The position numbers were made by a program, and so were the translations under genes. Shown piece after piece: positions 1-64,000 of a stretch of 64,000 bases of DNA (the stretch's first letter is position 1; each line of letters begins with the position of its first letter). Location of the stretch: NCBI GenBank assembly GCA_963749515.1, contig CAVVMR010000002.1, positions 69,854-133,853 of the forward strand, in the 5' to 3' direction. Source of the DNA: an uncultured Gaiellaceae bacterium. Lineage in GTDB: Bacteria; Actinomycetota; Thermoleophilia; Gaiellales; Gaiellaceae. The notes beneath the pieces are model-generated. The model saw only the letters and a list, made by a program, of their open reading frames with translations, was not told the origin of the DNA and did no database searches.

Positions 1-419
1 AGGTTGAGGTCGATCTCACGCTGCCGCGAGCGGGACGTCCGGCAGCGCTCGATATAGACGACGTCCGGCCCGTCGAGGATCGCCATGTTCGCCGTGAAGC
101 CGGTGGCGTCACTGAGCGCCTGCAGGTGCGGAACGGAGATCTCGCGGATGTCCATCGAGTTGATCGCCGCGAAGCCCAGGTCGAGGACGCGCGGGCCGAG
201 CCGGTAGCGCTTCGTTTCCGCGTCCTGCTGCAGGTAGCCGAGCGAGGTCAGCGTCGCGATGTAGCGGTGGGTGGTGCTTCGGCTCAGGCCGAGCTCGCGC
301 GAGAGCTCGCTGACGCCGATCGTCGACCTGTCTGACCCGAAGGCCGAGAGGATCGCGAGGCCCCGTTCGAGCGACTGCGACCACGTGGCCTGACGTGGCG
401 AATCGGTAGCGGTCACCAT
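1..419 (-). CDS. IclR-family transcriptional regulator (N-terminal 139 codons; gene runs off left edge)
   Basis: Absent from the ORF track because it has no stop in the window. Manual reverse translation from the ATG at complement 417-419 gives MVTATDSPRQATWSQSLERGLAILSAFGSDRSTIGVSELSRELGLSRSTTHRYIATLTSLGYLQQDAETKRYRLGPRVLDLGF... This is the winged-helix HTH typical of IclR (PcaR/PcaU/PobR-type) regulators. The gene is divergent from the pca operon. Confidence 0.8.
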   Translation of the reverse strand, partial: MVTATDSPRQATWSQSLERGLAILSAFGSDRSTIGVSELSRELGLSRSTTHRYIATLTSLGYLQQDAETKRYRLGPRVLDLGFAAINSMDIREISVPHLQALSDATGFTANMAILDGPDVVYIERCRTSRSRQREIDLN

Positions 420-528
420 GGAGGACGCTACCACGTGAAAGGGCTTTGTCCCACTAGCCGGGATGATGTTTTGCCAACTCGAACAGGTTGATAGGGTCGA
501 ATTGGACCTGCCGACGAAGGAGGGCACG
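420..528. promoter_or_regulatory. Divergent promoter/operator region between IclR gene and aldehyde dehydrogenase-pcaIJHG operon
   Basis: 109-bp non-coding gap that is locally AT-richer. Weak candidate hexamers TTGCCA (471-476) and TAGGGT (492-497) with a 15-nt spacer. Strong SD AAGGAGG (517-523) lies 5 nt before ATG 529. Confidence 0.35.
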
Positions 529-2013
529 ATGGAGCTGCAGCAGGAGAAGACGCAGAGCGGCGCGTCGGAGGGCCGCCAGTTCATCGGCGGTGAATGGGGC
601 GATGCGGCAGGCGGCGCCACCTTCGAATCCCGCGATCCCTTCACCGGAGAGAACGTCATCGACGTCGCCGCGGGCGGCCGCGAGGATGCGGCGCGCGCCG
701 TTGCGGCTGCCCACGCCGCGTTCCCCGAGTGGTCGAAGACGCCGCCCGGAGTGCGCCAGGGGATCTTCCTCAAGGCGGCCGACGTGCTCGAATCGCGCCA
801 GGACGAGATCGTCTCGCTGCTGGCGCGCGAGACCGGCTGCACGTTCGGTTTCGCGATGTTCCAGACCCACTTCGTGCCCGGCCTGCTCCGCCAGGCGGCG
901 GCGCTCGCGTATGCCCCGCTCGGAGAGGTGATCCCGTCCGACACGGGCGCCTTCTCGATGGGCCTGCGACGGCCGGTCGGCGTCGTCGGTGCGATCGCGC
1001 CCTGGAACGCGGCGCTGATCCTCTCCTCGCGCTCGATCGCGGCGCCGTTGGCCCTGGGAAACACCGTCGTCCTGAAGCCGTCCGAGCTCTCGCCGGTCGT
1101 CGGCGGACTGATCTGGGGCGAGATCTTCACCGAGGCCGGCCTACCCCCCGGAGTCCTGAACATCGTCACGCATGCGCCCGGCGAAGCGGGCCCGATCGGG
1201 GACGAGCTGGTCGAGAACCCACACGTGCGCGTGCTCAACTTCACCGGGTCGACCGAGACAGGGCGCAAGCTCGCGGAAGCGGCGGGTCGGAACCTCAAGC
1301 GGATCGTGCTCGAGCTCGGCGGCTACAACCCGCTGATCGTCCTCGCTGACGCCGATCTGGAGTATGCGGTGAACGCGACGACCTTCGGCGCGTTCCTCCA
1401 CCAGGGCCAGATCTGCATGTCGGCCCGCAAGATCATCGTCGAGCGCCCGATCGCCGACGAGTTCATCGCCAAGCTGGCCGAGAAGACGAAGGGGCTCAAG
1501 GCGGGCGACCCGAAGGAGCACGACACGATCATCGGCCCGCTGATCAACGAGAGCGCGCTCCAGCTGGTCAAGGACCGGGTCGCCGACGCGGTCGGCAAGG
1601 GCGCGAAGGTGATCGCCGGCGGCGAGGCGGAAGGACCGTGCTTCCAAGCCACTCTGCTCACAGACGTGCCGGACGACTCCGAGTTCGCACGGGTGGAGAC
1701 GTTCGGGCCGGTCGCGTCGATCGAGGTCGTCGACAGCGCCGAGGAGGCGGTCGCCAGCGCGAACGCAACCACGTACGGGCTGGCATCGGGGATCATCACG
1801 CAGGATGCCGACCGTGGGATCGCGCTGGCACAGCAGGTCGAGGCGGGGATCGTCCACGTCAACGACCAGCCGGTCGGCGACGAGCCGCAGATGCCCTTCG
1901 GCGGCGTCAAGGACAGCGGCTTCGGCCGGTTCGGCGGCTCCGCGGTGGTGAACGAGTTCACCGAGCTCCGCTGGATCACGGTGCAGAGCGGCTCGCATCC
2001 CTTCCCGTTCTGA
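529..2013 (+). CDS. NAD(P)+-dependent aromatic aldehyde dehydrogenase (vanillin/4-hydroxybenzaldehyde/benzaldehyde dehydrogenase-like)
   Basis: ORF 463..2013, with the start moved to ATG 529 (MELQQEK...) because of the AAGGAGG SD. ALDH motifs VVLKPSELSP and LELGGYNP, plus catalytic-Cys context HQGQICMSARK. First gene of the pca operon. Confidence 0.85.
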   Translation: MELQQEKTQSGASEGRQFIGGEWGDAAGGATFESRDPFTGENVIDVAAGGREDAARAVAAAHAAFPEWSKTPPGVRQGIFLKAADVLESRQDEIVSLLARETGCTFGFAMFQTHFVPGLLRQAAALAYAPLGEVIPSDTGAFSMGLRRPVGVVGAIAPWNAALILSSRSIAAPLALGNTVVLKPSELSPVVGGLIWGEIFTEAGLPPGVLNIVTHAPGEAGPIGDELVENPHVRVLNFTGSTETGRKLAEAAGRNLKRIVLELGGYNPLIVLADADLEYAVNATTFGAFLHQGQICMSARKIIVERPIADEFIAKLAEKTKGLKAGDPKEHDTIIGPLINESALQLVKDRVADAVGKGAKVIAGGEAEGPCFQATLLTDVPDDSEFARVETFGPVASIEVVDSAEEAVASANATTYGLASGIITQDADRGIALAQQVEAGIVHVNDQPVGDEPQMPFGGVKDSGFGRFGGSAVVNEFTELRWITVQSGSHPFPF

Positions 2014-2861
2014 TGGCCGACCGCGTCTCGCTTGCCGAAGCCGTGGGCGAGCTCGTTCACGACGGTGACGTCGTGGCGCTCGAGGGCTTCACGCACCTCA
2101 TTCCGCACGCCGCCGGCCACGAGCTGATTCGACAGGGCAGGCGCGAGCTGACGCTCGTGCGCATGACGCCGGACATCGTCTACGACCAGATGATCGGGAT
2201 GGGCTGTGCGCGCAGCCTCGTCTTCTCCTGGGGCGGCAATCCCGGCGTCGGCTCGCTGCACCGGTTCCGTGACGCGGTGCAGTCCGGCTGGCCGGGGCCG
2301 CTCGAGCTCGACGAGCACTCGCACGCGGGCATGGCGGCGCGGTACGCGGCCGGGGCGGCGAACATCCCGTTCGGGGTGCTGCGGGGCTACACCGGGACGG
2401 AGCTGGCGGAGCAGACGGCCTCGATCGCGAGCGTCACCTGCCCGTTCACGGGCGAAGAGCTGGCGGCCGTCAAGGCCCTCCGTCCGGACGTCGGGATCAT
2501 CCACGCCCAGCAGGCCGACCGCGCCGGCAACGTCCAGATGTGGGGCATCACCGGCGTGCAGAAGGAGACCGTGCTCGCCTCGCGGCGCGCAATCGTGACC
2601 GTCGAGGAGATCGTGCCCGAGCTCGAGTTGCGCCCCGGCGGCGTCGTGCTGCCCTCGTGGGCGCTCGATGCGGTGTGCGTCGCCCCCGGCGGCGCGCATC
2701 CCTCGTACGCCCACGACTACTACGAACGCGACAACGCCTTCTACCTCGAGTGGGACTCGATCAGCAGGGATCGCGACGTCTTCCTGGACTGGATGCGGCG
2801 ACACGTGCTGGAGACAGCGGACGTCGACGAGTACCACGCCTCGCTACAAGTCGCCGTATGA
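2013..2861 (+). CDS. pcaI: 3-oxoadipate:succinyl-CoA transferase subunit A (family I CoA-transferase alpha)
   Basis: In-frame part of ORF 1638..2861 from ATG 2013 (MADRVSLAEAVGELVHDGDVVALEGF...). TGATG overlap with the upstream stop. Followed by a subunit B gene and pcaHG. Confidence 0.8.
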   Translation: MADRVSLAEAVGELVHDGDVVALEGFTHLIPHAAGHELIRQGRRELTLVRMTPDIVYDQMIGMGCARSLVFSWGGNPGVGSLHRFRDAVQSGWPGPLELDEHSHAGMAARYAAGAANIPFGVLRGYTGTELAEQTASIASVTCPFTGEELAAVKALRPDVGIIHAQQADRAGNVQMWGITGVQKETVLASRRAIVTVEEIVPELELRPGGVVLPSWALDAVCVAPGGAHPSYAHDYYERDNAFYLEWDSISRDRDVFLDWMRRHVLETADVDEYHASLQVAV

Positions 2862-3574
2862 CCGCCACGCTGACGTTCACGTCCGACGAGATGATGGCCG
2901 TCTCGGCCGCCCGCCTCCTCCGTGACGGGATGGTCTGCTTCGTGGGCATCGGGCTTCCCTCCCAGGCGGCGAACCTGGCCAGGCGGACGAGCGCCCCCGG
3001 GCTCGTGCTGATCTACGAGAGCGGCACGATCGGCGCCAAGCCGACACGACTCCCGCTCTCGATCGGCGACGGCGAGCTGGCGGACACCGCCGATGCCGTG
3101 GTCTCGGTGCCCGAGATCTTCGCCTACTGGCTCCAGGCCGGCCGCATCGACGTCGGCTTCCTCGGCGCGGCGCAGATCGACCGGCACGCGAACCTGAACA
3201 GCACCGTGATCGGCTCCTACGCCGCGCCCGACGTGCGGCTGCCCGGTGCGGGTGGGGCGCCGGAGATCGCCACGTCCGCCAAGGAGGTGTTCGTCATGCT
3301 GCGGCAGAGCCTGCGCACGTTCGTCCCGGAGCTCGACTTTCGCACCACGGCCGGGGGTTCGGTCTCGACCGTGGTCACCGACCTCGGGGTCCTCGAGCCT
3401 CGAGGCGAGGAGCGGGAGCTGACGCTGACGTCCGTCCACCCCGGTGTCGACGTCGAGCAGGCACGAGAGGCGACGGGGTGGGACCTGCGCGTGGCCGACG
3501 ACCTGCGCGTGACGCCGGCGCCGACCGAGGCCGAGCTGAAGGCGCTGCGCGATCTCGAGGCTCCGACGCAATGA
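2858..3574 (+). CDS. pcaJ: 3-oxoadipate:succinyl-CoA transferase subunit B
   Basis: In-frame part of ORF 2540..3574 from ATG 2858 (MTATLTFTSDEMMAVSAARLL...VLIYESGTIG...). ATGA overlap with pcaI. CoA-transferase beta-subunit pattern. Confidence 0.8.
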   Translation: MTATLTFTSDEMMAVSAARLLRDGMVCFVGIGLPSQAANLARRTSAPGLVLIYESGTIGAKPTRLPLSIGDGELADTADAVVSVPEIFAYWLQAGRIDVGFLGAAQIDRHANLNSTVIGSYAAPDVRLPGAGGAPEIATSAKEVFVMLRQSLRTFVPELDFRTTAGGSVSTVVTDLGVLEPRGEERELTLTSVHPGVDVEQAREATGWDLRVADDLRVTPAPTEAELKALRDLEAPTQ

Positions 3575-3587
3575 GCGGAGGCGAGGC

Positions 3588-4253
3588 GTGACGGACGTCG
3601 ATCCGCCGTATCTCTATCCGGACTATCGCTCCACCGTCGCGCGAGCTCCTTCACGGGCGCTCGTGCCGCTGCCCGAAGAGCTCCATCAGCTCGCCGCGCC
3701 GGTGTTCGGCGAGGACACGGTTCGCCCCGGCGAGGCGGATTTGACGTCCGTCCACGCCGGCGAGCCGCTCGGCGAGCGGATCATCGTCACCGGGCGCGTC
3801 CTCGACGGCGACGGCCGGCCGGTGCGGAATGCGCTGCTCGAGATCTGGCAGGCCAACGCCGCCGGCCGCTACATCCACGAGATCGACCAGCATCCGGCCC
3901 CGCTCGACCCGAACTTCACCGGCGCCGGCCGGACGGTCACCGACGACGAGGGCCGGTACCGCTTCGTCACGGTCAAGCCCGGCGCCTACCCGTGGAAGAA
4001 CCACCCGAACGCGTGGCGGCCGGCTCACATCCACTTCTCGGTCTTCGGCCGCTCGTTCACGCAGCGCCTCGTCACGCAGATGTACTTCCCCGGCGATCCC
4101 CTGTTCGCGTACGACCCGATCTTCAACTCCGTCCGGGATGCAAGGGCCCGCGAGCTCCTGGTCGCCCGCCTCGACCTGGAGACGACCGAGCCGGAGTGGG
4201 CGCTCGGCTACCAGTGGGACATCATCTTGAGATCGACGCCCTTCGAGGAATGA
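3588..4253 (+). CDS. pcaH: Protocatechuate 3,4-dioxygenase beta subunit
   Basis: ORF 3588..4253 with a GTG start. Intradiol dioxygenase core: LEIWQANAAGRYIH, YPWKNHPNAWRPAHIHFSVFG, QMYFPGDPL. Confidence 0.92.
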   Translation: MTDVDPPYLYPDYRSTVARAPSRALVPLPEELHQLAAPVFGEDTVRPGEADLTSVHAGEPLGERIIVTGRVLDGDGRPVRNALLEIWQANAAGRYIHEIDQHPAPLDPNFTGAGRTVTDDEGRYRFVTVKPGAYPWKNHPNAWRPAHIHFSVFGRSFTQRLVTQMYFPGDPLFAYDPIFNSVRDARARELLVARLDLETTEPEWALGYQWDIILRSTPFEE

Positions 4254-4651
4254 GGACGCCGTCGCAGACCGTCGGCCCGTTCTTCCTGTTCGGGCTCTGC
4301 GCCGAGCCGCAGAACGAACTGCCGAACGGCAGCGTCCCGGTCGACGGCCGGGTGTTCGACGGCGAGGACGCGCCGATCGGCGATGCGCTGGTGGAGCTCT
4401 GGAGCCCCGAGCACGGCTTCGGCCGCTGCGCCACCGACAGCGAGGGCCGCTTCTCGTTCCTCGTGCCACCGGCCGCGGCTCGCTTCGAGCTGATGGTGTT
4501 CGCCCGTGGGCTCCTGAAGCCGGCCGTCACCAGGCTCTACCTCGACGGGGAGGCCGAGGACGAGACGATGGTTGCAGTGCCCGCCGGGGACGGCTATCGC
4601 TTCGACATCCGCCTCCAGGGGAACGCCGCAACCGGCTTCTTCGACCTCTAA
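4250..4651 (+). CDS. pcaG: Protocatechuate 3,4-dioxygenase alpha subunit (short form, 133 aa)
   Basis: In-frame part of ORF 3992..4651 from ATG 4250 (ATGA overlap with pcaH). Sequence MRTPSQTVGPFFLFGL...FARGLLKPAVTRLYLDGE...YRFDIRLQGNAATGFFDL matches the conserved PcaG blocks. Confidence 0.85.
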   Translation: MRTPSQTVGPFFLFGLCAEPQNELPNGSVPVDGRVFDGEDAPIGDALVELWSPEHGFGRCATDSEGRFSFLVPPAAARFELMVFARGLLKPAVTRLYLDGEAEDETMVAVPAGDGYRFDIRLQGNAATGFFDL

Positions 4652-4675
4652 CCCGACGACTCCGAGGAGACGACC

Positions 4676-5800
4676 ATCAGCGAACGCACGAAGCCCCCGT
4701 TTCGCGCCGACCACGTCGGCAGCCTGCTCCGGCCGGCGCGGCTGCTGCAGGCGCGCGACGACCACGCCGCCGGCCGGATCGACGCCGGTGAGCTCCGCCG
4801 CCTCGAGGACGAGTCGATCGCAGACATCGTCCGCAAGCAGGAAGAGGTCGGTCTCCGCTCAGCGACCGACGGCGAGCTCCGCCGCGCCTCCTGGCACATG
4901 GACTTCATCTACCAGCTCGACGGCGTGACGAAGGAAGCCGGGCACATCGCGGTCACGTTCCACAACGAGGAAGGCGACATCGAGTTCACGCCGGCGGCCC
5001 TGCACGTCGACGGGAAGCTCGGCGTCTCGAAGACGATCTTCGGCGACGACTTCCGCTTCCTCCAGGACGCCGTCGCGACGACCGTGCCGAAGCTGACCAT
5101 CCCCTCGCCGAGCATGGTCCACTATCGCGGCGGCAAGGCCGCAGTCGACCCGGCCGTCTATCCGACGCTCGACGAGTTCTGGGCCGATCTGACCGCCGCG
5201 TACAGGGAAGAGGTGCGCAGGGTCGGGGAGCTCGGCTGCACGTATCTACAGGTCGACGACACGAGCCTCGCCTACATGAACGACCCGCACCAGCGGGACT
5301 ACATCGCCTCGATCGGCGGCGATCACGACCGTCAGCACATCGAGTACATCCGTCACATCAACGAGTCCCTTGCCGAACGCCCGGCCGGAATGTCGGTGAC
5401 GACGCACATGTGCCGCGGCAACTTCCGCTCCTCGTGGGCCGCCGAGGGCGGCTACGACTTCGTCGCCGAAGCGCTCCTGAACGAGCTCGAGGTGGACGGC
5501 TACTTCATGGAATGGGACGACGAACGGTCGGGCGGCTTCGAGCCCCTGCGCTTCCTGCCCAAGGGGGACAAGCAGGTCGTGCTCGGGCTCGTGACGACGA
5601 AGCACGGAGAGCTCGAGTCGAAGGACGAGCTGAAGCGGCGCATCGAGGAGGCCTCGAAGTACGCGCCGCTCGAGCAGCTCTGCCTCTCGCCGCAATGCGG
5701 CTTCTCCTCGACGGTGGAGGGGAACGAGCTGAGCGAGGACGAGCAGTGGGCGAAGCTCGCGCTGATCGTCGAGGTGGCGGACGAGGTCTGGGGGTCGTGA
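4676..5800 (+). CDS. Cobalamin-independent methionine synthase (MetE C-terminal domain)-like Zn-dependent alkyltransferase family protein
   Basis: ORF track gives 4898..5800. The same frame is open back to the pcaG stop and encodes the family N-terminus (S)ERTKPPFRADHVGSLLRPARLL. Proposed ATC start at 4676, 6 nt after GAGGAG (start uncertain). Zn-ligand pattern HMCRGNF / MEWDDER / LSPQCGF. Confidence 0.75.
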   Translation: MSERTKPPFRADHVGSLLRPARLLQARDDHAAGRIDAGELRRLEDESIADIVRKQEEVGLRSATDGELRRASWHMDFIYQLDGVTKEAGHIAVTFHNEEGDIEFTPAALHVDGKLGVSKTIFGDDFRFLQDAVATTVPKLTIPSPSMVHYRGGKAAVDPAVYPTLDEFWADLTAAYREEVRRVGELGCTYLQVDDTSLAYMNDPHQRDYIASIGGDHDRQHIEYIRHINESLAERPAGMSVTTHMCRGNFRSSWAAEGGYDFVAEALLNELEVDGYFMEWDDERSGGFEPLRFLPKGDKQVVLGLVTTKHGELESKDELKRRIEEASKYAPLEQLCLSPQCGFSSTVEGNELSEDEQWAKLALIVEVADEVWGS

Positions 5801-7401
5801 GAACGGTTCGCGATGCGACGTTCGACGTCTTCCGCCGGCGCGGGCTGACGACGATCTTCTCGAACCCCGGCTCGACCGAGGTGCCCTTCCTCGCCGGGCT
5901 TCCCGACGATCTCCGGTTCGTCCTCGGCCTGCACGAGGGCTCGGTGCTCGGCCTCGCGACGGGCTACGCGCTCGGCCGCGGCGAGCCCACTCTCGTGCTC
6001 GTCCACACCACGGCCGGCCTCGGCAACTCCGTCGGCGGGATCGCGACCGCGCGCGTCAACCGCGCCCCGCTTGTGATCGTCGTCGGCCAGCAGGACCGCC
6101 GTCACCTCGTCTTCGAGCCGTTCCTCGCCGGCCACCTCCAGGGCCTCGCCGGCGAGTACCCCGTCTGGACCGAGCAGCCGGTTCGCGCGCAGGATGTGCC
6201 CGGAGCGATCGATCGCGCCTACCACGAAGCCGCAACGGCCCGTGGCCCGGCGATCGTCGTCGTGCCGATGGACGACTGGCTGCAGGAAGCGGACAGCGAG
6301 CGCGAGGACGCGTCCGCGGCCCGGGTGCTGCATGCCCGCGCCGTCGACGATGCGGTCGTCGGTGAGCTGGCCTCATTCCTCGCCGACGCACAGTCGCCCG
6401 CGCTCGTCGTCGGTGCGGGCGCGGACGACGCCGAAACGTGGCGGGGGCTCGTCGCCCTCGCCGAGCGGCTGATCACACCGGTCTTCCAGGAGTCCTTCGG
6501 CTCCCGCGCGGGCTTTCCGCAGGATCACCCACTCTTCGCCGGCTTCCTCCCCGCCGACCGGCCGCGCCTGCGTGAGCGGCTCGCCCCGTACGACGCCGTT
6601 CTCCTCTTCGGAGCCGGCGCCTTCCGGCAGTCGCCCTGGGCGCCGGGCCGGTTCACCGAGACCGGAACGAAGCTCGCGCTGGTGAGCGACGACCCGGCGG
6701 AAGTGCACCGGAGCCCCGTCGAGCTCGCCGTGCTCGCGCCGCCGGGGCAGGTGGCAAGCGCGCTCGCCGAGCGCGTCGAGCCCCGCGACGCCGAGCCGCC
6801 ACAGTCGTTCCGGCCGCCGCCACCTCCCGATCCTCCCGCGGCCGGTGACCCGCTGACGGCGAGCCACGTACTCGCCGCGCTCGCAGAGCGCCTGCCTGCG
6901 GACGCGGTCGTCCTCGAGGAGGCTCCCGTCGACCGGCCGGAGATCCACGACCGGCTGCTCGCCCGCCAGCCGCTCGGCTTCGTCAGCGCCGCCATGGGCG
7001 GGCTCGGATTCGGCGTGCCCGCGGCAGCCGGACTTCGCATGGCGCTCCCCGAGCGGCCCGTCGTCGCCGTGATCGGGGACGGCTCTTCCCTGTATGCCAT
7101 CCAGGGTCTCTGGAGCGCCGCTCACTACCGCAGTGGCGTGCTCTACGTGATCCTCTCGAACGGCGGCTACGCGATCATGGACCGGCTCGCCGAGCGTTCT
7201 GGAACAGACGGCCCCTGGCCCGCCTTCGGCGAGATCGAGATCGCGGCCCTCGCCAGGGGATTCGGCTGTCCAGCACAGCGCATCACGACCCACGACGAGC
7301 TGCTTGCAGCTCTCGACGAAGTGATCCCGACGCTTGCGAAGCGCGAGGAGCCGCTGCTCCTCGACGTCGTGATCGCACCCACCACGACCTTTGCGCCGTA
7401 A
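5797..7401 (+). CDS. mdlC: Thiamine-diphosphate enzyme, benzoylformate decarboxylase-like
   Basis: In-frame part of ORF 5410..7401 from GTG 5797 (GTGA overlap). Begins VRTVRDATFDVFRRRGLTTIFSNPGSTEVPFL. ThDP-binding motif GDGSSLYAIQGLWSAAHYRSGVLYVILSNGGY. Confidence 0.8.
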   Translation: MRTVRDATFDVFRRRGLTTIFSNPGSTEVPFLAGLPDDLRFVLGLHEGSVLGLATGYALGRGEPTLVLVHTTAGLGNSVGGIATARVNRAPLVIVVGQQDRRHLVFEPFLAGHLQGLAGEYPVWTEQPVRAQDVPGAIDRAYHEAATARGPAIVVVPMDDWLQEADSEREDASAARVLHARAVDDAVVGELASFLADAQSPALVVGAGADDAETWRGLVALAERLITPVFQESFGSRAGFPQDHPLFAGFLPADRPRLRERLAPYDAVLLFGAGAFRQSPWAPGRFTETGTKLALVSDDPAEVHRSPVELAVLAPPGQVASALAERVEPRDAEPPQSFRPPPPPDPPAAGDPLTASHVLAALAERLPADAVVLEEAPVDRPEIHDRLLARQPLGFVSAAMGGLGFGVPAAAGLRMALPERPVVAVIGDGSSLYAIQGLWSAAHYRSGVLYVILSNGGYAIMDRLAERSGTDGPWPAFGEIEIAALARGFGCPAQRITTHDELLAALDEVIPTLAKREEPLLLDVVIAPTTTFAP

Positions 7402-7402
7402 C

Positions 7403-7431
7403 AAGGAGGGCGCCCTGGGGGCGCCCTCCTT
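7403..7431. terminator. Bidirectional intrinsic-terminator-like hairpin between convergent mdlC and ABC binding-protein gene
   Basis: Perfect 13-bp stem AAGGAGGGCGCCC / GGGCGCCCTCCTT with 3-nt loop TGG. No long T-tract, which is common in high-GC genomes. Confidence 0.7.
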
Positions 7432-7453
7432 CACTTCAGGGTTTTCGGGAGGG

Positions 7454-8701
7454 CTACGTCACCCTGAAGGTCTTCTTGAGCGCCGGACGTGCGCTCGAGC
7501 TGAACGTGTAGACGCCCTTCTGCAACGTGACCGTGAAGGTCGTCCGGCCGGTGCCCGCCCGGCTCGTCTGCTTGGTCACGCCCGGCCCGACGAGCCGGAA
7601 GTTCTGCGTCTTCGAAGAGTCGACGACGACGAATGTGTACCGACCGGCCTTGAGCCGGGTCACCGTCCTGCCGTCCTGCCGCAGCAGGATGAACCCGTCG
7701 CCGACCGTCCCCTGCAGCGTCTTGCCGCCGGAGATCGACGTCGGAACGAGCTTGGTCATGTTCGGCAGGGTCGCGATGACCCCGTACTCCTTCGTGAACC
7801 TCGCCAGCTGGATCAGCTTGTCGCGGTCGATCAGCGGGCTCCAGATCGGCAGCCGCACGTTGCGGCTCGCCGCCGGGAGCAGGTCGCGGATCTCGTTCGG
7901 GTTCGCCTGCGAGTACGCCAGCGACTTGTTGATCGCCGCGCGGAACTTGGCGGCGAGGCCCGGGTTCCGGGCCGCCCAGTCGTCGCGGGCTGCATAGCCC
8001 CCGATCGGCCAGAAGCGTCCGAGCACCGGCCCCGGCGCCATCACGGTTCGCCCGCCGTCGCTCAGCACCTGGCTGAGGAACGGCTCGGGCGTCCAGATCG
8101 CGTCGACCTGGCCGTTCTGGAGCGCGGAGCGCATGGCCGGGAACGGCAGTGCGAGCAGCCGGACCGATTCCGGGTCGACGCCGACCTTCTTCAGGGCCGC
8201 CTTGATCATCACCTCGCCGACGCCCTTGAGCGCGTTCACCGCGACCGTCTTGCCCACCAGGTCCGCGGGCGTGCGAATCGAGCTCGAGCCCTTGACGAGG
8301 ATGTTCTGCCAGTTGTCCGCCTCGGAAGTTCCCTCCACCTCGCTGGCGGCAACCGCGGTCAGCCCGATCCCCTGCGTGCGCGCGATGAACATCGGCACCC
8401 AGCCGAGGTAGCCGATCTCGCCGTTGCTGTTCTGGAGCGCGAGCACGACATCGTTCCCGCTCTGGAGCGTCCGCTTGTTGATCTCGATCCCCTGCTCGGC
8501 GAAGAAGCCCTTCTTGATCCCGAGATCCATCGGGAGCGCGTTCGCGATCGGCAGCGTGTTGACCGTGATCGTCACGACCGCCTGCGGCCTTGCCGGTGCG
8601 CTCGCCGCGGTTGCCCCGAAGGCGACCACGACCGCCAGCAGCCCCGAGACCGAGAACCCGAGGAGCCTCGTTCCCCGGCCGCCCTGCTTGTTTCCGGTCA
8701 T
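7454..8701 (-). CDS. ABC transporter substrate-binding protein (NMT1/SsuA-type, NitT/TauT family) with extra C-terminal beta-sandwich domain
   Basis: ORF 7454..8734, with the start moved to ATG 8701 (MTGNKQGG...) preceded by GAGGAGGAAGGA. Signal peptide LLGFSVSGLLAVVVAFGATAASA. SsuA/NMT1-like core. The last ~95 aa form a separate cupredoxin-like module. Confidence 0.75.
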   Translation of the reverse strand: MTGNKQGGRGTRLLGFSVSGLLAVVVAFGATAASAPARPQAVVTITVNTLPIANALPMDLGIKKGFFAEQGIEINKRTLQSGNDVVLALQNSNGEIGYLGWVPMFIARTQGIGLTAVAASEVEGTSEADNWQNILVKGSSSIRTPADLVGKTVAVNALKGVGEVMIKAALKKVGVDPESVRLLALPFPAMRSALQNGQVDAIWTPEPFLSQVLSDGGRTVMAPGPVLGRFWPIGGYAARDDWAARNPGLAAKFRAAINKSLAYSQANPNEIRDLLPAASRNVRLPIWSPLIDRDKLIQLARFTKEYGVIATLPNMTKLVPTSISGGKTLQGTVGDGFILLRQDGRTVTRLKAGRYTFVVVDSSKTQNFRLVGPGVTKQTSRAGTGRTTFTVTLQKGVYTFSSSARPALKKTFRVT

Positions 8702-8735
8702 TCCTTCCTCCTCGTGAATCGGTCTGGTTCCCACG

Positions 8736-9530
8736 TCAGCCCTCCGCCGCGGCGAGCCGCGGCACGGGGTCCTGCTCTCTCTTGATCAGTCGGTACACGT
8801 GTGCGCGCAGGTGGGCGAAGTCGGCGAGCTCCTTCGTCTCGATCTGGTCGCGCGGGTACGGCAGCCCGACCGGGATGATCTCCTTGACCTCCGTCGGGGA
8901 GTGCGTCAGCACGACGATCCGGTCCGAGAGGTAGACCGACTCGTCGATGTCGTGCGTGACGAAGACGATCGTCACGCCGAATTCCTCACGCACGCGCAGC
9001 ACGAGATCCTCGAGGTCGCCGCGGGTCTGGGCGTCGACCGAGGCGAACGGCTCGTCCATCAGCAGGATCGACGGCTGGTAGGCGAGCGCCCGCGCGATGG
9101 CCACGCGCTGCTGCATCCCGCCCGAGAGCTGCCACGGAAAGTGGTCGCCGAACCCGTCGAGCCCGACGGCCGTGAGCGCCTCCTCCACGAGCCGCGACCG
9201 CTCCGAGCGCTCGAGCTTCTTGTGCCGGAGCGGCAGGAGGACGTTGTTGCGGACCGAGGTCCAGGGCATCAGCGAGCGCCCGTACTCCTGGAACACGAGC
9301 GCCATCTCCTCCGGCGGGCCGGTCACGCGGCGGCCGCGCAACAGCACCTCGCCCTCGGTCGGCCGCAGCAGGCCGGCGATGACCTTCAGCAGCGTCGTCT
9401 TCCCGCACCCGGACGGCCCTACGACGCAGACGAACTCCCGGTCTGCCACCGCGAACGACACGTTCCCGATCGCGCGGGTCGCCTTCTCGCCGCTTCCGTA
9501 GGTCTTGCTCAGGGACTTGATCTCCAGCAT
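8736..9530 (-). CDS. ABC transporter ATP-binding protein (NitT/TauT family)
   Basis: In-frame part of ORF 8736..10343 from ATG 9530 (MLEIKSLSKTYG...). Walker A GPSGCGKTT, signature LSGGMQQR, Walker B LLMDEP. Confidence 0.9.
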   Translation of the reverse strand: MLEIKSLSKTYGSGEKATRAIGNVSFAVADREFVCVVGPSGCGKTTLLKVIAGLLRPTEGEVLLRGRRVTGPPEEMALVFQEYGRSLMPWTSVRNNVLLPLRHKKLERSERSRLVEEALTAVGLDGFGDHFPWQLSGGMQQRVAIARALAYQPSILLMDEPFASVDAQTRGDLEDLVLRVREEFGVTIVFVTHDIDESVYLSDRIVVLTHSPTEVKEIIPVGLPYPRDQIETKELADFAHLRAHVYRLIKREQDPVPRLAAAEG

Positions 9531-9550
9531 GCGGGAACCGGGCTCCTTCG

Positions 9551-10336
9551 TCAGAGGGGAGTCGACGCGCGCCAGCCGCGATGCCAGGCAAGCGCCCGTC
9601 GCTCGGCGAGCAGGAAGAGGACGTTGAGCAGGTAGCCGAGGAGACCGATCAGCACGATCGCAGCCCACATGGGCGCGAGCTCGAAGGTGTTCTTCGAGAT
9701 CAGGAGGACGTAGCCGACGCCGTTCGTGCTCGAGAAGTACTCCGCGAGCACCATCATGATCACGGCCAGCGAGAGGCTCGTCCGCATCCCGGCCACGATC
9801 TGCGGCAGCGCACCGGGCAGCACGATCCGCCGCACCCGTTCGAGCGGCGGGATGCGGTACGAGCGCGCCGTGTCGACGAGCGTCGGGTCGATGCCACGCA
9901 CACCCTCGATCGTGTTCAGGAGCACCGGGAACATGCAGAAGAAGGCGATGAACGCGACCTTCTGCTTGTTGCCGATGTCGTTCAGCAGCACGATCGAGAT
10001 CGGGAGCAGCGCCGGCGGGGGCATCGCACGCCAGTACTCGATGTGCGGCATCGCCAGCTTGCGCGTCCAGGTCGAGAGCCCGATCGGAATCCCGATCGCG
10101 ACGCCGACGAGGACGGCGATCCCGAACCCGAGCCCGATCCGGACGAGGCTCGGCACGACGTGAGTCGTGAACTGCGAGAAGAGCCACATCTCCTGGAACT
10201 CGACCAGGATCGTCGACAGCCTCGGGAAGTGCGCGCTCCCCGCCTGCACCGTCCACAGCTGCCAGATGGCGAGGATCGCCAGCGGCACGAGCACCTCGGC
10301 GCCGATCGCAACCGTGGTGTAGAGCCGCCGGCTCAC
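9551..10336 (-). CDS. ABC transporter permease (NitT/TauT family)
   Basis: ORF 9551..10336. Multi-TM protein with an EAA-type loop TARSYRIPPLERVRRIVLPGALP. Confidence 0.88.
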   Translation of the reverse strand: MSRRLYTTVAIGAEVLVPLAILAIWQLWTVQAGSAHFPRLSTILVEFQEMWLFSQFTTHVVPSLVRIGLGFGIAVLVGVAIGIPIGLSTWTRKLAMPHIEYWRAMPPPALLPISIVLLNDIGNKQKVAFIAFFCMFPVLLNTIEGVRGIDPTLVDTARSYRIPPLERVRRIVLPGALPQIVAGMRTSLSLAVIMMVLAEYFSSTNGVGYVLLISKNTFELAPMWAAIVLIGLLGYLLNVLFLLAERRALAWHRGWRASTPL

Positions 10337-11175
10337 GTGGCACCTCGTTGCGACGGATGCCAGTGCAGGACCCTGCGCTCGAGCGCCGCCATCAGAAAGT
10401 GCACGGCGAGACCGAGGAACCCGGTGGCGATCGCGAGTGCATACAGCTGGTCGTTCAGGCCGTACGACTGCGCGTAGTTCATCGCCTGGCCCAGACCGGG
10501 CGTCCCCATGAAGAGCTCGGCGGTGAAGGCGAGGATGAGCGAGACGGTCGACGAGATCCGCAGGCCGGTCGCGATGTACGGCATCGCGCTCGGAAGCGTG
10601 ATGCGGTAGAGGCGCTCGAGCCTCCCGACTCCGAAGGACCGCGCGGTGTCGGTCGCTACCGGGTCGACGTCCCTGACGCCGTAGATCGTCTGCACGAGCA
10701 GCGGCCAGAACGCGCCGAACGCCGCGAGGAAGACCTCGCTCTTCAACGAGGGACCGAGGGTGAGGAAGAGGAGCGGGATCAACACCGCCGACGGGATCGG
10801 CCGCAGGAACTCGATCGGCACCCGAAACGCGCGGCCGGCGAGCTCGCTCGCACCGAGCAGGATCCCCAACGGAACGGCGAGCACGGTCGCAATCACGATG
10901 CCGAGAGCCCAGCCGCGCACCGTGTAGGCGAAGTTCTTCCAGAACTCTCCGGTCTGCATCAGCGACCAGAGCTCCTGCATCGTCGTGGTCATCGCCGGCA
11001 GGTCGTTCTGCGAGACGAGCCCGCCGCGCGTGACCACCTCCCAGAGCGCGAGCGCCGCGGCCACGGACGCGAGCGGGAGCAGGAAGTCGACGGCCGCCGA
11101 GGGACCGGCGATGCGGGGCGGCACGTCCCGTTCAGGGATCACCGAGCCGCGCGCGACCTCCCCTCGGACGACCAT
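10333..11175 (-). CDS. ABC transporter permease (NitT/TauT family), second subunit
   Basis: 3' part of ORF 10333..11868. Start at ATG 11175 (MVVRGEV...) or 11199, uncertain. EAA-type loop TARSFGVGRLERLYRITLPSAMP. 4-nt overlap with the downstream permease gene. Confidence 0.8.
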   Translation of the reverse strand: MVVRGEVARGSVIPERDVPPRIAGPSAAVDFLLPLASVAAALALWEVVTRGGLVSQNDLPAMTTTMQELWSLMQTGEFWKNFAYTVRGWALGIVIATVLAVPLGILLGASELAGRAFRVPIEFLRPIPSAVLIPLLFLTLGPSLKSEVFLAAFGAFWPLLVQTIYGVRDVDPVATDTARSFGVGRLERLYRITLPSAMPYIATGLRISSTVSLILAFTAELFMGTPGLGQAMNYAQSYGLNDQLYALAIATGFLGLAVHFLMAALERRVLHWHPSQRGAT

Positions 11176-11197
11176 TCCGTGTTGTATATCGCACCCC

Positions 11198-12442
11198 ATG
11201 TCGAATATCCACGACGCTGTTCCAGTAGTCGGGACAGAGCAGGAAGGCCGCCCGTCGACAACGGGAGAGGGGCGCGTCAGCCCAGGGATCCTGTTCTTCG
11301 TCGCGGTCGTCCTGCTGGGCGTCAACCTGCGCTCGGTCTTCTCGAGCCTCCCCCCGCTCCTCGAGGGTGTGCGTGCCGAGCTCGGGCTCTCCGCGGCAGC
11401 GGCAGGTCTCCTCACGACCTTGCCGCTTCTCTGCTTCGGCGTCCTCGCTCCCCTCTCGCCGGTACTCGTGCGCCGGGTCCCGATCGAGCGGCTGCTGGCG
11501 GCGTGCGCGGTACTCACGGCGGTCGGGGCCGGGCTTCGCGGCGTCGGCGGCGTGGCGGGGCTGTTCGCCGGGATGCTCGTCGCGGGCTCGGCCGTGGCGA
11601 TTGCCCAGACGGCCGTGCCGACGCTGATCCGGGCACGCTTTCCCGGCCACAGCGGCGGCCTGACAGGCGCCTTCTCGATGTCGCTGACGCTGGGCGCGGC
11701 CGCAGCCGCGGGAACGGCGGTACCGCTCGAGCGACTCTTCGACGACAGCTGGCGCGCCGCCCTTGCTCTGTTCGCCTTGCCGGCGGTCGGAGCGGCCGTG
11801 CTCTGGCTGCCGCCGGCGAGGCGGGAGCGAACCATCGTCCGCCATGCGACGTCGTTCGGCTTCCGCAACCTCGCCCGCTCGTGGTCGCTCGCTGCGTACT
11901 TCGGCCTCCAGTCGATGGCGTTCTACTGCGGCCTCACCTGGCTGCCGTCGATCCTCCAGGACGACGGGTACTCGGAAGCAACAGCCGGATCTCTGCAGGC
12001 ACTCGGCAACCTGTTCCAGGTCGCGCCGGCGCTGATCGTTCCCGTGGTCGCGAGCCGGCTCCGCAACCAACGGCCGGTGCTGCTGGCGCTCGTCACGCTC
12101 GCGGCCGCGGGATTCCTGGGCCTCCTGCTCGCGCCGGGAGCGGCGGCACTCTGGATGATGCTGATCGGAGTCGGCCAGGGTGGCTCGCTTGGCCTCGCGT
12201 TGATCATCCCCGTTCTCCGTGGCGCGGGCGCCGCCGCAGTGGCCGCTTTGACCGCGCTCTCGCTCTCCGCCGGCTATCTGCTGGCGTCGGTCGGGCCGAC
12301 CCTGCTCGGTCTCTCGCGCGACCTGAGCGGCGACTGGACGGTTCCGCTCGTCCTGATGATCGCCCTCACGCTCGTGGAGCTCGTGCCCGGGTGGAAGGCG
12401 ACCGCCAGCTGGACGATCGGCGACGAGGATCTCGAGCCATGA
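11198..12442 (+). CDS. MFS transporter (CynX/NimT-like)
   Basis: In-frame part of ORF 10985..12442 from ATG 11198 (start uncertain). About 12 hydrophobic segments (ILFFVAVVLLGVNL..., LLTTLPLLCFGVLAPL...). Heads the pcaBDCF-pobA operon. Confidence 0.75.
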   Translation: MSNIHDAVPVVGTEQEGRPSTTGEGRVSPGILFFVAVVLLGVNLRSVFSSLPPLLEGVRAELGLSAAAAGLLTTLPLLCFGVLAPLSPVLVRRVPIERLLAACAVLTAVGAGLRGVGGVAGLFAGMLVAGSAVAIAQTAVPTLIRARFPGHSGGLTGAFSMSLTLGAAAAAGTAVPLERLFDDSWRAALALFALPAVGAAVLWLPPARRERTIVRHATSFGFRNLARSWSLAAYFGLQSMAFYCGLTWLPSILQDDGYSEATAGSLQALGNLFQVAPALIVPVVASRLRNQRPVLLALVTLAAAGFLGLLLAPGAAALWMMLIGVGQGGSLGLALIIPVLRGAGAAAVAALTALSLSAGYLLASVGPTLLGLSRDLSGDWTVPLVLMIALTLVELVPGWKATASWTIGDEDLEP

Positions 12443-12455
12443 CAGGGGTCGAGCC

Positions 12456-13808
12456 GTGAACCACTACGATCGCGGCATGTCGGCGTTCGACGGCCTCTTC
12501 GTCCCCGCCGAGCTCCGGGCCTCCGTCTCACCGCGGGCGTGGCTCGAGGCAATGCTCGAGGCAGAGCGCGCGCTCGTGAACGCCGGCGCGTCCGCCGGCA
12601 CCGTCCCCGCGCAGGTCGCGGCGGAGATCGCCGAGGCCTGCGACGCCGGCCGCTTCGACTTCGAGCAGCTGGTGGACGAAGGTCGCGCGGTCGGCAACCC
12701 GGCGGAGCCTCTGGTTCGCGCTCTGGCCGCTTCCGTCGGCGGCGAGTCGGCGCGCTACGTGCATCGCGGTGCAACGAGCCAGGACATCGTCGACACGGCG
12801 GCGATGCTCGTGTCCCGGCGGGCGCTCGTCCTCGTGCTCGCGGAGGCGGACGACGTGGCCGCGGCCGCCGCGGCGCTCGCGGACGAACATCGCGAGACGC
12901 TGATGGTCGCCAGGACGCTCCTCCAGCACGCAGTACCGACGACCTTCGGCGTCAAGGCTGCCGGCTGGCTCACGGCGATCGTCCAGGCCCGCGCTCGCCT
13001 CGAGCAGGTGTCGCGAGAGCGGCTGGCGGCGCAGCTCGGAGGCGCGGCCGGGACGCTGGCCGGGTTCGGTGAGGAGGGCATCGCCGTCGCCGACCTCTAC
13101 GCGAGCGAGCTCGGCCTGCCCGCCCCGGCACTTCCGTGGCACACGGACCGAACCCGCATCGCGGAGCTCGGCGCCGCGCTTGCGATCACCGCCGGCGTCG
13201 CGGCGAAGATCGCACTCGACCTCGTGCTGCTCGGGCAGACGGAGGTCTCGGAGGTGGCCGAGGGCCTGGGCGCGGGACGGTCCTCGACGATGCCGCAGAA
13301 GCGCAACCCCGTCGGCTCGACGCTCGCACGCGCGAACGCCCGGCTGGCCGCGGCTCACGCCACCGTCCTCGTCGGTTCGCTCGAACAGGAGCACGAGCGC
13401 GCGGCAGGCGCCTGGCAGGCCGAGTGGGGCGCTCTCTCGGGTGCGCTCGCCCACACCGGCGGTGCGCTGCACGCACTCGCCGGCGCGCTCGAGTCGCTCG
13501 AAGTCGACGCCGGCCGCATGCGGCAGAACCTCGATCTGACCGGCGGGCGCGTGCTGGCCGAGCGGGTCGCCTTCCTCCTGATGGACCGGCTGGGCCGAGC
13601 GGAGGCGCAGGAGATCGTGCGCGATGCCGCCGCGTCCGGAGCGAGCTTCCGGGATGCGCTCCTCGGCGATCCGCGAGCCGGCCTCGAGCCTGCGGCGCTC
13701 GATGCCGCGCTCGACCCGTCCACCTACCTCGGGTCGTCGGTAGCGCTCGTCGACCGTGCGCTTGCGTTCTACGAGACGTCGCGGCAGCAAGACGAGGTCG
13801 ATGCGTGA
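12456..13808 (+). CDS. pcaB: 3-carboxy-cis,cis-muconate cycloisomerase
   Basis: ORF 12456..13808 (alternative start ATG 12477). Fumarate-lyase superfamily signature GSSTMPQKRNP, plus HRGATSQDIVDTA. Confidence 0.9.
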   Translation: MNHYDRGMSAFDGLFVPAELRASVSPRAWLEAMLEAERALVNAGASAGTVPAQVAAEIAEACDAGRFDFEQLVDEGRAVGNPAEPLVRALAASVGGESARYVHRGATSQDIVDTAAMLVSRRALVLVLAEADDVAAAAAALADEHRETLMVARTLLQHAVPTTFGVKAAGWLTAIVQARARLEQVSRERLAAQLGGAAGTLAGFGEEGIAVADLYASELGLPAPALPWHTDRTRIAELGAALAITAGVAAKIALDLVLLGQTEVSEVAEGLGAGRSSTMPQKRNPVGSTLARANARLAAAHATVLVGSLEQEHERAAGAWQAEWGALSGALAHTGGALHALAGALESLEVDAGRMRQNLDLTGGRVLAERVAFLLMDRLGRAEAQEIVRDAAASGASFRDALLGDPRAGLEPAALDAALDPSTYLGSSVALVDRALAFYETSRQQDEVDA

Positions 13809-14560
13809 CGCTCCACTACCGGCTCGACGGGCCGCAGGGGGCTGCGCCGCTGATGCTGTGCAACTCGCTCGGCACGACGCTCGAGATGTGGGATCCGCAG
13901 GTGGCTGCGCTGACGACGCGGTTCCGGCTCGTCCGCTACGACCGGCGCGGGCACGGCCGTTCGCCCGTGCCCCCCGGCCCGTACTCGATCGAGGACCTGG
14001 GAGGCGACGTGCTCGAGTTGCTCGACGAGCTCGGGATCGAGCGCGCTTCGTTTTGCGGCCTCTCGATCGGTGGGATGGTCGGCATGTGGGTGGCATCCGA
14101 AGCGCCCGACCGGATCGACCGGCTCGTCCTGTGTTCCACAGCGCCCAGCCTGCCACCTGGCGAGCAGTGGCTGGAGCGCGCGGCGACGGTCCGGGAACAG
14201 GGGGTCGCGGCAATCGCTGACGCCGCCGTCGACCGCTGGTTCACGCCCGACGCCCCCGACCCGCTGCGGGAGTCGTTCCGCGCGATGCTCGTCGGGACGC
14301 CCGCCGAGGGATATGCGGGGTGCTGCGAGGCGCTGGCCGATCTCGACCTGGGCGACCGGCTCGCAGCGATCGAGGCTCCGACCCTGGTCGTCACCGGCGA
14401 GGGAGACCCGGTCGCGCCGCCCGAATCCGGCGAACGGCTCGCGGCGTCCATCGGTGCGCGCCACGTGACCGTGGCCGGCGCCCGTCACATCTCCAACGCC
14501 GAGCAGCCGTCCGCGTTCACCCAGCACGTGCTCGCCCACCTGACCGAGGAGAGCCCATGA
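13805..14560 (+). CDS. pcaD: 3-oxoadipate enol-lactonase (alpha/beta hydrolase)
   Basis: In-frame part of ORF 13136..14560 from GTG 13805 (GTGA overlap). [32 protein letters not shown]..., nucleophile elbow GLSIGG, C-terminal [10 protein letters not shown]. Confidence 0.85.
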
Positions 14561-14934
14561 GCGACAACCACGAGCGAGGGATGGAAATCCGGCGCGCGGT
14601 GCTCGGCGACGAGCACGTCGACCGGGCGATCGCGCGCGCGACCGACCTCACCGCCGACTTCCAGGATCTGATCACGCGCTACGCGTGGGGGGAGATCTGG
14701 GCCCGGCCGGGACTCGATCGCCGGATCCGCAGCTGCATCACCCTCACCGCGCTGGTTGCCGGAGGGCACGAGCAGGAGCTCGCGCTGCACATCCGCGGCG
14801 CGCTGCGGAACGGCCTCACGCCCGACGAGATCAAGGAGGTCCTACTCCAGACCGCGATCTACTGCGGCGTCCCCGCGGCGAACTCCGCCTTCGCGGTCGC
14901 CCAGGAGGTCCTGGCCGAGGAGCCGCCGGCGTGA
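14557..14934 (+). CDS. pcaC: 4-carboxymuconolactone decarboxylase
   Basis: In-frame part of ORF 14320..14934 from ATG 14557 (ATGA overlap). CMD family pattern: [30 protein letters not shown]...[18 protein letters not shown]. Confidence 0.88.
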
Positions 14935-16094
14935 GCCGCGCGGTCGTGCTCTCGGCGGTGCGGACGCCGGTAGGGCGGTACGGAGGCGGCCTGGCCGAGG
15001 TGCGTCCGGACGACCTCGCGGCGGTCGCGGTGGCGGCGGCAGTGGAGCGGGCGGGCGTCGATCCCGCGGAGATCGAGGACGTCTATCTGGGTTGCGCGAA
15101 CCAGGCGGGCGAGGACAACCGCAATGTCGCCCGCATGGCGGCGCTGCTGGCGGGGCTGCCCGAATCGGTTGCCGGCGTGACGCTGAACCGGCTCTGCGCC
15201 TCGGGGCTCTCGGCGGTCGTCGGCGCCTGCCACGCGATCGCCGCGGGCGACGGTGACCTGTTCGTGGCCGGCGGTGTCGAGTCGATGAGCCGCGCGCCGC
15301 TCGTGACTGCGAAGCCGGACGCGGCCTTCCCGCGCGGCGACCGGACGATGTACGACTCGACGCTGGGCTGGCGTTTCCCGAATCCCGCGCTGGAGGCGAC
15401 GTTCCCGCTCGAGTCGATGGGCGAGACGGGCGAGAACGTGGCCGAGCGCTGGAGCGTCTCGCGCGAGGACCAGGACGCATTCGCCCTGCGCTCGCAGCAG
15501 CGCTGGGCGGCTGCCGACTTCTCCGACGAGCTGGTCGCCGCCGGCGGCCTGGAGAAGGACGAGCACCCGAGGCCCGACACGACGACGGAGAAGCTGGCAG
15601 GCCTGAAGCCGGCCTTCCGCAAGGACGGCACCGTCACGGCCGGCAATTCGAGCGGCCTGAACGACGGGGCCGCCGCGCTCGTGATCGCCTCCGAGGAGAA
15701 GGCGCGCTCGCTCGGCATCGAGCCGCTCGGCGCCTTTGTCGCGAGCGCGGTCGCAGGCGTCGACCCGCGCGTCATGGGGATCGGGCCGGTGCCGGCGGTG
15801 CGCAAGCTGCTCGCCCGCGCCGGGATCGACGTCGGGCAGCTCGATCTGGTCGAGCTGAACGAGGCCTTCGCCTCCCAGAGCCTCGCGGTCGTACGCGAGC
15901 TCGGACTCGACGAGGAGAAGGTGAACGTGAACGGCGGCGCGATCGCGATCGGCCACCCGCTCGGCATGAGCGGCGCCCGCCTCGTCGTCACGCTGCTCCA
16001 CGAGCTCCGGCGCCGACAGGGCCGCTACGGCCTGGCGACGCTGTGCGTCGGCGTGGGCCAGGGTCAGGCCGCGCTCTTCGAGCGAGAGGGATGA
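14931..16094 (+). CDS. pcaF: 3-oxoadipyl-CoA thiolase / acetyl-CoA acetyltransferase
   Basis: In-frame part of ORF 14685..16094 from GTG 14931 (GTGA overlap). Thiolase motifs [34 protein letters not shown]. Confidence 0.9.
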
Positions 16095-17278
16095 GCCCGG
16101 CCGACACCCAGGTCGCCATCGTGGGCGCGGGCCCTGCCGGTCTCGTGCTGGCGCACCTCCTCCACCTGGAAGGAATCGACTCGGTCGTCCTCGAGGCCCG
16201 CAGCCGCGAGTACGTCGAGAACCGCGTGCGCGCCGGCGTCCTCGAGCACGGGACCGTCGAGCTGCTGACCGAGATGGGCGTTGCGGGCCGGCTGCACGAG
16301 CAGGGGCTGCCCCACCACGGGCTCGAGCTCCAGTTCGAGGGCGCACGGCACCGCATCGACCTGACCGAGCTGACGGGGCGGCACATCACGGTCTACGGGC
16401 AGCAGGAGGTCGTGAAGGATCTGATCGCAGCCCGCGTCGAGACCGGCCGTCCCATCCACTTCGAGGTCGACGAGGTCTCCGTCCACGAGCTCGAATCCGA
16501 GCGCCCCTTCGTCCGCTACACGGATGCGGGCGAGCAGATCGAGCTCAGCTGTGACGTCGTCGCGGGTTGCGACGGCTTCCACGGCGTCTGCCGCGACAGC
16601 ATCCCCGACGGCGTCCTCACCGTCTTGTCGCGCGATTACCCGTTCGGCTGGCTCGGCATCCTCGCCGAGGCGCCGCCCTCGAGCGAAGAGCTGATCTACG
16701 CCTGGCACGACCGCGGCTTCTCGCTGCACAGCATGCGCTCACCGGAGATCACGCGGCTCTATCTCCAGTGCGCACCGGACGAGGACCTCGACGAGTGGCC
16801 GGACGAACGGATCTGGGAAGAGCTTCACCTGCGACTGGGGGTCGACGGCTGGACGCTCAACGAGGGCCCGATCCTCGAGAAGGGCGTCACCGGCATGCGG
16901 AGCTTCGTCGTCGAGCCGATGCAGCACGGCCGGCTGTTCCTCGCGGGCGACGCCGCGCACATCGTTCCGCCGACCGGCGCGAAGGGAATGAACCTCGCGG
17001 TTGCGGACGTCCGCGTCCTGGGCGCGGCGCTCGCGGTGTGGTACGGGAGCGGCGACGAGGCCGCGCTGCAGCGCTACTCGCGCGACGCGCTCCGCCGCGT
17101 GTGGCGAGCCGAGCACTTCTCGTGGTGGATGACGACGATGCTGCACCGGATCCCGGGCGGTGACCGCTTCGACGCCAAGCTCCAGCTCTCCCAGCTCGCG
17201 TACGTGGCGTCGTCCCGGGCTGCGGCGGCCACGCTTGCCGAGAACTACGTCGGGCTCGGCGCCACGTCGACCATGTGA
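16091..17278 (+). CDS. pobA: 4-hydroxybenzoate 3-monooxygenase
   Basis: In-frame part of ORF 16043..17278 from ATG 16091 (ATGA overlap). FAD fingerprint [11 protein letters not shown], plus CDGFHGVCR and [18 protein letters not shown]. Confidence 0.9.
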
Positions 17279-17308
17279 ATCCGAGGCTACTCTGGCGAGG
17301 TTCGAGAC

Positions 17309-19381
17309 GTGCTCGCGGTCGGGGGGTCGGGTTTGCGCGTGTTGCTGTTCGTTCTCAGTGGTCTCGTTGCCGCCGGCGTCATCGCCGGCTCGGCAGCAGC
17401 GTCGGACGACCGCGGGTCGGCCGTGTTCCAGCCGGTTCCGTCGCTGACGCCGGTCGCCACGGAGCGCCTCTGGACAGAGCTCGTGCAACGGCAGGACGCC
17501 CGGGCCACGGGCGCCGCGTGCGCGCCCCTGCGAGCAGTCTTCTACGCCGCAACCGACTGGCTTCGCCTGACCACGAGACTCGCCGCGAACGCGTCCCCCT
17601 GCGCGCACTACTACATCTCCGTGCCGCCTCTCGCGGCCGACAAGACACAGCTTCGAGCCGATCAGGCGTGGCGGATCCGGGCGCTCGGGCCTTCCTTCCA
17701 CGCCCTCGCGGAGATCAACGTCACCGGCTGGACCTCGTGGGTCGCGACCCCGGGCAACTCCTGGTACGCAGCCGGCGTCGAGGCGCGGCGGCGCATGGCG
17801 GCTGCGGGCTACGACGTCGCGGCGGGTGACACCTGGGCGCTGAACGAGCTCTCGTCGGCGGTGCGCCAGGGGACCGGCAACGCACGCGCCAACATGCGTG
17901 CCTTCCTCAACGGGCTCTACGACGGAGACGGCGCGACGCCGGCAACGCGCGGCACGGTCTTCATCGCCGGGATCGCGCAGACGACGACCGACCTCTCCGT
18001 CTACCAGGCACGGCTGCAGGACTGGTACGAGGACGCTGCATTCTGGAGCGATCTGACCCGCTACGCGAGCGACTGGTCACAGGAGCTCTACGGCGATGTG
18101 CGTGCCTATGCCGACGCCGCTGCCGGACGAGACGCGCGGCGCGACGCACTGAACGAGTACCTGCAGCATCAGCCTGCGCTCGCCGCCGTCGCACCAGCGT
18201 CGGCCGATGCCGCGCGATCGTTTCTCGCCGCCGCCTACAACCCACTGGCGAACGCAGCCTGGCAGTACGACGCCGCATTCGGCTGGACCAACGTCTCCGT
18301 CGAGCTGATGCAGGACTACGTCTCGGCGCAGACGTACGCCATGCGCTCCGCGGGCAACAGTCGCTTCGGCTTCCCGTGGTCGCCACGGAACCTCGCCGGC
18401 ATGCCGGCCGGCGACTTCAACGCGCGGACCGATGCTCTGCTGACGCGACTGGCCGCAGCGATTGCGGAGTCCGCGGAAGCGCCGGACGCAGCCTGCGGCT
18501 CCGCATGGTGCACCGGCACGCTCGACGGCGCAGCTCTCACGACGGCGTGGCGGACGTTCGCAACGTGGAAGCCGTCCGTCCTCGCGTTCACCACAGCCCC
18601 CCAGAACCTGTCGCCGGGCGTGCCGTCGGCGCCGATGACGATCGCGCTCCGCACCAGCAGCGGCACGGCGTATGCCGCCGGCGCCCCGGTGCCGCTGGAG
18701 CTCTCGTCGTCCTCGCCGACGGGGGCGTTCTCGACCGGAACGGGCGGTCCCTGGTCACCGACGCTCGCGACCTCGATCGCCTCGGGCCAGAGCTCGACGA
18801 GCGTCTACTTCCAGGACACGCAGGCCGGCTCGGCCACGATCACGGCAGCGGCGGCCGGCAAGACGGCCGCCACACAGAGCGTCACGATCGCCGGCGACAC
18901 ACCGCCTCCGCCTCCGCCACCACCGCCACCGCCTCCCTCGTCGGGCGACCCGGGTCCCGCTCCCGTGATCGCGCCGAGCACCACCCCGGCGGCACCCGCC
19001 GTCGCGCCCCCGCCGGCCACCCCCGCTCTGCCGAAGCTCCGGCTCGTCGCCACGGCGCGGGCCGCCGTCAAGCGGCGTGGGACGACCGCGGACGTGTCGA
19101 TCCGCTTCCTGGTGAGCGGGCCGGCCCGGCTCGACGCGCGAGTCACTCCCCTCCTCTCGACCCGCGCCATCGTCCTGCTTCCCGGAACGACGTTCGCCGG
19201 CAAGCGGTCGACCTCGGTACGCCAGGCTGCGACGGCGTCGGTCACACGCGCCGGGACGTTCGCCCTGCGGGCACGGCTGCGGGGCGCGCGGCTGCTCCGA
19301 GGGCGCACGTACCTCATACGGCTCACGGCGACCCACCCTGACGGCCGCCGCGTGACGTTGGCCGTCCGCCTGCGCGCCTGA
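17309..19381 (+). CDS. Secreted hypothetical protein: unknown ~430-aa N-domain, Ig-like region, poly-Pro linker, basic C-terminal beta domain
   Basis: ORF 17309..19381 with a GTG start and GAGG ~9 nt upstream. Signal peptide LRVLLFVLSGLVAAGVIAGSAAA. I recognise no catalytic motif. Confidence 0.7.
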   Translation: MLAVGGSGLRVLLFVLSGLVAAGVIAGSAAASDDRGSAVFQPVPSLTPVATERLWTELVQRQDARATGAACAPLRAVFYAATDWLRLTTRLAANASPCAHYYISVPPLAADKTQLRADQAWRIRALGPSFHALAEINVTGWTSWVATPGNSWYAAGVEARRRMAAAGYDVAAGDTWALNELSSAVRQGTGNARANMRAFLNGLYDGDGATPATRGTVFIAGIAQTTTDLSVYQARLQDWYEDAAFWSDLTRYASDWSQELYGDVRAYADAAAGRDARRDALNEYLQHQPALAAVAPASADAARSFLAAAYNPLANAAWQYDAAFGWTNVSVELMQDYVSAQTYAMRSAGNSRFGFPWSPRNLAGMPAGDFNARTDALLTRLAAAIAESAEAPDAACGSAWCTGTLDGAALTTAWRTFATWKPSVLAFTTAPQNLSPGVPSAPMTIALRTSSGTAYAAGAPVPLELSSSSPTGAFSTGTGGPWSPTLATSIASGQSSTSVYFQDTQAGSATITAAAAGKTAATQSVTIAGDTPPPPPPPPPPPPSSGDPGPAPVIAPSTTPAAPAVAPPPATPALPKLRLVATARAAVKRRGTTADVSIRFLVSGPARLDARVTPLLSTRAIVLLPGTTFAGKRSTSVRQAATASVTRAGTFALRARLRGARLLRGRTYLIRLTATHPDGRRVTLAVRLRA
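18902..18937 (+). repeat. Run of 12 consecutive proline codons (low-complexity linker inside CDS 17309..19381)
   Basis: Read directly: ccg cct ccg cct ccg cca cca ccg cca ccg cct ccc. Confidence 0.95.
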
Positions 19382-19384
19382 TCG

Positions 19385-19831
19385 TCAGTCAATGGTGCGG
19401 CAGTCGCCGCACTCGCCGCGCAGCACGACCTCGTGCGCATCGACGCTGTAGCCGAGCCGCCCCGAGGCGCTTGCGATCGCACGCTCGAGTGAGGGATCGG
19501 AGAACGGCTCGACCTTCCCGCAGTCGTCGCAGACCACGTGGTGGTGATGATCGCCTCCCGGCGAGGCGGGCTCGAAGCGGGCAATCCCGTCGCCGACATC
19601 GACCCGCTGGACGAGGCGTAGCTCGAAGAGCTCCTCGAGCACGCGATAGACGGACGCGATCCCGACCGACCTGCCCTTCGCCCGTAGGCGCGCGTGAATT
19701 TCCTGCGCGCTCGCACAGCAGTCCTGGCCGGACATCAGGTCGAGGACGGAGGCGCGGGCGCCGCCGGCCCGGAAGCCGGCCTCTCTGAGCGCCGCCTCGG
19801 TGTGCTCACGCCAGGACTCAGCGGTGGTCAT
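19385..19831 (-). CDS. zur: Fur-family metalloregulator, probably zinc uptake regulator
   Basis: ORF 19385..19831. Fur-family DNA-binding region SVYRVLEELFELRLV. Metal sites HHHHVVCDDCGKV and CGDC. Divergent from znuACB. Confidence 0.85.
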   Translation of the reverse strand: MTTAESWREHTEAALREAGFRAGGARASVLDLMSGQDCCASAQEIHARLRAKGRSVGIASVYRVLEELFELRLVQRVDVGDGIARFEPASPGGDHHHHVVCDDCGKVEPFSDPSLERAIASASGRLGYSVDAHEVVLRGECGDCRTID

Positions 19832-19838
19832 CGCGTAA

Positions 19839-19857
19839 GATGATAGCGATTCTCATC
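19839..19857. promoter_or_regulatory. Fur/Zur-box-like 9-1-9 inverted repeat in zur-znuA intergenic region
   Basis: GATGATAGC g ATTCTCATC, with 6 of 9 arm positions complementary including the outer GATGA/TCATC. AT-rich and located in the 37-bp gap between divergent zur and znuA. Confidence 0.55.
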
Positions 19858-19868
19858 GGCGTGCTAGG

Positions 19869-20693
19869 GTGCCGGGCGTGAAGACGAGAATCGTTCTCAC
19901 TCTCGTCGCGGCCGCAGCATTCGCCGGCTGCGGCGGCTCGAGCTCGGAGAGCTCCACCATCGTCGCTGCCTTCTACCCGCTCGCGTACGCCGCCGAGCAG
20001 GTCGCGGCCGACGGAGCGGACGTGCGCAATTTGACGCCGCCCGGCGTCGAGCCGCACGACCTCGAGCTCTCGGGCAGCGACATCCGGATGATCGCCGACG
20101 CCAGGCTCGTCCTCTATTTGAGAGGCTTCCAGCCCGCTCTGGAGCGGGCAGTCGACTCGACGTCGGCGCCTGCCGTCGATCTGCTCGGCCCCGCCGTGGA
20201 CGACCCGCACGTCTGGCTCGATCCAGTCCGGTACGCCCTCCTCGCCGAGCGGATCGGGACGGAGCTCGGCCGGCGGTCGGCAGCCGAGCCGTTCGCAGCG
20301 AAGCTGCGCGTGCTCGATCGTGAGTTCCGCGAAGGCCTCTCGCGCTGCGAGCGGGACGAGATCGTCACCAGCCATGCAGCCTTTGCGTACTTCGCCCGCT
20401 ACGGCCTGACGCAGATCGCGATCACGGGTCTCTCCCCGGAGAGTGAGCCGACGCCCCGCGACCTCGAGGATGTCGTGCGCCAGGTACGCGCCGCGGGTGC
20501 GACGACCGTCTTCTTCGAGCCGCTCGTCTCGCCGCGGCTCGCCGAGACCGTCGCCCGCGAGGTCGGCGTGAAGACCGCGGTGCTGAATCCGCTCGAAGGG
20601 CTGAGCGACGAGGAGATCGCGGCCGGAGAGGACTATTTCTCGGTCATGCGGGAGAACCTCGCTGCCCTGCGTAAGGCACTCGGATGCCGGTAG
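19869..20693 (+). CDS. znuA: Zinc/manganese ABC transporter substrate-binding lipoprotein (TroA/ZnuA family)
   Basis: ORF 19869..20693 (GTG; alternative GTG 19878). Lipobox AAAAFAGC. Motifs DPHVWLDP and TSHAAFAYFARYGL. Confidence 0.85.
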   Translation: MPGVKTRIVLTLVAAAAFAGCGGSSSESSTIVAAFYPLAYAAEQVAADGADVRNLTPPGVEPHDLELSGSDIRMIADARLVLYLRGFQPALERAVDSTSAPAVDLLGPAVDDPHVWLDPVRYALLAERIGTELGRRSAAEPFAAKLRVLDREFREGLSRCERDEIVTSHAAFAYFARYGLTQIAITGLSPESEPTPRDLEDVVRQVRAAGATTVFFEPLVSPRLAETVAREVGVKTAVLNPLEGLSDEEIAAGEDYFSVMRENLAALRKALGCR

Positions 20694-21403
20694 CGGTCGA
20701 GCTGCGCGATGTCTCGTTCGCCTACGACGGAGGCGGCCACGTGCTCGAGCGCGTCAACCTCGCCGTTGCCACAGGCGAGTTCGTGGCGATCGCCGGCCCG
20801 AACGGCGGCGGCAAGACGACCCTGGTGCGGCTCGCGCTCGGGCTCGAGCGGCCGACGTCGGGCGAGGCCCTCCTCTTCGGCGAGCCCGCGGCGAGATTCT
20901 CCGGTCGCTCTGCCCTCGGCTACCTGGCCCAGCGCTCGCAGCTCGGGGTCGACGCGCCGGCGACCGTGCGCGAGGTCGTCGCCGCGGGCCGGCTCGCATC
21001 GGGCGGGCTGCTCGGCCCCCTCCGCCGCCGAGACCGCGCCATCGTCGCCGAGTCGATCGAACGGGTGGGACTGGCCGGCAGCGCCGATGTCCCGCTACGC
21101 ACGCTGTCGGGCGGTCAGCAGCAACGCGCGTTCATCGCCAAGGCACTCGCCGGCCAGCCCTCGCTGCTCGTCCTCGACGAGCCGACGACGGGGGTCGACG
21201 CCGAGTCGCAGGAGGCTCTCGCCGGGCTGCTCGACCGCCTGCACCGCGAGCTCGCCGTCACCATCCTCTACGTCTCGCACGAGTTCGGAGCGGTCGAGCG
21301 CTTCGTCGAGCGGCTCGTCCTCGTTCGCCGCGGGATCGTCTTCGACGGGCCGCCGGCTGCCCTTCCGGGCGTCTGGCACGACCCCTCCCACGTCCATGCT
21401 TGA
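20684..21403 (+). CDS. znuC: Zinc ABC transporter ATP-binding protein
   Basis: ORF 20684..21403. Walker [10 protein letters not shown], signature LSGGQQQR, Walker B LVLDEP. Confidence 0.88.
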
Positions 21404-22193
21404 CCTGGAGTTCATGCGGCTCGCGTTCGCGGCTGGGGCGATCGTCGGCCTGCTCGCGCCCGCGGTCGGCTTCTTCCTCGTGCAGCGGCAGCTCAGCCTG
21501 ATCGGCGACGGCATCGGCCACGTGGCCTTCGCCGGCGTCGCGGCCGGGTACCTGCTCGGACTGCCGCCCGTGCTCACGGCGCTCGTCGCCTCGATCGGCG
21601 GCGCCGGCGCGATCGAGTGGCTGCGCGCGCGGAAGCACACCGCCGGCGACCAGGCACTCGCGCTCGTGTTCTACACGGGCATCGCCGCCGGAGTCGTCCT
21701 GATCTCGATGGCAGGCGCGCTGAACGTCGATCTCTTCGGGTTCCTCTTCGGCTCGATCCTGACGACGACCCGAACCGATCTCGCGCTCGTGGCCGCGCTC
21801 GGGATCGGAGGTCTCGCGACGATCGCACTGCTGTACCGCGCGCTCGCCGGCGTCGCGCTCGACGAGGAGGGAGCGCGCGTCGCTGGTGTCCCCGTCTCGT
21901 TTCTGAACGTCGTCCTCGCGGTCCTCGCGGCGACCACGGTCGCGGTCTCGATGCGAATCGTCGGAATTCTGTTGATTGCGGCGCTGATGGTGCTGCCGGT
22001 GATTGCAGCGACGCGCATCGCACGCAGCATGCGCGAGACGCTCCTGCTCGGGATGGCAATCGGCCTCGGCAGCGTTCTCGGCGGCCTCACGGTCGCCTAC
22101 TACGCCGACCTGCCTCCGGGCGGGACGATCGTCCTGATCGCCGCTGCGACCTTCCTCGCCACCAGCGGGGTCTCCGGGCTCCGCCGCAGTTGA
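21396..22193 (+). CDS. znuB: Zinc ABC transporter permease (ABC-3 family)
   Basis: In-frame part of ORF 20709..22193 from ATG 21396 ([20 protein letters not shown]...). Polytopic membrane protein. Confidence 0.85.
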   Translation: MLDLEFMRLAFAAGAIVGLLAPAVGFFLVQRQLSLIGDGIGHVAFAGVAAGYLLGLPPVLTALVASIGGAGAIEWLRARKHTAGDQALALVFYTGIAAGVVLISMAGALNVDLFGFLFGSILTTTRTDLALVAALGIGGLATIALLYRALAGVALDEEGARVAGVPVSFLNVVLAVLAATTVAVSMRIVGILLIAALMVLPVIAATRIARSMRETLLLGMAIGLGSVLGGLTVAYYADLPPGGTIVLIAAATFLATSGVSGLRRS

Positions 22194-22304
22194 CACCTGC
22201 ACCGTGGCGGAGAGGCAGGCGCTAGGCTTCCCCGCGCCAACAGGGGGGTTGGTCCCGTCACGCCGCCTGACCGCCTCCTGCATCGATCCAGAGGGGGGAC
22301 TGCC

Positions 22305-24053
22305 TTGTCACCATTGCAGCCACGCGTCCGGCGGAGAAGCACCCACCGCTCGACGCAAAACTACGTCGCCTTTGCGGCAGCTTCGATTGCCGTGCTCGTC
22401 GCCACGCTTGCCGTCTCGGCCGCCACGCTCGTTCAGGCACCGAACGCGTACGCGGCCAGCGGCATCACGCCGAAGGACTCCAAGGCGAAGCGGTTCGTCA
22501 CCGGCGTCTCGGTCGAGGAGATCAAGGAGCACCAGACCGCGCTGCAGACGATCGCGTCGCTCAACGACGACACGCGCGAGGTGTTCTCGACCGGCTACCA
22601 GGAGTCGCTCGACTACGTCGTGTCGACGCTGAAGGAGGCCGGCTACAAGCCGGAGGTCAACCAGTTCAACTATCCGGTCTGGAGCGAGTCGCAGCCACCG
22701 GTCCTGAACAGGGTCTCGCCGACGCCGAAGACCTACGTCCCCGGCGACGCTGACGACAGCGACCTGCCGACGGCGGACTTCATCACGATGGCGAACTCGC
22801 CGACCGTGGTGCTCACCAACGCTCCCGTCTTCCCCGTCGGCGGAATCGTCGACCCGCCCACCGGCGGATCGGCCAGCGGCTGCACTGCCGGCGATTACGC
22901 CGGCGTGTCCGGCAAGGTCGCGCTCGTCCAGCGGGGCACGTGCGCCTTCGTCGACAAGTGGTCGCTGGCCCAGGCTGCCGGCGCCACCGGCGTCATCATC
23001 TACAACGAGGGCAACACGCCCGCACGCCAGAATCCGATCTTCGTCGACAACCAGCCCGACCCGCCGGCGACGATCGCCGCGGTGATCTCGAGCTACACAC
23101 TCGGCAACGAGCTGCTGCAGGCGTACAAGCTGGGCCAGAGCCCGACCGTCGACTTCAAGGTCTACGGCACGTTCACGGACCGGTTCCTGCCGCAGGTGAT
23201 CGCCGAGACCAAGGACGGCGACCCGAACCACGTCGTCGTGGTCGGAGCGCATCTCGACTCGGTGCCCGAAGGCCCCGGGATCAACGACGACGGCTCGGGC
23301 ACGGCGACGCTGCTCGCCCAGGCCGAGGAGCTCGCCGACGGCCACTACAAGCTCCGCAACAAGATCCGCTTCGCGTGGTGGGGCGCGGAGGAGAACGGCC
23401 TGGTCGGGTCGACCTACTACGCGCACAACCTCAGCCAGCGCGAGGTGGACAAGATCGACGTGATGCTCGACTACGACATGCTGTCGTCGGCGAACTACGT
23501 CCGGTTCGTCTACGACGGCGACGGCAACGCCGAGCCCGGCAACCCGGCCGGCCCTGAGGGCTCAGGCAAGGTCGAGCAGGTCTTCGACGACTGGTTCAGC
23601 GCGCAAGGTCTCCAGAGCGCACGTGTGCCGTTCGACGGCCGCTCCGACTATGTCGGCTTCACCGACCGCGGCATCCCGGCAGGCGGTGTGTTCGCCGGCG
23701 CCGAGGGAGTGAAGACGCCCGAAGAGGAAGCGATCTACGGCGGCGCCGCAGGCTCGTGGTACGACCCGTGCTACCACCAGTTCTGCGACAACCTGATCAC
23801 CGTCTTCACCGGTGTTCCGCCGCTCGACGCGGAAGGCCTGGCCCCCGAAGGGGACGAGGCGGCCAAGCGCGCAGCGCAGCGCAAGATGGCCGGAGGGGCG
23901 ATCAAGAGCCTCACCGAGCTGTCGGGTGCGGCGAGCTACGCCGTCTACTACTTCGCAGCGTCGAAGGACCCGTTCGGCACCAAGCCGCGCAAGCACGACA
24001 AGCCTCGTCACAAGCACAAGTGGCAGGGCCACGACCGTCCCATCAAGGGCTAG
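22305..24053 (+). CDS. Secreted M28-family zinc aminopeptidase with PA (protease-associated) domain
   Basis: ORF 22305..24053 with a TTG start and GAGGGGGG upstream. Signal peptide. M28 metal-ligand blocks VVVGAHLDSV, GINDDGSG, WWGAEENGLVGS. Confidence 0.82.
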   Translation: MSPLQPRVRRRSTHRSTQNYVAFAAASIAVLVATLAVSAATLVQAPNAYAASGITPKDSKAKRFVTGVSVEEIKEHQTALQTIASLNDDTREVFSTGYQESLDYVVSTLKEAGYKPEVNQFNYPVWSESQPPVLNRVSPTPKTYVPGDADDSDLPTADFITMANSPTVVLTNAPVFPVGGIVDPPTGGSASGCTAGDYAGVSGKVALVQRGTCAFVDKWSLAQAAGATGVIIYNEGNTPARQNPIFVDNQPDPPATIAAVISSYTLGNELLQAYKLGQSPTVDFKVYGTFTDRFLPQVIAETKDGDPNHVVVVGAHLDSVPEGPGINDDGSGTATLLAQAEELADGHYKLRNKIRFAWWGAEENGLVGSTYYAHNLSQREVDKIDVMLDYDMLSSANYVRFVYDGDGNAEPGNPAGPEGSGKVEQVFDDWFSAQGLQSARVPFDGRSDYVGFTDRGIPAGGVFAGAEGVKTPEEEAIYGGAAGSWYDPCYHQFCDNLITVFTGVPPLDAEGLAPEGDEAAKRAAQRKMAGGAIKSLTELSGAASYAVYYFAASKDPFGTKPRKHDKPRHKHKWQGHDRPIKG

Positions 24054-24066
24054 GAAATCGTTCACC

Positions 24067-24094
24067 GGGCGCCGCCCCAACCGGGGCGGCGCCC
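24067..24094. terminator. Bidirectional terminator-like hairpin between convergent aminopeptidase and queA-like genes
   Basis: Perfect 12-bp stem GGGCGCCGCCCC / GGGGCGGCGCCC with loop AACC. Confidence 0.7.
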
Positions 24095-24099
24095 AACCT

Positions 24100-25134
24100 T
24101 CACGTCAGGATCAAATGGCTGTCGCCGAACTCGTGCCAGCGATAGCCGCGTTCCATCGCGGCCTCGTAGCTCATCGCGAGTAGCTCCGGGCCGGCGGCGG
24201 CGCTCAGCAGGTCGAGGTGCGACGCATCGGCCTCGTGGAAGCCGCTGAGGAGGCCGTCGACTGTTCGCAGGCCTCGCTCGGGCGTGACGACGAGGTCCGT
24301 CCATCCCTCGCCGGGAATCACGATCCCGTCGGGCCGGGCGACCGTCTCGAGCGCGCGGACCACCGTCGTGCCGGTCGCGATCACCCGCCCGCCCCAACCG
24401 TGGACGGCGTTCGCCAGCCGCGCCGTGTGCTCGGGGACGCGGTACCGCTCGGGGTACGGCCGCTCGTGGCGCTCCTGGGACGAGACGCCGGTGTGCAGGA
24501 CGATCGGTGCGACGAGCACGCCGCCGGCGACGAGCGCCGTGATCAGCTCGGAGGTGAACGGGCGGCCGGCGCTGGCCATCTCGGCGCTGCCCGGCTCGGT
24601 CGCGTAGACGTTCTGGTACGCCGAGAGCGGCCACGGCTGCGGGACGTAGCCGTAGCGAATCGGCTGCCCGTGCTCGTGGAGATAGTCCTCGAGCGGCAGC
24701 GGCAGGTCGAGACGCGCGAGCCACAGCCGGACACCGGCATAGGGGGCGAGAATCCTGGCCGTCCCGCCGCCTGGGAGCGCGAACTGCTCGTCGACCCGGA
24801 CGCCGCCGAACGGCGCCTCACCGCGGCGGAGCTCGACGATCCAGAAGCGGGCGGGATCCTGGTCGCGCGCGGGCGTCGAGAGCCGTAGCTCGAGCTGCTC
24901 ACCGTCCGCACGGGTCACGGGCAGGGCTGCCGGAAGCGTCGCCGAGGTGTTGACGACGACCAGATCGCCCGGCGCCAGGAACTGCGGCAGGTCGCGGAAT
25001 CGGCCGTGGACGATCGAGCCGTCGGGACGGCTCGAGACGAGGAGCCGAACGTCGTCCCGGGAGGCGTCGCCGCGCGCCTCCGGCGGCTCGTGCGCCTCGA
25101 GCCGGGCGCGCAGGTCGGCGGCGAGCGCGCTCAT
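24100..25134 (-). CDS. QueA-like protein (S-adenosylmethionine:tRNA ribosyltransferase-isomerase family, divergent)
   Basis: ORF 24100..25134. QueA-like blocks GDLVVVNTSATLPA, YQNVYATEPGSAEMASAGRPFT, LHTGVSS, ATGTTVVRALE, GFHEADASHLDLL, YRWHEFGDSHLI. Confidence 0.7.
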   Translation of the reverse strand: MSALAADLRARLEAHEPPEARGDASRDDVRLLVSSRPDGSIVHGRFRDLPQFLAPGDLVVVNTSATLPAALPVTRADGEQLELRLSTPARDQDPARFWIVELRRGEAPFGGVRVDEQFALPGGGTARILAPYAGVRLWLARLDLPLPLEDYLHEHGQPIRYGYVPQPWPLSAYQNVYATEPGSAEMASAGRPFTSELITALVAGGVLVAPIVLHTGVSSQERHERPYPERYRVPEHTARLANAVHGWGGRVIATGTTVVRALETVARPDGIVIPGEGWTDLVVTPERGLRTVDGLLSGFHEADASHLDLLSAAAGPELLAMSYEAAMERGYRWHEFGDSHLILT

Positions 25135-25805
25135 GCGGAGGCCTCGACCAGGTCACGGACGCGGTAGAGCCCGCTCGGCGCGTAGCCGTCGATCAGCTGC
25201 AGGAGCCCGGGAACGCTGTCCTCGGGCGGCGGCCGGTCGGAGATGTCCTCACCGGGAAACGCTTCCTGGTGCATCTGCGTCCGCATGTCGCCCGGGTCGA
25301 CCGCGTAGAAGCGAAGCACGGGATTCTCGGCGCCGAGGATGGCGGTGAGCTGCGCGAGCGCTGCCTTGGACGACCCGTAGCCGCCCCAGGTCTCGTAGGG
25401 CTCGACGGCCGCGTCCGAGGTGATGTTGAGGACGCGTGCGCCGTGGGTGAGGCGCGGGAGCGCGAGCTGGACGAGTGCGAGCGGCGCGAGCACGTTGATC
25501 TCGTAGACGCGCCGAAGCTCGTCGAGTGGGTAGTCGGCCAGCAGCGGCTGCGGACTGGGGCCGAGCACACTCGCGTTGTTCACCAGCAGGTCGATCGACT
25601 CGCCCGCGGCGTCGACCAGGCGGCGACGGTGATCGGGGTCGGACACGTCGCCGGAGAGCGCGAGGACACCGTCGAGGCCGCCGACCGCGCGCTCGAGTGC
25701 GCCCCCGTCGCGCGCGTCCACGACGGTCTGCCAGCCTCGCTCCGCGAGCGCACGCGTGAGCGCGAGGCCGAGGCCGCGGGAGGCGCCGGTGACGATCGCC
25801 TGCAT
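25131..25805 (-). CDS. Short-chain dehydrogenase/reductase (SDR) family oxidoreductase
   Basis: ORF 25131..25805. Cofactor motif TGASRGLG, NNAS, catalytic YGSSK. 4-nt overlap with the queA-like gene. Confidence 0.88.
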   Translation of the reverse strand: MQAIVTGASRGLGLALTRALAERGWQTVVDARDGGALERAVGGLDGVLALSGDVSDPDHRRRLVDAAGESIDLLVNNASVLGPSPQPLLADYPLDELRRVYEINVLAPLALVQLALPRLTHGARVLNITSDAAVEPYETWGGYGSSKAALAQLTAILGAENPVLRFYAVDPGDMRTQMHQEAFPGEDISDRPPPEDSVPGLLQLIDGYAPSGLYRVRDLVEASA

Positions 25806-26140
25806 CAGGCCGCCTCGAGCGGGACGCCGTGGCGCCCGACGATCCGGTCGTAGTTCAGCCGCATCAGCTCGATCACGTCGCGGACGTCGTCCTCGCTCTC
25901 GATGCGGCGTGCCCCGTAGCCCGGCTTGCCGGGGAAGACCGGGTGGTAGTCGATCCGGCCCGCGTCGAAGAGAGCCTGCCAGACGTCCTTCGGGAAGCCG
26001 AAGTGCGCGACGTGATCGCCGTGCAGGTGGCCGATCTCCCGGCGACCGACCCTGAAGCCGTACTCGCCGCGGGTGCCGTTGCCCGCTTCGACTCCCGGCC
26101 AGGACGTGACCTCGTTGGTGATCTGCTCGTTGTTCGTCAT
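25805..26140 (-). CDS. Small conserved protein (luciferase-domain/DUF5519-like, tentative)
   Basis: ORF 25805..26140. High GC3 frame with a 1-nt overlap with the SDR gene. Sequence EVTSWPGVEAGNGTRGEYGFRVGRREIGHLHGDHVAHFGFP recalls that family. Assignment is from memory only. Confidence 0.5.
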   Translation of the reverse strand: MTNNEQITNEVTSWPGVEAGNGTRGEYGFRVGRREIGHLHGDHVAHFGFPKDVWQALFDAGRIDYHPVFPGKPGYGARRIESEDDVRDVIELMRLNYDRIVGRHGVPLEAA

Positions 26141-26189
26141 GCCCTCAGGATGGCCGCGGCCGGGTCTCGGCCGCCAGCGGCAATTGGTC

Positions 26190-26840
26190 CTAGGACCTCG
26201 GGTCGACGAGCCCCGCGCGAACGGCCACGACGGCTGCCTGCGTGCGGTCGCTGACGCCGAGCTTCGCGAGGACGTGGCCGACGTGCGTCTTCACGGTCTT
26301 CTCGGACAGCGTCAGCTCACGGGCGATCCGCTTGTTCGGGAAGCCGCGCGCGACCAGGATGAGCACCTCGCGCTCGCGCGGTGTCAGGCGGTCGAGCGGC
26401 CCCCGGCCGCCGTCCGCCGCCAGCGACTCCATCAGCCGGGCGGCGACGACGGGATCGAGCAGCGCCTCCCCTGCGTGCGCGGCACGGACGGCACGGACGA
26501 GCTCCTGCGGCTCGGCGTTCTTGAGCAAGTACCCGGCCGCGCCCGAGCGGAGCGCGGGCAGCAGCGTGTCGTCGTCGAGGAAGCTCGTCAGCACGATCAC
26601 GCGCGCGTCCGGAGCCGACTCGCGCAGCAACCGCATCGCAGCCACGCCGTCGAGCCGCGGCATGACGAGATCCATCAGGATCACATCCGGAAGGAGACGC
26701 GTCGCCGCCTCGACCGCATCCCGGCCGTCGACCGCCTCGCCTACGACCTCGATCCCCTCCTGGAGCTCGAGGAACCCGCGCAGCCCCTCCCGAACGACGG
26801 CGTGGTCGTCGACGACGAGCACGCGGATCGGCTCAGCCAT
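26190..26840 (-). CDS. NarL/FixJ (LuxR)-family response regulator
   Basis: ORF 26190..26840. Receiver VLVVDDH...DLVMPRLDG. Lux[40 protein letters not shown]. Confidence 0.9.
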
Positions 26841-27966
26841 TGCCGGCCTCGAGGCGGACCGTCGTCCCCGTGCCGGGAACCGATTCGACCTCGAGCGTGC
26901 CGCCGAGCCGGCGCGCGCGCTCTTCCATCGAGGTCAGGCCGAGCCGGCGCGACCGCGTCTCCGGCGCCGCGGGATCGAAGCCGACCCCGTCGTCCTCGAC
27001 CTCCAGCAGCACTCCCGCCTCGTCTCGGCGCAGCGTGACGACCACGCGCCGCGCCTGTGCGTGCTTGAGCACGTTGTGGAGCGCCTCCTGCGCAATCCGG
27101 AGGATCTCGCGATCGCGCACCGCATCCGGAGGCGGCTCTCCGTCGAGCACGAGCTCGATCTCCTCCTGCCCCAGCCGCCGCAACACCTCGATGTGCTTTC
27201 GGAGCGTGCCGCCGAGACCGTCCTTCTCGAGCTCTGGCGGGCGCAGCTCGAAAACGAGCGAGCGGAGCTCCTCGAGCGCCTCTCGCGCGAGGACTTGCAG
27301 CTTTCCGACTCGTTCGCCGGCCGCGGCGGGATCGCGGTCGAGAACCGTCGCCGCAGCCTCCGCCTCGAGCACCAGGCCGAACAGCTTCTGGCTGACGGCG
27401 TCGTGCAGGTCGAGCGCCAGCCGGTTCCGCTCGGCGACGATCGAGAGCTCCCGCGTCTGCTCGTAGAGGCGGGCGTTCGCGATCGCAATCGCTGCATGCG
27501 CGGCGAGCAGGCCGATCAGCTCCTCGTCCTCCTGTGTGAACTCAGCGCCCTCGAGCTTCTCGGTCAGGTAGAAGGCGCCGATCACCCCGGCCGGCGCGAC
27601 GATCGGGACGCCGAGGAACGTGCGCATGTCCGGGTGCGTCCTCGGCCACCAGCCGCGGAAGCGCGGATGCTCGTGGATGTCACTCGTCCGGTACGGCGAC
27701 GCCGTGTCGAGCATGGCGCCGAGCATCCCGTGCTGGCGCGGCAGGGGTCCGAGCGAGGCGATCAGCTCGTCGCTCATGCCGGAGGTGAGGAACCGCCGAA
27801 AGCCGCCCTCGCCGTCGGGCAGCCCGAGCGCTGCGTAGCGTGCGCCGGCCAGCTCGCGCGAGCTGTCGACCAGCCGCTGCAGAACGTCGTCGACCGAAAC
27901 CTCGGCCGCGACCGCGAGCACCGCGTCGCTGACCGCCCGCAGGGTGGGGCTCAGATGCTCGGCCAT
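26833..27966 (-). CDS. GAF-domain sensor histidine kinase (HisKA_3 type)
   Basis: ORF 26833..28065, with the start moved to ATG 27966 ([12 protein letters not shown]...) because the upstream part overlaps the conserved intergenic element. GAF region, H-box [11 protein letters not shown], HATPase block DDGVGFD. Confidence 0.82.
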
Positions 27967-28024
27967 CGTCCGGTGACGATAGCCCGCTTGACTGCCGGCG
28001 AGGGCGTGTGAGATCGTCGACCCA

Positions 28025-28060
28025 CTGTAAACGTTCTCAGTAATCCTTTTCAGTGATCGA
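28025..28060 (+). promoter_or_regulatory. Copy A of conserved 29(+5)-nt element containing a LacI-type palindromic operator
   Basis: CTGTAAACGTTCTCAGTAATCCTTTTCAG is identical to 31516-31544. After 2 mismatches, ATCGA is also shared. The core CTGTAAACGTTCTCAG is a CG-centred imperfect palindrome (12/16 positions). It lies 27 nt upstream of ATG 28080. Confidence 0.7.
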
Positions 28061-28079
28061 TTCAAGGACGGAGGCTCGC

Positions 28080-30227
28080 ATGGGAAACCGGCTCACACCG
28101 GTGCTGTTGGGCTGTATAGCCCTGTTCGTGATCTTGCTCGCGCCCTCGGCAGTCGGCTCGAGCAGCGCGGCGGAAGGGAGCCTCACGAGCGCCTCCTTCC
28201 GCTCCGCCACGCTGAAGGAAGACATCAACTACAACGTCTACCTGCCGGCGGGATACGGGGGCTCCGCCGAGCGCTATCCGGTGCTCTATCTCCTGCACGG
28301 GCGCGGCGACTCGATGAGCGCCTGGACGCAGATGAAGAGCACGCTCGACGAGCTGATCGCCGCCGAGGAGATTCCTCCGACGATCGCGATCATGCCCGAC
28401 GCGCCGTGGAGCAGCCGGGCGAGCTACTACGTGGACTCGGCCTACAAGGGCGCGGATCCGGGCCGGCCGGTCGAGACGGCATTCACCTGCGATCTGATCA
28501 AGCACGTCGACGCCGCCTACCGGACCGTGGCCGACCGCTCGGGCCGCGGCATCGCCGGCTACTCGATGGGTGGCTACGGCGCGATGCGCTACTCGCTCGC
28601 GCACCCCGACCTCTTCGGAGCCGCGATCGTGCTCAGCCCGGCCGTCTACTATCCCGAGCCGCCGCTCGACTCCAGCACGCGCGAGTTCGGCGCCTTCGGC
28701 AAGGGTAAGAAGCTGTTCGTCGAGAAGATCTACAAGCAGCTGAACTACCCGACCACCTTCCATTCCTTCGAAGCGACCGGCCTGCCACAGCGGATGTTCA
28801 TCGCGGTCGGCGACGACGAGTTCAAGAACACCAACCCCAAGGACTTCGAGCACGACCTCGACTTCGAGGCTCATGTGCTCTTCAACAAGGCCCAGAGAGT
28901 CGAGAATCTCAGCTCGGAGCTCCGGGTCGTCGACGGCGGGCACGACTGGGACGTCTGGGGGCCGCAGTTCGTCGAGGGCGCGAAGTACATCTTCGAATTC
29001 CTGAAGCCGCCGCCAGTCCTGATGAAGGCCAAGCTGACGGGCACGGCCGGTGAGGAGCGCGCGGGAGGCGTCGCCACCGACACGGCCGGCAACGTCTACC
29101 AGGCTCTCGCGGGCGGAGGGTCCGTCAACGGCCAACCGTTCGCCGGCGACAAGGACCTCGTGCTCACCAAGCAAGCCGCGAGCGGCGCGACGGTCTGGAC
29201 GCGCGCGATCGGCACCGTCCGGCTCGAGCGGCCCTACGGCGTCGCGGTCGACCCGCAGGGCAACGTGGTCGTCACCGGATACACGAACGGGGATCTGGAC
29301 GGCAACCACGCCGGCAACACGGCGGACGACGTCTTCGTCGTCAAGTACGACCCCAGCGGCAACCAGGTCTGGCTGCGGCAAATCGGTGTGCCGGGGCTCG
29401 CGGACCGTGGCTACGCAATCGCCACCGACGCGATCGGGAACGTCTATGTCACCGGGTACACGCGCGGCAACCTGGCCGGCACGAACCAGGGCGACAAGGA
29501 CGTCTACCTCCTGAAGCTCGATCCGAGCGGCGCTCAGGTCTGGCTACGGCAGTTCGGAGGCGCCGGTGAAGACAAGGGCTGGGGTGTCGTCGCCACAGCC
29601 GACGGCGTTCGCGTCGCCGGTATGACGTCGGGTGCGATCGGCACTCCGGTGGGTGCGCTCGACGGCTGGGTCGCCCGCTACGACGCCGCCGGCAGCCAGG
29701 TCTGGCTGCAGCAGTTCGGCACCACAGAGAACGAGGAGGTCTGGGGGCTGACGGCGGATGTCGCCGGCAACTCGTACGTTGCCGCCTATTCGGCGGGCGA
29801 CTTCGACGGCCCGCTGGCGGGGGACAAGGACCTCGTCGTGGCCCGGTTCGACTCCTCCGGCGCCCTGACGTGGAAGGATCAGGTCGGGACGACCCTGAAC
29901 GACAAGGGCGCCGCGATCGCGCTCGACGGTGCCGGCAACATCTACGTCGCCGGCTTCTCGGACGGCAAGCTGGCCGGCCGCGTCGGCAAGTTCGACGTCG
30001 TGCTCCTCAAGTACGCGCCGGACACCAGCCTCGAATGGACACGCCAGTTCGGGACGGTCGAGGACGACGGAGCCGACGCGTTCGCCGAGGCCAACCTCTA
30101 CCTCGCGACCCACGGCGGAAAGGTCTACGTCTCCGGGCTCACGCTCGGCGATGTCGAGGGCGCCCCGCAGGTCGGGCTCGGCGACGTCTTCCTCGCGACA
30201 TTCGACGCCGCGGGGGTCAACGGCTGA
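28080..30227 (+). CDS. Secreted esterase (esterase-D/CE1-like alpha/beta hydrolase) fused to a 7-bladed SBBP-type beta-propeller
   Basis: ORF 28053..30227, with the start moved to ATG 28080 (MGNRLTPVLLGCIALFVILLAPSAVG signal peptide; GGAGG upstream). Esterase blocks PVLYLLHGRGD and nucleophile elbow GYSMGGYGA. Seven repeats of the type GNVYVTGYT.G.L.G...GD.DVFVVKYD.SG..VWL.Q.G. Confidence 0.78.
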   Translation: MGNRLTPVLLGCIALFVILLAPSAVGSSSAAEGSLTSASFRSATLKEDINYNVYLPAGYGGSAERYPVLYLLHGRGDSMSAWTQMKSTLDELIAAEEIPPTIAIMPDAPWSSRASYYVDSAYKGADPGRPVETAFTCDLIKHVDAAYRTVADRSGRGIAGYSMGGYGAMRYSLAHPDLFGAAIVLSPAVYYPEPPLDSSTREFGAFGKGKKLFVEKIYKQLNYPTTFHSFEATGLPQRMFIAVGDDEFKNTNPKDFEHDLDFEAHVLFNKAQRVENLSSELRVVDGGHDWDVWGPQFVEGAKYIFEFLKPPPVLMKAKLTGTAGEERAGGVATDTAGNVYQALAGGGSVNGQPFAGDKDLVLTKQAASGATVWTRAIGTVRLERPYGVAVDPQGNVVVTGYTNGDLDGNHAGNTADDVFVVKYDPSGNQVWLRQIGVPGLADRGYAIATDAIGNVYVTGYTRGNLAGTNQGDKDVYLLKLDPSGAQVWLRQFGGAGEDKGWGVVATADGVRVAGMTSGAIGTPVGALDGWVARYDAAGSQVWLQQFGTTENEEVWGLTADVAGNSYVAAYSAGDFDGPLAGDKDLVVARFDSSGALTWKDQVGTTLNDKGAAIALDGAGNIYVAGFSDGKLAGRVGKFDVVLLKYAPDTSLEWTRQFGTVEDDGADAFAEANLYLATHGGKVYVSGLTLGDVEGAPQVGLGDVFLATFDAAGVNG

Positions 30228-30233
30228 GCGAGA

Positions 30234-30268
30234 GTGGGCGGCGCCGGGCTCGTCCCGGCGCCGCCCAC
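30234..30268. terminator. Bidirectional terminator-like hairpin between convergent esterase and ABC ATPase genes
   Basis: Perfect 15-bp stem GTGGGCGGCGCCGGG / CCCGGCGCCGCCCAC with loop CTCGT. Confidence 0.75.
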
Positions 30269-30273
30269 GATCG

Positions 30274-31452
30274 TCATGCGGTCGCGAGCGCCTCCGGCCG
30301 GAGCGTCGCACCGCTCGCAGGATCGAAGAAGTGAAGCCGGCTCGGATCGAGCGCGAGCTTGAAGCGGTCTCCCGGCTGGACCGGAGTGCCTTCGGCGACC
30401 TCGGCGGTGAAGAACGCGCGCTTGTCACTGGCCAGCAGCGACGCCCGCTCCTGGTCGTCGCTTGCGGCGCGCACGGAGTCGACGTCGACGGGCGGCGCCT
30501 CGATCGCGAAGAGCACGTGCGTCGCCGAGCCCAGCTCCTCGACGACGGCGACGTCGATCTCGATCGTCGGCAGCGAGGGGTCGGCCGTGCGGGCGTCGGC
30601 GAAGTCCTGCGGGCGGATGCCGAGAATCAGAGTGTCGGACGAGCCCTCGGTTGGGCGCCGAGTCTCTGTGAGCGGCACCCGGAACCCTGCGAACAGCACA
30701 GCGTCATCGGTGAGCGTCGCGTCGACGAGGTTCATCGACGGCGAGCCGATGAACGCTGCCACGAACAGGTTCCGCGGCTCGCGGTAGAGCACCTGTGGTG
30801 TGTCGACCTGCTGGACGGTCCCGTCGCGCATCACGGCCACGCGCGTTCCGAGCGTCATTGCCTCGACCTGGTCGTGTGTGACGTAGATCGTCGTCACTCC
30901 CAGACGCTCGTGCAGCCGCGCCAGCTCGGCTCGCATGTCGACGCGGAGCTTCGCGTCGAGGTTCGAGAGCGGCTCGTCCATGAGGAACGCGGCAGGCTCG
31001 CGCACGATTGCCCGGCCCATCGCCACCCGCTGCCGCTGCCCGCCCGAGAGCGCCCCGGGGCGCCGGTCCAGCAATTCCTCGAGGCCAAGCATGCGCGCCA
31101 CCAGCTGAACACGACGGTTGATCTCTTCCTTCGGCGTCTTCCGAACCTTGAGCCCGTAGCCGAGGTTCTTCGCGACCGTCAGGTGCGGGTAGAGGGCGTA
31201 GTTCTGGAAGACCATCGCGATGTCTCGATCCCGGGGCGCGAGCCTCGCGACCTCCTGGTCGCCGATCCAGATGTCGCCCTCCGTGACCTCCTCGAGGCCG
31301 GCGATCATCCGCAGCAGCGTCGACTTGCCGCAGCCGGACGGCCCGACGAGAACCATGAACTCGCCGCTCGCGATCGTCAGGTTGATGTCGTCGACAGCGC
31401 GTACGTCACCCTCGTAGACCTTCCCCACCTGTTCGAGCCTGATCTCGGCCAC
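30274..31452 (-). CDS. Sugar ABC transporter ATP-binding protein (MsiK/MalK/UgpC-like)
   Basis: ORF 30274..31452 with a GTG start. Walker A GPSGCGKST, signature LSGGQRQR, Walker B FLMDEP. C-terminal MalK-type regulatory/OB domain. Confidence 0.9.
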   Translation of the reverse strand: MAEIRLEQVGKVYEGDVRAVDDINLTIASGEFMVLVGPSGCGKSTLLRMIAGLEEVTEGDIWIGDQEVARLAPRDRDIAMVFQNYALYPHLTVAKNLGYGLKVRKTPKEEINRRVQLVARMLGLEELLDRRPGALSGGQRQRVAMGRAIVREPAAFLMDEPLSNLDAKLRVDMRAELARLHERLGVTTIYVTHDQVEAMTLGTRVAVMRDGTVQQVDTPQVLYREPRNLFVAAFIGSPSMNLVDATLTDDAVLFAGFRVPLTETRRPTEGSSDTLILGIRPQDFADARTADPSLPTIEIDVAVVEELGSATHVLFAIEAPPVDVDSVRAASDDQERASLLASDKRAFFTAEVAEGTPVQPGDRFKLALDPSRLHFFDPASGATLRPEALATA

Positions 31453-31515
31453 GTCCGGTTGCTCCTTCGCGGTTGCTCTTGACTCCGATCGCGATCGTAT
31501 GACATTCTCGAACTG

Positions 31516-31551
31516 CTGTAAACGTTCTCAGTAATCCTTTTCAGAAATCGA
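31516..31551 (+). promoter_or_regulatory. Copy B of the conserved operator-containing element (lacI / msiK-like divergent intergenic region)
   Basis: Same 29 nt as 28025-28053, in the same orientation. It sits in the 142-bp gap between the GTG of the ATPase gene (31452) and the GTG of the LacI gene (31595). Confidence 0.7.
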
Positions 31552-31594
31552 CACGCCTGAGACCCAGCCAACGCGCGAGGACCCGGCCGGCACC

Positions 31595-32590
31595 GTGCCG
31601 ACGATCACGACTGTCGCGCGCCTGGCGAATGTGTCCGTCGCCTCTGCGTCCCGGGTGATGAACGGCATCCGCACGAGCGCGGCGACGCTCGAGCGGGTGA
31701 CGGAGGCAGCCGAGGCGATCGGATACGTGCCGAACGCGGCCGCTCGCACGCTCCGGTCGCGTCGAACGGGCCAGATCGCGTTCGCCATGCCGGACGTCGG
31801 CAACCCGGTCTACACGACGATGATCGCCTCGATCCAGGACGTGGCGAAGGCCCGCGGCTGGCGGTTGATGCTCCACTCGACCGGAGCGGACATGGAGGAC
31901 GAGCTCGCCATAGTCCGGGACCTGAAGCACCGGTTCGTGGACGGGCTGATCCTGGCGTCGCTCCATCTCACGGACGTACACGCGGACGAGCTTCGGCGCG
32001 CCGCAGCGCCGGTGATCCTGATCGGGCGGCCGACAACTGGCACGACCGTCGACACGGTCCGGACGTACTCGCGCAAGGGCGCCTCTGAGGCCGTACGGCA
32101 TCTCTACGGGGCAAACCGCAGGCGAATCGGGTTCGTAAACGGCCCCCAGCACACGTTGCCCGGAGCGTCGCGCCGGCTGGGCTACCTCGACGGCCTGCGC
32201 TCGTGCTCGCTCGCCCGTGACGACACGCTGATCGAGGTCGCCGAAGACTTCATGATCGAGCCGGGCCGCCGTGCGGCGGTGCGCCTGCTCGAACGTGGTC
32301 GCCTCGACGCGATCCTCTGCGCGAACGACCTGCTCGCGATCGGCGCGCTCGCGGCGCTCCGCGACGCCGGCCTCGACGTTCCGCGCGACGTGGCGCTCGT
32401 GGGAATGGACAACACGCCGCTCTCCGAGGTCACGTGGCCGACCCTGACGACCGTCGACCTCGGCTCCTCCGAGCGGGCCCGGATCGCCGCCGAGCTGCTG
32501 CTCGAGCGGATCGAGGACCCGGCCCGAGAGCCACGCGTCGTCGGCGTCGCGCCACGGCTCGTCGTCCGCGCCTCGTCGGGTGCCCAGTAA
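31595..32590 (+). CDS. LacI-family transcriptional regulator
   Basis: ORF 31595..32590. N-terminal HTH TITTVARLANVSVASASRVMNG, followed by a periplasmic-binding-protein-like sugar-binding core. Confidence 0.9.
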   Translation: MPTITTVARLANVSVASASRVMNGIRTSAATLERVTEAAEAIGYVPNAAARTLRSRRTGQIAFAMPDVGNPVYTTMIASIQDVAKARGWRLMLHSTGADMEDELAIVRDLKHRFVDGLILASLHLTDVHADELRRAAAPVILIGRPTTGTTVDTVRTYSRKGASEAVRHLYGANRRRIGFVNGPQHTLPGASRRLGYLDGLRSCSLARDDTLIEVAEDFMIEPGRRAAVRLLERGRLDAILCANDLLAIGALAALRDAGLDVPRDVALVGMDNTPLSEVTWPTLTTVDLGSSERARIAAELLLERIEDPAREPRVVGVAPRLVVRASSGAQ

Positions 32591-33525
32591 TGAGTACCGT
32601 CCCGGAGGCAGGCCGGCCGGTCTTCAAGCGGCGCAAGCGCGGCCGCGCCGGGTCGGGCCTCTCCGGCCGCGAGACGATGCTGCTGCTGATCCCGGCGCTC
32701 CTGCCGATCGTGATCCTCAGCGTCCTGCCGCTCGTGCGCGGGATCTACCTCGGCTTCACGGATGCGCAGGCCGGCTTCGAGATCACTACGAACTTCATCG
32801 GCCTCGACAACTTTCGCACGCTGCTCGAGGACGACCTCTTCGTCAACTCGTTCAAGATCGGCCTGATCTGGTCGGTCTCCGTGACCGCGATCGGCTTCTG
32901 CTTCGCGCTCGGCCTGGCGCTCCTTCTGAGCCAGAACCTGAAGGGGCGCTGGCTGGCACGCTCGCTCGCCCTCGTCCCCTGGGCGATGCCGGCGGTCGTC
33001 GTCGGGATCATGTGGAAGCTCTTCTTCCAGCCGCAGGCCGGGATCCTGAACGAGATCCTGCGCCGCGGCCACATTCCGGGCGACACCACGGACTGGCTCT
33101 CGAGCTTCAGCTGGGCACTGCCGGCGGTGATCCTCGTCGGCGTCTGGGCGGGCATGCCGCAGACGACCGTGGCGCTGCTGGCGGGACTCCAGTCGATCCA
33201 GGACGAGCTGCACGAGGCGGCGGCCGTCGACGGCGCGACGGCCTGGCAGCGGTTCCGGACGATCACGCTGCCGCAGTTGCGCCCCGTGATCATTGCGATC
33301 ACGACGCTCGACTTCATCTGGAACTTCAACTCGTTCGGGCTCGTCTACGTCCTGACCGAGGGCGGGCCGGCGGGCAAGACCCAGCTCCCGATGCTGTTCG
33401 CCTACAGCCAGGCGTTCGAGTACGGCCAGTTCGGCTACGCGTCGGCGCTCGGCAGCGCGATGGTCGTCGTGATCGCCGTTGCGCTCGTCTTCTACCTCTG
33501 GGGCCGGCTGAAGGAGGCGAAGTGA
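32590..33525 (+). CDS. Carbohydrate ABC transporter permease (CUT1 family)
   Basis: In-frame part of ORF 32434..33525 from ATG 32590 (TAATG overlap with lacI). EAA loop EAAAVDGATAWQRFRTITLPQLRP. Confidence 0.88.
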   Translation: MSTVPEAGRPVFKRRKRGRAGSGLSGRETMLLLIPALLPIVILSVLPLVRGIYLGFTDAQAGFEITTNFIGLDNFRTLLEDDLFVNSFKIGLIWSVSVTAIGFCFALGLALLLSQNLKGRWLARSLALVPWAMPAVVVGIMWKLFFQPQAGILNEILRRGHIPGDTTDWLSSFSWALPAVILVGVWAGMPQTTVALLAGLQSIQDELHEAAAVDGATAWQRFRTITLPQLRPVIIAITTLDFIWNFNSFGLVYVLTEGGPAGKTQLPMLFAYSQAFEYGQFGYASALGSAMVVVIAVALVFYLWGRLKEAK

Positions 33526-34370
33526 TCGTCACCGCCAGACCCAAGCGAGCGAAGAGCTTCCAGTACGCGGCGCTCTTCGCCTACGTCCTCTTCCTCGGCT
33601 TCCCGCTCCTCTGGCTGCTGTCGATGTCGCTCAAGGGGCCGCGTGAGCTCGTGCAGCTCTACCCGTCGTTCATCCCGAATGACTTCACGTTCGAGAACTA
33701 CCGGTTGGCGCTGACCGAGGAGAACCACCAGTTCATCCGCAGCGGCATCAACAGCTTCAAGATCGCCGTCGTCACCGCCCTGCTGACGACGATCGTCGGC
33801 CTGCCGGCGGCGTACGTGCTCGCGCGGCGGAGGGGCCTGATCACACGGCTCGGGCTCGGCTGGATCCTGCTCAGCCAGATGTTCCCGCTGATCCTGATCA
33901 TCATCCCGCTCTTCCTGCTCCTGCGCGACCTGAAGCTGACGAACTCCCACGTCGGCCTCGTGCTCGTCTACGTCGTCTGGGCGCTCCCGTTCGTCCTCTT
34001 CATGCTCTACACGTACGTGCGCGGGATCCCTCGCGACCTCGAGGAGGCGGCGACGGTCGACGGCGCGACGCGGTTCCAGATCCTGACCGGGATCATCGCG
34101 CCGCTCCTCATGCCGGGGATCGTCGTGACGACGCTCTTCGCGTTCATCACCGCCTGGAACGAGTTCTTCTTCGCACTCGTGATCCTCGAGAGCCCCGATC
34201 TGACGACGCTGCCGCTGAGGCTCGCGCAGTACGTCGGGATCGAGGGAGTCGTCAGGTTCGGCCCGCTCGCCGCAGCCGCCCTGCTGGCGACCCTGCCCAG
34301 CCTTCTCCTCTTCACGATCATCCAGCGCTGGCTCACCAGCGGCCTTCTCTCGGGGGCGGTCAAGGGCTAG
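33522..34370 (+). CDS. Carbohydrate ABC transporter permease (CUT1 family), second subunit
   Basis: In-frame part of ORF 32580..34370 from GTG 33522 (GTGA overlap; AAGGAGG upstream). EAA loop EAATVDGATRFQILTGIIAPLLMP. Confidence 0.88.
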   Translation: MIVTARPKRAKSFQYAALFAYVLFLGFPLLWLLSMSLKGPRELVQLYPSFIPNDFTFENYRLALTEENHQFIRSGINSFKIAVVTALLTTIVGLPAAYVLARRRGLITRLGLGWILLSQMFPLILIIIPLFLLLRDLKLTNSHVGLVLVYVVWALPFVLFMLYTYVRGIPRDLEEAATVDGATRFQILTGIIAPLLMPGIVVTTLFAFITAWNEFFFALVILESPDLTTLPLRLAQYVGIEGVVRFGPLAAAALLATLPSLLLFTIIQRWLTSGLLSGAVKG

Positions 34371-34439
34371 CGGAATGTCGTCACAAACGAAACCACGGCG
34401 TCGCGTGACGGCGCCCGACCGCAGAAAGGCGGGTCAGTA

Positions 34440-35705
34440 ATGAGGAAGGTCATCGTGCTTGGCGCTTTGGCCCTGCTGTGCTCCGTGCTCGTAGCCGGAG
34501 CCCAGGCGGGTAAGCAGGGTGCTGTCGTCAAGCTCAAGTTCGCCACGTACGTGTGGCAGCCGACGACGGTCAAGGCCAACAAGGAGATCGTCGACGCCTG
34601 GAACAAGAGCCATCCCGGCATCCAGGTCGAGATCGTCCCGGTCGACGTGAACTCGGTCCACGACAAGCTCCTGACGAGCTTCGTCGGCGGCACCGCGGCG
34701 GACATCATCCACGACGAGGCCGCCGACATCGCCGGCTTCACGCAGCAGGGCTACCTGGCGAACCTGACGCCGCTGATCCCGAAGTCGCTCAAGGCCTCGA
34801 TCCCGAAGGACATCTGGGCGACGACGAACTTCGGCGGCAGGATCACGGGCGTCCCGTCGCTGATGCAGACGTACAACATCTTCGCGAACATGACGATCCT
34901 GAAGGCGGCCGGGATCAAGGCCCCGACGCTCGCCGCTCCGTGGACGTGGGCGCAGTTCCGGGCGAACGCGAAGAAGCTGACGAAGTCCGGCCAGTACGGC
35001 GTCTGCTGGGGCCTCCGCTCGCCGGTGGCCGCGGTGCAGACGATGGCCCTCAACTACGGCGGACAGTTCTTCTACCTCGAGAACGGCAAGTGGACGTTCA
35101 AGTTCGGCCCGAACGACCAGAACGTGATCAAGCAGATGCACGACATGATCCACGTCGACAAGTCGGTCGATCCCGCCGCAACCGGGCTCTCCGGCAGCGC
35201 CGTGCTCCCCGCCTTCTTCGGCGGCAAGTGCGCGATGACGGTGGCGGGAAACTTCACCGCCCAGAGCATGATCCTGCAGGGCCCGAGGGGCTTCAACTGG
35301 GCGATGTTCCCGCTGCTGAAGGGCCAGACGCAGCAGCAGGTGGCAAACCCGCAGACGTACTCGATCTCGGCGCAGAGCCAGAACAAGCAGTCCGCGATGT
35401 TCTTCCTCGCGTACCTCGTGAACAAGCAGAACCTGGCCAAGCTCGCCCAGGGTGACTGGCTGATCCCGTCGAACCCGGAGGCCGGCAAGCTGTTGCGCAA
35501 GTCGACCAAGCGCGCCGGCAGCTGGAAGATCGCGACCGAGTCGGTCGTGCACTTCCGCAAGGGGAACTGGGTCTCGCTCGCGGCGTACCCGCGCTGGAAG
35601 GCGGAGGTCGCTCAGCCGGCGTTCGTCCAGTACCTGCGGGGCTCGACGAGCCTGCAGGAGCTGGAGAAGTCGCTCGCCGACGGCTGGACGAGAGTCAGAG
35701 GATAG
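34440..35705 (+). CDS. Carbohydrate ABC transporter substrate-binding protein (family 1 extracellular solute-binding protein)
   Basis: ORF 34440..35705. Signal peptide MRKVIVLGALALLCSVLVAGAQA, followed by typical CUT1 binding-protein length and composition. Confidence 0.85.
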   Translation: MRKVIVLGALALLCSVLVAGAQAGKQGAVVKLKFATYVWQPTTVKANKEIVDAWNKSHPGIQVEIVPVDVNSVHDKLLTSFVGGTAADIIHDEAADIAGFTQQGYLANLTPLIPKSLKASIPKDIWATTNFGGRITGVPSLMQTYNIFANMTILKAAGIKAPTLAAPWTWAQFRANAKKLTKSGQYGVCWGLRSPVAAVQTMALNYGGQFFYLENGKWTFKFGPNDQNVIKQMHDMIHVDKSVDPAATGLSGSAVLPAFFGGKCAMTVAGNFTAQSMILQGPRGFNWAMFPLLKGQTQQQVANPQTYSISAQSQNKQSAMFFLAYLVNKQNLAKLAQGDWLIPSNPEAGKLLRKSTKRAGSWKIATESVVHFRKGNWVSLAAYPRWKAEVAQPAFVQYLRGSTSLQELEKSLADGWTRVRG

Positions 35706-35715
35706 GAAAGGCTGT

Positions 35716-35754
35716 TCCCAGCCGGCCGCCGGACCTCCGGACGGCCGGCTGGGA
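35716..35754 (+). promoter_or_regulatory. Strong intercistronic hairpin after the binding-protein gene
   Basis: 13-bp perfect stem TCCCAGCCGGCCG / CGGCCGGCTGGGA. The 13-nt loop can extend the stem by CCGG/CCGG. Its position downstream of the binding-protein gene suggests mRNA-stabilising or attenuating function. Confidence 0.55.
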
Positions 35755-35783
35755 GACATCGACTGCGAAACGAGGATGAGGAC

Positions 35784-36944
35784 GTGAACGGAGACCTGCT
35801 GACCGACCGGTCCGTCGGCTGCCTCGCCGGGGCCGCGGTAGGTGACGCGCTCGGCGGTGCGACGGAAGGCTGGGAGTCGCACGAGATCCGCGCGCACTTC
35901 GACGGCTGGGTGACCGGAATCGTCGAGTCGATCCGCCGGACGCTCAAGGTCGAGAAGGCGTTCTCGCCCTTCCACAAGGGCGACGGCCACGTCACCGACG
36001 ACACGCTGATGACGCGCGTCCTCGTTCATGCCTACGACGTCAAGCGGGACCATCTCGACGCGTACGACGTCGAGGCCTTGATGCTCCCGGAGATCGTCGA
36101 CAAGCCGATGTGGGTGCCCGAGCTCGGCCGTGAAGACCTCCTCTACCACCGCCTCTTCCTGGCCGAGAAGTGGCTCGTCCTCAAGCTTCGCTACGGCCAC
36201 GCCGACCCCCGAGACGCCGGGGTCGGGAACATCGTCAACTGCGGTGCGGCGATGTACATCGCGCCGGTGGGCATCGCGAACGCCGGCGACCCGCAGGGCG
36301 CCTACAACGAGGCGATCGACCTCAGTGGCGCGCATCAGTCCAGCTACGGGCGCGAGGCTGCCGGCGTGCTCGCGGCCGCGGTCGCGGAGGCGCTCCGGCT
36401 GGGTGCGACGGTCGACGACGTGGTCGAGACTGCGCTTCGCTTCGCGAAGGATGCGACGCGCTCCTCGATCGAGGCGGTGGTCGAGACCGCCGCGAAGCTG
36501 GACGGGTGGCGCGCGGGCGGGCTCGACGAGCTGCGCGGCGCGTTTGCACCGTTCGACTCGGTCGGGGAGCCGTACGCCCAGCCGGCGCAGAACGCACGCA
36601 TTCCCAGCAGGCTGCATGCGATCGAGGAGCTTCCCCTCGCTCTCGGGATGCTCGTCGCGACCGGCGGCAACTACGAGGAGACGGTGCTCGGGGGCGTCAA
36701 CTACGGGCGCGACTCGGACTCGATCGCCTCGATGGGCGGCGCGCTCGCCGGCGCTCTCGGCGGGATCGGAGCGGTGCGGCGCGACTGGGTCGACGACGTG
36801 TCGGCAGCGAGCCGGATCGACGTCGAGGAGGCGGGCCGGAAGATGGCCGTCGCCGCAGCCGAGATCTTCGTGCGCGACACGCAGCGGCACGAGCAACGCG
36901 CGCAGGCGATCGCGGCGCTCACCGCCGGCGAGGTGCCTGCTTGA
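35784..36944 (+). CDS. ADP-ribosylglycohydrolase-family protein (ARH/DraG fold), paralog 1
   Basis: ORF 35784..36944 with a GTG start. N-terminal motif GCLAGAAVGDALGGATEG and C-terminal metal-site motif GVNYGRDSDSIASMGGALAGAL. Confidence 0.8.
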   Translation: MNGDLLTDRSVGCLAGAAVGDALGGATEGWESHEIRAHFDGWVTGIVESIRRTLKVEKAFSPFHKGDGHVTDDTLMTRVLVHAYDVKRDHLDAYDVEALMLPEIVDKPMWVPELGREDLLYHRLFLAEKWLVLKLRYGHADPRDAGVGNIVNCGAAMYIAPVGIANAGDPQGAYNEAIDLSGAHQSSYGREAAGVLAAAVAEALRLGATVDDVVETALRFAKDATRSSIEAVVETAAKLDGWRAGGLDELRGAFAPFDSVGEPYAQPAQNARIPSRLHAIEELPLALGMLVATGGNYEETVLGGVNYGRDSDSIASMGGALAGALGGIGAVRRDWVDDVSAASRIDVEEAGRKMAVAAAEIFVRDTQRHEQRAQAIAALTAGEVPA

Positions 36945-38272
36945 GGTTGAGGGTGACTTGGGTTCAGCCCGAGGATCTCGTCGGGCACGAGCTCAATCAA
37001 GCCCGGGAGGAAGGGAAGGACGTCGACGACGTCGAGCGGCGGTGGTTCGCCGCCGGCGGCGCGCCGGCGCCGGGCCGCGGCGCGTCGCAGGAGCCCGTGC
37101 CGGACGAGCTCCGCGCCCTGGCGGTCGAGCTGCTCGACGAGCTGGACGCACTGCCGCGGCCGCTCGCGGCGAGCGAGCCGGAGACGTTCGAGGAGATCAT
37201 CGCCGCGGCGGACCCCGCCGAGCGGCGGGATCCCCTGGATCTGCCCGAACGGATCGCCGGCGCGTGGCTCGGCCGCGCCGCCGGCTGCGTGCTGGGCAAG
37301 CCGGTCGAGAACATCCCGCGCGAGGGGATCCGGGCGATCGCGGAGGCGACGGGCAACTGGCCGGTCGCGGGATGGTTCACCGCCGAAGGCCTGCCGGAGG
37401 AGGTCTCGGAGCGCTGGCCGTGGAACCGCGCGAGCCGGCCGACGAGCCTGGCGGAGAACATCGACGGGATCCCGGAGGACGACGACCTCAACTTCACGCT
37501 GCTCGGGGTGGCGTTGCTCGAACGGTGCGGGACCGGCTTCGACGCGCTCGACGTGGCGAAGATCTGGCTCGACTACCTGCCGCCCGGCCGGATCTTCACA
37601 GCGGAGCGGGTCGCGATGCGAAACGTGCTCGAGGCGTATCTCCCGCCGCAGACCGCAACACGCCGAAATCCGTTCCGCGAGTGGATCGGCGCACGCCTGC
37701 GGGTCGACGCGTACGGCTGGGCGGCACCGGGCCATCCGGTCGCGGCGGCGCGGATGGCCTGGGAGGACGCCCGTGTCAGCCACACCGCGAACGGGGTCTA
37801 CGCGGCGATGTTCATGGCAGCCGCCCACGCTGCGTCCCTCTCCGAGACGTCCGCGGCCGCCTGCGCAGACGCCGGCCTCTCCGTCGTCCCGGCGCGGAGC
37901 CGGCTGGCCGGCGCGCTCCGCGCCGCTCGCGATCTCGCGCGCGAGCACGAGTGGGAGACGGTCGTGGACGAGATCTACGCGGGCCAGGACTACCACTGGG
38001 TGCACGCGATCAACAACACCGCGCTCGTCGCCGCCGCGCTCTACGCCTTCGACGGCGACTTCTCGGGCGGCATCTGCGCCGCCGTTCAGGGAGGTCTGGA
38101 CACGGATACGAACGGCGCCGCGGTGGGTTCGATCCTGGGCGCGCTCGCGGGCACCGGCGGGATCGAAGAGCGGTGGTCGGCGCCCCTCGGCGGCCGATTC
38201 GAGAGCTCGCTGCCGGGGTTCGATGGGATCACGCTCGACGAGCTGGTGCAGAGAACGCTGGCGATCGCGTGA
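36941..38272 (+). CDS. ADP-ribosylglycohydrolase-family protein, paralog 2, with ~95-aa acidic N-terminal extension
   Basis: In-frame part of ORF 36170..38272. Candidate starts are TTG 36941 (TTGA overlap), TTG 36947 and GTG 36953. Motifs GAWLGRAAGCVLGKPVE and GGLDTDTNGAAVGSILGALAG. Confidence 0.75.
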   Translation: MRLRVTWVQPEDLVGHELNQAREEGKDVDDVERRWFAAGGAPAPGRGASQEPVPDELRALAVELLDELDALPRPLAASEPETFEEIIAAADPAERRDPLDLPERIAGAWLGRAAGCVLGKPVENIPREGIRAIAEATGNWPVAGWFTAEGLPEEVSERWPWNRASRPTSLAENIDGIPEDDDLNFTLLGVALLERCGTGFDALDVAKIWLDYLPPGRIFTAERVAMRNVLEAYLPPQTATRRNPFREWIGARLRVDAYGWAAPGHPVAAARMAWEDARVSHTANGVYAAMFMAAAHAASLSETSAAACADAGLSVVPARSRLAGALRAARDLAREHEWETVVDEIYAGQDYHWVHAINNTALVAAALYAFDGDFSGGICAAVQGGLDTDTNGAAVGSILGALAGTGGIEERWSAPLGGRFESSLPGFDGITLDELVQRTLAIA

Positions 38273-40038
38273 GCATCCCGCACGAGGAGCCGCGCGACCC
38301 CCTCGTTCCGAGGCCGATCGACCTGCCTACGGCGGTGCCGCTCGAGCCCGGCGCGGAGCTCGACGTTCTGGACACGGCGAAGATCCTCGCCGCCCCCGAC
38401 GATCCGGCCGACTGGCCCACCTGGCGTGAGACGCTGAAGCGCTGGCGGGCCGAGGCGGCCGCGCGGATCGCGTACGACGACGGTGCCTACCGCGCGCCGG
38501 AGCTCGCGTGGACGCAACAGTGCTTCTCGGTCGCGCTCGCCTGGCTCTGGGACGAGCTTCTCTACGACCACGCTGCCGCCCGCTTCACGCCGGAGCGGTT
38601 CTGCGAGGAGTCGGAGCGCGAGTTCGGCGGCTTCGACGGCGTGGTGCTGTGGCACGCGTATCCGGTGATCGGGATCGACGAGCGCAACCAGTTCGACTAC
38701 TACCGCGACGTCCCCGGCATCCGCGAGCTCGTCGCCGCCTTTCAGGCCCGGGGCATCCGCGTGTTTGTCAACTACAACCCGTGGGACGTCGGCACCCGGC
38801 GCGAGAACGTCGAGGATGAGGAGGCGATCGGACGGCTCGTGGGAGAGCTCGGCGTCGACGGCGTCTTCCTCGACACGATGAAGGAGGCGCGTCCGGGCCT
38901 GCGGGCCGCAGTCGACGCGGCGCGGCCCGGCGTCGCGTTCGAGGGCGAGTCGACACTGGCGCTGGCGCGGGTGTGCGACCACCATCTCTCCTGGGCGCAG
39001 TGGTTCAGCGACAGCCCCGTTCCCGGTGTCCTCCGCGCCCGGTGGTTCGAGCAGCGGCACATGCTCCATCACACGCGGCGCTGGAACAGGTCGCATCTGG
39101 AGGAGCTGCACAACGCCTGGCTGAACGGCGTCGGCATGCTCGTGTGGGAGAACGTCTTCGGCGCCTGGGTCGGCTGGAACGAGCGGGACAAGGAGCTGCT
39201 GCGCGCGATGCTCTCCGTCCAGCGCGAGCACGCCGGGCTGCTGGCGACCGGCGAGTGGACTCCGCTGGCCGCGTGCTCGAACGACACGCGCGTCGTCGCG
39301 TCACGCTGGACGGACGGCGAGACGACGCTGTGGGCTCTCGCCAACCGCGGGGAAGCGTTCACGGGGCGCGTCGGCGAGCTCGAGGTTCAGCTGCCCGCAC
39401 TCGGGATCGCGGCGTTCGTGAACGGGGAGCGGGTGGTGGTCGCGGGCGGCGGCGACGCGAGCTTCCCCGCACGGGAGACGGTGCGGGCGCCGGCTCCGGT
39501 CGTCCGGGTCGACGCCGTGCCCGAGGGATTCGCGGCGGTCGAGCCCCGGCCGCTCACAGCCGTCTTCCGCCTCCGCGAGACGGAGGGGTACAGCGAGGCG
39601 CCGTTCGTCGAGGAGTGGAAGCCGCTGCCGCCGCGGCTGCACAGCTTCATCGCGGTCGAGCGCCCGGCGCCGCGGGGGCGATTCGCCGTCTCGGTCCGCG
39701 AGGTCCAGACCGGGCTCGACCTCGCAGAGGCGCGCGCGTACGCCGCCTCCGTCGGCGCCCGGCTGCCGACCGAGGACGAGTGGCAGCTCGCCGCCGAGGC
39801 GGGTGTCCTGGATCTTTCCGGTCCCCGGGTCTGGAACTGGACCGAGAGCGAGCACTCGGACGGCCGGACTCGCTTCGCCATCCTCAAGGGCGGCTCGGAC
39901 TGGAAGGCGGAGGGGTCGGACTGGTACGTCGACGGCGGGCCGCAGGACCCAAACTACTCGCTGAAGCTGCTGCTGCTCGGCGGCGGCCTGGCGCGCTCCG
40001 CGAACATCGGCTTCCGGCTGGCCGTCGACCTGCCATGA
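38269..40038 (+). CDS. Uncharacterised fusion protein: N-terminal TIM-barrel glycosidase-like region plus C-terminal FGE-sulfatase (SUMF1/EgtB-type, C-lectin-like) domain
   Basis: In-frame part of ORF 36130..40038 from GTG 38269 (GTGA overlap). N-terminal part: GFDGVVLWHAYPVIGIDERNQFDYY...GIRVFVNYNPWDVG...LGVDGVFLDTMKE. C-terminal part (about 39679-40035): AEARAYAASVGARLPTEDEWQLAAE...VWNWTESE...ANIGFRLAVD. Confidence 0.65.
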   Translation: MSIPHEEPRDPLVPRPIDLPTAVPLEPGAELDVLDTAKILAAPDDPADWPTWRETLKRWRAEAAARIAYDDGAYRAPELAWTQQCFSVALAWLWDELLYDHAAARFTPERFCEESEREFGGFDGVVLWHAYPVIGIDERNQFDYYRDVPGIRELVAAFQARGIRVFVNYNPWDVGTRRENVEDEEAIGRLVGELGVDGVFLDTMKEARPGLRAAVDAARPGVAFEGESTLALARVCDHHLSWAQWFSDSPVPGVLRARWFEQRHMLHHTRRWNRSHLEELHNAWLNGVGMLVWENVFGAWVGWNERDKELLRAMLSVQREHAGLLATGEWTPLAACSNDTRVVASRWTDGETTLWALANRGEAFTGRVGELEVQLPALGIAAFVNGERVVVAGGGDASFPARETVRAPAPVVRVDAVPEGFAAVEPRPLTAVFRLRETEGYSEAPFVEEWKPLPPRLHSFIAVERPAPRGRFAVSVREVQTGLDLAEARAYAASVGARLPTEDEWQLAAEAGVLDLSGPRVWNWTESEHSDGRTRFAILKGGSDWKAEGSDWYVDGGPQDPNYSLKLLLLGGGLARSANIGFRLAVDLP

Positions 40039-41222
40039 CGCAGCCCCTGGCCGGGATCCGCGTCGTCGAGGCGGCCACGCTCTTTGCCGCGCCGCTGGCG
40101 GGGATGCTCCTCGGCGACTTCGGCGCCGACGTGATCAAGATCGAGCATCCGAAGCGTGCCGATGCGGCGCGCGGCCACGGCCCGAGCAAGGACGGCGTCG
40201 GCCTGTGGTTCAAGACGCTCGCCCGGAACAAGCGCCTGGTCACGCTCGATCTCTCCGCGCCCGAGGGCGCCGAGCTCTTCCTCCGGCTGGTCGAGAGCTC
40301 GGACGTCGTGCTGGAGAACTTCCGCCCCGGGACGCTCGAGCGGTGGGGGCTCGGCTGGGACGAGCTCTCGGCGGTGAACCCGCGGCTCGTGCTCGCGCGC
40401 GTCAGCGGCTTCGGCCAGACCGGACCGGACGCGACGCGCCCCGGCTTCGGGACGCTCGCCGAAGCTCTGAGCGGCTTCGCATCCCTGAACGGAGAGCCCG
40501 ACGGTCCGCCACTGCTGCCGCCGCTCGCGCTCGCGGACGGCGTTGCGGGCCTGGCGACCGCGTTCGCGATCCTCGCAGCCCTGAGGGCACGCGAGCAGAC
40601 GGGGCGAGGGCAGGTTGTCGACACGTCGCTCGTGGAGCCGCTGATGGCGCTCCTCGGCCCGCAGCTGACCGCCTACGACCTGCTCGGACAGCTCCAGCCC
40701 CGCACGGGCAATCGCTCGAGCCACAATGCGCCGCGAAACGTCTACCGCACGGCGGACGGGTCGTGGGTGGCGGTGTCCGCGAGCGCCGACTCGGTCGCGG
40801 CGCGGGTTCTTCGCCTCGTCGGCAGACCGGACCTCGTGGAGCAGCCCTGGTTCTCGACCGGGTCCGGCCGCGCGACGCACGTGGACGAGATCGACGAAGC
40901 AGTCGCAGCATGGATCAGGGAGCGCGATCGCGCCGAGGTGCTGGCGGCGTTCCAGGCAGCTGAGGCGGCGATCTCGCCGATCCACGACGCGAGCGACATC
41001 CTCGCCGATCCGCAGCTCGCCGCGATCGGAGCGATCCTCAGCATCGACGACGCCGACCTTGGTCCGATCAAGATGTCGAACGTGATCAGCCGTCTCTCCG
41101 AGACGCCGGGCGAGGTCCGCCACCCGGGCGGCCGCCAGGGCGAGCACACCGAGTCGGTTCTCGGCGAGCTCGGCGTCACCCCGGACGAGCTCGCCCGGCT
41201 ACGCGGCGAAGGTGTCGTGTGA
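40035..41222 (+). CDS. Family III CoA-transferase (CaiB/BaiF/Frc-like)
   Basis: In-frame part of ORF 38973..41222 from ATG 40035 (ATGA overlap). GIRVVEAATLFAAPLAGMLLGDFGADVIKIEHP, ENFRPGTLERWGLGWDEL, SGFGQTGP. Confidence 0.85.
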   Translation: MTQPLAGIRVVEAATLFAAPLAGMLLGDFGADVIKIEHPKRADAARGHGPSKDGVGLWFKTLARNKRLVTLDLSAPEGAELFLRLVESSDVVLENFRPGTLERWGLGWDELSAVNPRLVLARVSGFGQTGPDATRPGFGTLAEALSGFASLNGEPDGPPLLPPLALADGVAGLATAFAILAALRAREQTGRGQVVDTSLVEPLMALLGPQLTAYDLLGQLQPRTGNRSSHNAPRNVYRTADGSWVAVSASADSVAARVLRLVGRPDLVEQPWFSTGSGRATHVDEIDEAVAAWIRERDRAEVLAAFQAAEAAISPIHDASDILADPQLAAIGAILSIDDADLGPIKMSNVISRLSETPGEVRHPGGRQGEHTESVLGELGVTPDELARLRGEGVV

Positions 41223-41228
41223 TCGGCC

Positions 41229-41300
41229 GGGCCGCGAAGCGGCCCCTTCAGGGGTCTTGCGCGACAGGGGATCCGCTCCCGCGGATCCTCTGTCCTGCGC
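41229..41300 (+). promoter_or_regulatory. Two consecutive GC-rich hairpins between CoA-transferase and CitE-like genes
   Basis: First hairpin: GGGCCGC gaa GCGGCCC (41229-41245). Second hairpin: GCGC..CAGGGGATCCGC tccc GCGGATCCTCTG..GCGC (41259-41300), a 12-bp stem with one G-U pair plus an outer GCGC clamp. No T-tract. Confidence 0.55.
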
Positions 41301-41316
41301 CAACGAGAGGTGTCGT

Positions 41317-42132
41317 GTGAGCGTTCCGCCGCTTACCTGGCTGTACGTCCCTGCGGATCGTCCCGACCGGGTCGAGAAGGCGATCGCCTCGGCGGCGCAC
41401 GCGGTGATCGTCGACCTCGAGGACGGCGTCGCGCCCGCGGCGAAAGCGGACGCCAGGGCCAGCCTCCCGGCCATCCTCGGCAATCGTCGCGACAAACCGG
41501 TCTACGTGCGCGTCAACGCCGGGGATGACGACGACCTGGACGTCGTCTCAAGCCTCGCCATCGAAGGCATCCACGTGCCGAAGGTCAGCGAGCCGGGAGA
41601 CGTCCCTTCGCTCGAACTGCCGGTGCACTGCCTGATCGAGTCCGCGGCGGGCGTCGAGGCTGCCTACGAGATCGCCAGGACGCGTGGCGTCGCCGGCATC
41701 TCGCTCGGGGAGGCCGACTTGCGCTCAGAGACCGGTGCGCTCGAGGCCGGGCTCGACTGGGCGCGCGGCAGGATCGTGAACGCCGCCGTCGCCGCGGGGC
41801 TGCCGCGCCCACCGCAGTCGGTGTACCCGCACCTGAACGACGACGAAGGGCTCGCCCGCTCGTGCCGGCGCGGTCGCGAGCTCGGGCACCTCGGCCGCAC
41901 GGCCATCCATCCGGCGCAGCTCTCGATCATCGAGCAGGCGTATCTTCCGACCGAGGAGGAGACGGCTCGGGCTCGCGCAACCGTCGAGCGGCTCGAACAG
42001 GCGCTCGGCGCGTCTGCGCTGGCGGGCGGCGACTTCGTGGACGCCGCGATGCTCGGCATGGCGCGCCAGATCCTCGAGCTGGCCGAACGGTTCGGAACGG
42101 TCGCAGCGGCGCTTGTAGACGTTGACGATTGA
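41317..42132 (+). CDS. HpcH/HpaI-family lyase, CitE-like (citryl/malyl/citramalyl-CoA lyase beta-subunit type)
   Basis: ORF 41212..42132, with the start moved to GTG 41317 (GAGAGG 6 nt upstream). LTWLYVPADRPDRVEKAIASAAHAVIVDLEDGV, VRVN, ESAAGVE, GRTAIHPAQL. Confidence 0.8.
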   Translation: MSVPPLTWLYVPADRPDRVEKAIASAAHAVIVDLEDGVAPAAKADARASLPAILGNRRDKPVYVRVNAGDDDDLDVVSSLAIEGIHVPKVSEPGDVPSLELPVHCLIESAAGVEAAYEIARTRGVAGISLGEADLRSETGALEAGLDWARGRIVNAAVAAGLPRPPQSVYPHLNDDEGLARSCRRGRELGHLGRTAIHPAQLSIIEQAYLPTEEETARARATVERLEQALGASALAGGDFVDAAMLGMARQILELAERFGTVAAALVDVDD

Positions 42133-42202
42133 CATCTGTGTTACGGATAAGGTCAACAATCGTTAAAATTCGTAGCGGGAAAGGGAGTGGGTTATCCGCG
42201 CC

Positions 42203-43282
42203 ATGCCTGGCCGATCGACCCAGCAAGAGCTCTCGGCCGTCGACGAGTCCGGCCAGTTCGTACTGCCCCGGATCCCCACAGCGTTCTGGATCATCGACCG
42301 TGATCTGAGAATCACGACGGCGCACGGACCCGGCTTCGACACGCTGAGCCTGCATCCGGAGCTCGACTCGATCGTCGGCCTCGACCTCTTCGAGTACTTC
42401 AAGACCGACGATCCCGAGTTCGAATCCATCGCCAACCACCTGATCGCGTTGGCCGGGAAACCCGTCGACTGCCGGAGCGAGCTGAGGGGACGCGTAGCCG
42501 AAGTCCGGCTCGAGCCACTTCGAAGTCAAGGCGAGGTGATCGGCGTGATCGGGTTCGCACTCGACGTCACCGACCACCGCGTGCTGGAGGAGCAGATGCA
42601 GCGAGCCCAGCAGGTCGACTCGATCGGCGCGCTGGCCGGCGGCATCGCGCACGACTTCAACAACGTCCTGACGGCAATCACGGGCTTTGCCCATCTCGCG
42701 CTCAGCGAGGTCGAGCCGGGCAGCGCAGCGGTGGCTCATCTACAGCAGCTGATGCGGGCCACCGAGCTGGGCACCGCGATGACGAGCCGGCTCTTGAAGG
42801 TCAGCCGCGTCGAAGAGCCTGCTCCACGGCCGCTCAACCTGGATGCGGTCCTGCTCGACGTGGAGTTGATGCTGCGCGGGATGATTGGCACGCGCATCCG
42901 GCTGGTCCTGGATCTCGACGGCGCTCTGCCGCCGATCTCGGCCGATCCCATCCAGCTGCGGCGCCTCCTCGTCAACCTCGCCGTCAATGCGCGCGATGCG
43001 ATGCCGGCGGGAGGGGTCCTGACGATCGAGACGCGTCACGCCACCGGTGAGGGCGTGGTGGAGATCGCCATCCGCGACACCGGCACGGGCATGGACGAGG
43101 AAGTGCGTACACGCCTGTTCGAGCCGTTCTTCACCACCAAGCCCGTAGGCAAGGGGACCGGGCTCGGACTGGCCGTGGTACAGACGATCGTCAGGCAGTG
43201 CGGCGGTTGGATCGAGGTCGCGACCGAGCCCGGTCGAGGCACGACCTTCTCGATCGCCCTGCCTACCGCCGAAGCGGCCTAG
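42203..43282 (+). CDS. PAS-domain sensor histidine kinase
   Basis: ORF 42203..43282. PAS region, H-box AGGIAHDFNNVL, N-box NLAVNARDAM, G-boxes DTGTGM and GTGLGLAVV. Confidence 0.85.
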   Translation: MPGRSTQQELSAVDESGQFVLPRIPTAFWIIDRDLRITTAHGPGFDTLSLHPELDSIVGLDLFEYFKTDDPEFESIANHLIALAGKPVDCRSELRGRVAEVRLEPLRSQGEVIGVIGFALDVTDHRVLEEQMQRAQQVDSIGALAGGIAHDFNNVLTAITGFAHLALSEVEPGSAAVAHLQQLMRATELGTAMTSRLLKVSRVEEPAPRPLNLDAVLLDVELMLRGMIGTRIRLVLDLDGALPPISADPIQLRRLLVNLAVNARDAMPAGGVLTIETRHATGEGVVEIAIRDTGTGMDEEVRTRLFEPFFTTKPVGKGTGLGLAVVQTIVRQCGGWIEVATEPGRGTTFSIALPTAEAA

Positions 43283-43374
43283 GGTCTACTCGATCGCGGT
43301 CAGCGGCAGCGGCACGTGCCGATCCTCTGCAGGCTTCTGGTTTTCGATTCACATCGGCGCGCAATGCTGAGAAC

Positions 43375-43710
43375 GTGGACGACCCGCACGGAGGCTTTAC
43401 GGTCATCCAGCTCCGCGGCGAAGCGGACGCGTACACCGCACCCCGGATTCGCTCGGACCTGACGAGCGCCCTCGACACGCCGGCGCCGCTCGTCGTCGAC
43501 CTGTCCCAGGCCACGTTCATCGACTCGACCGTCGTCGGCATCCTGCTCGAGGGCCTGGCCGAGTACGAGAAGCGCGAGCGTGCGCTCGTCCTGCTGCTTC
43601 CGGACGAATCGGCGCCGGAAGTGCACCGCCTCTTCGAGCTGACGGGCCTCACCTCGCTGCTCCCGGTCGTGCGCACCTGGGACGAGGCCGCGAGCCGCGT
43701 CGCGAGCTAG
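43375..43710 (+). CDS. STAS-domain protein (anti-sigma-factor antagonist-like)
   Basis: In-frame part of ORF 43198..43710 from GTG 43375 (start uncertain). FTVIQLRGEADAYTAPRIRSDL...VVDLSQATFIDSTVVGILLEG. Confidence 0.7.
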   Translation: MDDPHGGFTVIQLRGEADAYTAPRIRSDLTSALDTPAPLVVDLSQATFIDSTVVGILLEGLAEYEKRERALVLLLPDESAPEVHRLFELTGLTSLLPVVRTWDEAASRVAS

Positions 43711-44381
43711 CTCGACGCCCCGGGCTCGACGAGCCCGGTCTCGTAGGCGAAGACGACTGCCTGCACGCGGTCACGTAGGTCGAGCTTCATCAGGATTCGC
43801 GCCACATGCGTCTTCACGGTCGTCTCGCTCACGAACAGGTCCTTGGCGATCTCGGCGTTCGAGAGACCGCGGGCCATGAAGCCGAGCACCTCGAGCTCAC
43901 GGGCGGTCAGGTCGGCGACGGCCGGGGAAGGCTGCGTCGCGATCGTGCTCGGCGGGCGCCGGATGAACTCCTCGATCACGCGCTTCGTGATCGCGGGCGA
44001 GAGGAGCGCGTCGCCGGCGGCCACGACATGGATCGCCGAGATCAGCTGCTCGGGCGGCGTGTCCTTGAGCATGAAGCCGCTGGCACCAGCACGCAGCGCC
44101 TCGTACACGTACTCGTCGAGGTCGAAGGTCGTCAGCATCAGCACGCGCGGCGCCTGGCCATCCGCCGCGAGGATCCGCCGCGTCGCCTCGAGCCCGTCGA
44201 GGTTGGGCATGCGGATGTCCATGAGGACGACGTCGGGCTTCAGCTCGCGGACGGCTTCGACGGCCTGCAGCCCGTCCTCCGCCTCGCCGACGATCTCGAT
44301 TTCCGGCTCCGACTCGAGGATCATCTTGAAGCCGGCCCGCACCAGGGCCTGGTCGTCCACGATCACGACGCGGACGGTCAT
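43707..44381 (-). CDS. NarL/FixJ (LuxR)-family response regulator
   Basis: 3' part of ORF 43707..45686 from ATG 44381 (MTVRVVIVDDQALVRAGF...DIRMPNLDG...). LuxR HTH LTARELEVLGFMARGLSNAEIAKDLFVSETTVKTHV. Confidence 0.9.
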   Translation of the reverse strand: MTVRVVIVDDQALVRAGFKMILESEPEIEIVGEAEDGLQAVEAVRELKPDVVLMDIRMPNLDGLEATRRILAADGQAPRVLMLTTFDLDEYVYEALRAGASGFMLKDTPPEQLISAIHVVAAGDALLSPAITKRVIEEFIRRPPSTIATQPSPAVADLTARELEVLGFMARGLSNAEIAKDLFVSETTVKTHVARILMKLDLRDRVQAVVFAYETGLVEPGASS

Positions 44382-45517
44382 GCGGGCGACCCCGCGACCG
44401 GCAGCCGCGCAGAGATCTTGAAGCCGCCGCCGGGGCGCGGGCCGGAGTGCAGCTCGCCGCCGCAGAGCGCGACGCGCTCGCGCATGCCGACGAGGCCGTG
44501 GCCGGCGCCGTCGTTCTCGCCCTGGCTGCGCCCGTCGTTCGCCACCTCGATCTCGACATCGTCGCCGACGTAGCGGACGGCCACCCAGGCGTGCGCCGGG
44601 CCGGCGTGCTTGAGGGCGTTGGTGAGAGCCTCCTGCACGATCCGGTAGGCCGAGAGGTCGACACCGGCCGGCAGCTTGACCGGCTCCCCCTCCACCGTCA
44701 GCTCCACCGGCAATCCCGACTGGCGCACCTGCTCGACGAGCGCCGGGAGCGTTCCGAGCCCGGGCTGCGGCGCGAGGGCGGGAACCTCCTCCTCCGTACG
44801 CATGATCCCGAGCAGGCGGCGCATCTCGGAGAGCGCCTGCCGGCCGGTCTCCTCGACGGTCATCAGCGCCTCGCGCTCGCGCTGCTGCTCGGGCGTCAGC
44901 AGCCGGCGGACGGCGCTCGCCTGAACGGTCATCACGCTGACCGAATGTGCGAGCACGTCGTGCAGCTCGCGGGTTATCCGGCTCCGCTCGTCCTCGACGG
45001 CGCGACGCGCCTCCTCCTCGGTGCGCCGCGCCCGCGCCTCCGCCACGCGCGCCTGCTCCGAGTGCCTGGCCGCCGCGGCCGAAAGGACGAAGACGCCGGT
45101 GAGGGGGAAGCTGAGCCAGATCAACTCCGTCCACGGGACGTCCGGCGCGCGGATGAAGACCGTCCAGCCCGCAGCCAGGACTGCCGCGAGCGCGGTGAAC
45201 GCCAGCCGCCAGTGAAGGAGGGCGCCCGCCGCCCACGCAGAGAGCAGGAGCGGCAGGAACATCGTGTCCGTGTTGTAGGCAACGCTCGCATCGAGCAGCG
45301 TGAAGACGAGCGCGCCGGAGGCGACGACAAGCGGTGCGACGAACGGCGCGCGGCGGCGGAAGAGAAGCGCTCCGGCGGTGACCAGAGCGATCGCGGCAAG
45401 GCGCGTGCGGTTGTCTTCGACGTTCCTCCAGACGTCGACCTGGGTGAGAACCACGCCCGCGAGCGCCACCGCTTCGAACACGTAGCGCTTCGCCCACGCC
45501 AGGGGTTGCAGGGTCAC
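44378..45517 (-). CDS. Membrane sensor histidine kinase (HisKA_3, LiaS/DesK-like)
   Basis: ORF 44378..45517 with a GTG start. 4-5 N-terminal TM segments, H-box ELHDVLAHSVSV, HATPase blocks. ATGA overlap with the regulator gene. Confidence 0.88.
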   Translation of the reverse strand: MTLQPLAWAKRYVFEAVALAGVVLTQVDVWRNVEDNRTRLAAIALVTAGALLFRRRAPFVAPLVVASGALVFTLLDASVAYNTDTMFLPLLLSAWAAGALLHWRLAFTALAAVLAAGWTVFIRAPDVPWTELIWLSFPLTGVFVLSAAAARHSEQARVAEARARRTEEEARRAVEDERSRITRELHDVLAHSVSVMTVQASAVRRLLTPEQQREREALMTVEETGRQALSEMRRLLGIMRTEEEVPALAPQPGLGTLPALVEQVRQSGLPVELTVEGEPVKLPAGVDLSAYRIVQEALTNALKHAGPAHAWVAVRYVGDDVEIEVANDGRSQGENDGAGHGLVGMRERVALCGGELHSGPRPGGGFKISARLPVAGSPA

Positions 45518-45577
45518 GCTGAAAACGGTACTCGACCGGCGTCGGAACGGCGTCGTCCGCTCTGACGAGGCCGAAAT

Positions 45578-45594
45578 CGTCCTCGCGGAGGACG
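45578..45594. promoter_or_regulatory. Perfect 7-3-7 palindrome in kinase / ABC-exporter divergent intergenic region (candidate response-regulator site)
   Basis: CGTCCTC GCG GAGGACG, read directly. Located in the 167-bp gap between GTG 45517 (-) and ATG 45685 (+). Confidence 0.4.
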
Positions 45595-45684
45595 TGCAAT
45601 CGCGAGCGCGGCCGATGCCGGCGGAACCCTTCGGGCCTAGCCTCGAAAAACGTGCTGACCCGACTCGAAGGAGAGACCCACCTC

Positions 45685-46458
45685 ATGGAAGCAGCATTCG
45701 CGCTCGCCCAACCCGAATCGGCCCAGCAGGCACCTCCCGTCGTCGCTGCGTCCGGCCTCGCGCGGCGCTACGGCGCCGGTGAGACAGCTGTGGATGCGCT
45801 CCGCGGCGTCTCGCTCTCGATTCCGCGCAGCGAGCTGACGGCGGTCATGGGCCCGTCCGGCTCCGGCAAGTCAACGCTGATGCACATCCTCGCCGGCCTC
45901 GACCGGCCGACCGCCGGCTCCGTCGAGATCGACGGCAAGGATCTGACGAAGCTGAAGGACAACGACCTGACGAAGCTGCGCCGCCGGCACATCGGCTTCG
46001 TCTTCCAGTTCTTCAACCTGCTCCCGATGCTCACCGCCGAGGAGAACGTGACGCTGCCGCTCTCGATCGCCGGGACGAAGCCGAGCGCGGAGTGGCTTCA
46101 GGAGCTGCTGGACGCAACCGGCCTCACCGACCGCCGCCGCCACCGCCCCGCCGAGCTCTCCGGTGGCCAGCAGCAGCGCGTTGCGGTCGCCCGCGCGCTC
46201 GTCTCGCGCCCGACCGTCCTCTTCGCCGACGAGCCGACCGGGAACCTCGACTCGCAGACCTCCGCCGAGATTCTCGGCCTCCTGCGCAGCGCGGTCGACA
46301 CGTACGGGCAGACGACGGTGATGGTCACCCACGACCCGCGCGCTGCCACGATCGCCGACCGAGTCCTGTTCCTTGCTGACGGCCTGATCGTCAGGGAGCT
46401 CGGCCGCTCGTCGCAGGCGGAGATCCTCGAGACGCTCTCCGAGATCTCGGACCGATGA
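45685..46458 (+). CDS. ABC transporter ATP-binding protein (MacB/LolD/FtsE-like)
   Basis: ORF 45652..46458, with the start moved to ATG 45685 (AAGGAGAG upstream). Walker [10 protein letters not shown], signature LSGGQQQR, Walker B LFADEP. Confidence 0.9.
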
Positions 46459-48995
46459 AGCGCGTCGCGATCCGGGGGCTGCTCGCCCGCAAGCTCCGCT
46501 CGACCCTGACGGCGATCGCAATCGTCCTCGGCGTCGCGATGGTGAGCGGCACGCTCGTCCTCACCGACACGATCGACAAGGCGTTCGACTCGATCTTCTC
46601 GAGCTCGTACGAGCAGACGGACGCCGTGGTCTCCGGCAAGAAGCTCGTGGAGTGGTCGCAGACCGGCAAGGCCCAGGTCTCAGCGGACGTGCTCGCCACG
46701 GTGCGCGAGCTGCCGGAGGTCGAAGCTGCAGCCGGAACGATCCTCGACCTCTCCGGCGACGCCAACCAGGCCAAGATCCTCGACAAGGACGGCAAGGCGA
46801 TCCAGGGGAACAACCCGACCTTCGGCCTCGGCATCAACCCCGCCGACGAGCGGTTCAACCCCTTCAAGCTCGTCGAGGGCGACTGGGCTGGAGGTCCGCG
46901 CGAGGTCGTCGTCGATCTCAACACGGCCGACGAGCAGGGCTTCAAGGTCGGCGACACCGTCAAGGTCGCCGGCGAGGGGCCTGTGCGCGCGTTCACGCTC
47001 ACCGGCATCGCCCGTTTTGGCGACGTCAACAGCCTCGGCGGCGCGACGATCGCGCTCTTCGACGTCGAGACCGCCCGAAGTGTGCTGAGCAAGACAGGCT
47101 TCGACGCCGTCGCCGTCGCGGCACGCGACGGTGTCGCGCAGCAGACACTGATCGACTCGATCCAGCGCGCCCTGCCGGCGACCGCCGAGGTGCGCACCGG
47201 CGCCGAGCAGGCAGCCCAGGACGGCGAGGGCGTCGGCGAGTTCGTCACCTTCATCCGCTACTTCCTGCTCGCGTTCGGCGGCATTGCGCTCTTCGTCGGT
47301 GCGTTCGTAATCTTCAACACGCTTTCGATCACGGTCGCGCAGAGGACGAAGGAGCTCGCGACGCTGCGGACGTTGGGGGCCTCGCGCCGCCAGGTGCTCC
47401 GCTCGGTCGTACTCGAGGGGCTCGTGCTCGGCGTCTTCGCCTCGGCGATCGGGCTCGGGCTCGGCGTCCTGCTCGCGAAGGGATTGACGGCGCTTTTCCG
47501 GGCCGTCGACCTCGAAATGCCGCAGGCGGCGATGGTCTTCCAGACCCGCACGGCGGTCGTCGCGATGCTGACCGGAACGCTGGTCACGCTCGTCGCCTCT
47601 GTCTGGCCGGCCGTCCGCGCAACGCGGATCGCACCGATCTCGGCTGTGCGTGAAGGCGGGATGGTCGTCAAGCGGCCTTCCCGGAAAACGCTCGTCTTCG
47701 GCCTCCTCGTCACCGCGCTCTCGGTGTTCGGCCTCGTCTACGGCACCCTCGGCGAGGGCGTCTCCACGGCGGTGCGGCTGCTGGGAATCGGCGGCGGCGC
47801 CTTCGGGCTCTTCATCGGTCTCGCCGCGATCGCGCCGCGGCTCGTTCGTCCACTCGCCCATGTCGTCGGCCTGCCGGCCGCTCGGCTCGGCGGCGCGGCC
47901 GGGCGTCTGGCGCAGGAAAACGCCGTGCGCAACCCCGGCCGGACGGCCTCCACCGCGGCCGCGCTGATGATCGGACTGACGCTGGTGTCGTTCGTGGCGG
48001 TCTTCGGCAAGGGACTGCTCGCGAGCGACGAGACCGCGCTCCGCAAGCAGCTGGGCACAAGCCACGTCATCACCTCGCAGAGCGGCTGGGACACCGTCCC
48101 GCTCGGCGCGGGCAAGGCAGCAGGCGCCGCCCCTGGCGTCGAGCTCGCCTCCTCGATCCGCAACGACCGTGCGCAGCTCGTCGGCGCCGGCGAGGTCGAC
48201 GTGAGCGGCGTCGACCCGGCGACGATCGGCCGCGCGTACAACTTCGAGTGGATCGAGGGCTCTCCGGCATCCCTGGCGGCCCTGGGTCGGGGCGATTCCG
48301 TCGTCCGCGAGGGCGAGGGTCATGTCGGCGAGAAGCTGGCGTTCCTGACCCCGGCCGGCAAGCGGGTCGAGACGGTCGTGCGAGGCGTCTACCGCAAGCA
48401 CGGCGACCTCGACCAGCTCCTCGGCCAGGTCGTCCTCTCACAGGCCACGTTCGACAGCAACTTCCCGCGGCCGGGCGACATGCTGACGCTGGTGCAGGCC
48501 GATTCGACGACGGGGCTGGAGCAGGCGCTCGCCGCCTTCCCGGACGCGAAGCTCCAGACGGGCGACGAGTTCATCGCCAACTGGACGGCGTGGCTGAACG
48601 ACGTGATGAGCCTCTTCTACGTCCTGCTCGCGCTCTCGGTGATCGTCTCCCTGTTCGGGATGGTGAACACGCTCGTGCTCGCCGTCTTCGAGCGGACGCG
48701 CGAGCTGGGAATGCTCCGTGCGGTCGGGATGACGCGTCGGCAGACGCGACGGATGATCCGGCAGGAGAGCGTGATCACCGCGCTGATCGGAGCGGCTCTC
48801 GGGCTCCCGCTCGGCGTGGGCCTTGCGGCGCTCGTGACGCAGTCGCTGTCGGAGTACGGCGTCTCGTTCTCCTTGCCCACCGGGACGCTCATCGTCTTCA
48901 CCGTGGTCGCGGTGATCGCCGGTGTGCTCGCCGCGATCGCTCCCGCCCGCCGGGCTGCGCGCCTGAACGTTCTCAACGCGCTGCAGTACGAGTAG
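46455..48995 (+). CDS. ABC transporter permease with two FtsX domains (MacB-type, ~10 TM)
   Basis: ORF 46455..48995 (ATGA overlap). Two FtsX-like 4-TM modules, around RTKELATLRTLGASRRQV and RTRELGMLRAVGMTRRQT, each preceded by an extracytoplasmic domain. Confidence 0.88.
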   Translation: MKRVAIRGLLARKLRSTLTAIAIVLGVAMVSGTLVLTDTIDKAFDSIFSSSYEQTDAVVSGKKLVEWSQTGKAQVSADVLATVRELPEVEAAAGTILDLSGDANQAKILDKDGKAIQGNNPTFGLGINPADERFNPFKLVEGDWAGGPREVVVDLNTADEQGFKVGDTVKVAGEGPVRAFTLTGIARFGDVNSLGGATIALFDVETARSVLSKTGFDAVAVAARDGVAQQTLIDSIQRALPATAEVRTGAEQAAQDGEGVGEFVTFIRYFLLAFGGIALFVGAFVIFNTLSITVAQRTKELATLRTLGASRRQVLRSVVLEGLVLGVFASAIGLGLGVLLAKGLTALFRAVDLEMPQAAMVFQTRTAVVAMLTGTLVTLVASVWPAVRATRIAPISAVREGGMVVKRPSRKTLVFGLLVTALSVFGLVYGTLGEGVSTAVRLLGIGGGAFGLFIGLAAIAPRLVRPLAHVVGLPAARLGGAAGRLAQENAVRNPGRTASTAAALMIGLTLVSFVAVFGKGLLASDETALRKQLGTSHVITSQSGWDTVPLGAGKAAGAAPGVELASSIRNDRAQLVGAGEVDVSGVDPATIGRAYNFEWIEGSPASLAALGRGDSVVREGEGHVGEKLAFLTPAGKRVETVVRGVYRKHGDLDQLLGQVVLSQATFDSNFPRPGDMLTLVQADSTTGLEQALAAFPDAKLQTGDEFIANWTAWLNDVMSLFYVLLALSVIVSLFGMVNTLVLAVFERTRELGMLRAVGMTRRQTRRMIRQESVITALIGAALGLPLGVGLAALVTQSLSEYGVSFSLPTGTLIVFTVVAVIAGVLAAIAPARRAARLNVLNALQYE

Positions 48996-49030
48996 CGAGG
49001 AGCACGGGTTAGGGTCACCCGTGCTCCTCG
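48996..49030 (+). promoter_or_regulatory. Perfect 14-bp hairpin spanning the FtsX-gene stop/glpK start junction
   Basis: CGAGGAGCACGGGT (48996-49009), loop TAGGGTC, ACCCGTGCTCCTCG (49017-49030). The right arm contains the glpK GTG (49021-49023). Confidence 0.6.
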
Positions 49031-50442
49031 CGATCGACCAGGGGACAACCGGCACGACCTGCCTCGTCCTGGACGGGTCGCTGCAGACCGTCGGGCGCGG
49101 CTACCGCGAGCTCCGCCAGCACTTCCCCGCGCCGGGGCTCGTCGAGCACGATGCAAACGAGATCTGGCAGACGGTGGTCGACGCGGCGGCCGCTGCCCTC
49201 GACGACGCGGGCCTCGGGGCCGGAGAGCTCGACGCGATCGGGATCACGAACCAGCGCGAGACGACACTGGTCTGGGACACGCGCAGCGGCGAGCCGGTCG
49301 GGCGCGCGATCGTCTGGCAGGACCGGCGGACCGCCGCCCGCTGTGCCGAGCTGCCGGTGGAGCTGATCCGCGAGCGCACCGGGCTCATCCCGGATCCGTA
49401 CTTCTCGGCGACGAAGCTGGAGTGGCTGCTCGCGAACACGGGCGCGGCAGGCGAGCTCGCCTTCGGCACGGTCGACGCGTGGCTGCTGTGGAAGCTCTGC
49501 GGCGAGCATGCGACCGACGTCTCGAACGCCTCCCGCACGATGCTCCTCGACATCGCGACCCTGGAATGGGACGACGAGCTGCTCGACCTCTTCTCGGTTC
49601 CCCGAGCCGTGCTGCCGCGACTCGTCCCCTCGAGCGGCGTCGTCGGCGAGGGAAAGCTGCTCGGCGCGCTCGTGCCCGTCGGCGGGATCGCCGGCGACCA
49701 GCAGGCGGCGCTCTTCGGGCAGCGCTGCTTCGCGCCCGGCCAGGCGAAGGCGACGTACGGGACCGGCGCCTTCGTGCTCGCGAACGCCGGCCCGGCGCCG
49801 GGCGCGGCGCCGGAGGGCGTGCTGCGCACGATCGCGTGGCAGCTCGGCGACGCCGATCCCGTCTACGCGCTCGAAGGAGCGGTGTTCGTCGCGGGTGCGG
49901 CGATCCAGTGGCTCCGCGACGGCCTGGGGCTGATCGAGAGCGCAGCAGAGACCGAGGCGCTCGCCCGCTCGCTCGACGGAAACGAGGGCGTCTACTTCGT
50001 GCCCGCCCTTGCCGGCCTCGGCGCGCCGCACTGGGCGCCGGAGGCGCGCGGGCTGATCGCGGGGCTGACGGGTGGTACTCAGCGCGAGCATCTCGTTCGC
50101 GCCGCGCTCGAGGCGATCGCCTTCCAGACATGCGACGTGCTCGACGCCATGGGCATCGAGCTCGACGTCCTTCGCGCGGACGGTGGTGCGGCGGCGAACG
50201 GCTTCCTGATGCAGCTTCAGGCGGACCTCGCCCGCGTCCCGGTCGAGGTGGCCGCAGAGCGTGAGGCGACCGCGCTCGGCGCCGCCTCGCTGGCTGGCCT
50301 CGCGGTCGGCACCTGGCCGGGGCTCGAGGCTCTCGAGCTCGCCCGGCCGGCGGCCACGCGATACGAGCCGACGCTCGCGGCCGACGAGGCCGAGAGACTG
50401 ATCGCCGGGTGGCGGACGGCCGTGCGCCGCGCGCTCATCTAG
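49021..50442 (+). CDS. glpK: Glycerol kinase
   Basis: ORF 49021..50442. FGGY kinase motifs LLAIDQGTTGTT, NQRETTLVWD, GDQQAALFGQ, KATYGTG, LRADGGAAAN. Confidence 0.9.
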   Translation: MLLAIDQGTTGTTCLVLDGSLQTVGRGYRELRQHFPAPGLVEHDANEIWQTVVDAAAAALDDAGLGAGELDAIGITNQRETTLVWDTRSGEPVGRAIVWQDRRTAARCAELPVELIRERTGLIPDPYFSATKLEWLLANTGAAGELAFGTVDAWLLWKLCGEHATDVSNASRTMLLDIATLEWDDELLDLFSVPRAVLPRLVPSSGVVGEGKLLGALVPVGGIAGDQQAALFGQRCFAPGQAKATYGTGAFVLANAGPAPGAAPEGVLRTIAWQLGDADPVYALEGAVFVAGAAIQWLRDGLGLIESAAETEALARSLDGNEGVYFVPALAGLGAPHWAPEARGLIAGLTGGTQREHLVRAALEAIAFQTCDVLDAMGIELDVLRADGGAAANGFLMQLQADLARVPVEVAAEREATALGAASLAGLAVGTWPGLEALELARPAATRYEPTLAADEAERLIAGWRTAVRRALI

Positions 50443-50625
50443 TCCTCACGGTCGGCGCGGTCATCCTCACGGCGTAGCCGGGCGCCGATCTCTCCTCCCC
50501 GCGGTCAGCCGAAGATACCGCCCAGCGATGACGCCGAATCGTTTGCGCGGCCGACGCCGCGGAGGCGCCCGGAACTGAGACTCCCTTGCAGAGATTCCGC
50601 TGGAAATCGAGCCAAGGAGAGGGAA

Positions 50626-51201
50626 ATGATCCGCAAGGGAGATGTGATCGAGAACCCCGTCACGGGCGAGCGCATGCTGTTCCTCGAGACGTCGGCCGAC
50701 ACGAACGGCGAGTACGTGCTCGTCGAGGTGACGGTGCAGCCGAACGGCTTCGTCGCCGCCGCCCACATGCACCCGTACCAGTCGGAACGGTTCGAGATCG
50801 AGTCCGGCACGATCGCGTTCAAGGTGGACGGCACGGAGATCGTGGCCGGCGCAGGCGAGACGGTGGTCGTCCCGGCGAAGAGCTCGCACAAGTTCTGGAA
50901 CGCGGGCGAGACCGAGGCGGTCTTCGTCTGTGAGGTGCGGCCGGCGCTGCAGTTCGAGCGGCTGCTCGAGACGATGTTCGCCCTCGCGAGCGACGGCAAG
51001 ACGAACCGGAAGGGGATGCCGAACCCCCTCCGCCTCGCCGTGATCGCGAACGCGCACTTCGACGACGTACGCCTGCCCTTCCCGCCCGTCTGGGTGCAGA
51101 AGGTCGGGCTCATGCTGGGCGCCCCGGCCGGCCGCCTGCTCGGCTTCAAGCCGGAGTACGACGGCGGCTCGTCCGACACACCAGCGGCCCTGGCGGTCTA
51201 A
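50626..51201 (+). CDS. Cupin-domain protein
   Basis: ORF 50626..51201 with AAGGAGAGGGA upstream. Cupin motifs HMHPYQSERFEI and VVVPAKSSHKFWN. Confidence 0.75.
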   Translation: MIRKGDVIENPVTGERMLFLETSADTNGEYVLVEVTVQPNGFVAAAHMHPYQSERFEIESGTIAFKVDGTEIVAGAGETVVVPAKSSHKFWNAGETEAVFVCEVRPALQFERLLETMFALASDGKTNRKGMPNPLRLAVIANAHFDDVRLPFPPVWVQKVGLMLGAPAGRLLGFKPEYDGGSSDTPAALAV

Positions 51202-51213
51202 CCCAGGTCCAGA

Positions 51214-51258
51214 CGTCAACCGCACGGCCGGGGTCTGACCCCGGCCGTCGCGTTGACG
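51214..51258. terminator. Bidirectional terminator-like hairpin between convergent cupin and hxlR genes
   Basis: 21-nt arms CGTCAACCGCACGGCCGGGGT / ACCCCGGCCGTCGCGTTGACG. 18 of 21 positions pair, with a 3-nt internal mismatch, and the loop is CTG. Confidence 0.65.
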
Positions 51259-51328
51259 GAGAGGCAGCGTCTCTGTGGGACGGTGGGTTAGCGGTCAGCG
51301 TCGGCCGTCGGCCGTCAGCCGTCTGCGA

Positions 51329-51629
51329 TCAGCGGGCGGCGAAGACGGAGACGGCGTCGACGACGTGCTTCAGCCGCCGCCCCTCGTCCGTCAGCCGGTA
51401 CTCGACCCGCGGCGGCCTGGCGTCGATCACGCGCCGCTCGAGCACGCCGGCCTCTTCCAGCTCGACCAGCCGCTGGGCGAGCGTCCCGGGCGGGATCGTC
51501 CCCAGCGCCTGCCTGAACTCGTTGAAGCGGGTCGCCCCTTCGTAGGACGCCCAGAGGACGGAGACGACCCAACGGCGCTCGAGGAGGACCGCCACGCGGC
51601 GGACCTCCTCGGGCACCGGCTTGCAGGAT

Positions 51630-51640
<11 letters not shown>
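51329..51640 (-). CDS. HxlR-family (MarR-like winged helix) transcriptional regulator
   Basis: ORF 51329..51640. VLLERRWVVSVLWASYEGATRFNEFRQAL..GTLAQRLVELEEAGVLERR...VEYRLTDEG. Start overlaps the lon stop by 11 nt. Confidence 0.82.
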
Positions 51641-53957
<2,317 letters not shown>

Positions 53958-53979
53958 ACCGGTATTCCTTCGGGCTCAG

Positions 53980-54007
53980 TTGCCGTTGCACTAAACCTGC
54001 GTATGAT
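53980..54007 (+). promoter_or_regulatory. Candidate promoter giving a leaderless transcript for the XRE-cupin regulator gene
   Basis: TTGCCG (53980-53985), 16-nt spacer, TATGAT (54002-54007). The GTG start at 54014 lies 7 nt after the -10 hexamer, and there is no SD. Confidence 0.45.
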
Positions 54008-54013
54008 CCGCTC

Positions 54014-54592
54014 GTGCCCAGAGCGACCCCGCTCGCAGCCCGGAACGACACGCCGAAGGTCGGCGCACGCGTTCGGTCGCTTCGGCGCGAGCGCGGCCTG
54101 ACGATCGAGCAGCTCGCCGCCGCCACCGGGCTCACCAAGGGCTTCATCAGCCAGCTCGAGCGCGATCGGACTGCGCCCTCGCTGTCTTCCATCGCCCGTA
54201 TCTGCGACGCGCTGGGCGTGCGCCTGAGCCACATCTTCGAGCGCGAGCCGGCTCCCGCGCTCGTTCGCAAGCACGAGCGGTCGCCTGTGGACACCTACTT
54301 CCCGACGGAGAATCACCTGCTCTCCTCGCGCGACGAGGAGCGGTTCCAGGCGATCGAGTCCGTCGTCGCTCCGGGCGCCGGTGCGGGCGACGAGCTCTAC
54401 TCCCTGCCGGGCGAGATGGAGTTCGTCTACGTGCTCGGAGGCACGATCGAGCTCCAGGTCGGCGACGAGACGCACGTGCTCGAGGAGGGTGACGCCCTTA
54501 CCTACCCGCTCTCGAAGCCGCACACGTGGCGGAACGCATCGGACTCGGAGGAGCTTCGCGTCCTCTGGGTTTCCGTGCCCAACCCGTACTAA
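54014..54592 (+). CDS. XRE-family HTH transcriptional regulator with C-terminal cupin domain
   Basis: ORF 54014..54592. HTH VGARVRSLRRERGLTIEQLAAATGLTKGFISQLERD. Cupin part GEMEFVYVLGGTIELQVGDE. Confidence 0.85.
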   Translation: MPRATPLAARNDTPKVGARVRSLRRERGLTIEQLAAATGLTKGFISQLERDRTAPSLSSIARICDALGVRLSHIFEREPAPALVRKHERSPVDTYFPTENHLLSSRDEERFQAIESVVAPGAGAGDELYSLPGEMEFVYVLGGTIELQVGDETHVLEEGDALTYPLSKPHTWRNASDSEELRVLWVSVPNPY

Positions 54593-54637
54593 AAGACTCA
54601 AGTTCGCCGCTGTAAGGCCGAACACTCGGTCAGACAG

Positions 54638-57445
54638 ATGCCTGCACGCTTGAGACTCCCACTCGCTCTTCTGCTCTGCGCCGTCGCGACCGCGGCTCTG
54701 TCGCTGACGCTCTGGCGCCTCGAGCAGGACGATGTGCGCCAGGAAGCCCGCGAGCGGGCGAACAGCGCGGCCGCAGGGCTCGAGGAGCGCACCGCCGCCG
54801 CGGTGCTCGCACTCGAAGGAGTTCGCGCCGCCTACGACGCCTCGCCGTCGGTCGGGCCGACCGCCTTCTCCACGTTCGCCCGAGTGCCGCTCGCGCGGAC
54901 CGAGGTCATCGCCGTCGGCTGGGCGCCTCGCGTCGCCGCCTCACAGCGCACCGAGGTCGAGGCGAGCGAGCAGGTTCGGATCTCCGCACCGGCCAATGCA
55001 CTGACCACCTATCCGCTTCTCCGGCTCGAGCCGGCCGCGACGACCGCGGACGCACTCGACCTCGGCTCCGACCCGTCTCTCGCGGCCGCCCTCCGCGTCG
55101 CACTCACAACCGGAAAGCCTCAACTGTCCGCGCCGGTCCGCGTCCAGGGCGACGGCAGGCTCGGCGTCTTCGCCTTCGTACCCGTCTTCGGTCGTGGACT
55201 GCCGCTGCGCACCCCGGCCGAACGGCGCGAGGCGCTGACGGGCGTCGTCACGGGCGCTCTCGCCGCCGACGCGCTCGTTCGCAACGCCTTCTCCGGTCTT
55301 CCGGCCAATCTCGACGTCCGCGTCACCGACGGCGTCTCCGTTCTTGCGCACGGCCCGGGCGGTGCCACGATCGCCCAGGCGAAGGTCGGCGGCCGCACCT
55401 GGCGCGTCTCGGTCGCGCCCTCCCCCGCCTCGACCATCGCCCCGGTGGGCGTCGCGTTCGCGGGACTCGCTTTGATGATCCTGCTCGGCGCCGCCTCGAT
55501 GCGCCTGCGCCGGCGCGAGGCTTCGGAGGCGGCGCTCGAGACGACGCTGGCGCTGGAGCGCTCGACCTCGGCCTTCGCGCTCGCCCGCGCCGAGACGAAG
55601 GTCGACGAGGAGCAGGAGGCGCGCCGGCTCGTCGCCGACGCCACCGACTCTCTCGTGCTCGAGGTCGACAAGGACGGCATCGTCCGCTCGTGCTCTCCCG
55701 CCGTCGAGCGGCTGCTCGGCTTCAAGGCCGCGGAGCTCGTCGGAACGGAGGTCTACTCGCTCCTGCACCCCGACGACCTGCTCACGCCCGCGAACGGGCC
55801 GCAGCGCTACGCCCGTAAGGACGGCAGCTTCGTCGTCCTCGAAGGCCGGCGCCTGACGCGCCGCGACGAGCTCGGCTTCGTCGCCGGCGTCGTCACGGTC
55901 CTGCGCGACACCGCCGACGCGACATCGAGGAGCGCGGAGCAGCGCATCCTGGATGCAGTCGCGCTCGAGCCCGACCCCGTTGAGCTCTTCTCCATCGTCT
56001 CGGAAGAGGTTGCGCTCGAGCTGCACGTCGACACGGTTGCGGTCGTCCGTTTCGAGACCGGCGGCTTCGGAACGATCGTCGGCGCCTGCGAAGCGCGTGG
56101 CTCCGTCCGGCTCGTGCCTGGCTCGACCGTCTCGCTCGAGGCCGACGAGCCCGCCGCAATGGTCTTTCGCACCGGCCGGGCAGTCGCCGGCGGAGCGCCG
56201 ATCCGCGTGGGCGCTCGTCTGTGGGGCGCACTCGTCGCGGTCGGCGCCGACAGCGATCGGCTCGCCACGCTCGCCGTTGCTGCTCAGCCGGCGATCGGCT
56301 TTGCCGACACCAGCGCCCAGCTCAGCGCCCTCGCCACTCGCGACCAGCTGACAAATCTGCCCGACCACCGCGCCTTCCACGAGCAGCTGCGGTCCGAGGC
56401 GCGGCGCGCCGAGCGTCATGAGCGTGCGCTCTCCCTCGTCCTCATCAACATCGACAACTTCAAGCAGATCAACGCCGAGCACGGCCGCCTCGCAGGCGAC
56501 CGCGCGCTCGCGGAAGTCGGACGCCGGCTCGCGGCCACGGTCCGCAACGGCGAGCTCGTCTCGCGCCTGTCAGCCGATCACTTCGGCTGGGTTCTGCCGG
56601 AGACCGAAGGCCTGAGCGGCTGGATCGCCGCCGAGCGCGGCCGGCGCGCCCTCGCCGCCGCCCCGATCGAAGGCATCGGCACCATCACCGCCTCTGCAGG
56701 CGTCTGCGACTTCCAGGACGTCGGCGGCTCCGACGAGCTGCTCGCGCTCGCCGAGGTGGCTCTCGTCCATGCCAAGGGATCGGGCGGCAACGCGACCTTC
56801 CGGTACAGCGCCGAGCTCGACGGCGGCGACACCGGTCACCAGCCTGCGGACGATCGCGGCCTCGACCGGCTGCGTTCCCTCGCCCGCGAGCTCGACGCCG
56901 AGGACCCTGGCACCGAGGGCCATTCCGAGCGGGTCGCACGCGTGGCGGAGAAGCTCGCGCTCTCATGCGGCTGGAGCCCCGATCTTGCTGTCCGCCTCGC
57001 CCAGGCGGCGCTCGTTCACGACGTCGGCAAGCTCAGCGTCGACGAGGACGTGCTCCGCAAGCCCGGCCCGCTTTCGAAGGCCGAGCGCGACCAGATCCGG
57101 AACCACCCCGACACCGGGGCCGAGATCGCGGTCAAGGCGCTCGACGCGGAGCAGCTCAACTGGATCCGCCACCACCACGAACGCTGGGACGGCGGCGGAT
57201 ACCCGAACGGCGTTGCCGGCGATGCAATCCCGGTCGGCGCCCGCCTGCTGGCGCTCGCCGAGGCCTGGGACGCGATGACGTCCAGCCGCGTCTACGGTGA
57301 GGCGCTCGACACCGCCGAGGCTCTGGCGGAGTGCAAGCGCGAGCGTGGCACGCAGTTCGCGCCCGAAGCGGTCGACGCGCTCGAACGGCTGTGGGCGCTC
57401 GGTGCGCTGACGTCGGCCGACGTCGGCGTCGCCGCCTCCGACTAG
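54638..57445 (+). CDS. Membrane signalling protein: CHASE-like sensor, PAS, GAF, degenerate GGDEF, HD-GYP phosphodiesterase domain
   Basis: ORF 54638..57445. Extracytoplasmic region flanked by two TM segments, with a CHASE-like pattern. PAS (GIVRSCSPAVERLLGF). GGDEF domain with SADHF in place of GGDEF (56570-56584). HD-GYP motifs HDVGK and HHERWDGGGYP. Confidence 0.8.
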   Translation: MPARLRLPLALLLCAVATAALSLTLWRLEQDDVRQEARERANSAAAGLEERTAAAVLALEGVRAAYDASPSVGPTAFSTFARVPLARTEVIAVGWAPRVAASQRTEVEASEQVRISAPANALTTYPLLRLEPAATTADALDLGSDPSLAAALRVALTTGKPQLSAPVRVQGDGRLGVFAFVPVFGRGLPLRTPAERREALTGVVTGALAADALVRNAFSGLPANLDVRVTDGVSVLAHGPGGATIAQAKVGGRTWRVSVAPSPASTIAPVGVAFAGLALMILLGAASMRLRRREASEAALETTLALERSTSAFALARAETKVDEEQEARRLVADATDSLVLEVDKDGIVRSCSPAVERLLGFKAAELVGTEVYSLLHPDDLLTPANGPQRYARKDGSFVVLEGRRLTRRDELGFVAGVVTVLRDTADATSRSAEQRILDAVALEPDPVELFSIVSEEVALELHVDTVAVVRFETGGFGTIVGACEARGSVRLVPGSTVSLEADEPAAMVFRTGRAVAGGAPIRVGARLWGALVAVGADSDRLATLAVAAQPAIGFADTSAQLSALATRDQLTNLPDHRAFHEQLRSEARRAERHERALSLVLINIDNFKQINAEHGRLAGDRALAEVGRRLAATVRNGELVSRLSADHFGWVLPETEGLSGWIAAERGRRALAAAPIEGIGTITASAGVCDFQDVGGSDELLALAEVALVHAKGSGGNATFRYSAELDGGDTGHQPADDRGLDRLRSLARELDAEDPGTEGHSERVARVAEKLALSCGWSPDLAVRLAQAALVHDVGKLSVDEDVLRKPGPLSKAERDQIRNHPDTGAEIAVKALDAEQLNWIRHHHERWDGGGYPNGVAGDAIPVGARLLALAEAWDAMTSSRVYGEALDTAEALAECKRERGTQFAPEAVDALERLWALGALTSADVGVAASD

Positions 57446-57449
57446 CAAC

Positions 57450-58538
57450 TCACGAAGCGAAGCGAGTAAAGGCCGCGAGCGCGACCCGGCCCGCGAGATC
57501 GTCGGCCGAGCCGACTCTCCACGTCATGACGGTGGCGACGAAGACGCCCCCGTGGTAGGCGACGATGCCGCTGTCGTGCCGGATCCCGGCCAGCCACCCT
57601 GCCTTGTGCATGACGACCGGGCCGGGACCGAGGTAGCGGTCGAGCTTGCCCCGGTCGGCGACCTGAGCAAGGAGCCAGAGCAGGTAGCGGGCCTCCGAGC
57701 CGCTGACGCCGAGACGTAGGAGCGGCCCCTTGCCTGCGGCCGCGAGATAGACGGCTCGCGCCATGCGCGCCAGATCCCACGCCGTTGTGTACTTGCCGAG
57801 CCCGAAGCTCGGCTGGCTCTCGATCCGGATCGGAATCGGCGCGGCCGCCGACGCCGGCCTTCGCGTCTCGTAGCCGCCGTACATCAGCGAGTCGTTCAGC
57901 CCGAGCGCGCGCATGGTCTCGTTCACCCGCGCCGAGCCGGCCGAGGTCGACCCCGCGAGCCAGACCTCGAGCTCGTTCGCGGCCTGGTTGTCGGAGAGGA
58001 CGAGCATGTGGCCGAGCAGGCGCGCAAGCCTCGTCCGCTCGGCCGGCTTGCCGTCGAGAGAGCGCATGACGGTGACGGCGATTGCGAGCTTGAGCGTGGA
58101 GGCCGCAGGGAAGCGGGCGCGCGCGTTCCAGGCGGCGCCGCGGCCGGTCCGGAGATCCTGGACGTAGACGCCGGCCGTCCCGCCGTGACGCTTCACGAGC
58201 GTGCGAACCGTGCGGGCAAGAGCGGGATCGAGCCTCGGCGACGGTTGGCGCGGACCGGAGCGGAGTGGAAGCGCCAGGACCGGCTCCACCACGCTCGTCG
58301 AGCGGCGATTCCGGCCGTCGACGGCGATCACGCGCACCTCGACGACGCCCGCCTGCATCGGGACGTTGAGCGAGAAAGACCTGCCGCGAAGCGGCTCCTG
58401 CGCGACCACGTGCTTCCCGACGCGAACGATGATCTGCCGGGTCCCGCGCGGCGCGATCCCGGCGACGTGACCGAACGAGACCTCGCGCGGTGCAGGCGCG
58501 ACGATCGCCGGCGGAGGGAGAGCCGGGGCATCGATCAT
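57450..58538 (-). CDS. Class A beta-lactamase-like serine hydrolase with N-terminal Ig-like region
   Basis: 3' third of ORF 57450..60497 from ATG 58538 (MIDAPALPPP...). Motifs ASTLK (SxxK), SDN, KAG. No signal peptide seen. Confidence 0.7.
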   Translation of the reverse strand: MIDAPALPPPAIVAPAPREVSFGHVAGIAPRGTRQIIVRVGKHVVAQEPLRGRSFSLNVPMQAGVVEVRVIAVDGRNRRSTSVVEPVLALPLRSGPRQPSPRLDPALARTVRTLVKRHGGTAGVYVQDLRTGRGAAWNARARFPAASTLKLAIAVTVMRSLDGKPAERTRLARLLGHMLVLSDNQAANELEVWLAGSTSAGSARVNETMRALGLNDSLMYGGYETRRPASAAAPIPIRIESQPSFGLGKYTTAWDLARMARAVYLAAAGKGPLLRLGVSGSEARYLLWLLAQVADRGKLDRYLGPGPVVMHKAGWLAGIRHDSGIVAYHGGVFVATVMTWRVGSADDLAGRVALAAFTRFAS

Positions 58539-58547
58539 GCTTCCATC

Positions 58548-59612
58548 ATGGCGATCCTCGCTCATCTCGACTTGGATGCGTTCTACGCCGCCGTGGAGGA
58601 GCTCGAGCAGCCCGCGTTGCGCCGCAAGCCGCTCGTCGTCGGCGGCGACCCGCAAGGCCGTGGGGTCGTCTCGACCGCGAACTACGTCGCGCGGGGCTTC
58701 GGGATCCGCTCTGCGATGAGCTGCGCCGAGGCGCTGCGCCGCTGCCCCGAAGCGGTGTTCGTCCGCCCCCGGCACACGCTGTACCGCGAGTACTCGCAGG
58801 CGGTCTGGGCCTCGGTGCGTGAGGTCGTGCCGCTCGTCGAGCGCACCGGGCTCGACGAGGGCTACCTCGACTTCGCCGGCCTCGCCGCCGATTTCTCCCG
58901 CGCCCGTGCAGTGGCGACCGCCGTGCAGACCTCGGTGAGCGCGGCGACGAGCCTCTCGTGCTCGCTCGGCGTGGCTCCGACGAAGGTCGTCGCCAAAGTG
59001 GCCTCGGACCGGCGCAAGCCCGGTGGGATCACCGTCGTGCCGGCAGGAACCGAGGCTGCCTTCCTCGCACCCTTCGCCGTCCGCGCGCTGCCGGGCGTCG
59101 GTCCTCGCGCGGAAGAACGGCTCGCTGCCGCGGGAGTGACGACGATCGGGGCGCTCGCTGCGCTCTCCGACCTCGACCTGCGCGCGCTGCTGCCGGGCCA
59201 GGTGGGACAGACGCTCCGCGACCGGGCACAGGGGCTCGACCCGCGGCGGCTCGAGACGACTGCGGAGCGCATCTCGATCTCCGTCGAGGAGACCTTCGAG
59301 CGCGACCTGCTCGACCGTGGGCTCCTTCACGCCGAGCTGAGGCGGATGGCCGACGATCTCGGCCAGCACCTGCAGCGAAACGGCCAGTCGGCGCGCACGG
59401 TCACCGCGAAGCTCCGGTACACGGACTTCTCGATCCGGAGCCGCTCGACGAGCCTCGAGGTCGGAATCGACGATCCCGAGCGAATCGGAGAGCTCGCGTG
59501 CGCGCTGCTCGACCGCGGGCTGCGCGACCGGCCCGGCGCGCTGCGCCTCGTCGGCGTCGGCCTCTCCGGCCTCTCGGACTTCCGCCAGCTCAGCCTCGAC
59601 GAGAGTTCGTAG
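58548..59612 (+). CDS. dinB: DNA polymerase IV (Y-family)
   Basis: In-frame part of ORF 58008..59612 from ATG 58548. MAILAHLDLDAFYAAVEELEQP, LDEGYLD, GVAPTKVVAKVASD, LPGVGP. Confidence 0.9.
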   Translation: MAILAHLDLDAFYAAVEELEQPALRRKPLVVGGDPQGRGVVSTANYVARGFGIRSAMSCAEALRRCPEAVFVRPRHTLYREYSQAVWASVREVVPLVERTGLDEGYLDFAGLAADFSRARAVATAVQTSVSAATSLSCSLGVAPTKVVAKVASDRRKPGGITVVPAGTEAAFLAPFAVRALPGVGPRAEERLAAAGVTTIGALAALSDLDLRALLPGQVGQTLRDRAQGLDPRRLETTAERISISVEETFERDLLDRGLLHAELRRMADDLGQHLQRNGQSARTVTAKLRYTDFSIRSRSTSLEVGIDDPERIGELACALLDRGLRDRPGALRLVGVGLSGLSDFRQLSLDESS

Positions 59613-59666
59613 ATTTTTTGCTGCAGAGACCTTGAAAACAGGCTCAATCTGCCGATAACGCCGGTA

Positions 59667-60815
59667 ATGACCTCGCCGCCCTCCAGCGAGCGGATCCTGA
59701 TCGTCGATGATGAGGATCAGATCTGCACCCTTCTCGCCCGCTTGCTCGGGGCGCACGGCTATGACTGCATCACCGCCGAGAGCGCGGCCGCCGGCCGGCG
59801 CGCCCTCAAGGAAGGCCCGATCGCACTCGTTCTCAGCGACGTGAACATGCCCGGTGAGTCCGGCATCGACTTCACGAGCGAGGTGCTTGCGCAGTACCCG
59901 GACACCGCAGTCGTCATGGTCACCGGCATGGACGATCGGCGCTTCGCGCAGATCGCGATCGAGCTCGGCGCCTACGGCTACATCCTGAAGCCCTTCAAGC
60001 CGAACGAGCTGATCATCAACGTCGGCAACGCACTTCGCCGGCGGGCGCTGGAGATCGAGAACCGCGGCCACCGCGAGCGGCTCGAGCACACGGTGCTGGA
60101 GCGCACGTCGGCACTCCGCGACACGATCGCCCAGCTCGAGACGTCGGACCTCGAGCTGCGCCGCCTCCGCGAGGAGACGATCCGGCGGCTCTCGTGGGCG
60201 GCCGAGTTCCGCAACCAGGAGACAGGCGAGCACATCGTTCGCATGAGCCTCTACTGCGCTCTGCTCGCCCGGCTCGCCGGGCTGGATGCCGAGCGCGCCG
60301 AGGACATCCGGATTGCGAGCCCGATGCACGACGTCGGCAAGATCGGCATCCCGGACCGGATCATGCTCAAGCCCGGCCGACTCACCGAGGACGAGCGCAA
60401 GGTGATGGAGGCGCACACCGAGATGGGGCACCGCATCCTTGCCGGCTCCGACGTCGACCTCCTCGACCTCGCGGCGCTGATGGCGCTCACCCACCACGAG
60501 CGGATCGACGGCACCGGCTATCCCGCCGGCCTCGCCGGGGAGGAGATCCCGATCGAGGGCCGCATCACCGCTGTCGCCGACGTGTTCGACGCGCTCACGT
60601 CCGACCGCGTGTACCGGCCGGCTTTCCAGCCGGACGAAGCGCGCGAGATGATGGAGAAGGAGCGGGGCACGCAGTTCGACGCCCGGCTTCTCGACCTCTT
60701 CTTCGGGGCGTTCGACGACGTGCTGGCGATCAGGCGCTCCGCCGACACCGGCAACGCCGAGCAGACACTCGCCCGCGCACTGGCGCAGGTCACCGTCCGC
60801 GGCGCCCTCGCGTAG
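59667..60815 (+). CDS. Response regulator with HD-GYP output domain (RpfG-like c-di-GMP phosphodiesterase)
   Basis: ORF 59667..60815. Receiver ILIVDDED...LSDVNMPGESG...KPF. HD-GYP motifs HDVGKIGIPD and HHERIDGTGYP. Confidence 0.88.
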   Translation: MTSPPSSERILIVDDEDQICTLLARLLGAHGYDCITAESAAAGRRALKEGPIALVLSDVNMPGESGIDFTSEVLAQYPDTAVVMVTGMDDRRFAQIAIELGAYGYILKPFKPNELIINVGNALRRRALEIENRGHRERLEHTVLERTSALRDTIAQLETSDLELRRLREETIRRLSWAAEFRNQETGEHIVRMSLYCALLARLAGLDAERAEDIRIASPMHDVGKIGIPDRIMLKPGRLTEDERKVMEAHTEMGHRILAGSDVDLLDLAALMALTHHERIDGTGYPAGLAGEEIPIEGRITAVADVFDALTSDRVYRPAFQPDEAREMMEKERGTQFDARLLDLFFGAFDDVLAIRRSADTGNAEQTLARALAQVTVRGALA

Positions 60816-60824
60816 ACGGGTCGA

Positions 60825-63164
60825 CTAGCCGGCGTCGAGCACGTCTCGCACCTTGGAGACGAGCTCCTTGGGCGAGAAGGGCTTGCCGATGAAGGCGACG
60901 TCTGGATCCTCGAACGCCTCGTCCGGCTCGCTGGCGTAACCGGAGGTGTAGAGCACGCGCAGGTTCGGGCTGAGGCTCGCCGCGGCGCGGGCCAGGTCCG
61001 GACCTCTCATCCCGGGCATCACGACGTCGGTCAGCAGCAGGTCGATCTCGCCGACGTGCTGCTCGAGCAGACGGATCGCCTCGTCGCCATTCGGTGCGGC
61101 GAACACCTTGTAGCCGCTGCGAGTCAGAACCTCGCGAACCAGAGCGCGGATCGTCTCCTCGTCCTCGGCCAGGAGCACGCCCTCGGTGCCGTTCCGCTCC
61201 GCGGGCCGCTCCGGACGCTCGACCGGGACGGGCTCGTCGTCGACCGAGAGAGGCAGGACGACGCGGAACGTCGACCCTTCACCCGGCTCCGACGTGACCG
61301 AGATCCCGCCACCCGACTGCTTGACGATTCCGTAGACGGTCGCGAGGCCGAGGCCCGTGCCCTTACCCGCCTTGGTGGTGAAGAACGGCTCGAAGACATG
61401 CGGGATCGTGTCGGCGTCCATGCCGACTCCCGTGTCGCGCACGATCAGCTCGACCTCTCCGTCGACTCGGCCCACGGCGAGCTCGACCCTGCCGCCCGCG
61501 GGCATCGCATCGCGAGCGTTGAGCGTGAGGTTCGTGAGCACCTGCTCGACCTGTCCGCGGTCCGCGCGCACGCGGCAGTCGGCGCCGATGGACGTCGAGA
61601 GCTCGACATCGTCGCCGAGGAATCCGGAGAGCAGCCTCTCGAGCCCTATGACGACCTCGCCGAGATCCAGGATCTCGGGCTTGAGCACCTGGTGACGGCT
61701 GAAGGCGAGCAGCTGGCTGGTGAGCGCGGCGGCGCGATCGGAGGCGCGCACGATCTCCAGCGCATCCGCGCGCCGCGGGTCGTCGTCGTCGAAGCCGGCG
61801 ACGAGGAACTCGCTGTAGCCGCCAATCGAGGTCAGGAGGTTGTTGAAGTCGTGGGCGACGCCGCCCGCGAGCCGGCCGACGGACTCGAGCTTCTGCGAGT
61901 GCAGCAGCTGCTCGCGCAGCAGGCGCTGATCGGTGACGTCTCGGTAGTTGACGACGACGACCCAGTCGTCGTCCTGGCGACGCCGGCGTCCGATCGCCTC
62001 GACCGTGCGCCAGGTGCCGTCGCGGTGGCGAAGCCGGACCTCGATCGGCACGGAGTCCTCGCCGGCGAGCATCGCGGCGAACGCCTCCTGTACGCCCTCG
62101 AGATCGTCCGGGTGCAGGAGCGCAAAGCTCTTCGTGCCCACGACCTCCTCGGGTTTCATGCCGAGCACGCGCTCGAGCGCCGGGCTCTCGTACAAGCTCG
62201 TGCCGTCGGCGGAGAGGATCGTGATCACGTCGGAGGCGTTCTCGATCAGCGATCGGAAGAGCTCTTCACGGGTGCGCAGCGCCTCTTGTGCCGCAAGCTT
62301 CTCGGTGATGTCGCGGAAGCACCACACGCGGCCGACGATGTCGCCGCCCAACCGCTGCGGTGCCGAGTCGCGCTCGATCGTCCTGCCGTCGACGAGCTCG
62401 AAGATGTCGTGGGTCACACTGTCGGGGCTCTCGATAATCTCCGCCACGCGCCGGACGAACTCATCCGGTGCGGCCAGAAGATCGAGCACGCTTTCGATCG
62501 CCGCCGCGTCGTCGCCGGAGTCGAGCACGGCCTGCGGAATCCGCCATAGCTCCGAAAACGGGCGGTTGTACGTCGAGATGTGCCCCTCGAGATTGACGAC
62601 GAGGATCGCGTCGGTGGTGGCGTCGAGCGTCGCCTCGAGCAGTGAAAACGAGCTCTCCCGCTCCGCCTCGGCTTGCTTCAGCGCGGTCACGTCGAGTCCA
62701 ACGGTGCGGATGAAGGCTGGCTCGCCCCCGTCGTCACACCCGACCGATGCGCTCACGCGCAGCCAGATCCGGCGCCCGTCGGCCGTGCGAATCCGGTGCT
62801 CGTAGGTGTAGTCCTTTCGATCGCGAAGAGCCTGGTCGAGCACCGCCTGGATCCGCTGCCGGTCTTCTTCGTCGACGCACGCCTGCCAGCCGCCGTTCTC
62901 GAGCGTCTCCGGTGAGTAGCCGAGGATGCGCTGTGCCTGCTCGCTGATGTAGGTGAACCGCTGCGTCCGAAGGTCGTATTCGGACACGATCGCGTCGACC
63001 GATCCGACCAGCTCTTTGAACCGCTCGTCGGCGGACTTGTCCGAGCCCGCCGTTGGCTGAGGGATCTCCACTGCCTCGAAATCGGCCTGTGAGCCAGAAA
63101 AATGAGGCTCAACCGTGCGCGTCGCCTGCCGATCACCCAATCGAGCATGCGTTACTCCAGCCAC
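60825..63164 (-). CDS. Hybrid sensor histidine kinase (three PAS domains, HisKA, HATPase, C-terminal receiver)
   Basis: ORF 60825..63164 with a GTG start; an internal GTG near 63074 is also possible. H-box [13 protein letters not shown]-box GTGLGLATV, receiver LLAEDEE...[10 protein letters not shown]...KPF. Confidence 0.88.
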
Positions 63165-63380
63165 TACGTGATCCCCGATTCACCGCCCGCCGAACTGCTG
63201 GCCGAGCTCGACGCCGCAGCCCGTGTGCTCGACGAGCTCACAGCGCGCGCGGCCGAGTTGACCCTCGGGATGGACGAGCAGACGCGAAGCCTTCGGATCG
63301 AGTTCCTCGACGGCGGCTCGTCGCGCACGCTCGCACCAACACAGCTGCTCGACCTGCTCGCCGGCTCCTACAGCCCGTAG
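63102..63380 (+). CDS. Small hypothetical protein (77-92 aa)
   Basis: ORF 63102..63380 (alternative ATG 63147). Strong GC3 bias in this frame. C-terminal LTLGMDEQTRSLRIEFLDGGSSRTLAPTQLLDLLA weakly recalls FlaG-type small proteins. 5' end overlaps the start of the divergent kinase gene. Confidence 0.5.
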   Translation: MRLNRARRLPITQSSMRYSSHYVIPDSPPAELLAELDAAARVLDELTARAAELTLGMDEQTRSLRIEFLDGGSSRTLAPTQLLDLLAGSYSP

Positions 63381-63398
63381 AGCTAGGCTGCGGCCGTG

Positions 63399-64000
63399 AT
63401 GCCGCGCGCCGACGCCGAGATCGCAATCGTGGGCGCAGGGGTGATGGGCCTCGCCACGGCCTGGGCGCTCGCCCGGGCCGGACGCAGCGTCGTGGTCTGC
63501 GAGCAGTTCGAGGTCGGCCACGTCAACGGCTCGAGTCATGGCGGGTCACGCATCATTCGCCTTTCCTATCCCGAGGAACGCTGGGTGCGGCTGGCGCAGG
63601 AGGCGTATCCGCTCTGGCAAGAGCTCGAGGCCGGATGGGGACGCGCGCTGATCGACCAACCCGGCACGATCGATCTCGGAGACTGGCGGGGACACCGGGA
63701 CGCACTGGCCGCGTGCGGCGCGCCGTTCGAGGTGCTGGACCGAGCCGAGACCGGGCGTCGCTTCCCGATCAACCTGGACAGCGGCGAGACGGGGCTCTTC
63801 CAGCCTGACGGAGGGATCGTGTTCGCCGACCTCGCGCTGCAGGCGCTGGCCGGCGCAGCGACCGCCGCGGGCGCAGACGTGCGCGAGCGAACGCGGGTCG
63901 AGTCGATCGAGGACGAGGGTGAGACGGTCTCGCTCGACGGGTTGCAGGCGAAGGCCGTCGTCGTGACCGCCGGTGCATGGGCGCCGGGGCTCGTGGGCGT
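63399..64000 (+). CDS. FAD-dependent oxidoreductase, monomeric sarcosine oxidase/N-methyltryptophan oxidase (SolA)-like (5' part; runs off right edge)
   Basis: Not in the ORF track because it has no stop. Manual translation from ATG 63399: MPRADAEIAIVGAGVMGLATAWALARAGRSVVVCEQFEVGHVNGSSHGGSRIIRLSYPEERWVRLAQEAYPLW... The FAD fingerprint GxGxxG and the SHG..R..R pattern fit the DAO/MSOX family. Confidence 0.7.
   Translation, partial: MPRADAEIAIVGAGVMGLATAWALARAGRSVVVCEQFEVGHVNGSSHGGSRIIRLSYPEERWVRLAQEAYPLWQELEAGWGRALIDQPGTIDLGDWRGHRDALAACGAPFEVLDRAETGRRFPINLDSGETGLFQPDGGIVFADLALQALAGAATAAGADVRERTRVESIEDEGETVSLDGLQAKAVVVTAGAWAPGLVG

Follow-up and report, generated by a model that had tools for sequence, protein, structure and literature searches.

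A conserved LacI-linked gene cassette that appears to import and dismantle a ribose-containing conjugate

Within a 64,000-nucleotide stretch of DNA from an uncultured Gaiellaceae bacterium (the window), genes for a sugar ABC importer, two ARH-family hydrolases, a two-part TIM-barrel/FGE-fold protein, a family III CoA-transferase and a CitE-like lyase follow a LacI-family repressor gene (Table 1). Our best reading of this cassette, to which we assign a probability of roughly 0.45, is that it takes up and catabolises a ribofuranosyl glycoside of a hydroxy-carboxylic acid. Gene calls, translations and Pfam/NCBIfam scans confirmed ten genes, their Pfam families and five overlapping stop/start junctions at the positions given in an earlier note on this DNA. 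Specifically, the junctions TAATG (32588–32592), GTGA (33522–33525), TTGA (36941–36944), GTGA (38269–38272) and ATGA (40035–40038) are exact, and its assignments to ADP_ribosyl_GH, FGE-sulfatase, CoA_transf_3, HpcH_HpaI and SBP_bac_1 were all matched by HMM search. Its count of eleven same-strand genes falls to nine, the number that its own list names. A literature search found no published pathway matching this gene set, in line with the note, whose author knew of none.

Table 1. Features of the cassette and its upstream region, with window positions.
Feature	Position	Strand	Evidence or remark
Putative operator, copy 1	28025..28053	+	exact 29-bp repeat CTGTAAACGTTCTCAGTAATCCTTTTCAG, immediately 5' of esterase gene
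Secreted CE1-type esterase (PF00756) with C-terminal SBBP beta-propeller	28080..30227 (probable start)	+	Esterase 97.2 bits, SBBP 86 bits
MsiK/UgpC-type ABC ATPase, divergently transcribed	30274..31452	-	ABC_tran + OB_MalK
Putative operator, copy 2	31516..31544	+	same 29-bp repeat CTGTAAACGTTCTCAGTAATCCTTTTCAG, msiK–lacI intergenic region
LacI-family repressor	31595..32590	+	LacI HTH + Peripla_BP_3 (Pfam)
CUT1 ABC permease 1 (MalF/UgpA-like)	32590..33525	+	BPD_transp_1
CUT1 ABC permease 2 (MalG-like)	33522..34370	+	BPD_transp_1
Extracellular solute-binding protein with signal peptide	34440..35705	+	SBP_bac_1, 121.7 bits
Stable intra-operon RNA hairpin without U tract	35715..35755	+	between binding-protein gene and ARH1, i.e. 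between transporter and enzyme genes
ARH-family hydrolase 1 (ARH1)	35784..36944	+	ADP_ribosyl_GH 160.5 bits
ARH-family hydrolase 2 (ARH2)	36941..38272	+	ADP_ribosyl_GH 155.6 bits
Two-part TIM/FGE protein	38269..40038	+	FGE-sulfatase 31.1 bits, C-terminal part only
Family III (CaiB/BaiF) CoA-transferase	40035..41222	+	CoA_transf_3 416 bits
CitE-like acyl-CoA lyase	41317..42132 (probable start; ORF opens 41212)	+	HpcH_HpaI 88.9 bits + C-C_Bond_Lyase

Conservation of this arrangement was assessed across 165 related loci, 107–109 of which were informative (with room for the genes concerned) and 69 fully covered, from Gaiellaceae (GC ~0.70), Micromonosporaceae (~0.72) and a lineage of 0.43–0.47 GC. 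Of 107 loci with room, 106 have the CoA-transferase gene after the TIM/FGE gene and 105 have the lyase gene there; the two ARH genes lie ahead of the TIM/FGE gene in 107 of 109, and 67 of the 69 fully covered loci have the complete set of seven core genes. This adjacency persists down to 31–39% identity of the individual proteins, and the core genes stay together even though msiK, lacI, the esterase gene and pfkB change place from locus to locus. The earlier note had allowed for an accidental juxtaposition; instead, the CoA-transferase and lyase genes are kept with the ARHs, the fusion and the transporter in ~99% of the 107–109 loci, in all three lineages. Judged by gene order, the juxtaposition is not accidental, and the cassette is a single functional unit that has been conserved. 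The cassette may have been exchanged horizontally among the three lineages, so these counts cannot be treated as wholly independent. The cassette flanks of the related loci share no further recurrent gene family, so that the enzymes listed here make up the whole pathway-specific complement.

With respect to regulation, the LacI protein is assigned at family level only, as its best NCBIfam model, RbsR, with a cut-off of 382 bits, gives 186. The 29-bp repeat CTGTAAACGTTCTCAGTAATCCTTTTCAG encloses an imperfect LacI-type palindrome, TGTAAACGTTCTCA, and occurs in two exact copies within the window (0 expected; 100 shuffles), the second of which overlaps the -35-like TTTACA of a minus-strand promoter-like site (31522–31494). 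The msiK–lacI intergenic core is kept as TGTAAACGTTCTCA or TGTAATCGTTCTCA in ~20 related loci, some at only 65% protein identity, and it also precedes the esterase gene in a locus (L013) with the same gene arrangement as the window. In terms of transport, the ATPase falls in the UgpC subfamily (467.6 bits, NCBIfam cut-off 432); its gene adjoins the cassette in 23 of 24 Gaiellaceae-type loci and is absent from the Micromonosporaceae cassettes. The solved structures nearest to the binding protein are the oligosaccharide binders Lmo0181, YesO and MalE, a likeness that is not diagnostic of its ligand. These features are shared with the MsiK-ATPase LacI/CUT1 sugar operons of Actinomycetota, which likewise combine a LacI repressor and a palindromic, CG-centred operator with MalF/MalG-type permeases, a family 1 binding protein, an MsiK/UgpC-type ATPase and cytoplasmic hydrolases. 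Unlike in those operons, the hydrolases here are two ARH-fold enzymes and an unclassified glycosidase-fold/FGE-fold protein, all outside the Pfam-recognised GH families, and the operon runs on into CoA-thioester chemistry. Since a strong hairpin (-42.8 kcal/mol, z = -5.44, equally good folds in 0 of 200 shuffles) follows the binding-protein gene, we can only infer that transporter and enzyme genes share the one message proposed in the earlier note.

Upstream lies an esterase gene, outside the region that the note had covered (30274–42132). Its product carries an N-terminal signal peptide, and translation probably begins at ATG 28080, after GGAGG, in an ORF listed from 28053. As it shares the exact 29-bp LacI-type operator with the operon, the gene belongs, on this sequence evidence, to the same regulon. 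An esterase orthologue stands in or beside the cassette in 27 of the 69 fully covered loci; in P0122/L084 it forms one polypeptide with the TIM/FGE protein (the P0122 fusion without propeller), and in many Micromonosporaceae its gene sits between the TIM/FGE and CoA-transferase genes. These links, together with the presence of succinate-hydroxymethylglutarate CoA-transferase among the nearest relatives of the CoA-transferase, suit a different substrate: an acylated (ester-linked) oligosaccharide or glycoside whose hydroxy-dicarboxylic acyl group (3-hydroxy-3-methylglutaryl, malyl or citramalyl) is freed by the esterase and consumed by the CoA-transferase and lyase, with the three glycosidases handling the sugar only. 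We consider this unlikely, as the loci of the low-GC clade have no esterase in or beside the cassette, the CoA-transferase and lyase are kept in ~99% of loci against 27 of 69 for the esterase, and the window's esterase is secreted, so that acid freed outside would need an importer of its own, of which there is none. The optional status of the esterase speaks for release of the acid by the glycosidases and against de-esterification.

The metal-site motifs of ARH1 are canonical (E28, T71-D72-D73-T74, D310/D312/S313; conserved across 71 orthologues), and those of ARH2 are variant (E123, E179-D180-D181-D182, D387-T388-D389-T390; conserved across 77). The two had been termed paralogs, yet they are not recent duplicates, with no mutual tblastn match at 1e-5. 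Both share Pfam PF03747 and conserved acidic and Thr/Ser metal-binding motifs with the ARH1, ARH3, DraG and Tri1 hydrolases, but similarity to these is very low (E 1e-11 to 1e-4) and lies mostly in the C-terminal motif. The window's ARH1 is related only distantly to ARH3, DraG, Tri1 and MJ1187; ARH2 shows nearly no similarity to solved ARHs, has EDDD in place of TDDT, and carries an N-terminal extension of ~100 residues. To our knowledge, ARH-family members of proven activity act on ADP-ribosylated substrates, not on free small ribosides. Family membership and intact metal-site motifs would also fit reversal of ADP-ribosylation of cellular proteins, as in DraG-like regulation, with the remaining locus incidental. 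This we regard as very improbable: unlike ARH/DraG systems, the locus has no ADP-ribosyltransferase partner and a catabolic context, the ARH genes are translationally coupled within a LacI/ABC importer operon and strictly co-conserved with the glycosidase-fold enzyme, ribokinase and CoA enzymes, and scores fall far under the equivalog cut-offs (DraG 32.6 versus 337; Tri1 36.1 versus 490).

The AF2 model of the TIM/FGE protein (pLDDT 93.8, pTM 0.93) comprises an N-terminal (beta/alpha)8 barrel plus beta-sandwich of alpha-glycosidase fold (~residues 20–400) and a C-terminal FGE-fold domain (~residues 420–589), with no Cys after residue 400. Its best Foldseek matches are all alpha-glycosidases (GH129 at 6e-11, GH13 at ~3e-9; overall E 6e-11 to 1e-8), at TM-scores of just 0.35–0.43, and the family profile finds FGE structures at 1e-26 and the GH13 C-domain at ~1e-3. 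The region of the TIM half is covered by no Pfam model and has no significant match to any Pfam GH model. GH13-like motifs can be read from the sequence at the barrel strand ends (RVFVNYNPWD, DGVFLDTMKE, AFEGES), and the putative catalytic residues are assigned only through this resemblance. Compared with GH129/GH13 enzymes such as the 3,6-anhydro-D-galactosidase ZgGH129 and neopullulanase, this predicted glycosidase shares the barrel followed by a beta-sandwich but adds the FGE-fold domain, which cannot make formylglycine because it lacks cysteine. Within cassettes the gene is also fused to pfkB (P0134/L085), as well as to the esterase gene; remoter homologues have other LacI/ABC sugar systems as neighbours or are extracellular proteins that carry dockerin and CHB_HEX domains. 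The earlier note saw no classical GH, kinase, isomerase or phosphorylase, and none recognisable by Pfam is present in the window. As modelled, however, the locus does hold a glycosidase-like enzyme in the TIM half of the fusion, and orthologous cassettes do have a ribokinase-type kinase.

That kinase is a PfkB protein, encoded in 44 of the 69 fully covered cassettes and in most orthologous cassettes outside Gaiellaceae, and not in the window itself. With the ribokinase equivalog model TIGR02152 it reaches 269.8 bits, slightly below the cut-off of 299.65; it carries the motifs GGKGANQA and DTTASGDAF, and lends indirect support to the earlier guess of a ribosylated substrate. A ribokinase in the cassette would also accord with a nucleoside-like N-riboside (a modified nucleoside or nucleoside-type natural product), the ARHs being unusual nucleosidases, as presumed for E. 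coli yegTUV, and the CoA-transferase and lyase degrading an acid side chain or ring-cleavage product. Loci that join a transporter with an ARH-family protein and a PfkB kinase are indeed widespread. One is the repressor-controlled E. coli yegTUV, alike by gene content in its importer, ARH-family protein (YegU) and PfkB sugar kinase (YegV), whose function was still unknown in 2024 (PMC10819704). Unlike the cassette, yegTUV has an MFS nucleoside:H+ symporter, a single ARH protein and a GntR regulator, and lacks a glycosidase-fold/FGE protein, a CoA-transferase and a lyase. A nucleoside substrate is still less probable, in our judgement, than an acylated one, given that import relies on an ABC system of CUT1 oligosaccharide type, whose binding protein is like MalE/YesO, and not on a nucleoside transporter, the alpha-glycosidase-fold enzyme is invariant in the cassettes, and no base-catabolic genes recur across the loci.

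On the acid side, the CoA-transferase is nearest to succinate-glutarate/hydroxymethylglutarate and formyl-CoA transferases, all under equivalog cut-offs. The lyase probably starts at GTG 41317 rather than 41212, as homology among orthologues begins at residue 35–41; among solved structures it matches best the "acyl-CoA lyase beta chain" entries 8khl and 9nzb (6e-32). The closest known systems are the itaconate module (Ict, hydratase Ich, lyase Ccl/RipC), which shares the CoA-transferase/lyase pair and RipC/Ccl-type relatives of the lyase in both NCBIfam and solved structures, and the malyl/citramalyl-CoA steps of the 3-hydroxypropionate bicycle. Scores against the itaconate module lie far under the equivalog cut-offs (lyase, RipC/Ccl model, 122 versus 375 bits; transferase 269 versus 750), and, unlike there, the pair lies within an operon for sugar use. 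Such pairs do stand alone elsewhere, as in itaconate degradation, RipC/Ccl gives the best models for the lyase, and a start at 41317 leaves the lyase gene without overlap, all of which could suggest two unrelated modules in one operon, one for sugar import and hydrolysis and one for salvage of an organic acid (citramalate, malate, HMG or itaconate). We rate this lower again than a nucleoside substrate, and it is largely refuted by the co-conservation of the genes: adjacency holds in 106 of 107 loci of three lineages, down to 31–39% identity of single proteins and with other genes rearranged, ATGA coupling joins the TIM/FGE and CoA-transferase genes, the esterase gene can be inserted between the supposed modules, no acid transporter is present, and none of the ~165 loci has an itaconyl-CoA hydratase.

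Under the preferred reading, the ribofuranosyl glycoside would be handled by a self-contained, LacI-repressed regulon, the substrate combining one or more D-ribofuranosyl residues, an alpha-linked sugar and a (hydroxy-)carboxylic acid aglycone. The note's idea of an import-and-dismantle route for an unusual glycoconjugate is in this way supported in part. We know of no natural compound of exactly this composition, which counts against the reading. Where present, the secreted CE1 esterase would trim or release the compound extracellularly, and the CUT1 system (binding protein, two permeases, MsiK-type ATPase), clear as to family, would import it. Once in the cytoplasm, the compound would have its ribosyl bonds cut by the two ARH-fold enzymes, which are divergent and metal-dependent. 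The D-ribose so released would be phosphorylated by the in-cassette ribokinase in most orthologous loci and, as the window lacks one, by a kinase encoded elsewhere in this genome. The GH129/GH13-like TIM/FGE enzyme would then cut the remaining alpha-glycosidic bond and free the acid. By the chemistry of their families, the CoA-transferase would convert this acid to its CoA thioester, and the lyase would split the thioester into acetyl-CoA (or another short acyl-CoA) and a 2-oxo acid, after the model of malyl-, citramalyl- or HMG-CoA cleavage. The LacI protein would bind the conserved TGTAAACGTTCTCA operators, one ahead of the esterase gene and the other in the msiK–lacI intergenic region. Taken together, these observations describe a real and widely conserved cassette that appears to import a ribose-containing conjugate, cleave it and burn its acid through a CoA ester, with cleaving enzymes that appear to be of types not normally applied to food sugars.

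The locus joins a LacI regulator, two permeases, a binding protein and a candidate cognate operator, as expected of a LacI/CUT1 sugar operon, to two ADP_ribosyl_GH proteins (ARH1 and ARH2), a fusion protein (TIM/FGE), a family III CoA-transferase and a CitE-like lyase. We regard this cassette as a sugar-catabolic regulon whose set of enzymes has no precedent and which includes a new family with a glycosidase fold. ORF listing, translation, and Pfam and NCBIfam scans recovered every gene named in an earlier note made from the sequence alone, and the five stop/start overlaps of four or five bases that it listed are exact on translation; the plus strand carries nine genes of the locus rather than the eleven it counted. 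That these genes are made as one message, as the note proposed, is an inference, and against it stands a very stable, GC-rich hairpin at 35715-35755 (-42.8 kcal/mol, z = -5.4, no U tract). The hairpin lies in the gap between the binding-protein gene and ARH1, with transporter genes on one side and enzyme genes on the other; it may serve to stabilise or process the mRNA and thereby uncouple expression of the two sets.

Features of the locus and its flanks
Feature	Coordinates	Strand	Basis or position
GAF/HisKA_3 histidine kinase, flank	26833-28065	-	Pfam
29-bp repeat, copy 1	28025-28053		directly 5' of esterase gene
Secreted PF00756/CE1-type esterase with SBBP beta-propeller	28080-30227		just upstream of msiK
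MsiK/UgpC-type ABC ATPase	30274-31452	-	Pfam/NCBIfam scan
29-bp repeat, copy 2	31516-31544		msiK-lacI intergenic region
LacI-family repressor	31595-32590	+	Pfam/NCBIfam scan
CUT1 permease 1	32590-33525	+	Pfam/NCBIfam scan
CUT1 permease 2	33522-34370	+	Pfam/NCBIfam scan
Family 1 solute-binding protein	34440-35705	+	Pfam/NCBIfam scan
ARH1, ADP_ribosyl_GH protein	35784-36944	+	Pfam/NCBIfam scan
ARH2, ADP_ribosyl_GH protein	36941-38272	+	Pfam/NCBIfam scan
TIM/FGE, 589 residues	38269-40038	+	Pfam match (FGE-sulfatase) in C-terminal part only
Family III CoA-transferase	40035-41222	+	Pfam/NCBIfam scan
CitE-like lyase	41212-42132	+	Pfam/NCBIfam scan
PAS histidine kinase, flank	42203-43282	+	Pfam
Response regulator, 659 residues, receiver and LuxR-type HTH at C-terminus	43707-45686	-	

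The window has a G+C content of ~70%, and its TIM/FGE protein shares 99% identity with a protein on a 300-kb ENA metagenome contig and 81-85% with proteins of Gaiellaceae MAGs, which places the organism among Gaiellaceae-type Thermoleophilia. The three signalling genes that bracket the locus are unrelated to the cassette, and none is conserved beside it in other genomes; the ~430 N-terminal residues of the response regulator gave no Pfam match. Scanning the window for Rfam families and for tRNA genes gave no hits, so that a riboswitch or other Rfam element plays no part in control of the locus.

With respect to conservation, related loci were collected by scanning one genome per GTDB species with a TIM/FGE alignment, by scanning JGI metagenome contigs with more distant TIM/FGE members as seeds, and by exact look-ups. 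This gave a total of 165 loci with a relative of the TIM/FGE gene, to which the window proteins were mapped by tblastn. The CoA-transferase is present in 106 and the CitE-like lyase in 105 of the 107 loci with at least 4.5 kb of downstream DNA, ARH1 and ARH2 are present in 107 of the 109 with at least 4 kb of upstream DNA, and all seven core genes occur in 67 of the 69 loci with room on both sides. Accidental juxtaposition, which the earlier note had allowed for, is therefore not borne out. A related rival explanation, that one operon houses two independent modules, has the same co-conservation against it, alongside the mobility of the genes around the core: msiK is divergent, downstream or missing while the core holds together, and lacI is either the first gene or sits in the ARH2-TIM/FGE gap. 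When the other flanking ORFs of the ~165 loci were compared all against all, no recurrent gene family emerged beyond the cassette, a kinase and the esterase, and the pathway-specific gene set listed here is thus complete.

At least three lineages carry the cassette. These are Gaiellaceae and relatives (G+C ~0.70, 62-89% identity), cultured Micromonosporaceae (G+C ~0.72, 53-57% identity), which include Micromonospora, Plantactinospora, Phytohabitans, Dactylosporangium, Actinorhabdospora and Rugosimonospora, and a low-GC clade (loci L094-L104; G+C 0.43-0.47) with 39-43% identity in TIM/FGE and 31-36% in the lyase. In L103, a locus of the low-GC clade, the cassette directly abuts lexA and the class II ribonucleotide reductase gene nrdJ. 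Only two loci, L099 and L100, hold a close TIM/FGE relative (41% identity) but lack the cassette. Both are metagenome contigs, on which the gene is surrounded (~3900-13900) by three genes for sulfotransferases, one for a CysN/APS-kinase and one for a TauE sulfite exporter. These surroundings belong to sulfation and differ from the sugar-catabolic setting of the cassette.

Regulation appears to follow the pattern of a sugar operon. An exact 29-bp repeat (CTGTAAACGTTCTCAGTAATCCTTTTCAG) occurs in two copies in the window, where none would be expected by chance. At its core is TGTAAACGTTCTCA, an imperfect palindrome that is centred on CG in the manner of LacI operators. This core is kept at the same msiK-lacI intergenic position in ~20 related loci, some with only ~65% protein identity, and is also found 5' of the esterase gene in the related locus L013. 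The msiK-lacI operator overlaps a -35-like hexamer for msiK. Through predicted operator binding, the LacI protein would bring the operon, msiK and the esterase gene under joint repression.

Both ARH proteins score far above the PF03747 cut-off of 26.2 bits (160.5 for ARH1 and 155.6 for ARH2), and tblastn at 1e-5 detects neither with the other. In the ARH/DraG fold, acidic and hydroxyl motifs bind two metal ions. We read E28, T71-D72-D73-T74 and D310/D312/S313 of ARH1, conserved in 71 orthologues, and E123, EDDD 179-182 and DTDT 387-390 of ARH2, conserved in 77, as likely equivalents of the metal-site residues of ARH3 and DraG; since these motifs are kept in more than 70 orthologues of each protein, both enzymes are probably active. 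This is also what protein de-ADP-ribosylation, a rival account of the ARH proteins, would call for. Nonetheless, ARH1 and ARH2 are very distant from DraG, Tri1, ARH3 and MJ1187, and the scores for the DraG (32.6 vs a cut-off of 337) and Tri1 (36.1 vs 490) equivalogs are far too low for either assignment.

A possible link to ribose comes from a PfkB gene that is present in 44 of the 69 fully covered cassettes. It lies between ARH2 and TIM/FGE in all Micromonosporaceae and most other non-Gaiellaceae loci, and 3' of the lyase gene in three Gaiellaceae-type loci; no ribokinase-type PfkB gene was found within the window, and the low-GC clade lacks both an in-cassette PfkB and the esterase. The best NCBIfam model for this kinase is bacterial ribokinase (269.8 bits, below the equivalog cut-off of 299.65), and it carries the motifs GGKGANQAVAA, NLDLV and DTTASGDAF, which we take to be the ribose- and ATP-site signatures of E. 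coli RbsK. In one natural fusion (protein P0134, locus L085) the PfkB is joined to the N-terminus of TIM/FGE. The secreted esterase is the less frequent accessory, at 27 of the 69 fully covered cassettes. Orthologues lie 3' of the lyase gene in many Gaiellaceae and between the TIM/FGE and CoA-transferase genes in many Micromonosporaceae, and one metagenomic lineage (P0122, locus L084) has the esterase, without its propeller, fused to the TIM/FGE C-terminus. An 859-residue apparent fusion of ARH and TIM/FGE (P0094) was not counted, as the neighbouring genes on its contig are fragmented and it looks like an assembly frameshift.

Counted as representatives at 50% identity, the TIM/FGE family comprises 1,869 clusters at E <=1e-3 and 402 at E <=1e-30. 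A model built from close homologues had a pLDDT of 61 and an unusable C-terminal half, and it was replaced by an AlphaFold model from a diverse alignment (pLDDT 93.8, pTM 0.93), in which the N-terminal ~400 residues fold into a (beta/alpha)8 barrel and a beta-sandwich. The 50 top-ranking Foldseek hits among PDB entries are without exception alpha-glycosidases of GH129 or GH13 (E 6e-11 to 2e-7; TM-scores 0.35-0.43), with ZgGH129 at 6e-11 and GH13 neopullulanases, alpha-glucosidases and amylases at ~1e-9 to 1e-7. The family profile weakly matches the C-domain of GH13 maltogenic amylases (~1e-3). None of 48 diverse members scanned matched a Pfam GH catalytic domain, only GHL6 and the C-terminal sandwich domains of GHs giving faint matches (E 0.02-0.23), and no Pfam or CAZy-type model for the family was found. 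Alignments identify D95, D123, D137, R139, D173, D197, D202, E227 and R271 as conserved; D202 is invariant or nearly so, and E227 nearly invariant, across alignments A1-A3. In the model these two residues, candidates for the catalytic carboxylates that GH13/GH129-type barrels carry at the ends of strands 4, 5 and 7, follow predicted strands 198-201 and 223-226. Among the conserved positions are those of two motifs, DGVFLDTMKE following strand 4 and AFEGES following strand 5, that look to us like regions II and III of GH13.

The C-terminal domain matches PF03781 at 31.1 bits (cut-off 23.3), and the family profile matches SUMF2/FGE structures at E 1e-26 to 1e-22, profile scores by which it qualifies as a true FGE fold. 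The translated sequence contains no cysteine in residues 400-589. Formylglycine-generating activity is ruled out, because the two catalytic copper-binding cysteines are missing, and the most likely role of the domain is in binding or structure; its confident packing against the N-terminal domain in the model suggests that it may help to form the substrate site. Public names for P0002-P0120, proteins of this family ('formylglycine-generating enzyme', 'sulfatase modifying factor 1', 'SUMF1/EgtB/PvdO family nonheme iron enzyme'), are misleading for the cysteine-free branch with its glycosidase-fold N-terminal half.

More distant TIM/FGE homologues occur in varied contexts (DeoC, fucosidase/GH35, peptidases, sulfotransferases), which do not pinpoint the substrate. 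One, in locus L086, stands beside another LacI/ABC sugar system. The distant member P0188 (1546 aa, from a metagenome) is extracellular, with two CHB_HEX_C_1 domains, Fn3_assoc domains and a type I dockerin, which makes it a cellulosome-type enzyme of the glycosidase-fold/FGE-fold family. Both contexts fit a glycan-active enzyme. On two independent contigs, L091 (7300-7980) and L092 (1185-1865), a gene for DeoC, of the deoxyribose-phosphate aldolase family, lies directly 5' of a 1055-residue distant homologue, and this adjacency may give the family a further connection to pentoses.

The CoA-transferase matches PF02515 over residues 5-372 of 395 (416.1 bits). Its nearest types are succinate-glutarate, hydroxymethylglutarate and formyl-CoA transferases, all far below equivalog cut-offs; the best, succinate-glutarate CoA-transferase, reaches 268.8 bits against a cut-off of 750. 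The lyase matches PF03328 (88.9 bits) and PF15617 (42.6 bits) and, among solved structures, 8khl/9nzb (E 6e-32) and M. tuberculosis CitE (1e-21); its nearest types are the RipC/Ccl citramalyl-CoA lyases and M. tuberculosis CitE, again with scores far below equivalog cut-offs. Homology to its orthologues begins only at residue 35-41, so the start is probably GTG 41317. Going by the known reactions of the two families, the cassette pair should activate a 3-hydroxy-acid and then cleave it to give a short acyl-CoA plus a 2-oxo acid. We rejected itaconate degradation (Ict-Ich-Ccl) as the identity of this module, because no itaconyl-CoA hydratase gene is present in the window locus or in the flanks of the ~165 loci.

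From the observed family memberships, conservation, fusions, fold and operator repeat, we infer both the nature of the substrate and each catalytic step. Our leading proposal, to which we assign a probability of roughly 0.45 as a whole, is that the cassette catabolizes a ribose-containing glycoconjugate. The secreted esterase, where present, may trim or release the glycoconjugate before its import by the CUT1 system. ARH1 and ARH2 would then take off ribosyl residues, the freed ribose passing to the ribokinase, and TIM/FGE would cut an alpha-glycosidic bond to leave a hydroxy-acid aglycone, which the CoA-transferase and lyase would pass to central metabolism. One rival places the acid in an acylated glycoside, as the esterase and its fusion to TIM/FGE might suggest; with the esterase optional and the CoA pair universal, a glycosidically bound acid is favoured over an ester-bound one. 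Another takes the substrate to be a nucleoside-like N-riboside, for which the ARH proteins and the ribokinase-type kinase could also serve. Modified nucleosides were among the substrates that we weighed, together with aminoglycosides, apiosides, hamamelose derivatives, acylated flavonoid glycosides, bacillithiol fragments and methanopterin, and none explains all members of the cassette. We know of no natural product that fits the whole. In Micromonospora sp. NBC_00898 (locus L044, 13956-18958), two paralogous GDE_N_bis plus MGH1-like genes, GH63-type and mannosylglycerate-hydrolase-like, lie just 3' of the cassette; they are not conserved in other loci, Micromonosporaceae included, and were dropped as candidate members.

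Several parts of the cassette recall known systems. Its architecture is that of ordinary actinobacterial LacI/CUT1 sugar operons, its CoA pair is reminiscent of the chemistry of itaconate, citramalate or malyl-CoA, and its core of ARH, PfkB and importer resembles E. coli yegTUV, an operon that had no known function as of 2024 (PMC10819704). Full-text literature searches found no published description of the combination, the yegTUV paper being the only useful analogue, in agreement with the earlier note's view that no described pathway has this gene set. The broader claim of an undescribed pathway is somewhat less probable than the glycoconjugate proposal itself. It holds jointly that the ARH enzymes are metabolic ribosidases that cleave a small imported glycoconjugate and not erasers of ADP-ribosylation, that TIM/FGE founds a glycoside hydrolase family of more than 1,800 clusters, and that a glycosidically bound hydroxy-acid is processed by the CoA pair; the substrate would be an environmentally common, ribose-containing metabolite of soils and fresh water.

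If true, this would be the first metabolic, non-signalling role for a section of the ARH/DraG superfamily that is both large and puzzling, and it would cover the long-unexplained pairing of ARH with PfkB, as in E. coli yegTUV. It would also bring to light a new glycosidase-fold family for which present domain libraries offer only the label "SUMF1/EgtB/PvdO nonheme iron enzyme" or "formylglycine-generating enzyme", wrong for the TIM/FGE branch because its domain lacks cysteine. A ribose-containing compound would have to be common enough to sustain a regulon of its own in Gaiellaceae that abound in soil, in Micromonosporaceae associated with plants and in a low-GC lineage of environmental metagenomes. 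The good conservation of the cassette, its wide ecological spread and its occurrence in several cultured, genetically accessible strains of Micromonospora and Plantactinospora make the question directly testable.
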